Under the pieces are notes generated by a model, which saw nothing but the letters and a program-made list of their open reading frames with translations, had not been told where the DNA came from and searched no databases. A program made the translations under genes and the position numbers. From the NCBI RefSeq assembly GCF_037902255.1, contig NZ_CP147990.1, positions 2,640,001 through 2,672,000 on the forward strand: a DNA stretch of 32,000 bases, in the 5' to 3' direction. This DNA is from Candidatus Electrothrix sp. GW3-4 (GTDB taxonomy: Bacteria > Desulfobacterota > Desulfobulbia > Desulfobulbales > Desulfobulbaceae). Of this stretch, positions 1 to 32,000 are shown in pieces. Each line of letters starts with the position of its first letter. Positions within the stretch are counted from its first letter, which is position 1.

Positions 1-796
1 GACAGTCCTTGCCCATGCCGTAGCTGAGCACCGGGGCAGAGCACTGGTCTGCAATCTCGGCAACCACAGGATCATCCGTGCAGGCCACCAGGACCCCATC
101 CGCAGGAATCAGGCCAACGAAACGGACAAAGGAGGCCTTGATCGTCTCCAGATCAGCAAAGATATCTGCGTGGTCAAACTCAATGGAGGTCAGGATGGCG
201 CAATGGGGTCGGTAATGGAGGAACTTGGAGACCTTATTAAAAAAGGCCGTGTCGTACTCATCCCCTTCCACGACAAAGAACTCTCCCTCACCCAGGCGAT
301 AATTGCGGCCAAAGGCCTCAACAATCCCGCCGATGAGAAAACCAGGTGAGCAGCCTGCCCGATGCAGGGCCGTGGCCAGCAGGGAGGAGGTGGTGGTCTT
401 ACCGTGGGTTCCGGCAACGACCAGGGACTTCTTGGGTGCTTCGCCGCCGAGGAAGAAATGACCCAGGGCCTGGGGCATGGAGAGATAGGGGATAGCCAAC
501 TCTGCCAGTCGCTGGGCCTCCGGGAACACAGCCTGGATCACGTTGCCGACAATGACCAGATCCGGGCAGAGCTCCAGGTTCTCTGGCACATAGCCCTGCA
601 TAACCTCGATGCCTGCCTGGGCAAGGAAGTCGGACATGGGCGGGTAGACATTCTGATCCGAGCCCGTGACCCGGTAGCCGCTCTCCTTGAGCATGCCAGC
701 AATGGCGGCCATGCCAGTGCCGCAGACCCCCATGATATGGATATGGTGGATGCTCTCCGGCACCGTATTGAGCTGTGGGTCAAGCAGGGCGGTCAT
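1..796 (-). CDS. mpl: UDP-N-acetylmuramate:L-alanyl-gamma-D-glutamyl-meso-diaminopimelate ligase (Mpl), N-terminal ~265 codons; 3' end lies beyond the window edge
   Basis: Open minus-strand frame running off the window start, so absent from the ORF track. Manual translation from ATG 796..794: MTALLDPQLNTVPESIHHIHIMGVCGTGMAAIAGML...LVVAGTHGKTTTSSLL...FVVEGDEYDTAFFNKVSKFLHYRPHCAILTSIEFDHADIF. It shows the Mur-ligase P-loop GTHGKTT and an Mpl-type EYD-AFF-K-SKF-HY/LEFDHADIF block. The plus ORF 362..844 is its antisense shadow. Confidence 0.85.
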   Translation of the reverse strand, partial: MTALLDPQLNTVPESIHHIHIMGVCGTGMAAIAGMLKESGYRVTGSDQNVYPPMSDFLAQAGIEVMQGYVPENLELCPDLVIVGNVIQAVFPEAQRLAELAIPYLSMPQALGHFFLGGEAPKKSLVVAGTHGKTTTSSLLATALHRAGCSPGFLIGGIVEAFGRNYRLGEGEFFVVEGDEYDTAFFNKVSKFLHYRPHCAILTSIEFDHADIFADLETIKASFVRFVGLIPADGVLVACTDDPVVAEIADQCSAPVLSYGMGKDC

Positions 797-1017
797 GAGA
801 ATCCCTTGGCCGATTTCCTGAGCGCATTAAAACCCCGCTTGTAATGCTCCTCAAAATTACCCGGGGTCACCCGGCCAATTTCAATAAACTTGACCACGAT
901 CTCCTTGGTCGCCTTTAAGATCGACTCATGGGTGATCGGCCGACTATCGGGCTGTTTTTTCTGCTGTTCACTCATGGTATGCATAAAAAGGGGGATATTC
1001 TCGTTCAACCCATCCAT
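793..1017 (-). CDS. small hypothetical protein (60-74 aa, start uncertain: 1017, 984 or 975)
   Basis: ORF-track 74 aa. Its TGA (795..793) overlaps the mpl ATG (796..794) as ATGA, suggesting translational coupling. No clear SD precedes any candidate start, and no family was recognised. Confidence 0.45.
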   Translation of the reverse strand: MDGLNENIPLFMHTMSEQQKKQPDSRPITHESILKATKEIVVKFIEIGRVTPGNFEEHYKRGFNALRKSAKGFS

Positions 1018-1050
1018 AAAAAGGACAACGGGGCAAAAAAAGCCCCTGTC
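1013..1050 (-). terminator. putative intrinsic terminator after the secreted-protein gene
   Basis: Minus-strand RNA: GACAGGGGC-UUUUUUU-GCCCCGUUGUC (9-bp stem with a 2-nt bulge, core GGGGC/GCCCC at 1030-1046), followed directly by CCUUUUUAUGG. Confidence 0.5.
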
Positions 1051-1154
1051 ACCACGAAGAAGGCCAATCCAGTCAGAGTAACAGGGGGACTCACACAGGA
1101 AAAACCGTCAGGCACTCCCTGGGAAGACATTATTCTCATCTCAGAGCACTCTGC

Positions 1155-1787
1155 CTAGTTCTTGGCCAAGGCGTTAAAGTCAATGGACTCAGCAAACTTC
1201 AACATCATCTCTTGCTCGACCCCATGCCCTTTGATAGTGACCATAAAGCGGCTGGCCACCACGATATCAATCTCACCCTTTCGGTCCTTATCATCGTATT
1301 TGATCATGGCGCGTTGGCGGCTGATGGTCTTAATGATCCCGCCAGCAGCCCCGGCAAACATGGGATTATTGAGCATGGTCATAATGGATTGCAGCACTGG
1401 CGAGTCAGAGACGATCTCAATGGAAAGAGTGGCTCCCTTGTCCGTGTAGTAATCACGACTCACGGTCACTCCACCTCCAAAAACGGCTGTACCCAGGGCC
1501 TGGGCTGTGGCGGGTTTGGCCTGCCATCCGCTTAATGGCTCGGGCAATAAGGCCTTCATCCGTTCACTTCTTTTCTGGCGGATGAGCTGGGTGGCATAAT
1601 CCAGGTTAGAGATGGCCCCGGCAAACTCACCGAGTTTATACTGTTTAACCGCCTCTTGAACGGTTGTCAGCACATCATCAGCTTCTTCTTGAGACTCTTG
1701 AGAAAAGACAGGTTGCGAAAGGAAGCAGGTAAGAAAAAAGGATAAAATTATAAAAGGATTAAGGCGGATTATTTGTTTTTTCTTCAT
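1155..1787 (-). CDS. secreted/periplasmic hypothetical protein (210 aa) with N-terminal signal peptide
   Basis: Internal start of the 301-aa track ORF. MKKKQIIRLNPFIILSFFLTCFLSQPVFSQE is a classic n-h-c signal peptide. The longer version would overlap the GGDEF gene 3' end. No family was recognised. Confidence 0.6.
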   Translation of the reverse strand: MKKKQIIRLNPFIILSFFLTCFLSQPVFSQESQEEADDVLTTVQEAVKQYKLGEFAGAISNLDYATQLIRQKRSERMKALLPEPLSGWQAKPATAQALGTAVFGGGVTVSRDYYTDKGATLSIEIVSDSPVLQSIMTMLNNPMFAGAAGGIIKTISRQRAMIKYDDKDRKGEIDIVVASRFMVTIKGHGVEQEMMLKFAESIDFNALAKN

Positions 1788-1835
1788 TATGTTCTCTGGT
1801 TTCTGAGGGCCGGGAGCTGTTCTTTTCCTTATTAT

Positions 1836-1864
1836 GTGATACCAACCCCCAGGGCCCCTGTCAA
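1836..1864 (-). promoter_or_regulatory. candidate sigma70-type promoter for the secreted-protein gene
   Basis: Minus strand: TTGACA (1864..1859), 17-nt spacer, TATCAC (1841..1836), about 45 nt upstream of ATG 1787. Motif match only. Confidence 0.3.
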
Positions 1865-1947
1865 GCTGGAACAGCGGCCCACATCCCTTACCTGATGGGC
1901 TGTTCAGCCCTCCAATATCATCCCCGCAGGTTCTCTGCTGAAACACC

Positions 1948-3378
1948 TCAGGACAGCTCTTCGTCCTCATCCTTATCCTCGTCCGTACAGGAGCTCGGCA
2001 GGGATTTACCGGCAATAATAACCCGATTTCTGCCCCTGTCTTTTGCCTCATATAAGGCACAGTCTGCCGCCCTGATCACGTCTTTAGTGCCTATTCCATG
2101 CTCAGGAAAGAGGGCAACGCCCAGGGAGGCGGTCACGGTATGTTCTTCATCGTACATCTCTACGGTCAGGGCCTCAATGCCTATACGCAGTTGTTCTGCC
2201 CGACGATGAGTATTTTTCAATGTTGCCCCGGGCAGGATAATGATAATTTCCTCGCCACCGTAGCGGCAGGCGATATCCTCATCGCGAACATTCTCCAGGA
2301 CAAACGCCCCGATCTCACTGAGGACCCTGTCGCCCAGATCATGGCCATAGGTATCATTAAAGACATTAAAATGATCAATATCAATCATAATCACCCCAAG
2401 GGGCTGATCATGGCGCTGGGCCCGACTGATCTCACGATGAAATGAGGCCTCCATATGGCGACGATTATACAGACCGGTCAAGGGATCCCGGATGGCCTGC
2501 ACCTTCAAGGTTTCACGCAACCGCAAATCGGTCAGGCTCATGGCGTAGCGATCTGCCATGCTCACAAAGAGGCGCTGCTTTGCCTCAAAGAGCTGCTCCT
2601 TTTCCCTCTCTGCCTGTCCCTCTCCTTGCCAACGTACCAAGAGGTACATCATACCCAATACCTGTCCATGCGCCGTCATAGGGACACAGACCGAGCTCTC
2701 GTCCGATGTCAGCTCTGAATGCGGACAAACCGGCGTGATCTGCGAATCTTGAACAGAGTGTGCCTTTCCCCTTCGGACAGCCCAACATCGCTGCTGTTCA
2801 AATTCAAGCTGGTTGTATCTGTCATCACCCCAGAAGCCAACAACCCGGAGCACTTTCATGGAATCATCCAGCAGACTGAGATAGCCTGCATCTGCAGGAA
2901 AGAGACGGCGGCAGGTACTGATCAGGACATGAAAGGTTTCTTCTTCTGACTCGCAGGCCTGGAGAAATTCACCCAGCTGTTGCAGGGTCAGGATCTCGAG
3001 ATTACGCTGAGTCAGCTCGTTGATGGTCCTGGTTAATCGATTATTGATCGCGGTCAGCTCTTCTGTCCGTTGTTGGAGCTGCTTTCTCAGTTCAATATGT
3101 TCGGTTAATTCCTGCTCCAGACGGGCATTCTTGTCCCCCAGCTCCTCCTGCTGTGCCTGGATCTTGAGATCAGCATTGAGAAGTTTACGTTGGGTGGTAT
3201 CGCTCAACTCGGCAAGGCGCGAGAGTTGCTGCAAAATTGCCGTATACTCCTCGGCCAGGGCACAGCCGTTTTCCCGCAGTATGTCCTGCGATAGGGAGGG
3301 ATCAGAGAAAGACTCTCGAAGATTCTCCAGAAGACTGTCTTTGTCTTTATACGGTTCTTCGGGCTTATCCGGTTTCAT
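1948..3378 (-). CDS. diguanylate cyclase: N-terminal coiled coil + GAF-like domain + GGDEF domain
   Basis: 476 aa. The C-terminus carries DPLTGLYNRRHM...DIDHFNVFNDTYGHDLGD...RDEDIACRYGGEEIIIILPG...SLGVA, with a GGEEI active-site variant and an RxxD I-site (RDED) exactly 5 residues upstream. The middle region is GAF-like. The N-terminus is heptad-rich (LEQELTEHIELRKQLQQRTEELTAINNRL). Confidence 0.9.
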   Translation of the reverse strand: MKPDKPEEPYKDKDSLLENLRESFSDPSLSQDILRENGCALAEEYTAILQQLSRLAELSDTTQRKLLNADLKIQAQQEELGDKNARLEQELTEHIELRKQLQQRTEELTAINNRLTRTINELTQRNLEILTLQQLGEFLQACESEEETFHVLISTCRRLFPADAGYLSLLDDSMKVLRVVGFWGDDRYNQLEFEQQRCWAVRRGKAHSVQDSQITPVCPHSELTSDESSVCVPMTAHGQVLGMMYLLVRWQGEGQAEREKEQLFEAKQRLFVSMADRYAMSLTDLRLRETLKVQAIRDPLTGLYNRRHMEASFHREISRAQRHDQPLGVIMIDIDHFNVFNDTYGHDLGDRVLSEIGAFVLENVRDEDIACRYGGEEIIIILPGATLKNTHRRAEQLRIGIEALTVEMYDEEHTVTASLGVALFPEHGIGTKDVIRAADCALYEAKDRGRNRVIIAGKSLPSSCTDEDKDEDEELS

Positions 3379-3690
3379 TATTTTTTCAGGGGGAGCCTGG
3401 CCAAAGCAGGGGTGAAAGGGTTCTGGTTCTTCTTCTCTGTCGCCTCCTCCTGTTCCGATAATTTTCCCATTAGTTTAACGTCTTCATATCATTCTTTCCT
3501 GGCAATCGTAAAATTACCTCCTGATGGGCCTTGTTTGTCAATAAACGGACATTGCCAAGCTATCAATGTCCTATTGCCGCCCCGGGCCCCGGCCTTCTTT
3601 CTTGCCAGCTTTCGCTCCTTGCCAAGAGATCAACAAATGTCATTTGCCTGCACTGTCAACACGAAAACAATCGCAGGCTGCTTACTGCGC

Positions 3691-5700
3691 TCACCAATCC
3701 ACCCGCAGGGTGTTATCCAGGGCGACAACCTTGCTAATACGGATCTTAACGGTATCACCAGGTTCCACAGGAAAGGAGGGATGAGCTGCCAGATCAATAT
3801 CAAACAGGCAGTCCAGCAAGAGCAGACTGACCCGTTTAGGACCGTGACTGACCACCAGAGCTGAGACCCTTTTACCAACCAGATCTTCTAAATAGCGGAG
3901 AACCCAATAGCGATGCCGCTGCTGCCGAACCTTATTGGCCCGGCCCAATTTCTGCTGAATCGTCCCGGCAAAATTCTTACATATATCTGCGGAAAAGAGC
4001 ATGCCGCGTCCGTGAATCAGGTGTGAGATCTGGAGCTGCATGGCCGTATCGAGAAAACGACGAATGGGTGAGGTGATGGTAGTATAACAGTTCAGGCCCA
4101 GGCCGGAATGAGGTTTGGGATGGACGGTCAGCTCTCCCCGGGCCAGAAAACGGCGCTGGCAGGCGATATCCTGGAGGCTGTTCTGCACCCCAGAGATCAG
4201 GCGTTTTCGGGGAGGAGGCTGGGAACGAAACAGGCCCGGTGCCTCCTGAGCCGCAAGATAATCGGCAGCTACCCCGTTGGCCAGGATCATACACTCGGAA
4301 ACCAGATTCCGGGACGGGCTGTCAGAGGGACTGAGATGAATAGAGACCTTACCCTGATTACTGACATAGATATTCACATCTGGAAAAGAGAGGAGCAGAG
4401 CCCCGCGTTCAACCCGCTTCAGGCGCAGCTGCTGACGGACCCGGTTAAGCAGACTCAGATCCGGGTCGGTTTCCATCATTTTATCCGTCTCAGTATAACT
4501 GAGCTGGCGTTTCACCTGAATAACACTGGGGACAATCCTGCTGTTCCTGATCTCACCTTGCGGCGAGATCTTGACCAAAAAACTGACCGCTGGTCGCACC
4601 CTGTCCTTAATCAGACTGAACACGCCCTGAGAGAGTTCTCTGGGCATCATAGGGATCTGCCCTTCGGGGAAATAAAGCGAGGTGGCCCGCTCCATGCCTT
4701 CCAAAAACAGAGGGTCCTTGGGGGTAAGAAAATAGCTAACATCTGAGATATGAATCCCGACCAGGACATCACCGTTTTCAAGCTCTTCCACATGCAGGGC
4801 ATCGTCATAATCACGGGTGGAAGCCCCGTCAATGGTCAGGGTATTCAGATCGCGGAAATCCTTGCGCTTGGGATCGGCTAATAATTCTTCCGCAGTAGGC
4901 TCTTTGATGCTTTCAGCATGAGCCATCAGTTCCGGGCTGAATTCCACGGGCTGTTCTGCCTGGAGTAGGGGGAGATTCTCATCTCTTTCCCAGACACCAG
5001 CCCGGACCAACAGATAATAGGCCTGGTTAGGCTGATGCAGCTCTGCCTTTTTCAGGAGTTGACGGACCACATCGGCCTGTTCTGCCTCGCTGCCAAACAG
5101 GACAAAATCGGCAATCCAAGCAAGGATTCGCTCCCGATCCGGCCATTGCTCCGCTGTCACCTGCTCCCCTTGCATAATGGTCTGCAAATGCGCCGCACCA
5201 GTGGTCAGGATTGCCTCTTTTTCCTTTTCCTTCTGCCGCTGATGGCGCAGCTGCTCTACCTGTTCTGGGGTATGAACATTAACCATCTCGTTTTTATATT
5301 TAAAGAAAAAACGATCGGTAAACACGGCCCGAAGAAAGGCGGCCGACTGATCATCGGTGAGATTTTCACCAAAGGAGAGTTCGGCAAGGAAGTCTGCCGG
5401 AAATGCGGTTTCTTGTTCTTCACTGGCCAGCTCCCAGATCTCTTCCAGCGGGATAGCGTTGGTCAGCGCTGCCCGTATCGCTGCCATCTCCTTAAGCAGG
5501 GCTATACGATCGTCACGGCTGGTACTGATTTGATGTTTCGTTTTGGAGGCTGTAACCACACGGGAGGTGGGGAGGTTCATTTCACGCCCGTTCTGATTGA
5601 GCAGACGCAGGCGATTATTGCTGTCCTGTAACACAAGACCGCAGATAAAACGCCCGCTGTCAAGATATTCGATAATAGTTCCGGGAGGTGTCATTGTCAT
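3691..5700 (-). CDS. RNase II/RNase R family 3'-5' exoribonuclease (RNB domain, C-terminal S1-like)
   Basis: Contains the RNB motifs [17 protein letters not shown] and [21 protein letters not shown]. Start chosen at [12 protein letters not shown] (ATG 5700); the track ORF extends to 5778. Confidence 0.85.
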
Positions 5701-6084
5701 AGGTTTAAAAAATATATAAGACCGGCTTCCAGACTGCCGAAAGAGTTTCGAAGAAATGTCAGGGGGCAAGAATATCAATCTGATTGCGCTCTGTCAAAGG
5801 ATGCCTGAACATTTTATATCTTCCTTGGGGTCCGGTTCTCCGGGGCACGGATTCGTTTTCTTTGAGTATACAGATAACTTGATAAAGAGACAAAGGTTTT
5901 GCAGAATTAATTCTCTTGGAAGCAAGAAAACAACAGGAAAAAACTTGCATAGCGTAAAACTCATAGTACATTGGGCGAGAAAGAGTAGTTTGAAACACCT
6001 GCCCAATACATACATTGTTATACGTGTTGTTTTGTTATACCTTATCCCCCTGCCTGTTAATTATCACCAAGGAAATACTCAAAA

Positions 6085-7029
6085 ATGAAGACCTCCCCAA
6101 TGGAACACTCCGCCCCTAAAGCGTACCGTTCCGGTGTCGTTGCAGTCATCGGCCCGCCGAATGCGGGTAAATCCACCCTGCTCAACAGGTATCTGGAGCA
6201 GAAGATAGCCATTGTCACCCCCCTGCCCCAAACCACACGCAACCGTATTCTGGGCATTGTCACCGGTGCCGATTATCAAATGATCATGCTGGACACCCCT
6301 GGCCTGCATAAGGCCAAAGAAATGATCAATCAGGAGATGGTGCGCATTGCCATGGACACCTTGGGTGAGGCAGACCTTGTTCTCTTCCTGGCTGATGCCC
6401 AGGCAGTGCATGCCTTAGCTGGGGACAAAAAACGCCTTGAAAAGCGCTATGCCGAATTCACGCGCTATTTCAGCAAAATACAATGCCCGGCCATATTAGC
6501 CCTGAACAAGGTGGATCAACTGGCAAAAGAAGAGCTGCTCCCCATGATGGATCGTTTCACCAACCTCCACCCCTTTTGCACGGTGGTGCCCATATCCGCC
6601 TTGGAAGGGGATGGAACAGATACCCTTCTCCAGACCCTGGTGGAGCATCTACCTGTGGGGCCGCAGTATTATCCTGATGACATCCCCACCGATGCCACAG
6701 AACGCTTTATCGTGGCGGAGCTGATTCGGGAAAAAATCTTTTTACGCACCCGGCAGGAAATTCCCTATTCCACGGCTGTGCTTATTGATTCTTTTAAAGA
6801 AAATCCTCAGGGAGGACCCGTTGTGATCCACGCCACTATCCTGGTGGAACGAGGCTCACAAAAAGGGATCATTATCGGCAAGCAAGGCAAGATGTTAGGC
6901 GAGATCCGCGAGGCCGCAATCAAAGAGATTGAGAAGCTGCTTTGTTGCAAGGCACAGCTCAAGCTTTGGATCAAGGTGAAGAAAAAATGGACCAGCAATG
7001 AACAGATTCTCCGGGAACTGGGCATGTAA
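6085..7029 (+). CDS. era: GTPase Era
   Basis: 314 aa. G1 GPPNAGKSTLLN, G3 DTPG, G4 NKVD, and a C-terminal KH domain (VERGSQKGIIIGKQGKMLGEI). An AAGGAAA SD-like sequence lies about 10 nt upstream. Confidence 0.95.
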   Translation: MKTSPMEHSAPKAYRSGVVAVIGPPNAGKSTLLNRYLEQKIAIVTPLPQTTRNRILGIVTGADYQMIMLDTPGLHKAKEMINQEMVRIAMDTLGEADLVLFLADAQAVHALAGDKKRLEKRYAEFTRYFSKIQCPAILALNKVDQLAKEELLPMMDRFTNLHPFCTVVPISALEGDGTDTLLQTLVEHLPVGPQYYPDDIPTDATERFIVAELIREKIFLRTRQEIPYSTAVLIDSFKENPQGGPVVIHATILVERGSQKGIIIGKQGKMLGEIREAAIKEIEKLLCCKAQLKLWIKVKKKWTSNEQILRELGM

Positions 7030-7046
7030 GGAAAGCCAATATCTCG

Positions 7047-7607
7047 TTAGATCAACACGATGATCACAAAGGTAAAGACCACGGCCACGACAAAATAGAT
7101 AATCGGTATTTCCAGCCAGCACGGTGGGAGCCATTGGATGAGCTTAAATGCCGCTTCTCCCGCTGCAGTCCCTTTAACAGGTGCGGTCAAAATATAGTCA
7201 GGAACAGGATAGTTTGCCGTATCAAGAAAAAACCAGAGCGAACCTACTAACAGGTAGCCGTTACCAGCGCCCAGGATCCCTCCCAACATCATATCCTGCA
7301 ACCAGTGCCGGGCTGCGCTCTTGCTATCCCGAGACAGATTCTTGTTGACCTTTTGGGCATTAGGCGAGTGGTAGCCAAAAAGGGCAAACAGAATCATAAC
7401 CAGGGAGGCTGCATAAAACTGGGTCGAGCCCTCCATGCCCCCCCATATTTTTTTTATCGGCCCGATATGGGTAAGTGTCACCTGCATGACAAATAAGGCC
7501 ATAATGAGACTGAACGTGACAAGCATTTCCTTTGCCCAACCGCGCATCGAGCCAATGATCGCGAACAGCAGAACAAGTGTCCAAAAGAAAAAGCTGATTG
7601 TCACCAT
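7047..7607 (-). CDS. CvpA-family integral membrane protein
   Basis: 186 aa from MVTISFFFWTLVLLFAIIGSMRGWAKEML, with several TM helices. The N-terminal G-x-RG-x-x-E block and the later GGILGAGNGYLLVGSLWFFLD block resemble E. coli CvpA. SD GGAGAA lies upstream of ATG 7607. Confidence 0.6.
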   Translation of the reverse strand: MVTISFFFWTLVLLFAIIGSMRGWAKEMLVTFSLIMALFVMQVTLTHIGPIKKIWGGMEGSTQFYAASLVMILFALFGYHSPNAQKVNKNLSRDSKSAARHWLQDMMLGGILGAGNGYLLVGSLWFFLDTANYPVPDYILTAPVKGTAAGEAAFKLIQWLPPCWLEIPIIYFVVAVVFTFVIIVLI

Positions 7608-7674
7608 TGGATCTTCTCCAGATTGGTCTGTATTGTCTTTTCTGCCAGCGCACACCCGCTGTAACTATGCCCTG

Positions 7675-7704
7675 ATTGTACAGAGCAGGCCTCGTCCCTG
7701 TCAA
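7675..7704 (-). promoter_or_regulatory. candidate sigma70-type promoter for the CvpA-like gene
   Basis: Minus strand: TTGACA (7704..7699), 18-nt spacer, TACAAT (7680..7675), about 65 nt upstream of ATG 7607. Confidence 0.35.
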
Positions 7705-7714
7705 GCAGGCTCTC

Positions 7715-8629
7715 TTACCCCCGGAGTTGTTCGGGTTCAAAAAGATTTCTTTCCATATGCTTGATTTCATCAATACCAGAAATAACGATCTCAGGGTCTG
7801 ATGTCAATTTTTCCGGCTCCAACTTATTCTCGTATTCAATATGGGTAAGAATATGCTTCATGCAGTTGATCCTTGCCTTTTTTTTGTTATCTGACCGGAT
7901 AATGGTCCAGGGCGTGAGGGTACGGTTGGACTCATTCAGCATCTGGAACTTCTTGACGCTGTATTTATCCCAGAGTTCCTGGGCCAGATTATCTACCGGA
8001 GACAGCTTATACTGCTTGAGTGGATCATGTTTTCTGGCATCAAAACGACGGGCTTGTTCCTCCTTGGAAACAGAAAAATAAAACTTAAACAAAATGATCC
8101 CGTCCTTGACCAGCATCTGCTCAAACAAGGGGACATCCTTGAGAAAACGCTTATGCTGTTCATCGGAACAAAAGCCCATAACCGGCTCCACCATTGCCCG
8201 GTTATACCAGGAGCGATCAAAGAGCACCAGCTCACCTGCTGCTGGAAGCTGGGGAGCATAACGCTGAAAATACCACTGCGTTGTCTCCGTATCACTGGGT
8301 TTTGACAGGGCCACCACCCGGGTATTACGAGGATTGAGAAAGGCGGTAATCCGTTTAATCGTCCCTCCTTTACCTGCTGCATCTCGCCCTTCAAAGATAG
8401 CCAGCACCCGCATCCCAGTGGCCTTCATATGTTTTTGCAGCTTCATCAACTCAATCTGCAGACTCTTTAACTCAATCTCATAATCAAGCGTAGCCTTTTT
8501 AATCCATACGGCGCAGCGGCCCTTTCCCTCTTTTTTATTCATATGCTTCATCGCTGTCCCTTCAAGAAGTTTTATCTCGATCGGACCATCTGCTTTTGTT
8601 TCAGTATTTTTCTCATCTTTATCCGCCAT
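7715..8629 (-). CDS. ppk2: polyphosphate kinase 2 (single-domain PPK2)
   Basis: PPK2 signature FEGRDAAGKGGTIKRI, plus FDRSWYNRA and WTIIRSDNKKKARIN. Start set at MADKDEK (ATG 8629), which has GGAGAA 6 nt upstream. Confidence 0.9.
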   Translation of the reverse strand: MADKDEKNTETKADGPIEIKLLEGTAMKHMNKKEGKGRCAVWIKKATLDYEIELKSLQIELMKLQKHMKATGMRVLAIFEGRDAAGKGGTIKRITAFLNPRNTRVVALSKPSDTETTQWYFQRYAPQLPAAGELVLFDRSWYNRAMVEPVMGFCSDEQHKRFLKDVPLFEQMLVKDGIILFKFYFSVSKEEQARRFDARKHDPLKQYKLSPVDNLAQELWDKYSVKKFQMLNESNRTLTPWTIIRSDNKKKARINCMKHILTHIEYENKLEPEKLTSDPEIVISGIDEIKHMERNLFEPEQLRG

Positions 8630-8886
8630 GATCTCTTCTCCTTGTTGGTTACGAACATCCTCGTCTCTGTCCACTGAACAACACCATTCGGGGAAGTCCC
8701 CTTAAACATCCTCTTAAACAATATAGATGCAATACGCGCAGTGATCAGTCTTGTGCTTTCAGAGCACTCTAGAAAAGGCATACCACATTTTTATACAAAT
8801 GGAAACGGTCCCTCGTAAACGATGCCTCCCTTGTCCGAGTTTTCTCTCGGAACGTCCCCCCCTTTCCGACAGGAAAAGAACAAAAC

Positions 8887-9891
8887 CTACAGCCCCTCTT
8901 GTCGCAGCCAAGTAAGCAAGCGCTCCACCCCGACCTCTGTGGATACCTTTTCCCGGTACCCCAGCAGCGTCTCCGCCTTTTTCTTGCTGAACCAGTGAGA
9001 CAGAGCTAATTGCTCTGCCAGAAAACGAGTCATCTTGGGTTCCTCCTTGCTGTCCAGAAGGCCATATCCCTTTTCCAGTAGCCAGCCAACCACCTTTGCC
9101 GTCCCCAAGCCCACCTGAGACCTCACCGGAGGCACCTCCATTCGGACAAAGAGTTCATTGATCCAGGGCCAAAGTTGTACCGGTTCCTGCTGTCCGATAA
9201 AAAAGGCATGGCCAGCCGCAGTCCCCTCACCTGCCAGATTTTCTGCTGTCAGCAGATGGGCATGGACCACATTATCGATATAGGCAATATCCACCTGATT
9301 CTTGCCATCCCCGACAATACGCAGGCTCTGCTCCCGACCACGGGCCATGAGCCGGGGAATCAGGTTGGTGTCACCAGGCCCCCAAACAAGATGGGGACGA
9401 ATGGCTGCTGTGCGCAGCGCCTCAGAGTTATTCTGCAACACCTGCTGTTCTGCCAGGATCTTAGTAAGCGCATAGGCACAGAGTGGCTTGCGAGAATATG
9501 GCAAGGATTCATCTGCTCCTTCCAGATCATGGCCGTCAAAAACCACAGACGGAGTTGATGTATAAACCAGATTCCCTATCCCCAATTCCTGACAGGCAGC
9601 CAGTACGTTCAAGGTCCCCAGGACATTAATAGCATAGTACTCCTGAAAAGCTCCCCAAATCCCGGCCTTGGCCGCGACATGAAAGACCGTGTCACAACCC
9701 GTCGCTGCCCGCCGTACATCCTCCAGGCTTCGAATGTCCCCTTGCAGAGAAATCGCCCCGGCCGCTTCTACCGCAGGATAACGATGTCTGCCGAGAACCA
9801 GGACCACCTTCCCCTGCCGACAAAGCTCCTGCACCAAGGCAAGCCCGATAAAGCCACCACCGCCAGTGACGAGTACCTTTGTATTCTTCAT
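8887..9891 (-). CDS. NAD(P)-dependent epimerase/dehydratase, 3-beta-hydroxysteroid dehydrogenase-like SDR
   Basis: 334 aa. Rossmann motif VLVTGGGGFIGLALV and catalytic YxxxK (YALTKILAE). Extended-SDR architecture. Confidence 0.85.
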   Translation of the reverse strand: MKNTKVLVTGGGGFIGLALVQELCRQGKVVLVLGRHRYPAVEAAGAISLQGDIRSLEDVRRAATGCDTVFHVAAKAGIWGAFQEYYAINVLGTLNVLAACQELGIGNLVYTSTPSVVFDGHDLEGADESLPYSRKPLCAYALTKILAEQQVLQNNSEALRTAAIRPHLVWGPGDTNLIPRLMARGREQSLRIVGDGKNQVDIAYIDNVVHAHLLTAENLAGEGTAAGHAFFIGQQEPVQLWPWINELFVRMEVPPVRSQVGLGTAKVVGWLLEKGYGLLDSKEEPKMTRFLAEQLALSHWFSKKKAETLLGYREKVSTEVGVERLLTWLRQEGL

Positions 9892-9978
9892 TGTTCTTTC
9901 ATCTCAAACAATTTTATATGAAAGTACCGACGACTCCTTGGAGTCGAGTCGTCCGATCAACTTTTACGCTTTGTTGAC

Positions 9979-9995
9979 CCTCCCCAGAGGGGAGG
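9979..9995 (-). terminator. GC-rich hairpin 13 nt downstream of the ppk1 stop (possible terminator or RNA-stabilising stem; no U-tract)
   Basis: CCTCCCC-aga-GGGGAGG: perfect 7-bp stem with a 3-nt loop. Confidence 0.3.
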
Positions 9996-10007
9996 AATGG
10001 GAGTTAT

Positions 10008-12215
10008 TCACTTCTTTCTCTGCCCTTTTTTTCGTTTCACAAGCCTTTTCTGTTCCAAACGACAAAGCGCCTGGGCATCAGAGAGGCGTTTCTCAGCCTT
10101 TTCGATCAAAATGTCATGGCTCCCCTTTTCGCGCTTGCTGGTACGCTGGATATACCTGCCGTCCGGCTGCATTTCCCAGGCACTGCGCTGATCAGCAAGC
10201 TGCACATCAAGAATTTCCCGCAACACCTTGCGCAGCTCCTCCGGTTCTACCGGCGTGATAACCTCCACCCGATCCTCCAGATTCCGCTTCATGATATCAG
10301 CAGATCCGATAAAATACTCTTCCTCACCGTTATTCTGAAAATAATAGATACGGCTATGTTCCAGAAACCGGCCCACAATGGAAATCACCCGGACGTTTTC
10401 CGACAGGCCGGGAAGCCCTGGCCGAAGTCGACAGGTATCACGAATGAGCAGATCCACCTGCACCCCAGCCATAGAGGCCCTGTACAAGGCTGCTGTGATA
10501 TCCTTATCCTCCAGGGCATTGGTCTTGAACTGGATTTTCCCTGGATTCTTCGTGCTATGGCTGGCAATCTCCCGCTCTATTTTCTCCAGCAGGGCCTTTT
10601 TCAGCACCCTGGGTGAGGGCAGCAGTTTGCGATAATTACGCTCTGGTGCATAACCAGTGGTAAGGTAATTAAATAACTCTGTAAGATCCTGGGCAATTAC
10701 CCGGTCACTGGTGAGTATCCCGAGATCAGAGTACATCCTGGCCGTGCCTGCATGGTAATTGCCGGTGCCGATATGGGCATACCGACGCAGGCCATCAAAA
10801 TCCCTGCGCACCACAAAGATGACCTTGGAATGGGTCTTGAGACCAACCACCCCGTAGGTGACATGGACTCCGGCCTCTTCCAGGTTCTCGGCCCAGCGGA
10901 TATTGGCGGATTCGTCAAAGCGGGCCATGAGTTCCACCACCACGGCCACCTGTTTGCCATTCTGGGCCGCATCCAGCAGATAAGGAATAATCCGGGAGCC
11001 TGCCGAGGTACGGTACAGGGTCATTTTTATCGCCAGCACCTTAGGGTCACGACTGGCCTCACGGAGAAAGCGCTGCACAGAGCTGTCAAAGGACTCATAG
11101 GGATGCTGGAGCAGCAGGGCCCCTTTTTCCCGAATCACATGAAAAATATTAGGAGAATCACCAGAAAGCTGAAAATGATCAAGGGGCTGATGCAAGGGGT
11201 AATGGAATTCCGGAATATCAATAGAGGCAATCTCAAAGAGATCCCGCTTGCCGATGATGCCCTCCACAGTGAAGACGTCCTTTTCCTCGTCAATCCCCAG
11301 CTCAGCCGCCAGCATCCCCCGATGCGTTGCCGACATCTTGGCATCCACCTCCAGCCGGACGATCTCAGCAAATTTTCGATTACGCAACGCCGTCTCAATC
11401 ACTTCGAGCAAGTCATTAGCATTGGCCCCAGCCTGCTCGGTAATGGCATTGCGGGTGACCCGGAAGAAGGTACAGGAATCAACGACCAGGCCAGGAAAGA
11501 CCACCGCCAGATTATTGGCGATCAGGTCCTCGAAACGGATATAGAGATGTTCCTCTCCCACCCGGATAAAGCGAGGGATACCGACCCCGGTGGGAACCTT
11601 GATGCGATTAAGAAAGGGATGGGCGTCATGGTGATACTTGGTCACGACCAACAGATTTATGGACAGGTTGGAGATAAAAGGAAAGGGGTGAGCAGGATCC
11701 ATACCCTGGGGGGTCAGGAGGGGATAGATGTTCTCCTGAAAATAATTATCCACCTCCTTGCGCTGGTCCTTATCCAACTCCTGGTAGCCGACGATCCTGA
11801 TCTCCTGCTCAGCAAGTTTACTGAGCAATTCCAGCTCCAGCTCTTCCTTCTGCACCAGGATATTGCGCACCACGGCATAGCATTCATCAATCTGTTCGCC
11901 TGGGGTGCGGCCATCCACGGTCAGCTTACGCACCCCGGCCCCGACCTGCTGTTTAAGGCCACCGATCCGCTTCATGAAAAATTCGTCAAGGTTGCCGCCC
12001 ATAATAGCCAGGAACATGATCCGTTCCAGCAGCGGGGTGCGCTCATCCTGTCCCTCGTGCAGGACCCGACGATTAAACTCCAGCCAGGTCAGCTCCCGAT
12101 TCAGGTACCATTCCGGCAAGGTGAGATCAAACTCCGGTCTGTCCGAACTGCCACTCTGGGCATCGGGATTATTTTCCTTGGAAACCGAGGTCGTAACCTC
12201 ACTTTTTTTATTCAT
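10008..12215 (-). CDS. ppk: polyphosphate kinase 1
   Basis: 735 aa. N-terminus YLNRELTWLEFNRRVLHEGQDERTPLLERIMFLAIMGGNLDEFFMKRI. The autophosphorylation-region histidine lies in LKTHSKVIFVVR. PLD-like C-terminal domains (GSADIMKRNL). Confidence 0.95.
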   Translation of the reverse strand: MNKKSEVTTSVSKENNPDAQSGSSDRPEFDLTLPEWYLNRELTWLEFNRRVLHEGQDERTPLLERIMFLAIMGGNLDEFFMKRIGGLKQQVGAGVRKLTVDGRTPGEQIDECYAVVRNILVQKEELELELLSKLAEQEIRIVGYQELDKDQRKEVDNYFQENIYPLLTPQGMDPAHPFPFISNLSINLLVVTKYHHDAHPFLNRIKVPTGVGIPRFIRVGEEHLYIRFEDLIANNLAVVFPGLVVDSCTFFRVTRNAITEQAGANANDLLEVIETALRNRKFAEIVRLEVDAKMSATHRGMLAAELGIDEEKDVFTVEGIIGKRDLFEIASIDIPEFHYPLHQPLDHFQLSGDSPNIFHVIREKGALLLQHPYESFDSSVQRFLREASRDPKVLAIKMTLYRTSAGSRIIPYLLDAAQNGKQVAVVVELMARFDESANIRWAENLEEAGVHVTYGVVGLKTHSKVIFVVRRDFDGLRRYAHIGTGNYHAGTARMYSDLGILTSDRVIAQDLTELFNYLTTGYAPERNYRKLLPSPRVLKKALLEKIEREIASHSTKNPGKIQFKTNALEDKDITAALYRASMAGVQVDLLIRDTCRLRPGLPGLSENVRVISIVGRFLEHSRIYYFQNNGEEEYFIGSADIMKRNLEDRVEVITPVEPEELRKVLREILDVQLADQRSAWEMQPDGRYIQRTSKREKGSHDILIEKAEKRLSDAQALCRLEQKRLVKRKKGQRKK

Positions 12216-12474
12216 CTTTTTCTCTTTTTAGACCGCAGATTGCGGAATAATGTCAAAAACTCCTGTTTTCAGCACCACTTCTTCTGCTGAAGTATTGAGC
12301 AGTTGTGAGAGGAAGTCAACATTTTTCGCTTTTCTCTTTTGGTTTAGCGGGGTAATGTTATGTTGTCCTTTGGATAACAAGCAGGCTTTGAAGCATATTT
12401 TCTCTAAGGAGTACATGCGCTCGAAAAAACTGAGCAACGTACCAGAATCGGTACTCTCTCCACCACCTCCACAT

Positions 12475-12503
12475 TTGACAGAACCAGCAAATCCTGATAT
12501 CTA
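12475..12503 (+). promoter_or_regulatory. candidate promoter of the menaquinone (mqn) array
   Basis: TTGACA (12475-12480), 17-nt spacer ending in TGa (extended -10), then TATCTA (12498-12503), about 60 nt upstream of ATG 12565. The -10 is weak. Confidence 0.3.
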
Positions 12504-12564
12504 TTCGGCAATTTTTCATCTCCCCATGCCCATAAACATAGGCCCATAAAAACAGTACATCACC

Positions 12565-13659
12565 ATGCAGCAGATAGCAGATAAAATCACAGCCGGAGAG
12601 CGCATCTCCGGCGCGGAATTCCTCCTCCTTGCCGATAAGGCCGACCTCTACCAACTGGGTTTTATGGCAAATGCCGTGCGCAAGCGCCTCCACCCAGAAC
12701 CGGTGGTCACCTATGTCATTGACCGTAATATCAACTACACCGATATCTGCATCTCAGCCTGTACGTTCTGCGCTTTTTATAAAGCCCCGGAGGACCCGAA
12801 TGGCACGGTCCTGAGTAAAGAGGAGTTGCTGCACAAGATCCACGAGACCCAGGAACTGGGCGGCACCCAGATCCTCCTTCAGGGCGGTCTCCACCCGGAT
12901 CTGCCCCTGGAGTTCTACGAGGACATGCTCCGCTTCATAAAGGCAACCGGCATTCATATCCACGGCTTTTCCCCGCCAGAGGTCTGTCATTTTGCGGAGC
13001 TTTCAGGCCTGTCCGTTCAGGCGGTGCTGGAGCAACTCATGGCCGCTGGTCTGGATTCCATCCCCGGTGGCGGGGCTGAGATCCTCTCCGACCGGGTCCG
13101 GGAACAGCTGGCCCCGCGCAAATGCTCGGCCGATGAGTGGATTGCGGTCATGGAAACGGCCCATACCCTGGGGATGCGCACCACAGCCACCATGATGTTC
13201 GGCCATATCGAGACCTGGGAGGAACGGCTGGAGCATCTTCAGCGCCTGCGTGATCTCCAGGACCGCACCAGCGGCTTTACCGCCTTTATCCCCTGGCCCT
13301 TCCAGCCCGACAACACTGCCCTGGCCGAGGCCATCCACAAAGACCAGGGCATGGAAAAGGCATCCGCCTTTGCCTATCTGCGTATGCTGGCCCTGAGCCG
13401 CATCTTTCTCGATAACTTTGCCAATGTGCAGGCTTCCTGGGTCACCCAGGGCCCGAAGATAGCCCAGCTCTCCCTCTTTTTCGGGGCCAATGATTTTGGT
13501 TCCACCATGATTGAGGAGAACGTGGTCGCAGCAGCAGGGGTTCATTTCCGCCTCTCTGAACAGGAGATCCGGCACCTGGTCACTGATGCGGGCTTCACTC
13601 CGCAACAACGGCTCATGGACTACACCCCGGTTAGGCAGGAAGCAGAGCAGGAGCAGTGA
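12565..13659 (+). CDS. radical-SAM menaquinone biosynthesis enzyme of the futalosine pathway (MqnE aminofutalosine synthase or MqnC; MqnE favoured by the adjacent deaminase)
   Basis: 364 aa. Radical-SAM cluster motif NYTDICISACTFCAFY (CxxxCxxC). GGTQILLQGG, DSIPGGGAEI and MMFGHIE blocks are typical of the MqnC/MqnE/CofH family. Confidence 0.8.
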   Translation: MQQIADKITAGERISGAEFLLLADKADLYQLGFMANAVRKRLHPEPVVTYVIDRNINYTDICISACTFCAFYKAPEDPNGTVLSKEELLHKIHETQELGGTQILLQGGLHPDLPLEFYEDMLRFIKATGIHIHGFSPPEVCHFAELSGLSVQAVLEQLMAAGLDSIPGGGAEILSDRVREQLAPRKCSADEWIAVMETAHTLGMRTTATMMFGHIETWEERLEHLQRLRDLQDRTSGFTAFIPWPFQPDNTALAEAIHKDQGMEKASAFAYLRMLALSRIFLDNFANVQASWVTQGPKIAQLSLFFGANDFGSTMIEENVVAAAGVHFRLSEQEIRHLVTDAGFTPQQRLMDYTPVRQEAEQEQ

Positions 13660-14882
13660 CAGACCGGCTGATAATCCACCGCGCTCCCTGGTTGCTCCCC
13701 ATAAGCCATCCACCTATCGCCGACGGTGGGCTTGCAGTGCAGGCCGGGAAAATTATCGGGGTCGGCAGATTCCAGGAGATCCTTCGCAGCCATCCCGGAG
13801 CGACAATCCTTGAGCACCCTGAGACCGTGCTCATGCCCGGTCTGGTCAATGCCCATACCCATCTGGAACTCTCCCACCTGGCCTATCTTACCCAGGGGCC
13901 TGCCCTTGCCAGCTTTACCGGCTGGATCGGCCATATGCTGGCGGAGCGAGCCAAGATAGATGCGGATAAGAAGACCATCCTGGCCGCAGCCCGTGCCGTG
14001 CTTGCCCAGCAGCAGGCCCAGGGCGTGGTCGCCCTGGCTGATATCTCCAACACCGGCTTGATCCAGGAGCTGGCCCCGGAATTCCCAGGACATCTCCTCT
14101 GCCTCAAGGAATATCTCGGCCTGCGAGCAGCCGGGCTTGCCGCCTCCCTGCACAACCTAGAGAGGGAGCAAGAAACGCTGTCCTGTACCGCCCATGCGCC
14201 CTACTCCACCCATCTTGACCTCTTGCAGGCCCTGAAGCAACGAGCTGCGGCGACAAAACAGGTGTTCTCCATCCATGTTGCCGAGTCCCTTGCTGAGCAT
14301 GATCTTATCAGCCAGGGTAAGGGAGCAATGCGCCACTTCCTGGAAGAGCGAGGCTTCTGGGATGGGAGTTTTCAACCCACAGGGAAGAAAAGCAAGGGGG
14401 CTTTCTCCTACCTCCATCAGCACGGTCTGCTTGACAGCCAGACCCTTTGTGTACATGGTATCCAGGTGACGGAGCAGGAGATAGAGCTGCTTGCGGAAAG
14501 CGGGGCAAAGGTCTGCCTCTGTCCGGGGAGCAATCGCTATCTCGGGGTGGGCAGGGCCCCGGTGGCGGACTACCTGCGCAAGGACATCCTGCCTGCCCTG
14601 GGCACGGACAGTCTGACCAGTAATCCCCAGCTCTCCATCTGGCGGGAGATGCGCCTGTTGGCAGAAGAGCATCCCGCTGTTGAGCCAGCAGATATTCTGC
14701 GCATGGCGACCTTGGGCGGGGCTGCTGCCCTGGGCCTGGACAAACAGCTGGGATCCCTGGATGCGGGAAAGGAGGCGGCAATTCTGGCTGTTCAGCTGAC
14801 CGAACCTATTAAGATGCCTTTTTCTTTGGCGGAATATCTGGTATATCACAACATATCCGTTTCTTCATTTACCTTGAACTGA
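13656..14882 (+). CDS. amidohydrolase-superfamily deaminase (aminodeoxyfutalosine deaminase-like / chlorohydrolase family)
   Basis: 408 aa. Metal-binding LMPGLVNAHTHLELS, plus later HVAES and GTDS motifs. The GTG start overlaps the upstream stop (GTGA at 13656-13659). Confidence 0.75.
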   Translation: MTDRLIIHRAPWLLPISHPPIADGGLAVQAGKIIGVGRFQEILRSHPGATILEHPETVLMPGLVNAHTHLELSHLAYLTQGPALASFTGWIGHMLAERAKIDADKKTILAAARAVLAQQQAQGVVALADISNTGLIQELAPEFPGHLLCLKEYLGLRAAGLAASLHNLEREQETLSCTAHAPYSTHLDLLQALKQRAAATKQVFSIHVAESLAEHDLISQGKGAMRHFLEERGFWDGSFQPTGKKSKGAFSYLHQHGLLDSQTLCVHGIQVTEQEIELLAESGAKVCLCPGSNRYLGVGRAPVADYLRKDILPALGTDSLTSNPQLSIWREMRLLAEEHPAVEPADILRMATLGGAAALGLDKQLGSLDAGKEAAILAVQLTEPIKMPFSLAEYLVYHNISVSSFTLN

Positions 14883-14934
14883 CAAGGCTTCTCTCCAGCC
14901 ATCCGATGTCTCAAACTCACGACAAAGAGGCGAC

Positions 14935-16737
14935 ATGAAATTCCCCTATGGTATCGTTGACTTTCGTAAGATCCGCCGTGAATCCTATTTCTACTGTGAC
15001 CGAACCGACAAGATCCCCCTCCTGGAGGAGATCAGCAACCAGCTCTTTATCCGTCCCCGCAGATTCGGCAAAAGCCTGCTCCTCTCCATGCTGGAGAATT
15101 ATTACGATATCCTGCGCAAGGATGAGTTTGATCAGCTCTTTGGTGAGCTCACCATTGGCACGGCACCAACGCCTCTCCGTAATTCCTATCTGATCCTGCG
15201 CTTTGATTTTTCCTGCGTTGATGCCAGTGGCGATGCCCAGGCCATGAAAAAATCCCTGGACGGTCATATCAGCAGCTGCATTGAAGGATTTGCCATGCGG
15301 TATCAGGACATAGGATTAGCGGAAATCAGCATCGATGCAAACGATGCCCTGCGCAGTCTTGAATCCCTGGTGCATGCCGTGGCCCATGCTGGCCAGCAGA
15401 TCTATCTCTTTATTGACGAATACGATAATTTTGCCAACGAGGTCATGATAAGCGCGCAGACAGCGGATGATCGCTACGCTGCCCTGGTTCATGAGGCCGG
15501 GCCGTTGAAGACCCTGTTCAAGACCCTTAAGGCCTTGACCTCATCATCAGTTATTGACCGGATGTTCCTCACCGGCGTGTCCCCCATCGTGCTCAGTGAC
15601 ATCACCAGTGGCTATAATATTGCCGCAGATATCTATCTGGAACCGGAGTTCAACGACCTCTGCGGCTTTCGGGAAGAAGAACTGGGCAAAGCGCTGACCG
15701 AAATCGCCCGGCAATGCGAGTATGAACCAGAAAAGGCCCAAGAGGCCATAGAGATGGCCCGAACCTGGTATAAGGGCTATATGTTCACAGCCACGAAGGG
15801 CGAACAGGTCTATAATCCAACCTTGAGCCTCTATTTTTTGCAGCAGTTCCAAAAGAGCGGCTCTTTCCCCCGTAATATGCTGGATGCCAACCTGGCCACC
15901 AACGAGAGCAAACTCACCTACATCGCCCAGCTCCCTGAGGGGAGACAGCTCCTCATGGACCTTGCCCGCCAGGAGCACCAAGTCCTGATTCCCGATGTGA
16001 GCAAACGCTTTGGCATTCAGGAGATGTTGAGTAAGGCCTCCAAGGACCAAACCTTTCTGGCTTCCTTCCTCTACTATTTCGGCGTCCTGACCATAGGCGG
16101 AGAAAGCGAGGACCTGCATCTGATCCTGCAGGTTCCTAACCTGGTCGTCCAAGGCATGTATGTAGACCGCATCCGCCAGATGCTCCTGCCGGAACCAGAG
16201 GAACGGGATCAGGGGCGGACTGCGGCCCGTTTGGTCTCTCAGCAAGGGGAGATGCAACCCCTGTGCGATTTCATGGAACAGCATTATTTCCAGGTCTTCC
16301 ATAACCGAGATTATCGTGGGGCCAATGAGCTGACGATCAAGACGGCCTTTCTCACCCTCCTCTATAATGACCTGATCTATGTCATGGACTCTGAGCCGGA
16401 GCTTGAGCGGCGCTATGCAGACCTCTGCATGCTTATCCGTCCTGACAGACGGCATGGCAAGGTCTTTGACATCCTGATAGCGTTCGAATTCGTCCCCCTG
16501 CACCAGATCGGGCTGAGCGAAGAAAAGGCACGGACCTTGTCGCCAGCGGCCCTTCGTGTCTTGCCAGCCATAAAACAGGCGCTTCAGAATGCAGCGGAAC
16601 AGGTCGAGCAATACGGTGATATCCTGGAACAGAAATACGATAAGCTCCGCCTGCAACGCTTTGCCGTGGTTTCTCTCGGATTTGAACGACTGGTGTTTAA
16701 AAAAATGGAGGGGGCCCAGGCCCAGATACCATCATGA
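14935..16737 (+). CDS. AAA-ATPase_like (PF09820-type) N-domain fused to a PD-(D/E)XK nuclease-like (PDDEXK_9-type) C-domain; function unknown
   Basis: 600 aa. N-terminus MKFPYGIVDFRKIRRESYFYCDRTDKIPLLEE...FIRPRRFGKSLLLSMLENYYD and FIDEYDNF are hallmarks of this family. The C-terminus carries DSEPELERRYADLCMLIRP...FDILIAFEFV. SD AAAGAGG lies 7 nt upstream. The stop overlaps the mqnA ATG (ATGA at 16734-16737). Confidence 0.8.
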   Translation: MKFPYGIVDFRKIRRESYFYCDRTDKIPLLEEISNQLFIRPRRFGKSLLLSMLENYYDILRKDEFDQLFGELTIGTAPTPLRNSYLILRFDFSCVDASGDAQAMKKSLDGHISSCIEGFAMRYQDIGLAEISIDANDALRSLESLVHAVAHAGQQIYLFIDEYDNFANEVMISAQTADDRYAALVHEAGPLKTLFKTLKALTSSSVIDRMFLTGVSPIVLSDITSGYNIAADIYLEPEFNDLCGFREEELGKALTEIARQCEYEPEKAQEAIEMARTWYKGYMFTATKGEQVYNPTLSLYFLQQFQKSGSFPRNMLDANLATNESKLTYIAQLPEGRQLLMDLARQEHQVLIPDVSKRFGIQEMLSKASKDQTFLASFLYYFGVLTIGGESEDLHLILQVPNLVVQGMYVDRIRQMLLPEPEERDQGRTAARLVSQQGEMQPLCDFMEQHYFQVFHNRDYRGANELTIKTAFLTLLYNDLIYVMDSEPELERRYADLCMLIRPDRRHGKVFDILIAFEFVPLHQIGLSEEKARTLSPAALRVLPAIKQALQNAAEQVEQYGDILEQKYDKLRLQRFAVVSLGFERLVFKKMEGAQAQIPS

Positions 16738-17567
16738 TACGCTTGGGCATGGTGAATTACATCAACACCGCTCCAATCTATGAGGTCTGGAAGGAGCAGG
16801 TGCAGCGCCCGGACTGGCCTGTGACCGAGGCCCCGCCTACCCGGCTCAATCAACTGCTGGCAGCTGGCGAGCTGGACCTGGGTTTTGTCTCCTGCTACGA
16901 GTATGCAGCCCGGCCAGAGCAGTATCAAATCATGGCCGATCTCTCTATCTCCGCCACCGGGCCGGTGGGCAGCGTGTTTATGTTCTCCACCATCCCACCG
17001 GAGGAGCTGGATGGCAAGCCGGTGCTCATGACCGGCCAGTCGGACACCTCGGTCTGGCTGCTGCGAATTATCCTGGAGGATTTTTTCGAGGTCAAACCGG
17101 ACTATATCCGAGGCGAGATCTTTGCTCAGCGCAGTCCAGAGAAAGAGGAACCCGCAGCTGTGCTCGCCATCGGTGATGAGGCCCTGCGGTTGGCAACCAA
17201 GGAAAACTCGCCCTTTCCTGTCCAGATCGATCTGGCAGAATTCTGGCACCAGCAGACCGGCCTGCCCTTTGTCTTTTCCATCTGCGCCGTGCGGGAGGAG
17301 TTCCTCACCACCGCAGAGGAGGCAGCACGGGAACTCCATCAGACCCTGCTCTCCTGCCGTGACCAGGGCGGGAAACGTCTGGCAGAAATCGCTGCACGGG
17401 TGGCCCCTCGTATCCCCATGGACCCGGCCGCCTGTCTCAGCTATCTCCAGGCCATGGAATACGATCTCGGCCCGGCAAAAAGAGAGGCCCTGGAGGCCTT
17501 CTTCAGCCGTCTGATTCGGCACGGGGCAGCATCTGCCAAGGCCCTGCCCTTAAAAATCTTCTCATGA
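16734..17567 (+). CDS. mqnA: MqnA-family protein (chorismate dehydratase; PF02621 MqnA/MqnD family)
   Basis: 277 aa. N-terminus MIRLGMVNYINTAPIY...LLAAGELDLGFVSCYEYA is typical of the periplasmic-binding-fold MqnA/MqnD family. Context is the futalosine cluster. Confidence 0.75.
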   Translation: MIRLGMVNYINTAPIYEVWKEQVQRPDWPVTEAPPTRLNQLLAAGELDLGFVSCYEYAARPEQYQIMADLSISATGPVGSVFMFSTIPPEELDGKPVLMTGQSDTSVWLLRIILEDFFEVKPDYIRGEIFAQRSPEKEEPAAVLAIGDEALRLATKENSPFPVQIDLAEFWHQQTGLPFVFSICAVREEFLTTAEEAARELHQTLLSCRDQGGKRLAEIAARVAPRIPMDPAACLSYLQAMEYDLGPAKREALEAFFSRLIRHGAASAKALPLKIFS

Positions 17568-17610
17568 TCTACAGATCCTGCTGACTTTGCCTCCCCTCTC
17601 TGATCTCTGC

Positions 17611-18324
17611 ATGCCCACGGCCTCTCATGAAACAAAAAAGGAGTATGTGCGCCAGACCTTTGCCTCTATCAGCCATCGCTATGATTTCCTCAACGGCCTG
17701 CTCTCCCTGTTGTTCGACCGCTGTTGGCGCTGGCACATCGTCCGCCTGCTCGCGGATCTCCCGGAAGGCCCGGTGCTGGATCTCTGCGCAGGAACCTTAT
17801 CCCTGTCCAGGGAGATAGCCCGGCAGAACCCGAATCGGCACATCTATGCCCTGGACTTCTGCGAGAATATGCTCAGGGCTGGGGTGCAAAAACTCCAGGA
17901 CGATCCCCACAGTTCCAGAATCTCTCCTCTCTGCGGAGATGGAGAGGCCATTCCGACTCTCGGGGATATCTTTTGTGGTTGTACCGTGGCCTTTGGGATG
18001 CGAAACCTTATCAATCGCCAACAATGCCTGGCAGAGATCCACCGGGTTCTCCGCCCCGAGGGCAGGCTGCTGATCCTGGAGTTCTCCCGTCCAACCAACA
18101 GGTTGTTCAAACCGATCTACCGCTGCTATCTCCATCATATCATGCCCTGCATCGCCGGAGTCTGCGCAGAAAACCGAGAAGCATACAAATATCTTGCCCA
18201 ATCCATTGCTTTGTTTTATGAACCAAAGGAGCTCCTTGCCATGATGCGGGCGGCAGGCTTCACCCAGGTGGAGCGCAGGCAGCTGACCTTGGGGATTGTT
18301 TCAATCTATGTAGGAAAAAAGTAG
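17611..18324 (+). CDS. ubiE: demethylmenaquinone/ubiquinone C-methyltransferase (UbiE/MenG)
   Basis: ETKKEYVRQTFASISHRYDFLNGLLSL..., SAM motif VLDLCAGT, and LRPEGRLLILEFS. ATG 17611 is preferred over the TTG at 17587 used by the track. Confidence 0.9.
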   Translation: MPTASHETKKEYVRQTFASISHRYDFLNGLLSLLFDRCWRWHIVRLLADLPEGPVLDLCAGTLSLSREIARQNPNRHIYALDFCENMLRAGVQKLQDDPHSSRISPLCGDGEAIPTLGDIFCGCTVAFGMRNLINRQQCLAEIHRVLRPEGRLLILEFSRPTNRLFKPIYRCYLHHIMPCIAGVCAENREAYKYLAQSIALFYEPKELLAMMRAAGFTQVERRQLTLGIVSIYVGKK

Positions 18325-18354
18325 GCGGGCAATTACGGAAAAAAAGGACAGGTC

Positions 18355-20887
18355 ATGAGCGAACTTCCTGACAACGGACTCAATATCAGCAGACCGGTTG
18401 CTCTCTGGAACCGGGAGATCAAGGCGGAACCGCGCAAGCTCCTGCTCGGCATCGGCAAGATGCTGGTGGAAGGGGCAATGCTGGATTTCAGCGACGCTGC
18501 CAGTGCTGCTCTGGATACCTTAGACGCGGCGGGCCTGCGAAAGAACCCCGGCGAACTGGCTTGGCTGCTGATCTATCGCGCTCTGTCCGCCGCCTTGGTC
18601 GAGCTGGTAAAGAATTACGTTGATCTGTTCCGCAATCCGCCGAAAGAGGATGAGTTGGATAATATTTCCAGCCAGTTTGAACAGGCAATGGCAGAGGCGA
18701 ATGTCACTATTACCCTGAATTTCTTTGACCGGCCCGGTGACCTTTCCCTGCTCAGGAATCTGCACTCCCCCTTGACCGACTGGCTGCAAGGACTCGGAGC
18801 GACAAGCGCAGATGCAGAACAGATTGCCTGCCGTCTGCCGGATTATTTTATTTTTACCCTGCACCAGACCTGGCGCAAGGCCCCACAAGATTACGCCGCC
18901 CTGACCCAATATTTTGACAGCCCGTTCACCGAGGCGACAGAAGAGCTGCGGAACTGGCAGCTCTACGCCCAGCACCTGCAACGGCAGGTCAGCGACCGGA
19001 TGTTTGCCGAGGCATTTGGCGTGGATAAGGTCTATGTGCCGCTGCGGGCCTATTACGAGGAAAAGGAGCAGGGAGACGAGCGCGGGCAGGCTCTGGAACT
19101 GCAACGGGACCAGGTCAAGCGGATCGTGGTGGATCTGGAAGCCAAGTTCCGCAGCTGGGTAAATAACTTCAGGAAAGAAACCGCTGTCCGCTTCATCAGC
19201 GGTGGGCCGGGGTCAGGCAAGTCCACCTTTGCCAAGATCTTTGCCGCCAAAATCGCCAAGGAAACCGATATCCCCTGCCTGTACATTCCTCTCCATCTCT
19301 TTGCTGCCACGGACAACCTGATCCCGGCAATGGAGAACCATATCCGTAACAATCCGTTCCTGTCCGGCAATCCGCTGGATGCCAAGACAGGCAAAGACCG
19401 CCTGCTCATTATCTTTGATGGCCTGGACGAACTGGCTTTGCAGGGCAAGGCCGCCTCGGAGGTGGCCAACTCTTTTGTTGATGAGGTGCTGCGTCGCATT
19501 CTGGAGGGCAACAGTTTTGGCAACCAACGGCAGGTCATCATCACCGGGCGCACCATTGCTGTGCAGTCCGTGGCAACCAAACTGCGTGAAGCCAAGCAAA
19601 TCAGCTCTGTGCTGCCCTATTTTGTCGAGGAAGAGGAACGGAAAGAATTTCATGACCCGGACGAACTGCTGGCCGAGGATCAGCGGCAGATCTGGTGGCG
19701 GCAATACGGCGAGGCTGCGGGCAAAGACTATGCGGGCCTGCCTGCGGAGCTGGATCGCAAACATCTTGCCGAGATCACGGCCCAGCCCCTGCTCAATTAC
19801 TTGGTTGCCCTCAGCTATGACGGCAAGACCTTCACCTTTACCGACGAAACCACCCTGAATCAGATCTATGCCCACCTTATCAAGAAAGTGTACTGCCGTC
19901 AGTACGAAGAGGGCGGTCGGATCAGTGCTTGCGCCGGTGATTTGCAGGAGAGCGAGTTTCTTCGAGTGCTGGAGGAAATCGCCTTGGCTGTCTGGCACGG
20001 GGATGGGCGCACCGCCACGGTTTCGAGTATTCAAGAAAAATTCAAGGCAGGCGGAAAACCGCCAGGAAGGTGATCCTACCTTTGAGTTCACCCATAAGAG
20101 CTTTGGGGAGTACCTGACCGCCCTGCGGATTATCCGCCTCTTGCGCCAGATGCAGAAGCAGCGCAGGCGGAGGCAGGAAGACCCGGATGATGGGTGGTCG
20201 GAAAAGGAGGCCTTGCGGCATTGGACTTCCTTTTGTGCGATCACATATATGGATGAAGACCTTCTGCGTTTCATCAGCAATGAATTCCAAACTATGACGC
20301 AGGAGAATCTACTTGCCTTACAGTCTATGGTTCGTAACTTGTTGAGCTACACTATCAATCAGGGTCTGCCCTTTCCTGATGAATTTCTTGGCAAAGGTTT
20401 TAAGGAGCATCTGCGCTTGGCCCGGAATGCAGAAGAGGCCTTGCTGGCTGTGCATTTTTACATTGCGGAGCTGACCAAGCAGGTTTCAAGATTGGAGTTG
20501 GCATCAGATATAGCCTTCGGGAATTGGATTTCTCGGGTGAGGGGGATGCATGCCTATCCAAGCTGGTTAGGGCACTTGGATTTATCCGGCTATGATCTTT
20601 CGGCCCAGAATTTTATTGCGGCAAACTTTGCCATGTCTCATTTTAATAAAGCAAACTTGTCTTATTCAATTTTTCTACTCGCAAACTTGAGAGGGGTGAA
20701 GCTGGAAAAGGCGCGACTTATAAGAGCTAATTTGATAGGTGCAAACCTTGTAGGAGCCAATTTCAAGGGTGCAAACCTTAGTTTGGCTGATTTGCGAGGT
20801 GCAAAGCTGGAAGTGGCAAATTTGGATGGAGCCAATTTAGATGGTGCCATTTTCACAGGCACCATTCTGGAAAACAAGGATTCGTAG
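18355..20887 (+). pseudogene. NACHT/STAND P-loop NTPase with C-terminal pentapeptide-repeat domain, split into two overlapping ORFs by a +1 frameshift (18355..20073 frame 1; homology resumes in frame 2 at about 20072 and runs to 20887)
   Basis: Walker A ISGGPGSGKST (19201-19227). Walker B LLIIFDGLDEL (19402-19431). The NACHT-type block TFEFTHKSFGEYLTA is readable only in frame 2, just after the frame-1 TGA (20071-20073). About 19 pentapeptide units occur at 20573-20860 (ANLIGANLVGANFKGANLSLADLRGAKLEVANLDGANLDGAIF). The N-terminal ~270 aa are helical with no effector domain I recognise. An AAGGA SD lies 8 nt upstream, and the gene starts 30 nt after menG. Confidence 0.75.
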
Positions 20888-20930
20888 GGACACGGCGTGC
20901 CGTGCCCGGTGTTGAAACACCGGGCTATTA
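20884..20930 (+). terminator. REP-like GTAG hairpin plus a second perfect hairpin immediately after the NACHT-PPR stop (possible terminator; weak T-tract)
   Basis: GTAG-GGACACGGCGTGCCGTGCCC (imperfect palindrome, 20884-20907) overlaps GCCCGGTGTT-ga-AACACCGGGC (perfect 10-bp stem, 20904-20925), which is followed by TATTATC. Confidence 0.4.
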
Positions 20931-20982
20931 TCGGCAGTCCCTCCGGGACGCTGTGCATCTTTTGATGCAGGGCCTGCCGGGT

Positions 20983-21276
20983 AGAAGAGGAATGCTCTGG
21001 AAAGCGGGACAATCCGCCTTCGGGGCCGGAGAAACCCCACCTCTTCGGGAAAATAACCCGATGGAACAGGGCAAAAAGCCCCTGCATCGGGCAGAAATGG
21101 TCTTGGAGCGGGAGAAGGCCAGCCTGAAGCAGGCAGAAATGCTTCTGAAGTGGTATAAAACGACGCTGCAGGAGGAGAAAGTGGTTCTGGAGCGGTAAAA
21201 ATGCTTCTGTAACGGGAGAAAATGCGTTTGCAGCAGGAAAAAACGGCTCTGTAGTGGGAGAAAATTATTCTGCAGT
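20983..21276 (+). repeat. degenerate tandem array with 21-nt period: 9 clear units (21088-21276) and about 5 weaker upstream units
   Basis: Units read off the sequence: CGGGCAGAAATGGTCTTGGAG / CGGGAGAAGGCCAGCCTGAAG / CAGGCAGAAATGCTTCTGAAG / TGGTATAAAACGACGCTGCAG / GAGGAGAAAGTGGTTCTGGAG / CGGTAAAAATGCTTCTGTAAC / GGGAGAAAATGCGTTTGCAGC / AGGAAAAAACGGCTCTGTAGT / GGGAGAAAATTATTCTGCAGT. The consensus is roughly GGGAGAAAATGnTTCTGnAG. A 1-nt register slip occurs near 21193. Confidence 0.8.
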
Positions 21277-21361
21277 ACGTTTCTCTGATTTCCCCCCGGT
21301 CCGGAACGATTTTTATCTGCTCGCGACGGAAAAATTCAGCTAATTAACCGAATAGCAACCT

Positions 21362-22570
21362 ATGAAACAACCAGACATCCTCTCCCAAATAGCTCTCGGC
21401 GAAGACAGCACCCGGCAGTTCAAAGCGGATGTAAAAAACGTCGAATCCTTGGCCGCAGAGATGGCCGCTTTTGCCAACACCAACGGCGGCACCATCTTTA
21501 TCGGCGTGGCCGATGACGGCTCCACTCCCGGACTTTCGCAAAAGGATGTGAGCCGAATCAACCAGCTGATCAGCAATGCCGCCAGCCAAGGCGTTCGCAG
21601 TCCGCTGACTGTGGAAACCGAAAATCTGGCTTTGGAAAACAGTCGTCTTGTGATCGTGCTGCGGGTTCCCAAGGGAATCGACAAGCCCTATTTTGACAAG
21701 AACGGCATCATCTGGCTCAAAACAGGCTCAGATAAACGCCGGGTCAACTCCAAGGAGGAACTGCGCAGATTATTTCAGATTACTTCCCAGTTTCATGCCG
21801 ACGAACTCCCCACCAAAGCAGGCATCGACAAAGTAGACAAGCTCCGTTTCCGGGATTTCCTCCGGGATGTCTACGAAATCGAATACCCTGATTCCATCGA
21901 AAAACGAACCCGCCTGCTGCAAAATATGAATCTGACCACCGATGACGGAAACCTCAATCTGGGTGGATTGCTGATGTTTGGCGAACAACCGGAATTAATC
22001 ATGCCTCAATTTGTGGTCAAGGGCATCCGCTATCCCGGCAATGAAATTCACGCCTCAGACTACATGGACACCGAGGATTTTGTCGGCCCCCTGCCAAAGA
22101 TCTTCGCCGATGTCCTGGCCTTTATCATGCGCAATCTCCACAAAGTACAGGCCGGGCGGGGGGTGAATTCTCCAGGCATACCAGAGGTGCCCAAAACAGT
22201 CTTTGAAGAATTACTGGTCAATGCCCTGGTCCATCGAGATTATTTAGTCAGCGCGGCCATCCGGGTGTTTATCTATGACAACCGCATTGAAATCATCAGC
22301 CCAGGTCACCTGCCCAATAATCTGACCGTGGAAAAAATCCGTGCGGGCAACGCCAATATCCGCAATCCCATCCTGGTTTCCTACGCCGCCAAAGGGTTAC
22401 TGCCGTATCATGGCTTAGGCTCCGGCATCAAACGGGCCCTTTCCGCATGGTCAGATATTGAATTTCAGGATGATCATGAGGGCTGCCTGTTTACCGCAAT
22501 AATCTATCGGAAGCCATTAGAAGAGCTCAACGGGTCAAACGCAACCCAAATGAAGCAGGAAAAAAAATGA
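21362..22570 (+). CDS. AlbA_2 (Schlafen-like, divergent-AAA) domain protein with C-terminal HATPase_c_4 / RecG-C-like domain; putative nucleic-acid-binding regulator or ATPase
   Basis: 402 aa. N-terminus GEDSTRQFKADVKNVESLAAEMAAFANTNGGTIFIGVADDGSTPGL is the AlbA_2 signature. C-terminus FEELLVNALVHRDYLVSAAIRVFIYDNRIEIISPGHLPNNLTVEKIRAGNANIRNPIL is HATPase_c_4-like. The stop overlaps the ubiX ATG (ATGA at 22567-22570). No obvious SD. Confidence 0.85.
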   Translation: MKQPDILSQIALGEDSTRQFKADVKNVESLAAEMAAFANTNGGTIFIGVADDGSTPGLSQKDVSRINQLISNAASQGVRSPLTVETENLALENSRLVIVLRVPKGIDKPYFDKNGIIWLKTGSDKRRVNSKEELRRLFQITSQFHADELPTKAGIDKVDKLRFRDFLRDVYEIEYPDSIEKRTRLLQNMNLTTDDGNLNLGGLLMFGEQPELIMPQFVVKGIRYPGNEIHASDYMDTEDFVGPLPKIFADVLAFIMRNLHKVQAGRGVNSPGIPEVPKTVFEELLVNALVHRDYLVSAAIRVFIYDNRIEIISPGHLPNNLTVEKIRAGNANIRNPILVSYAAKGLLPYHGLGSGIKRALSAWSDIEFQDDHEGCLFTAIIYRKPLEELNGSNATQMKQEKK

Positions 22571-23154
22571 CCAACATGACAAATGGAAGCCCCCACCCAC
22601 AACGCCTCATCCTTGCCATCACCGGGGCCACCGGCATGCTCTATGTCACCGCCCTGCTCGACTTGCTCGCGGACCAGGACCTGGAGGTGGATGCAATCAT
22701 CTCCGATTCCGGCAAGAAGGTCCTCCGCCTGGAGCAGGACCTGACCCCGGAAGACCTGCCCGGTGTCAGCCGCTGGTTTGCTGCGGGCGACTTCACGGCC
22801 CCGCCCGCCTCGGGCTCGGCCCGTTACGAGGCCATGATCATCCTCCCCTGCACCGTGGGTACCCTGGGTGCCCTTGCCAGCGGTTTTTCCGGCAACCTGA
22901 TCCACCGGGCTGCGGACGTCACCCTCAAGGAACGACGCCCCCTGATCCTGGCGGTGCGCGAGACCCCGCTCAACCGCACCCATCTCCACAATATGCTGAC
23001 CCTCCATGATGCCGGGGCCACCATCTGCCCGCCCATGCCCTCTTTTTATCTCCACCCCCCTGACCTCCAGGTCATGGCCCGCCAGTTCGCCAGCCGCATC
23101 TGCGACCAAATTGGCCTCCATCTACAAGGAATGCCGCGCTGGCAGGGCGTTTGA
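22567..23154 (+). CDS. ubiX: UbiX-family flavin prenyltransferase (likely partner of the late futalosine-pathway decarboxylation step)
   Basis: 195 aa. RLILAITGATGMLY..., PCTVGTLGALASGFSGNLIHRAADVTLKERRPLILAVRETPL and LHDAGATICPPMPSFY are typical UbiX/Pad1 blocks. Confidence 0.9.
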   Translation: MTNMTNGSPHPQRLILAITGATGMLYVTALLDLLADQDLEVDAIISDSGKKVLRLEQDLTPEDLPGVSRWFAAGDFTAPPASGSARYEAMIILPCTVGTLGALASGFSGNLIHRAADVTLKERRPLILAVRETPLNRTHLHNMLTLHDAGATICPPMPSFYLHPPDLQVMARQFASRICDQIGLHLQGMPRWQGV

Positions 23155-23283
23155 GCTTGCCAGCACAGGTTATGTCCTGTTAGAATCCTGGCATAATCCA
23201 GCAGAAAGCAAGACCGAGACGACTTGCCGCAAGATATTGCATCTTACAGCAGGTCACGGAAACCAAAAAACAGGGAGAGGGCT

Positions 23284-24189
23284 ATGCGTTGGCAGGGAAG
23301 ACGAAAGAGCGAGAATATCGAAGACCGACGCAATATGCGGGTCTCCGGGGCAGGTGGCTTTGGTAACAACAGCAGCATGTTGCGCCTGCTGCCAATGGCG
23401 GTCAAATTCCTCGGCTTTAAGGGGACGGTTATCGCGGTCCTCTGCCTGGGTGCTTACGGTTTGTTTTCCGGGAATCTCGGGAGCATGTTGGCCCTCCTGG
23501 GACTCCAGCAAGGCCCATCCATCAGCACCTCCAGGGGACCAGTTCAAGAGACTGGGGCAGAAAAGGAGCTGGTTGATTTTATCTCCGTAATTCTCGCTGA
23601 TACCGAAACAACCTGGTCTGCCCTGTTCCAGCAAAAGGGAAAGGCCTACCAGGAGCCTCATCTGGTCCTCTTTCGCGATGCGGTGAAATCTGCCTGCGGC
23701 CTGGCCCAATCTGCCACTGGCCCCTTCTACTGTCCCGGTGACCAACAGGTCTATATCGACCTTTCCTTTTTCGACGAACTGAAAAATCGTTTCAAGGCAC
23801 CAGGCGACTTTGCCCAGGCCTATGTTATCACCCATGAGATCGGCCACCATGTGCAAAAACTGCTCGGCATCTCGGACAAGGTCCATTCGGCCCGGAAAAA
23901 AGTCGGCAAAAGGGAAAGCAACCAGCTTTCGGTCTTGCAGGAGCTCCAGGCCGACTGTTTTGCCGGTGTCTGGGCCTATCATAATCAGGACATGCTGGAA
24001 GCAGGAGATGTGGAAGAGGGCCTTGCTGCGGCCAGTGCCATTGGTGACGATCGCTTACAAAAACAGGCCAAAGGATATGTCAGCCCGGACTCCTTTACCC
24101 ACGGCAGTTCAGCCCAGCGGGTCCAGTGGTTCAAAACCGGTCTGACCAGCGGCAGGATGGAGAGCTGCAACACCTTCAGGAAGAACTAG
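23284..24189 (+). CDS. ypfJ: YpfJ-family putative neutral zinc metallopeptidase
   Basis: MRWQGRRKSENIEDRR N-terminus, one TM segment, and a HEIGHH zinc motif (ITHEIGHHVQ). Start moved to ATG 23284, which has a GGGAGAGGG SD. Confidence 0.85.
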   Translation: MRWQGRRKSENIEDRRNMRVSGAGGFGNNSSMLRLLPMAVKFLGFKGTVIAVLCLGAYGLFSGNLGSMLALLGLQQGPSISTSRGPVQETGAEKELVDFISVILADTETTWSALFQQKGKAYQEPHLVLFRDAVKSACGLAQSATGPFYCPGDQQVYIDLSFFDELKNRFKAPGDFAQAYVITHEIGHHVQKLLGISDKVHSARKKVGKRESNQLSVLQELQADCFAGVWAYHNQDMLEAGDVEEGLAAASAIGDDRLQKQAKGYVSPDSFTHGSSAQRVQWFKTGLTSGRMESCNTFRKN

Positions 24190-24408
24190 CTGCGCCTCAG
24201 AGCTGTATATCTCCACAAAGCAGCATCAGCCCGTTGCTCTGTTGCTCTTTGCTTGCTGCTCTTTAATTCTTCTTGCAAGGATACCGAAGTTTGCTATAGT
24301 TCGCCGCTCATATATTATGGAGCGGTTGAACTCCCCCCCAAGGGAGAGAAACTACTCTCATCAGCTCCGGTTATTCGCAGCAAAACGCTAACCCCAGGTT
24401 ATTCTCCT

Positions 24409-25224
24409 ATGACCATATCCTCAACAGAGACAGAACAACAAAAACAACAGCACGGCGCCCTTACCGTGGTCGGCACCGGACCCGGTGCTGAAGACCTCAT
24501 AACACCTCGTGCCCGCCAGGCCATTGAACAAGCCGAGGTGGTGGTGGGCTATAAGACCTATCTTGACCTCATCCGCCCCTGCATCTCGGCGGAACAGGAA
24601 GTGCTTTCCTCGGCCATGATGCAGGAAATCGACCGCTGCCGCCGGGCCCTGGAGCTCGCTGACAGCGGCAAGGCCGTGGTTCTGGTCTGCGGCGGGGATC
24701 CGGGCATCTACGCCATGGCTGGCCTGGTCTATGAACTGGTTCAGGACACGGGCAGTACCAGCAAAATTGAGATCATCCCCGGCATTGCTGCCCTCAATGC
24801 CTGTGCCGCCGTTCTGGGCGCGCCCCTGATGCATGATTTCGCGGCCATCAGCCTCTCTGACCTCATGACTCCCTGGGAGCTCATTGAAAAACGGCTTCAA
24901 GCAGCAGCAATGGCTGATTTTGTCACGGTGATCTATAATCCAAAATCGAAAAAAAGGGCCGAACAGATTGTTCGGGCTCAGGAAATCATGCTGGAACACC
25001 GCGACCCGCAGACCCCTGTGGGGATTGTTTCTGGGGCCAGCCGCGAGCATGAGTCGGTCTGCCTGACCACCCTGGGAGCAATGTTAGACCAAGAAATCGG
25101 GATGCAAACCACTGTCATCATCGGTAACGCTGCTACCTTTATCTTTGGTGACAAGATGGTCACTCCACGTGGATATTCGGCCAAGTACAGCCTTGATGAT
25201 AAAAAGGACAAAAAAGGAAGATAG
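24409..25224 (+). CDS. cbiH: precorrin-3B / cobalt-factor III C17-methyltransferase (CobJ/CbiH)
   Basis: LTVVGTGPGAEDLITPRARQAIEQAEVVVGYKTYLDLI, VVLVCGGDPGIYAMAG and DFAAISLSDLMTPWE match the tetrapyrrole methylase fold of CbiH type. Start set at ATG 24409 (MTISSTE); the track TTG start at 24253 is unlikely. Confidence 0.85.
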   Translation: MTISSTETEQQKQQHGALTVVGTGPGAEDLITPRARQAIEQAEVVVGYKTYLDLIRPCISAEQEVLSSAMMQEIDRCRRALELADSGKAVVLVCGGDPGIYAMAGLVYELVQDTGSTSKIEIIPGIAALNACAAVLGAPLMHDFAAISLSDLMTPWELIEKRLQAAAMADFVTVIYNPKSKKRAEQIVRAQEIMLEHRDPQTPVGIVSGASREHESVCLTTLGAMLDQEIGMQTTVIIGNAATFIFGDKMVTPRGYSAKYSLDDKKDKKGR

Positions 25225-25276
25225 AGAGGGAAGGAAAGAGCGCTATGATCCTCTGATCAAACAGCGCATTAAAAAA

Positions 25277-25306
25277 GGCCGGGGCAACAAATGCCCCGGC
25301 CTTTTT
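25277..25306. terminator. bidirectional intrinsic terminator between cbiH and the convergent BI-1 gene
   Basis: AAAAAA-GGCCGGGGCA-acaaa-TGCCCCGGCC-TTTTT: perfect 10-bp GC-rich stem flanked by an A-run and a T-run. Confidence 0.85.
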
Positions 25307-25346
25307 GGGTTAACGATTGAACCCGCCTGCAAACGAGACCTCAACC

Positions 25347-26060
25347 TTAGTCGCGCCCGCCGCCGAAGAAACGAAGGAGCATAAGAAACAGGTTAATGAA
25401 ATCCAGGTAAAGAGCCAAGGCTCCGATAATCGCTCCTTTCTGAACCACATCTCCACCCTGCTGCATAATACCCTGCTCGCCGATCTGCTTAATCTTCTGG
25501 ACATCATAGGCGGTCAGGCCGACAAAGACAATCACTCCGATACCAGAGATAGCCCAGTACAGGGTTGAGCTGCCGAGAAAAATATTCACCACTGAAGCGA
25601 TAATAATACCGATCAGTCCCATAAACATGAAGGAGCCCATGCCGGAAAGATCCTTTTTCGTCACCATGCCGTAAACAGACATGGCCCCGAACATTCCGGC
25701 TGTGGTCAGAAAGGCCCCGCCAATGGAGGCTCGGGTATAGGCGAGAAAAATCGTGGACAGGGTCAGCCCGTTCATTACTGCATAAGCCATGAACAAGCCT
25801 GTTGCAGTTCCGGCCTGTATTTTTTCAATACGGGCGGACAGATAAAACACCATGCCCAGCTCTGCTAAAATTAAAATTATAAAGGCCGGGCTTGTTGCGA
25901 TCTTCATGGCAAGGCCGGAGTTTGCCGTGAACCAAGCGACAATACCTGTCAAAGCCAGTCCACCTGCCATCCAATTAAAGACCTTGGCCAGGAATATCGT
26001 TGACGCCTCCTGCCGCGCCCTGGCATTCACTGCGGTAGTACTCGCATACTTTGTTTCCAT
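25347..26060 (-). CDS. Bax inhibitor-1/YccA-family membrane protein
   Basis: 237 aa from METKYAST (AGGAGA SD upstream). Seven predicted TM helices. The C-terminal GALALYLDFINLFLMLLRFFG block is typical of the BI-1/YccA family. Confidence 0.85.
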   Translation of the reverse strand: METKYASTTAVNARARQEASTIFLAKVFNWMAGGLALTGIVAWFTANSGLAMKIATSPAFIILILAELGMVFYLSARIEKIQAGTATGLFMAYAVMNGLTLSTIFLAYTRASIGGAFLTTAGMFGAMSVYGMVTKKDLSGMGSFMFMGLIGIIIASVVNIFLGSSTLYWAISGIGVIVFVGLTAYDVQKIKQIGEQGIMQQGGDVVQKGAIIGALALYLDFINLFLMLLRFFGGGRD

Positions 26061-26198
26061 ATTGTATAGTCTCCTGATAAAATTTAGAGGATTTACCACG
26101 TTGTGCCGCACACTCTATTGTCGGCTATACTTCAATTATATCTTTGATTACTGTAACCACTCTGTTGGAACAAGGCAAGAAATTCAGGAGAAAAGACT

Positions 26199-26957
26199 AT
26201 GAAAATCGCGATCAGTGGCAAGGGCGGGGTCGGCAAGACAACCATCATGGCTCTATTGGCCGGAGAACTAAAAAAACAGGGGCAAAAAGTCCTGGTCATT
26301 GATGCTGACCCCAGTCCTCATATGGCGGAAACCCTGGGAATCAGAGATGCCAAACAGGTCAAGCCCATTGCTGAAATGGGCGTTCTGCTGGCAGAGCGAG
26401 CCGGGAAGACGCAGGGTTCCCCTTTCTATAACCTTAACCCTGAGGTCAATGACCTGTTGCGGGACTTCATGCTGGAACAAGATGGCATTCGCCTGATGAT
26501 CCTGGGAGCGGTCCAAACCGCAGAGGGCGGCTGTGCCTGCCCGGAAAACCATGTCCTCCGCAAGATGCTCAAAAAAATGCTCTTAACCGCCAATGAAACA
26601 GTGCTCCTGGATATGGAAGCCGGAGTAGAGCATCTGGGCCGAGGCACCGTAGCCGGGGCAGATTGCCTCCTCATAGTGACAATCCCCTCCAGGTCTGGTA
26701 TCCGCACCGCCTTGAAAATCAAAAAAATGGCTGATGATGTAGGGATTCCTCGGGTCTATTTTATCGGCAACCTCATTCAAGATGAGCAGGATGAAATATT
26801 CCTAGAGCAGGAACTGGGCGAACGACCGCTTGTTTCTTTCCCGGACTCCAAGGCAGTGCGCCGCGCTGAACGGGCTGAGCAGGCAATACTCTCGATCAAG
26901 GAAGGCTTAGATGATGCACCGGGTCAGCTTGTACGTCAATTGCTGTCCCAAGGATGA
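26199..26957 (+). CDS. cooC: CooC/AcsF-type MinD-family nickel-insertion ATPase
   Basis: Deviant Walker A MKIAISGKGGVGKTT and a CxC metal motif (GGCACPEN), as in the CO-dehydrogenase maturation factor CooC. SD GGAGAA lies upstream. Confidence 0.75.
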   Translation: MKIAISGKGGVGKTTIMALLAGELKKQGQKVLVIDADPSPHMAETLGIRDAKQVKPIAEMGVLLAERAGKTQGSPFYNLNPEVNDLLRDFMLEQDGIRLMILGAVQTAEGGCACPENHVLRKMLKKMLLTANETVLLDMEAGVEHLGRGTVAGADCLLIVTIPSRSGIRTALKIKKMADDVGIPRVYFIGNLIQDEQDEIFLEQELGERPLVSFPDSKAVRRAERAEQAILSIKEGLDDAPGQLVRQLLSQG

Positions 26958-27012
26958 TGGGAAAGTGTACTGAGGCAGTGAAAAAGTTGGTCTTGGCTTC
27001 AGGCATTAGGCT

Positions 27013-27327
27013 TCAGATCGGGGAAAATTGCCAAGTCAGTTGGCGAGAAGGAGCAAATGAGTTGATCCTTCTCCCGGTTATTCTGGTGCGGAGTGCCTGC
27101 AGGCTGCCCCCAAAAAAACTCTGGACAGAGAGGAACACAACAAAATGCCGGGGGGGAATGTTACTGCCGTGCAGGAAGATCACGTCATCGCCAGTGAGGA
27201 GAATCCAGCATATGAAAAGAAGAAAAAGGAAAGATAAGGAGGCCAACACCATGAAAAAAAATTTTTCAAATGCGTTTATACTTCCCTGCCCCTTATTTCG
27301 GCCCAGCTGATTTTTTTTAACAACCAT
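27013..27327 (-). CDS. hypothetical small membrane protein (104 aa, one TM helix)
   Basis: GGAGGT SD 6 nt upstream of ATG 27327. TM segment FFFMVLASLSFLFLLFICWILL. Codon choice (CTG, GGC, GAC, ATC, CGG) looks more genome-like than that of the overlapping plus ORF. No family recognised. Confidence 0.35.
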   Translation of the reverse strand: MVVKKNQLGRNKGQGSINAFEKFFFMVLASLSFLFLLFICWILLTGDDVIFLHGSNIPPRHFVVFLSVQSFFGGSLQALRTRITGRRINSFAPSRQLTWQFSPI

Positions 27328-27598
27328 ATACACACCTCCTCGCCCTTGCAATAAATATTTTTTGTACTTTATCTCGCCATAGTAAAATTTTTTAAATATT
27401 TAATAGTATTAATAATAGTTATTACTTTATCTTTATCTTATCAGATAACATCAAGATGTCAACAGGGCATCTTTTAAAAAAATAACTTCCAAAAATAACA
27501 ACAGAAGTACAGCAGGATAAAACAAGGGTGTTTTTTTTCTGCCGCAGTAATAAAGAAGGACTCTGAAGGATGGTTGCTTAACAAACGCTACAGGGGTA

Positions 27599-28465
27599 TT
27601 AAGTGAGCAGGGTACTCCGATACTGTTCAATAAAGGCATCAATATCCTGCTGCCATCCTTGCATCAGATTCATACCTTGCTCTTTCAGCAAACTGTTTTC
27701 CAGGATGGAATTGGCTGGTCGGTGAGCCGGGGTAGGGTATTCCGCCGTGCTACAGGGTTCAAGAGAAAACGCAACCCCCATGGATTCCAAAAAATATTTT
27801 GCACCAGCATACCAGGTACTGGACCCTTCAGCAGTCGCATGGGCAATACCGGTGAGCCCAGAAGAGAGCAGCTGGCGAATCTGACGAGCGAGGGTCATGG
27901 TCCAGGTAAGCGAACCGTACTGATCATTAACCACCCGGATAGTCCGCTCGGGATCTGCCATTGCCAGGCGCAACATGGTCTTGAGGAAATTATGCCCTCC
28001 CATCCCGTAGAGCCACGAGGTACGCAGAATGAGAAAATCATCCATTCTGTCCGCAATGGCCTGCTCGCCAGCCAGCTTACTTTTCCCATAGGCAGATAAG
28101 GGGACAACCGGGTCCTGCTCCCTGTACGGTTCTGAAATGGGTTTATTGCCAGCAAAAACATAATCCGTCGAGATATGGATGAGTCGAGCACCTTCAGTTG
28201 CACAGGCTTCGGCCAGATGAGCAGCACCCTGAGCATTAACCGCCCAGCAGACCTCCTGCTCACTTTCACATTTATCCACCGCAGTATAGGCAGCGCAATT
28301 GACAACTACATCCGGCCGTAGTGTTTGCACCTCACGTTGCACCTGTTCTGGCCGGGTAATGTCCAATTGCCCCGAGGTACGGCCATGCACAGTATGCGTT
28401 TTTCCTATGATCGTGCAACAGTCCTGCCCCAGCTGACCGCCTGCCCCTGTTATAAGAATATTCAT
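27599..28465 (-). CDS. rfbD: dTDP-4-dehydrorhamnose reductase
   Basis: 288 aa. MNILITGAGGQLGQD, catalytic YGKSKLAGE, and overall RmlD-type sequence. Confidence 0.9.
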   Translation of the reverse strand: MNILITGAGGQLGQDCCTIIGKTHTVHGRTSGQLDITRPEQVQREVQTLRPDVVVNCAAYTAVDKCESEQEVCWAVNAQGAAHLAEACATEGARLIHISTDYVFAGNKPISEPYREQDPVVPLSAYGKSKLAGEQAIADRMDDFLILRTSWLYGMGGHNFLKTMLRLAMADPERTIRVVNDQYGSLTWTMTLARQIRQLLSSGLTGIAHATAEGSSTWYAGAKYFLESMGVAFSLEPCSTAEYPTPAHRPANSILENSLLKEQGMNLMQGWQQDIDAFIEQYRSTLLT

Positions 28466-28553
28466 TGCGAAACTCCAGGTCTGCTCCCTCGCCCTTTGAG
28501 ACAGGGGAATTCATTTTTTTTATCAAAGGATATTATCATATTCTTCAATTTCC

Positions 28554-29450
28554 TCATGAGGCAACTACCCCTTCCTGCAGTTTTGCATCTTCCAGCATCG
28601 ACATCAGATATTGACCGTACTGGTTTTTCAACATGGATTGAGCAAGCAGAGCAACCTGTTCAGCCGTGATGTATCCCTGCCGAAAGGCAATTTCCTCAAT
28701 ACAGGCAATCTTGAGCCCCTGGCGGTCCTGCACCGCCTGCACGTAACTTGATGCCTGCTGTAGAGATTCGTGAGTTCCTGTATCCAGCCAGCAAAAGCCC
28801 CGCCCCAGCAGCTCCACACTTAAATTTCCCTGCTCAAGATAGCAGGAATTGACATCAGTAATCTCAAGTTCACCCCGAGGTGAGGGCTTTATCGATGCGG
28901 CAATATCGACCACCGTGTTATCGTAAAAATACAAGCCAGGCACGGCAAAACGTGACTTGGGTCTTTCAGGCTTTTCTTCAATACCAATAACCCGTTTGTC
29001 GGCATCAAACTCAACAACACCGTACCGTTCTGGGTCCTTAACCAGATAGCCAAAGATGATCCCCCCATCTATAAGTTTGCTGCACCGTTGCACGATCCCG
29101 GCAAAACCATGACCGAAGAAAATATTATCCCCCAAGACAAGGGCAACCGGCTCATTAGCGATAAAATCTTTGCCAATAAGGAATGCCTGTGCCAGACCTT
29201 CTGGACGAGGTTGTTCGGCATAGGAAAGATTGAGACCGAGCTGTCCTCCATCGCCAAAGAGTTCAATAAACCGAGGCAAATCGCTTGGCGTGGAAATAAT
29301 CAGGATATCCCGGATGCCAGCCAGCATGAGCACAGACAAGGGATAGTAGATCATGGGCTTATCGTAGACCGGGATCAGCTGTTTACTCATCACCTTGGTT
29401 AACGGATAAAGACGGGTCCCAGAGCCGCCTGCAAGAATAACACCTTTCAT
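28554..29450 (-). CDS. rfbA: glucose-1-phosphate thymidylyltransferase
   Basis: [18 protein letters not shown]...[17 protein letters not shown]...LGDNIF...IEEKP match RmlA. Start at ATG 29450, with a GGAGAA SD. Confidence 0.95.
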
Positions 29451-29539
29451 ATAGTTCTCCGAAGCCACCTGAAAAACACTTGCTGCTTGCCTCAGGGGCT
29501 GATTCTATGATATGAATTACTTACTCATTCGTTTTCTCA

Positions 29540-29567
29540 TTGCTCAAATATTAAGCTTTAGTATAAC
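29540..29567 (+). promoter_or_regulatory. candidate promoter for manB
   Basis: TTGCTC (29540-29545), 16-nt spacer, TATAAC (29562-29567), inside an AT-rich divergent intergenic region. Motif match only. Confidence 0.25.
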
Positions 29568-29629
29568 GTATTTATTTTTGTTGTTCAAAATTTGTTTGTC
29601 AAAATATTTCATTCTACTAGAGGTCAGTT

Positions 29630-31003
29630 ATGTCGGAACCGCTCAAATGTTTTACAGCCTATGATGTCCGGGGACATGTGCCAGAGGAGCTGAATAAAGA
29701 TATTGCAGCCCGTATCGGGCTTGCCTTCTGCCGACAAATTGATGCAGGTAAGGTCGTTATAGGACATGACATTCGCTTGTCCAGCCCAGAGATCAACGAG
29801 AACCTCTGTCAGGTGCTTACCAGGGCGGGTATTGATGTTATCGACATCGGTCTCTGCTGCACAGAAGAGATCTACTTTGCCGTCTTTCAGGGAGAAAACA
29901 CAGGGGTAGACGGAGGCATCATGGTGACAGCCAGCCATAATCCGTCTGACTATAATGGGATGAAATTTGTTGCTCAAGGTGCCCGCCCCATGTCTTCGGA
30001 CTCTGGCCTCCTGGAAGTGGCAGAAAACGCCGCTTCCGAGGGATGGTACAAGAGTATCTTGCCTCAGCAGCCGGATCATATCGGACGGCACAGCAAGATG
30101 CCAAATAAATATCGCTATATTTCAGGCCTGCTCTCATCCATCGACAACGACGCCTTACAGCCTTTGAAAATTGTTATCAACGCAGGTAATGGTTGTGCCG
30201 GGCCTGTGATTGATCTTCTGGAACATCACCTTCCTTTTACCTTTATCAAACTCAATCACAAGCCAGACGGCAATTTTCCCAAAGGAGTGCCCAATCCTCT
30301 GCTGCCGGAAAATCGAGACGAAACATCCCAAGCCGTGCAAGAACATGCTGCTGATCTCGGCGTGGCTTGGGATGGAGATGCAGACCGCTGTTTCCTTTTT
30401 GACGAAACAGGTCGTTTTATCGAGGGATATTATATTGTCGGCCTCTTAGCTGCTGCAATGCTCAAACGCCATCCCGGCGCAACAATCCTTCATGACCCCA
30501 GACTGATCTGGAATACTCAGGAAATTGTTCACGCCGCAGGAGGCAAGGCCGTGATGACCAAAACCGGCCATGCCTTTATTAAAGAGGCTATGCGGCGGGA
30601 ACAAGCCGTCTACGGGGGTGAGATGTCAGCTCATCATTATTTTCAGGACTTTGGTTATTGTGACTCCGGCATGCTCCCTTGGCTACTGGTTGCCCAGCTC
30701 ATCTACCAACAGGGTACCCCCTTGTCTGCCCTGGTTAACGAACGGATGCAGGCCTATCCGGTTAGTGGAGAGATTAATTCCACAGTGGCTGATCCCGACG
30801 CGACCTTGCGGCATATTGAAGAACAGTACAACGACGGAGAGAAGGATTACACCGATGGACTCTCAATCTCCTATCCCGAGTTTCGCTTCAACCTCCGCAA
30901 ATCCAACACCGAACCTGTCCTCCGCCTGAATGTGGAAACCCGCGCCAACGAGCAGCTCCTCCAGGAAAAAACAGAGGAGCTCCTGGCCTTGATCAGGGCG
31001 TAA
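29630..31003 (+). CDS. manB: phosphomannomutase/phosphoglucomutase
   Basis: 457 aa. Active-site TASHNPSDYNGMKF, metal loop WDGDADRC, and GGEMSAHHYF. SD AGAGG lies upstream. Confidence 0.9.
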   Translation: MSEPLKCFTAYDVRGHVPEELNKDIAARIGLAFCRQIDAGKVVIGHDIRLSSPEINENLCQVLTRAGIDVIDIGLCCTEEIYFAVFQGENTGVDGGIMVTASHNPSDYNGMKFVAQGARPMSSDSGLLEVAENAASEGWYKSILPQQPDHIGRHSKMPNKYRYISGLLSSIDNDALQPLKIVINAGNGCAGPVIDLLEHHLPFTFIKLNHKPDGNFPKGVPNPLLPENRDETSQAVQEHAADLGVAWDGDADRCFLFDETGRFIEGYYIVGLLAAAMLKRHPGATILHDPRLIWNTQEIVHAAGGKAVMTKTGHAFIKEAMRREQAVYGGEMSAHHYFQDFGYCDSGMLPWLLVAQLIYQQGTPLSALVNERMQAYPVSGEINSTVADPDATLRHIEEQYNDGEKDYTDGLSISYPEFRFNLRKSNTEPVLRLNVETRANEQLLQEKTEELLALIRA

Positions 31004-31020
31004 AGAGAGACCGATATATT

Positions 31021-31097
31021 GTAGGGACAGGCCCCCTGTACCTGCCCAATGCATACCGAATAATATGTTCAGGGCAAACACAGGGATTTGCCCCTAC
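31021..31097. repeat. inverted pair of REP-like GTAG hairpin elements (REPIN/BIME-like) between manB and manC
   Basis: Left arm GTAGGGACAGGCCCCCTGTACCTGCCC (31021-31047). Right arm GGGCAAACACAGGGATTTGCCCCTAC (31072-31097), whose reverse complement is GTAGGGGCAAATCCCTGTGTTTGCCC. The right arm alone folds as GGGCAAA/TTTGCCC. A related copy lies at 20884-20907. Confidence 0.6.
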
Positions 31098-31112
31098 GAC
31101 CTTAAACAAAAT

Positions 31113-32000
31113 ATGCGTATTCAACCAGTCATTCTTGCTGGCGGCACCGGTACCCGACTCTGGCCTCTCTCCCGTGAACTGTACCCAAAGCAATTGCTCA
31201 GTCTGATCGGCGAACATTCCCTTCTGCAAACCACCCTTATCCGCGTCAACCTGATACCGGATGCCCTGCCCCCTCTTATTGTTGTGGGCGAAGAACACCG
31301 TTTTCTGACCCGTTCCCAAGTGGAAGAACTGAATCTGTTTCCCCAGTATCAGCTTCTTCTCGAGCCCTTGGGCAAAGACACAGCCCCGGCTGTCTGTGGT
31401 GCCGCCCTGTTTGCGCAAAAACACAGTGAAAAAGACATGCTCCTGCTCGTCTTGCCAGCAGATCACCTCATTGCCCGACCAGATGATTTTGTCAACGCCG
31501 TACTCCGGGCCAAAAAACTTGCTCAGCGAGGTAAGCTTGCGACTTTTGGTATTGTGCCGGATCGCCCTGAAACCGGGTACGGCTATATCCGCAGAGGCCC
31601 TAAGCATGCGGTCCAGTCCTTTGTGGAAAAACCAGACCTGACAACAGCAGAACAGTATATTGCTGACAGCAATTACTTCTGGAACAGCGGCATGTTTGCC
31701 TTTCCTGCTGATCTTCTCCTTGCCGAGCTGAACGAGCATGCCCATGATACCGTGTCCTGCATGAAAAAGGCGGTCAAGAAAGGATCTCCTGATGGTGTGT
31801 TCTTTCGCTTTGACCCCAAGGCCATGCAGCAGAGCCCGGCTGAGTCTATTGATTACGCTCTGATGGAAAAAACCAGCCAGGCAGTGGTGGTTGAGGCGGA
31901 TTTCGGCTGGAACGATATCGGTTCCTGGCGGGCCCTCTGGGAGGTCACGGAAAAAGACCCGCAAGGGAATGTGGTCAGTGGAGACGTGCTCCTTGAGGAC
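31113..32000 (+). CDS. manC: mannose-1-phosphate guanylyltransferase (ManC/CpsB), N-terminal 296 codons; continues past the window end
   Basis: Open-ended frame, so absent from the ORF track. Manual translation: MRIQPVILAGGTGTRLWPLSRELYPKQLL...LEPLGKDTAPAV...LPADHLI...TFGIVPDRPETGYGYI...FVEKPD...YFWNSGMF. The 323-aa minus ORF 30993..31964 is its antisense shadow. Confidence 0.9.
   Translation, partial: MRIQPVILAGGTGTRLWPLSRELYPKQLLSLIGEHSLLQTTLIRVNLIPDALPPLIVVGEEHRFLTRSQVEELNLFPQYQLLLEPLGKDTAPAVCGAALFAQKHSEKDMLLLVLPADHLIARPDDFVNAVLRAKKLAQRGKLATFGIVPDRPETGYGYIRRGPKHAVQSFVEKPDLTTAEQYIADSNYFWNSGMFAFPADLLLAELNEHAHDTVSCMKKAVKKGSPDGVFFRFDPKAMQQSPAESIDYALMEKTSQAVVVEADFGWNDIGSWRALWEVTEKDPQGNVVSGDVLLED

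Follow-up and report, generated by a model that had tools for sequence, protein, structure and literature searches.

A block between menG and ubiX of Candidatus Electrothrix sp. GW3-4 is probably hotspot cargo of two independent genes

In Candidatus Electrothrix sp. GW3-4, menG and ubiX of the futalosine menaquinone (vitamin-K2) biosynthesis operon are separated by a 4.2-kb block that holds a NACHT-pentapeptide gene and an AlbA_2/HATPase_c_4 gene. We asked how this block came to lie there, and whether its two genes form one system or two. The window, the whole stretch of 32,000 nucleotides analysed, includes both flanks: menG/ubiE on the left (demethylmenaquinone methyltransferase; 17587-18324, + strand; PF01209, E = 3e-54; TIGR01934, 212.6 bits against a cutoff of 158) and ubiX on the right (flavin prenyltransferase; 22567-23154, + strand; PF02441; TIGR00421, 186 bits against a cutoff of 108.9). 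Upstream of menG lie mqnC (12565-13659; TIGR03699, 492 bits against a cutoff of 428), an aminofutalosine-deaminase-like amidohydrolase gene and mqnA (PF02621). These Pfam and TIGR profile matches bear out the sequence-only reading of this DNA, which had placed the end of menG at 18324, the start of ubiX at 22567 and the start of the futalosine set at 12565. The operon also carries a second accessory insertion, a PF09820 AAA-ATPase_like gene at 14935-16737, which that reading had overlooked.

We compared the operon with those of relatives. All 61 non-cable Desulfobulbales loci had menG and ubiX directly adjacent, with a median gap of 11 nt (range -25 to 324 nt), and all 61 kept the order mqnC-amidohydrolase-mqnA-menG-ubiX. 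Because only Electrothrix separates the two genes, by about 4-9 kb (4.3-8.9 kb across its loci), we conclude that the block is a derived insertion. It is probably the content of a lineage-specific, defence-island-like hotspot with two independent single-gene modules rather than a pair; the hotspot would have opened at the ancestral menG-ubiX junction in marine cable bacteria (Electrothrix). A search of the block found no integrase, transposase or flanking repeats, in agreement with the earlier remark that no integrase or transposase marks its acquisition. The lack of mobility genes or target-site repeats to account for remodelling of the slot counts against this explanation.

The contents of the slot vary among loci. 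PIN/MazE/Phd toxin-antitoxin pairs occupy it in other Electrothrix species, and the combinations observed were NACHT with two toxin-antitoxin pairs (L001); NACHT, PIN, AlbA_2 and Phd (L003); NACHT, toxin-antitoxin genes and an AlbA_2 remnant (L006); NACHT, AlbA_2, MazE and pta-ackA (L075); Avs4, PIN and AlbA_2 (L067; Avs4 by PADLOC, E = 8.9e-181); and an APH-type kinase (L005, a MAG). The E. scaldis slot holds NACHT-pentapeptide and toxin-antitoxin pairs only, without AlbA_2, and in E. aarhusensis this bona fide Avs4 replaces the NACHT gene and AlbA_2 is kept. These occupants support our conclusion that the slot behaves like a defence-type hotspot. Like defence islands and integration hotspots, it has variable cargo between fixed flanking genes, with alternative occupants in sister species, and brings together STAND sensors, toxin-antitoxin pairs and R-M-derived genes; unlike them, it sits inside a biosynthetic operon, co-oriented with it, and has no integrase, tRNA or flanking repeats.

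The NACHT gene begins with a 572-aa ORF (18355-20073, + strand) that ends at a premature stop and matches Pfam NNH3 (PF22735, E = 1e-39, ~18430-19020) and NACHT (PF05729, E = 3.8e-10, ~19192-19629), with GGPGSGKST as Walker A and LLIIFDGLDE as Walker B. Its 3' remnant (20057-20887, + strand), in the +1 frame, carries FEFTHKSFGEYL, a helical linker and a pentapeptide-repeat sensor (PF00805, E = 1.5e-21), of which about 98 aa (~20567-20863) comprise about 19-20 repeats; a repeat search there returned periodicities of 15 and 30 nt. The earlier description of a STAND NTPase with NACHT Walker A/B motifs and about 19 pentapeptide repeats agrees with the NACHT and pentapeptide Pfam matches. The ORF product matches P0022 of Ca. 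Electrothrix sp. GW3-4 at 100% identity, and its AF2 model (pLDDT 80.7) has NLRP3 as best PDB structural match (E = 1.5e-5), which together with Pfam supports the predicted NACHT domain. The N-terminal ~270 aa, previously left without a recognised effector, can be placed as the all-alpha NNH3 domain; the effector part of that statement stood, as NNH3 gave no structural match in the PDB and no recognisable effector fold.

Protein and DNA alignments, the latter with three orthologues, located an 86-nt out-of-frame deletion junction at 20050-20057 (between 20053 and 20054, + strand). About 28 codons are missing, including the nearly invariant GVTRLLTAFYFR motif. We therefore reject a simple frameshift, as which the break had first been read. 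The deletion, apparently recent in GW3-4, takes out a winged-helix motif and splits the NTPase from the sensor; the NACHT gene in the window is a pseudogene, dead or crippled. The remnant's frame is still open, with a window-lineage dN/dS of 0.22-0.30. Electrothrix YB6 has a second, independent disruption, so that the gene is broken in two complete genomes.

The hairpin reported after the NACHT gene proved real. The 106 nt past the stop folded far better than shuffles (z = -4.6), and a 9-bp stem-loop (20888-20907, + strand) lies immediately 3' of the stop codon, with 95.6% of cells paired and compensatory changes in 5 of 9 pairs among five Electrothrix species. Electronema and L082, in which the gene has other genomic surroundings, also have an equivalent hairpin behind it. 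The element travels with the gene and probably serves the NACHT gene unit as a 3'-end hairpin, either terminator-like or stabilising. Next to it, at 20905-20950 (+ strand), is a full-length match to the two-hairpin Acido-Lenti-1 element (Rfam RF01687; score 40.2 bits, gathering threshold 37, E = 5.9e-6). Rat3 and E. laxa share this stretch at 92-96% conservation, and the Rat3 copy scores 32.6 bits. Weinberg et al. (2010, PMC2864571) described the family in Acidobacteria and Lentisphaerae, whereas the window element lies in a Desulfobulbales genome, amid other hairpins 3' of a gene.

Among known systems, the gene most resembles those for bNACHT proteins, whose NNH domains and pentapeptide sensors were described by Kibby et al. 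(bioRxiv 10.1101/2022.07.19.500537). Shared features are a central NACHT with Walker A and B, an N-terminal "NACHT N-terminal helical" (NNH) domain, a C-terminal repeat sensor that forms a superstructure (pentapeptide repeats are listed among bNACHT sensors), a single-polypeptide architecture, and enrichment of the family in multicellular bacteria, e.g., cable bacteria, Nostoc and Microcoleus. Unlike bNACHT, the window family matches no PADLOC-DB v2.0.0 defence model, Avs included, even with an intact orthologue as query; it is also unusually stably inherited across two genera, and the window copy is a pseudogene. Avs4, which in E. aarhusensis fills this very slot downstream of menG, is likewise a STAND NTPase sensor, but it comes from another STAND family (AAA_16/nSTAND3, no NACHT match, 1686 aa), and the window gene has no detectable Avs similarity. 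The first module would be a bacterial NLR-related STAND gene composed of an NNH3 helical domain, a NACHT NTPase and a pentapeptide-repeat beta-helix. By analogy with bNACHT and Avs proteins, its intact orthologue would serve as a one-protein sensor and switch, in which a trigger is bound by the repeats, nucleotide exchange and oligomerisation fall to the NACHT module, and the response comes from the clustered helical domains at the N-terminus. Co-directional with the housekeeping genes before it and almost gapless, the gene is probably transcribed by read-through.

It is rather unlikely that the NACHT-pentapeptide protein is instead a conserved non-immune signalling STAND of cable bacteria, sharing transcripts with housekeeping or quinone genes and serving physiology or filament (multicellular) regulation. 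Virtually every Electrothrix and Electronema genome listed has an orthologue (67-78% identity), with dN/dS of 0.12-0.21 across both genera, and this retention (about 70% identity, two genera) is steadier than that of a typical defence gene. A housekeeping gene (menG, mqnA, ddl or hcp) in every case directly precedes it in the same direction; mqnA-menG-NACHT linkage extends to the more divergent lineage L082. The absence of a PADLOC match would also suit such a role, and non-immune NLR-type regulators exist, AfsR being an example. However, the position differs among lineages, with sites outside the slot after hcp (Electronema halotolerans), after ddl (Electronema V4) and near TatA (Electrothrix YB6). 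The two disruptions, the Avs4 in the E. aarhusensis slot and an architecture matching sensor-type bNACHT proteins also argue for an immune sensor, as do the neighbours: usually toxin-antitoxin genes and, for a 53% identical Syntrophorhabdaceae homologue, TIR, ParE and PIN genes.

The second of the two modules that we favour is an HTH-less, stand-alone Schlatpase (Schlafen AlbA_2 plus GHKL ATPase) at 21362-22570 (+ strand), the stop codon of which overlaps the ubiX start (ATGA). Both domains named earlier were matched by Pfam search: PF04326 (E = 4.6e-20; Schlafen/AlbA_2, ~21401-21748) and PF13749 (E = 4.2e-12; HATPase_c_4, ~22256-22456). Relatives at 77-82% identity have 464-482 aa and a C-terminal wHTH, and alignment with them showed that the HTH is lost in Electrothrix. 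Close relatives lie within type I R-M operons, in the order hsdM-hsdS-x-Schlatpase-hsdR. With dN/dS of 0.05-0.075 (about 0.06) and dS similar to that of ubiX, the Electrothrix protein is under strong purifying selection despite the HTH loss.

The Schlatpase concept, and exchange of these proteins among pAgo, NACHT and R-M systems, come from a recent study (bioRxiv 10.64898/2026.05.29.728809), which also reports relatives in type I R-M operons. Like Schlatpases, including SLFN-pAgo RzAgo, the window protein combines PF04326 with PF13749 and has a SAFAN-like box (AAFAN) and a GHKL N-box (E283-x3-N287); PADLOC aligned its residues 24-319 partially to the SLFN-GHKL region of a pAgo model. Unlike RzAgo it has no Argonaute core, unlike >90% of stand-alone Schlatpases it has no C-terminal HTH, and unlike R-M operon members its gene adjoins no R-M genes. 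Its nuclease motif is E-x4-Q-x-K rather than the expected E-x4-(D/E)-x-K. The gene would derive from a very conserved family, normally with a C-terminal HTH in type I R-M operons, and would have been retained in Electrothrix after shedding the HTH. By analogy with SLFN-pAgo, the protein may assemble into an ATP-driven oligomer able to bind, and perhaps also cut, nucleic acid, although its nuclease motif has Gln at the place of the acidic residue.

The sequence-only reading had proposed that the two genes form one system for defence or regulation, the NACHT protein being its sensor and the Schlafen-ATPase the effector or partner. We regard this as improbable. In its favour, the two genes lie side by side or nearby in GW3-4, Rat3 and E. 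communis (66 nt apart), with a remnant in E. laxa; NNH3 has no recognisable effector fold; and SLFN-NACHT fusions exist, with SLFN swapped among NACHT, pAgo and R-M systems (bioRxiv 10.64898/2026.05.29.728809). Because the genes are near each other in at least three Electrothrix species, with the remnant in a fourth, there may be an Electrothrix-specific partnership. The pairing, however, is synteny shared within Electrothrix only: the NACHT gene occurs without AlbA_2 in E. scaldis and L082, none was found near it in two Electronema species or in Electrothrix YB6, and none neighboured it at 80 metagenomic homologue loci (0/80). AlbA_2 in turn lies beside Avs4 in E. aarhusensis and has its 77-82% identical relatives in type I R-M operons, and in GW3-4 it remains strongly constrained while the NACHT gene is inactivated. 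We conclude that these are probably two independent genes of known type and not a new paired system; of the earlier interpretation, the derived insertion and the defence-type hotspot stand, and the two-gene module is not supported.

It is very improbable that the NACHT gene is intact and its frame break a sequencing or assembly artefact: homopolymer errors are common in long-read assemblies and short A-runs lie near the break (20036-20040 and 20056-20059), but the lesion is a loss of 86 nt of conserved codons rather than a 1-nt indel, and an independent Logan assembly (run SRR28154590) is identical over 18340-20544, deletion included.

The 21-nt tandem array noted between the two genes was also confirmed. 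Tandem Repeats Finder detected the period at 21174-21272, and a repeat search extended it in register over 21048-21275, giving a degenerate array of about 11 units (consensus GGAGAAAATGCTTCTGNAGCG) at 21048-21278 (+ strand), in the 5' region of the AlbA_2 gene. The unit matches 3 times in the window, where chance would give 0.02 matches. The array was not dispersed among 165 loci, and the genes that precede AlbA_2 in R-M operons do not resemble it. The array is homologous to the Rat3 sequence upstream of AlbA_2, where the units are fewer.

Candidatus Electrothrix is a marine cable bacterium. On the + strand of the window, mqnC (12565-13659) is followed by an aminofutalosine-deaminase-like amidohydrolase gene (13656-14882), a PF09820 AAA-ATPase_like gene (14935-16737), mqnA (16734-17567) and menG/ubiE (17587-18324). 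A NACHT gene split over two frames (18355-20887), a 475-nt gap (20888-21361) and an AlbA_2/HATPase_c_4 gene (21362-22570) then precede ubiX (22567-23154), which starts at 22567, a YpfJ-type Zn peptidase gene (23224-24189) and cbiH (24253-25224). The 572-aa product of the ORF at 18355-20073 is 100% identical to a Candidatus Electrothrix sp. GW3-4 protein on a 4.64-Mb contig. A MenG-alignment scan of species-representative genomes gave 70 loci. The order mqnC-amidohydrolase-mqnA-menG-ubiX was present in 61/61 informative loci of other Desulfobulbales, and the menG-ubiX gap in the 61 non-Electrothrix loci ran from -25 to 324 nt (median 11). Only Electrothrix loci had 4.3-8.9 kb between the two genes. 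The block is therefore a derived insertion, and the proposal of the sequence-only reading, that it is wedged between menG and ubiX, holds: the two genes adjoin in every one of the 61 outgroup loci.

The content of this slot, as we term the interval between menG and ubiX in Electrothrix, varies between species. E. scaldis carries the NACHT-pentapeptide gene, a PIN/Phd pair and a MazE/PIN pair, without AlbA_2; Electrothrix Rat3 carries NACHT, two small ORFs, PIN, AlbA_2 and Phd; and E. laxa has NACHT, toxin-antitoxin genes and, abutting ubiX, only a C-terminal remnant of AlbA_2. In E. communis (L075, 6432-17491) NACHT lies directly behind mqnA, with no menG between them; AlbA_2 follows after 66 nt, then MazE, a HATPase_c_4 fragment, pta-ackA and ubiX, so that pta-ackA lies between the island and ubiX. 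In E. aarhusensis the NACHT gene is replaced by the gene for a 1686-aa STAND protein, and PIN, AlbA_2 and toxin-antitoxin genes come after it; in an Electrothrix MAG (L005), menG is followed by an APH-type kinase. PADLOC identified the 1686-aa protein as Avs4 (PDLC02169, E 8.9e-181, with almost all of the 1570 model positions aligned). The alternation of an uncharacterised STAND and a bona fide antiviral STAND in one slot, always with toxin-antitoxin genes, is the signature of a hotspot of the defence-island type; here such a defence-island-like site lies within the futalosine menaquinone operon. The block differs from a mobile element or integrase-bearing genomic island: neither integrase nor transposase was present among ORFs or Pfam matches in 18325-22570, as had been stated from the sequence alone, and no flanking direct or inverted repeats (insertion scars) were found around the block.

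Several details of the related loci are recorded here as minor observations. The Avs4 gene (6535-11595 of the E. aarhusensis locus L067) lies directly downstream of menG, the position of the NACHT gene in sister species. The kinase of the MAG (L005, 5403-6488) is of APH/EcKL type with a weak match to TCAD9 (ternary-complex-associated domain), and the next gene, oppositely oriented, encodes a DUF5714 protein. In the E. communis locus, the minus strand carries a c-di-GMP-I-GGC riboswitch (RF03167, 59 bits) at 5586-5664.

The NACHT, pentapeptide, AlbA_2 and HATPase_c_4 assignments made from the sequence alone each scored above the Pfam gathering score. The N-terminal ~270 aa of the NACHT product, which had been left unplaced, are covered by NNH3, NACHT N-terminal helical domain 3 (PF22735, E 1e-39). 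The remainder comprises NACHT (PF05729, E 3.8e-10, 40.3 bits against a cutoff of 26.7), with Walker A GGPGSGKST (GxxxxGK[ST]) and Walker B LLIIFDGLDE (hhhhDGhDE), and pentapeptide repeats (PF00805, E 1.5e-21). All three parts are present in intact orthologues of 865-911 aa, so the architecture is tripartite. The best PDB match of an AlphaFold2 model of the 572-aa product (pLDDT 80.7) was NLRP3 (7pzc, E 1.5e-5). NNH3 modelled alone (pLDDT 81) was all-alpha and had no match in a PDB structure search (best E 0.59); no effector fold was recognisable, and the output mechanism stays a matter of inference. PADLOC, whose models include Avs1-5 and other STAND/NLR-like proteins, matched neither ORF of the window NACHT gene at E <= 0.01, and the intact orthologue P0013 gave P-loop-level matches only (mad8 0.0056, TRIP13 0.012). 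NNH domains were defined by Kibby et al., who count pentapeptide repeats as one of the superstructure-forming sensors found at the C-terminus (bioRxiv 10.1101/2022.07.19.500537). With bNACHT and NLR-related STAND proteins the window gene shares the NACHT module, an NNH N-terminus and a pentapeptide C-terminal sensor, although the window copy is not intact. Its predicted domains thus fit the bacterial NLR-related (bNACHT) kind, a known family. In an intact protein, ATP-dependent sensing and switching would probably be combined in a single polypeptide, the pentapeptide beta-helix being the sensing part.

The NACHT gene of the window is not intact and translatable. A protein alignment with 11 homologues showed that ~28 residues are gone just before the FEFTHKSFGEYL block, and the nearly invariant GVTRLLTAFYFR motif falls within the deleted stretch. 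Alignment of the DNA with three orthologues resolved this loss as a single clean 86-nt gap between 20053 and 20054; a gap of this length is not divisible by 3 and so changes the reading frame, and translation ends at a stop at 20073. A homopolymer error had some appeal as an explanation, since removing one A from an A5 run restores the frame, and was dropped because the alignments show the 86-nt deletion. An independent Logan assembly of run SRR28154590 was identical across 18340-20544, including the deletion junction, which makes an assembly artefact unlikely. The frame downstream of the deletion is still open, and dN/dS is only slightly higher on the window lineage (0.22-0.30) than in other pairs (0.18-0.25), which together indicate that the deletion is recent. 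The NACHT gene is a pseudogene in GW3-4. A disruption independent of this one was seen in Electrothrix sp. YB6 (L165, 9001-11537), where the gene, in the context DUF2868/DUF3482 ... TatA, is broken into ORFs of 686 and 158 aa.

The second gene of the block encodes AlbA_2 (PF04326, E 4.6e-20) followed by HATPase_c_4 (PF13749, E 4.2e-12), both above the gathering score. This combination of an SLFN and a GHKL ATPase domain was named 'Schlatpase' in a 2026 preprint, which describes such modules as mostly carrying a C-terminal HTH (>90% of stand-alone members) and as having been swapped between pAgo, NACHT and type I R-M systems (bioRxiv 10.64898/2026.05.29.728809). PADLOC aligned residues 24-319 of the window protein to the SLFN-GHKL part of a pAgo model. 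The SLFN nuclease motif E(x)4(D/E)xK is not matched: the sequence reads E14-DSTR-Q19-F-K21, and Q19 is invariant in 9/9 aligned members. On visual comparison with the residues that this preprint gives (bioRxiv 10.64898/2026.05.29.728809), the GHKL N-box (E-x3-N; E283-LLV-N287) and a SAFAN-like box (A35-AFAN39) are kept, and both are invariant in the family alignment. The C-terminal HTH is missing; Electrothrix proteins end at ~390-404, whereas relatives run ~70 aa further with HTH_24/MarR_2. These relatives, of 464-482 aa and with the extra C-terminal winged HTH, are 77-82% identical and occur in many phyla. The protein may be an ATP-driven oligomeric factor acting on nucleic acid. An exact-sequence look-up of the window protein found no record.

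Both relatives whose context was checked (P0138 and P0146) are contained in or adjoin type I R-M gene clusters, and that of Magnetovirga lies in the order hsdM-x-hsdS-x-AlbA_2-hsdR. The window gene differs from such accessory genes, which sit with hsdM, hsdS and hsdR: no hsd genes were found near 21362-22570 among the window ORFs. Between Electrothrix species AlbA_2 identity is 93-95%, with dS of 0.36-0.67, comparable to the dS of ubiX next to it, and dN/dS of 0.05-0.075. These values indicate vertical inheritance of the gene under strong constraint, even in GW3-4 with its broken NACHT gene; recent horizontal transfer, which could yield such high identity, was rejected because dS equals that of ubiX. 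An HTH-less Schlatpase under strong constraint is a candidate for exaptation. As side observations, the Schlatpase-HTH family is unusually conserved (77-82% amino acid identity over Desulfobacterota, Gammaproteobacteria, Zixibacteria and others); its genes at L076 8001-9422 and L078 8001-9425 belong to type I R-M clusters or adjoin them, the L076 copy being placed between hsdS and hsdR; and the gene ahead of each has a faint or weak Y1_Tnp match.

The observation of the sequence-only reading is confirmed and its interpretation supported in part: it had been right about an insertion, and the slot is of defence type. Its further proposal, that the NACHT and AlbA_2 genes may form a two-gene system, is not supported: they co-occur only as shared synteny, and each is found without the other. 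In a tblastn search of metagenomic loci, AlbA_2 was near none of the NACHT-pentapeptide homologues (0/80). NACHT without AlbA_2 was observed in E. scaldis, in Electronema halotolerans (hcp-NACHT-NMT1) and Electronema V4 (ddl-NACHT-ychF), in YB6 (near TatA), in the more divergent locus L082 (mqnA-menG-NACHT, then convergent PMT/VKOR/DnaB-like/Era genes), and in Syntrophorhabdaceae, where a homologue of 53% identity neighbours a CAP12-PCTIR TIR protein, ParE and PIN. Conversely, AlbA_2 is adjoined by Avs4, not by the NACHT-pentapeptide gene, in E. aarhusensis. The evidence says no to a new paired system; the two genes look independent. One is a decayed copy from a known NLR-like family, and the other belongs to a known Schlafen-ATPase family but lacks the HTH. 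This keeps a false new 'NACHT + Schlafen' system out of catalogues. We also observed an ORC/CDC6-like protein near the Syntrophorhabdaceae homologue (L162/L163, 8001-18520) and, among the convergent downstream genes of L082 (5859-8737, minus strand), a quinone-linked neighbour, a VKOR-DsbA fusion of the vitamin K epoxide reductase family.

The intergenic features noted earlier are genuine, the sequence after the NACHT stop being structured (z = -4.6 against shuffles) and the 21-nt array being recovered by TRF and a second repeat search. A 9-bp stem-loop starts directly after the stop codon. Over five Electrothrix species compensatory changes affect 5/9 pairs, and the share of paired cells, 95.6%, is far higher than in shuffled and slid controls. 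Equivalent hairpins lie 3' of the NACHT gene in Electronema and in L082, and their presence in unrelated contexts indicates that the hairpin belongs to the gene unit. Overlapping its 3' end, 20905-20950 (+) matches the Rfam family Acido-Lenti-1 (RF01687; 40.2 bits against a gathering threshold of 37, E 5.9e-6, model positions 1-46/46). The stretch is 92-96% conserved in Rat3 and E. laxa, the Rat3 copy scoring a sub-threshold 32.6 bits, and the element was not called at the gathering threshold in five related Electrothrix/Electronema loci. Acido-Lenti-1 was described from Acidobacteria and Lentisphaerae, with no function assigned (PMC2864571); the window match, one of three near-identical Electrothrix copies seen, falls outside these phyla.

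The array comprises ~11 units at 21048-21278, with unit matches far commoner than chance. It sits 5' of the AlbA_2 gene, and the sequence upstream of AlbA_2 in Rat3 is homologous to it but has fewer units; the array is absent from E. communis, where the NACHT-AlbA_2 gap is 66 nt, and from E. aarhusensis. We regard it as a degenerate minisatellite, possibly regulatory. A coding role is unsupported: several frames are open on either strand, which a 7-codon period would produce anyway, and the Rat3 version lacks a start codon. A dispersed repeat was discounted, the sole match among the fetched loci being the homologous Rat3 site, and in the test for a relic of the gene that lies ahead of Schlatpase in R-M operons, no tblastx or blastn match rose above noise.

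Neither a sigma-70-like promoter nor a canonical terminator was found on the + strand of the 20887-21362 gap. In five contexts the gap between the NACHT gene and its upstream gene was -4 to 35 nt; given these short gaps and the lack of a predicted promoter, the gene is probably transcribed by read-through from upstream housekeeping genes. One joint reading, which we consider improbable, is that the ORF and its conserved 3' hairpin form a promoterless 'hitch-hiker' NNH3-NACHT-pentapeptide cassette. All lineages of cable bacteria would retain it, parked directly behind strongly expressed menG, mqnA, ddl or hcp, as a filament-wide (multicellular) immune or cell-death sensor. Electrothrix would have recruited the HTH-less, R-M-derived Schlatpase as a domesticated partner or effector, its translation now being coupled to that of ubiX.

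The hotspot shows that a defence-type site can open within, and co-oriented with, an essential biosynthetic operon, ubiX being split from menG across the genus. The one slot is a natural allelic series (NACHT-pentapeptide, Avs4, a kinase, toxin-antitoxin pairs, intact and deleted NACHT), useful for the study of immune-gene turnover in cable bacteria, which are not growable in pure culture.

A second accessory insertion was observed in the mqn operon. At 14935-16737 (+), between the amidohydrolase gene and mqnA, lies the gene for the 600-aa PF09820 AAA-ATPase_like protein (E 1.3e-46); in outgroup loci the two flanking genes are adjacent, without it. The insertion is not in E. scaldis, and the versions in other Electrothrix loci are 77-79% or only 28% identical, a pattern that suggests a second hotspot in this operon.

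Follow-up and report, generated by a model that had tools for sequence, protein, structure and literature searches.

The 21-nt repeat array that follows the STAND NTPase gene in the window (the whole 32-kb stretch analysed here, from the cable bacterium Candidatus Electrothrix sp. GW3-4) belongs to a lineage-restricted composite element at ~21016-21330. This element opens with three degenerate 5′ units, continues with six to nine canonical units of 21 nt and closes with a single inverted unit. To judge by its conservation, it appears to be non-coding and functional; it does not look like a defunct adhesin gene or an accessory of the adjacent AlbA_2 protein, and our best reading of the sequence, held tentatively and with slightly less than even confidence, is that the array may act as a phased multi-site binding platform. 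The features of the locus are, in window coordinates:

18355..20887, + strand: NNH3-NACHT-pentapeptide STAND NTPase (Pfam), the upstream neighbour, frameshifted in the window
20662..21331, − strand: 'xPLQxxF' heptad reading frame, a rival coding reading; two frames in the window, without a start codon upstream of 21087
20884..20980, + strand: REP-type hairpin cluster directly after the STAND stop (Rfam RF01687 for the middle hairpin), flanking the array and not part of it
20902..21198, + strand: 98-codon ORF, hypothetical protein WGN25_11815, probably spurious
21016..21330, + strand: whole composite element (5′ degenerate, canonical and 3′ inverted units), a block alignable in five of five Electrothrix assemblies
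21027..21088, + strand: three degenerate 5′ units (starts 21027, 21047 and 21068), in register and highly conserved between genomes
21089..21276, + strand: nine canonical 21-nt units, from Tandem Repeats Finder (TRF), repeat search, lag identity, core matches and position-specific conservation
21193..21194, + strand: 1-nt deletion (register slip), the G-run GGG becoming GG relative to assembly L089 (alignment column 251; AGG in L094)
21277..21330, + strand: 3′ module, with a partial inverted core ACGTTTCTCT (21278-21287) and an inverted unit (~21288-21320)
21362..22570, + strand: SLFN_AlbA_2 + HATPase_c_4 protein (Pfam), the downstream neighbour, 95% identical to the Electrothrix sp. Rat3 protein

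Periodicity and extent of the array

The preliminary description had proposed nine contiguous units at 21088-21276, with about five weaker units extending back to ~20983, and had called for a TRF check. TRF reports a period of 21 nt at 21174-21272 (4.8 copies, 67% matches, score 79) and, over the same interval, a higher-scoring period of 42 nt (2.2 copies, 78% matches, score 105), and a repeat search of the window recovers 21-nt spacing from 21048 in 8 copies. At lags of 21 and 42 nt, self-identity across 21088-21276 reaches 0.53 and 0.60, respectively, beyond the maximum of 0.43 seen in 2000 shuffles, and by this measure the array is the top periodic signal of the whole 32-kb window. The 9-base core GGNNNAANNNNNNCTGNAG, with at most one mismatch allowed, gives 10 consecutive in-register matches between 21069 and 21275, while its remaining 12 matches are dispersed (~10 expected by chance over the whole window). 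Together these results establish the tandem array as real, and nine canonical units can be placed at 21089-21276, with starts at 21089, 21110, 21131, 21152, 21173, 21194, 21214, 21235 and 21256. The true period is 42 nt; two unit types, GGGAGAAA.. and GGTAAAAA..., alternate, and this succession of E-type and K-type units yields the 42-nt superperiod. The motif is not over-represented in the manner of Chi, having neither skew nor an excess outside the array.

The weaker units were only partly borne out. By itself, 20983-21087 is not significantly periodic (P=0.33); alignment with orthologous arrays supports three degenerate 5′ units back to 21027 and gives no support to 20983-21026. These three units are of a G/C-arm hairpin type (e.g. 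CAGGGCAAAAAGCCCCTG), are weakly periodic on their own, and contain AAATAACCCGA, which is invariant between genomes. The preliminary description was right about the TAA at 21196-21198 and about the slip in register at 21193/21194; L094 and L089, which have the corresponding unit, contain one base more at the slip than the window does, and a second 1-nt deletion lies near 21031 (alignment column 88). A homopolymer sequencing error could not be shown to cause the slip; the frameshift in the nearby NACHT gene stems from a deletion of 86 nt and not from such an error.

Homologous arrays in other Electrothrix genomes

Arrays of 9-12 units are present in four other Electrothrix assemblies (L001, hereafter Rat3, L094, L090 and L089), giving a comparison set of five arrays that represent approximately four independent lineages. 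The five can be aligned over their whole length, the indels measuring 21, 42 or 41+1 nt, and copy number differs between genomes by gain or loss of whole units, with a recent 42-nt duplication in L089. Outside 21016..21330, the sequence varies with genomic context among the five assemblies. An inverted unit 3′ of the array, which the preliminary description had overlooked, is present in all five genomes; the repeat search pairs arms at 21196-21223 and 21288-21315 (28 nt, 75% complementary).

The element occurs once in the window and once per related contig, with a second genomic context in L089 only, and small ORFs called on the arrays fall into clusters of one or two members each. Of the matches in a metagenome scan, one was a true locus and two were due to chance, which discounts a high-copy MITE, and a plasmid or phage origin was likewise rejected (no blastn matches to plasmids or phages; an empty pattern scan of viral contigs). 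The array is absent from E. communis, where the locus has a 66-nt gap, from E. aarhusensis and E. marina, and from the Avs4-type loci. Any function must therefore be dispensable, the element being missing from several Electrothrix species.

Position-specific conservation

Within the 21-nt unit, nine positions (GG..AA......CTG.AG) hardly change between units or genomes, and the other 12 drift at an approximately neutral rate. To compare the two classes, core positions were set on L089 alone and variation was scored in the window, L094 and Rat3: 13 of 79 core columns are variable, against 36 of 73 spacer columns (Fisher P=2e-5). Unit information content, which is near 0 at six unit positions, correlates inversely with ortholog difference (Spearman −0.78). 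Lineage-specific changes number 7 on 52 core sites and 30 on 68 spacer sites, and the window lineage itself has accumulated no core changes and six spacer changes. Spacer variability is about that of four-fold sites in the neighbouring genes (divergence 0.28-0.36). A canonical unit has a conserved core (CTGNAG-YR-GG-NR-RAAR) and a free spacer of ~6 nt; a ~15-nt core (CTG-N-AG-YR-GG-NR-RAA) is constant between units and genomes as the ~6-nt spacer drifts.

The same alignments bear on a neutral explanation, in which the array is a minisatellite or relic lacking present function and the conservation pattern arises incidentally from unit turnover or gene conversion. Unit-scale indels and the L089 duplication do indicate turnover, the overall identity of the array between genomes (76-83%) is modestly above that of four-fold sites (67-72%), and several Electrothrix species do without the element. 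Gene conversion, however, is not position-specific; it homogenises all positions equally, and cannot hold nine positions invariant with twelve saturated in the same units. It was therefore rejected as the cause of the positional pattern. The contrast also persists in the rows of unambiguous orthology, where, by a hand count from the unit table, the core accounts for 4 of 38 variable columns when 43% would be expected. We regard the neutral explanation as decidedly improbable, and conservation that acts on nucleotides and depends on unit position leaves phased binding sites as the best reading.

Coding potential of the plus strand

The annotated 98-codon ORF (WGN25_11815) does not explain the array, as had been stated from the outset: it passes through the REP hairpins, its frame has dN/dS ~1, and in Rat3 a 1.2-kb toxin-antitoxin insertion splits its counterpart. 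An exhaustive phmmer search of 1.84 billion representatives found as relatives only small ORFs on the same arrays and a KTTLD low-complexity protein, and we rejected the ORF as a gene on that basis; WGN25_11815 should be flagged as a probably spurious annotated protein. More generally, no frame is intact as an ORF in all five genomes, and the conserved positions match no codon pattern in any plus-strand frame.

A second candidate, put forward earlier, was a decayed plus-strand gene with the G-x-N-[AS]-x-[AV]-x heptads of Hep_Hag/YadA-head repeats (PF05658). The resemblance has several aspects: the 21-nt and 42-nt periods correspond to 7 and 14 codons, the latter matching the 14-residue repeat length of the beta-roll in Hep_Hag-type families; the frame translates as GKNASVT GENAFAA GKNGSVV GENYSAV, with GGN and AAY wobble between units; and the Rat3 frame stays open over 113 codons in phase with the AlbA_2 start, only one stop lying further upstream. 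The top PDB matches are also heptad beta-roll proteins, although these are non-significant and were obtained with the L089 translation only (3ULT, E=0.068; BpaC, E=1.5), the window's own translation having no PDB match. Unlike true Hep_Hag repeats, however, the array has no profile match, no ORF and no purifying selection in frame. Conceptual translations from the window and Rat3 hit no Pfam family at E≤10, and none of 5.8 billion protein clusters proved homologous in a word-indexed search. The frame lacks a start codon and runs into a TAA within AAATAACCCGA that all five genomes share without change; its dN/dS is 0.6-0.94, and its codon phase conflicts with the conservation, third positions 7, 16 and 19 being fixed and second position 18 fully free. 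A dead gene of this kind does not, moreover, fit with ongoing constraint, and we consider the proposal very improbable. Neither 21-nt periodicity nor a protein-like translation, nor both together, is by itself a signal of a coding relic.

A heptad reading on the minus strand

The main rival to phased binding sites is instead a minus-strand frame, in which the array would be a present or recent gene for an orphan basic, aromatic-rich ([LIC]-[PL]-L-Q-x-x-F)n peptide, intact in some Electrothrix and pseudogenised here. We consider this unlikely. In its favour, the frame has the lowest dN/dS of the six (0.43-0.63), and its pS of 0.29-0.38 equals neutral four-fold divergence. Positions 18, 21 and 6, which are free to vary, coincide with the third bases of Leu CTN, Pro CCN and Phe TTY codons, positions 6 and 15 carry only synonymous two-fold alternatives, and L089, Rat3 and L090 have open frames of 116-153 aa. 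That the variable positions follow a three-base pattern which also fits this frame counts against the binding platform.

Several observations nevertheless argue against a minus-strand gene. The frame is broken in two of the approximately four lineages, by two 1-nt deletions (among them that at 21193) and the absence of a start codon in the window, and by a TAG in L094. Despite this, the core is still conserved on the window lineage, where all six changes noted above fell in the spacer. No two genomes share the start and stop codons of this frame, which fall in flanking sequence that is not homologous, and the Rat3 ORF extends into a PIN gene in antisense orientation. At unit positions 3, 9 and 15, third codon bases are better conserved than are the first two bases of variable codons, and codon usage scores ~0.05, as for the antisense of real genes, compared with 0.36 for a real gene. 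Stop-free frames are in any case expected on this strand because it is pyrimidine-rich. Finally, the peptide has no Pfam or PDB relative, and no annotation pipeline calls the gene.

Genomic neighbourhood and the AlbA_2 gene

The array lies within a variable hot spot for defence and toxin-antitoxin genes in Candidatus Electrothrix genomes, with ubiE and ubiX as further chromosomal neighbours. Upstream, the STAND NTPase carries a deletion of ~86 nt relative to intact orthologues of 911 and 872 aa. It is followed by the REP cluster, which consists of a GTAG-tagged hairpin (20884-20907), an Acido-Lenti-1 match (RF01687, 20905-20950; 40.2 bits, above the gathering score of 37) and a third hairpin (20950-20980). 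This region is 92% identical to Rat3, whose orthologue of the Acido-Lenti-1 match falls below threshold, and the same hairpin motif surrounds a Y1_Tnp gene in Electrothrix sp. EH2 (L095), with three Acido-Lenti-1 matches of 46-49 bits. The palindrome, the Rfam match and the motif at Y1_Tnp liken the 20884-20980 hairpins to REP/BIME elements with RAYT transposases (PMC2817692, PMC3733652) and to Acido-Lenti-1 (PMC2864571). The likeness does not extend to the array: its 21-nt units are not palindromic and the N of CTGNAG is free, so that they are not GTAG-tagged REPs, and the two are separable, a toxin-antitoxin module lying between array and REP cluster in Rat3.

Other local origins were also discarded. 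In other Electrothrix genomes AlbA_2 is preceded by an Avs4-type gene of 1687 aa, of which the array might have been a 3′ remnant, but no similarity was found; derivation from the adjacent pentapeptide repeats was set aside on sequence inspection, given their 15/30-nt period; and no integrase of an integron cassette site was found among the large ORFs scanned with Pfam.

Phased protein-binding sites had been suggested previously with the downstream AlbA_2 protein as an example of a binder. The sites remain the best reading, but the AlbA_2 link is not supported. We found no matching array sequence at 77 other AlbA_2 loci and no analogous periodic array in the 600 nt upstream of those 77 genes, the sister species E. 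communis, E. aarhusensis and E. marina lack the array, toxin-antitoxin modules lie between array and AlbA_2 in two genomes, and the L089 array resides at a locus without AlbA_2. The AlbA_2 protein, which in PADLOC has only weak similarity to pAgo and Aga models, is not specifically implicated.

The same distribution weighs against a type III toxin-antitoxin-like arrangement, also raised earlier, in which a repeat RNA would neutralise the Schlafen-like AlbA_2 protein. Like ToxI, the array is a tandem repeat directly upstream of a same-strand protein gene, and the AlbA_2 domains of eukaryotic Schlafens are RNases. In ToxI arrays, however, the repeats are 36 nt long and almost identical, and a terminator and the gene for a ToxN-family endoRNase come after them, whereas the present units match at just 67%, the AlbA_2 + HATPase_c_4 protein is not of ToxN, AbiQ, CptN or TenpN type, and the linkage is not conserved. 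A consensus scan of 20600-21600 also found no plus-strand sigma-70-like promoter or intrinsic terminator. This proposal is close to refuted.

RNA folding and covariation

The array is compatible with a DNA-level and an RNA-level role alike, as judged from its sequence. In the latter, the element would be transcribed and, in the manner of BOX elements, unit 1 or 4 would pair with the terminal inverted unit to form a large stem-loop, with a proposed role as an mRNA stabiliser, processing site or multi-site protein sponge. The array is co-oriented with the flanking genes in four of five contexts (the exception being the upstream gene in L090). RNAalifold retains the inverted-unit pairing in all five genomes, the long-range helix between unit 4 and the tail has four compensatory pairs (changed on both sides), and the whole intergenic region folds with z=−3.7. 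The array alone, however, reaches only z=−2.0, the local hairpin has no compensatory changes, and overall covariation is marginal, its score being reached in 26 of 500 shuffles and its compensatory-pair count in 63 of 500. The short AGAA-N4-5-TTCT inverted repeats reported previously occur in some units only, and a per-unit hairpin was rejected for want of Watson-Crick covariation. Rfam contains no family for the array, and the consensus scan for a promoter and terminator lends this role no support. A CsrA sponge of CsrB/Rsm type was likewise rejected: position 4, directly after the GG at positions 2-3, is free and can be A, T or C, so that GGA is not conserved in every unit. We view an RNA-level role as rather unlikely.

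Comparison with known repeat systems

Pneumococcal BOX elements consist of boxA, a variable number of tandem boxB modules and boxC (PMC3049150). The architecture of the present element is similar: it is an intergenic composite repeat with terminal modules of inverted complementarity around strain-variable internal tandem modules (9-12 units in the five genomes), it changes length by whole modules, and regulatory or RNA stem-loop roles have been proposed. BOX elements, whose boxB units measure 45 nt, are nonetheless scattered through each genome in many copies (PMC3049150). The array, by comparison, is found once per contig, in five assemblies of another phylum, with much more divergent units of 21 nt; neither the window and related contigs nor the metagenome scan revealed dispersed copies.

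A further likeness is to the helically phased direct repeats of ~20-22 bp in the iteron arrays and operator inverted repeats of theta plasmids and in centromere-like sopC and parC. As in those systems, direct repeats in helical phase (here at 21-nt spacing) would occupy one DNA face and are accompanied by a partial inverted copy near the downstream gene (21288-21320), and by analogy cooperative protein binding would be the expected mode. The array differs in that it is flanked by chromosomal housekeeping genes, as well as by the STAND NTPase and AlbA_2 genes, without a Rep initiator or ParB/ParR gene and without a plasmid or phage match, and its units are far more degenerate than those of functional iterons.

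Proposed function and implications

How might such an element act? The 21-nt period equals two helical turns, which would place all cores and A-tracts on one side of the DNA, as expected of a phased multi-site platform. A-tract phasing at 10.5/21 bp is the strongest within the window (27, versus 4.7 ± 3.1), and a wedge model predicts intrinsic curvature of the array (end-to-end/contour ratio 0.75, versus 0.92 ± 0.05). On this putative curved platform, a sequence-specific nucleic-acid-binding protein could bind cooperatively, and the last direct unit could form an operator-like palindrome with the inverted unit. The array would be likely to act between the STAND or toxin-antitoxin genes on its upstream side and the genes that follow it, insulating or tuning their expression. 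The looseness of the unit match (~67%, below that of classical iterons and centromere repeats) counts against the platform, as does the small sample of five arrays and ~four independent lineages, with several Electrothrix species devoid of the element.

A more specific version, which we think has a fairly small chance of being correct, is that the array is an undescribed type of selected phased scaffold that recruits a binder encoded at the locus and thereby gates the surrounding immune genes. Some 10-12 copies of the 15-nt core would then lie on one helical face, closed by the inverted copy, with an antitoxin-type repressor or the Schlafen-like AlbA_2 protein as candidate binders. A functional orphan heptad-repeat microprotein antisense to the array would be equally new if true.

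Should the array be only a dispensable minisatellite, the finding would be of local interest. To our knowledge, almost no regulatory DNA has been characterised in cable bacteria. The hot spot exchanges NACHT or Avs4 STAND genes, many toxin-antitoxin modules and a Schlafen-like gene around the array, and if the constraint on its core reflects function, the element would be a compact, experimentally tractable regulatory or architectural element, built from repeats, within a bacterial immune-gene hot spot.

The locus and its flanking elements

The array of 21-nt units lies in a 474-nt intergenic region, with the gene order mqnA, ubiE, STAND gene, intergenic region, AlbA_2 gene and ubiX. The features that adjoin or overlap it are as follows.

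18355-20887, + strand: NNH3-NACHT-pentapeptide STAND NTPase, two overlapping ORFs with a break near 20041-20054
20884-20980: REP-type hairpins 5′ of the array, a GTAG-tagged palindrome plus an Acido-Lenti-1 match (PMC3733652, PMC2817692)
20902-21198, + strand: hypothetical protein WGN25_11815 (WP_339133074.1), a 98-codon ORF annotated in Ca. Electrothrix sp. GW3-4
20905-20950, + strand: Acido-Lenti-1 (RF01687) match, a hairpin pair immediately following the STAND gene
21362-22570, downstream of the array: SLFN_AlbA_2 + HATPase_c_4 protein, 95% identical to its counterpart in Candidatus Electrothrix sp. Rat3

The STAND gene is probably a pseudogene in the window genome; its frameshift results from a deletion of ~86 nt relative to the intact orthologues of Rat3 (911 aa) and E. 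communis (872 aa). The AlbA_2 + HATPase_c_4 protein shows unusually high conservation, with 73-82% amino-acid identity to relatives in Desulfobacterota, Gammaproteobacteria, Chlorobi, Verrucomicrobiota, Planctomycetota and Spirochaetes, and this conservation across phyla suggests that the gene has spread horizontally. Its Electrothrix copies (~400 aa) lack the C-terminal winged-helix region of the ~470-aa relatives, and the overlap of its stop codon with the ubiX start (ATGA, 22567-22570) suggests that an island gene is translationally coupled to a housekeeping gene. Acido-Lenti-1 is an orphan Rfam family without known function. At least five copies surround a 150-aa Y1_Tnp (RAYT/IS200-like) gene in Electrothrix sp. 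EH2 (contig L095, 162-546 and 1018-1063), an arrangement suggesting that Acido-Lenti-1 may be a REP/BIME-type element and not an sRNA; in the 2010 seed alignment, Lentisphaera copies lie 200 nt apart.

Period and extent of the array

The 21-nt tandem periodicity of the preliminary description was borne out by Tandem Repeats Finder, by shuffling and by in-register core matches. Within 21174-21272, Tandem Repeats Finder reported periods of 21 (4.8 copies, 67% matches, score 79) and 42 (2.2 copies, 78% matches, score 105), and a repeat listing gave 8 in-register copies from 21048, spaced by 21 nt. At lags of 21 and 42, self-identity of 21088-21276 reached 0.53 and 0.60, compared to a shuffle maximum of 0.43 (the top value across lags 4-63 in 2000 shuffles). 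The array is the most periodic 189-nt stretch of the 32-kb window, and the adjoining pentapeptide-repeat coding region is less periodic. The 9-base core pattern GGNNNAANNNNNNCTGNAG, allowing at most one mismatch, occurs at 10 consecutive in-register sites (21069-21275); the remaining 12 matches are dispersed, with a chance expectation of ~10 for the whole window. The true period is 42 nt, with two unit types alternating.

Extension of the array back to 20983, also proposed previously, stood in part: alignment with relatives supports three degenerate 5′ units, back to 21027, and none earlier, leaving 20983-21026 unsupported. Taken alone, 20983-21087 is not significantly periodic (P=0.33). Both the stop codon TAA at 21196 and the register slip of 1 nt at 21193/21194 were confirmed. 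An inverted copy of the unit, previously overlooked, follows the array at ~21288-21320.

Related arrays and the surrounding hot spot

The Rat3 array (L001, 4655-4889) was found by blastn, and three further Electrothrix arrays (L094, L090 and L089) were reached via small ORFs called on array sequence, whose clusters hold only 1-2 members. In Rat3, a 1.2-kb insertion with a toxin-antitoxin module separates the array from the post-NACHT hairpins. L094 carries its array at the same locus, with RelB/YafQ upstream and Phd/PIN between array and AlbA_2, and MazE/PIN occupies the latter position in L090. The L089 array lies at another locus without AlbA_2, before a Phd-type gene and directly after a Y1_Tnp-like gene (4090-5075) that is interrupted by several GTAGGGGCGG...CCGCCC REP copies; a GTAG-tagged hairpin resembling window 20884-20907 intervenes. 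The five arrays can be aligned from ~21016 to ~21330 (window numbering) with indels of 21, 42 or 41+1 nt, and contain 12 (window), 11 (L089), 10 (L094), 9 (Rat3) and 9 (L090) units. The element is a conserved composite of a 5′ module, a variable number of 21-nt units and an inverted unit.

Neither a sequence match to the array nor analogous periodicity of any kind was found at 77 AlbA_2 loci of other phyla. The array was likewise not found in plasmids, phages or viral contigs, and the JGI metagenomes yielded only L090 itself. The element is independent of AlbA_2.

The mqnA/ubiE-to-ubiX interval of Electrothrix genomes is a defence hot spot of variable content (window 17587-23154; L001-L006, L084-L088, L090, L094), in which the gene before the conserved AlbA_2 gene is either of bNACHT type or an Avs4 gene of 1687 aa. 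AlbA_2 follows the NACHT gene after 66 nt in E. communis, and the Avs4 gene (PADLOC E=1.8e-174) after 15 nt in other Electrothrix contigs. Toxin-antitoxin insertions elsewhere at the hot spot are varied (PIN, Phd, MazE, RelB and YafQ); PIN/Phd, MazE/PIN and RelB/YafQ modules and IS110 copies have differing insertion points. In related Electrothrix loci, matches to the c-di-GMP-I-GGC riboswitch (gathering score 59) lie close to the region studied but not within it, at L002 586-664 (minus strand, 59 bits) and L089 6666-6743 (minus strand, 58.2 bits).

Position-specific constraint on the units

Between the window and Rat3, aligned array columns differ at ~24%, compared to 28-36% of four-fold degenerate sites in neighbouring genes, so that average constraint is mild. 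However, this constraint is very unevenly spread over the unit. Nine of the 21 positions (GG..AA......CTG.AG) are near-invariant among units within one genome and almost always identical between orthologous units; the other 12 differ in 20-55% of comparisons (Spearman -0.78, P=3e-5). Circularity was avoided by defining the core on L089 only and counting variability among the window, L094 and Rat3, whereupon 13/79 core and 36/73 spacer columns were variable (Fisher P=2e-5). Lineage-specific changes numbered 7 on 52 core sites and 30 on 68 spacer sites, with 0 and 6, respectively, on the window lineage. Gene conversion and misassigned orthology were ruled out as sources of the contrast, the former because conversion is not position-specific, and the latter because the contrast holds in rows of unambiguous orthology (4/38 variable columns in the core, hand count from the unit table). 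The position-specific contrast indicates that constraint on the element is ongoing and falls on particular nucleotides in each unit; judged from these alignments, the core is under present-day position-specific purifying selection. A neutral minisatellite, with which the mild average would be compatible, is accordingly improbable.

Coding potential

The suggestion that the plus strand holds a decayed Hep_Hag-type gene is not supported, on several grounds. Its frame has no start codon, a TAA invariant in 5/5 genomes and a dN/dS of 0.6-0.94; three third positions are fixed and one second position is wholly free. Pfam and the protein database gave no support, nor did PDB a significant match, and such a relic is very improbable. 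The WGN25_11815 ORF, which passes through REP hairpins and array, is probably a spurious call: good codon usage explains why gene callers pick this frame, yet its dN/dS is ~1, two genomes have lost the ATG, a third has a stop within the frame, and the insertion in Rat3 splits the ORF.

The main rival to a non-coding element is a minus-strand frame, antisense to the 98-aa ORF, reading ([LIC][PL]LQxxF)n. Of the six frames it has the lowest dN/dS (0.43-0.63), and its pS matches the neutral level. Unit positions 18, 21 and 6, which are free to vary, fall on the third bases of its Leu CTN, Pro CCN and Phe TTY codons, and 3/5 genomes have an open ORF of 116-153 aa. However, two 1-nt deletions and the lack of a start codon disrupt it in the window, as does a TAG in L094, and its starts and stops sit in non-homologous flanks. 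Moreover, its codon usage is like that of real genes read antisense, three of its third positions vary less than the first and second positions of its variable codons, a strand this rich in pyrimidines is expected to have frames free of stops, and it has no known relatives. Minus-strand coding is unlikely, and in the window the array is not an intact gene.

RNA-level and DNA-level properties

No Rfam family matches the array, and a consensus scan of 20600-21600 predicted no plus-strand promoter or terminator. Taken by itself, the array has a fold just slightly more stable than those of shuffled sequences (z=-2.0), without Watson-Crick covariation inside units. In the consensus fold, unit 4 is paired with the inverted tail and four pairs are compensatory; overall covariation is marginal (reached by 26/500 shuffles). 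An element acting as RNA in the manner of BOX is rather unlikely. A ToxI-like RNA upstream of a protein gene, as formerly entertained, is extremely improbable: the units match at only 67%.

In the DNA, a period of 21 bp would bring every core and A-tract to the same side of the helix. AA dinucleotides are phased at 10.5 and 21 bp more strongly here than anywhere else in the window (27 vs 4.7 ± 3.1), and a wedge model with Bolshoy-Trifonov parameters, applied for comparison only, predicts a curved array fragment (end-to-end over contour 0.75 vs 0.92 ± 0.05). The two most curved stretches of the window in this model, ~12034-12370 and 9892-10185 (~0.60-0.65), exceed the array itself.

Relation to known repeats and possible role

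The closest architecture is that of pneumococcal BOX elements, which combine terminal modules with a variable tandem internal module (PMC3049150); however, BOX occurs in many dispersed copies, unlike the element, with one copy per contig in the five assemblies.

Iteron and centromere arrays have an adjacent inverted repeat. The element shares this arrangement, but neither a Rep or Par gene nor a plasmid setting accompanies it. Lacking these defining features, it belongs to neither family.

None of the specific readings in the preliminary description holds as written. A generic phased binding array survives, but its link to AlbA_2 does not, given 77 loci without the array and the L089 array without AlbA_2. 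We tentatively favour such an array, tuning or insulating hot-spot expression, as a reasonable possibility. The units would form a phased set of putative sites for a sequence-specific protein, the terminal direct/inverted pair may constitute an operator-like site, and the likely role would be to insulate or tune expression among the STAND, toxin-antitoxin and AlbA_2 genes. Overall, the element is a real, lineage-restricted and selectively maintained repeat.
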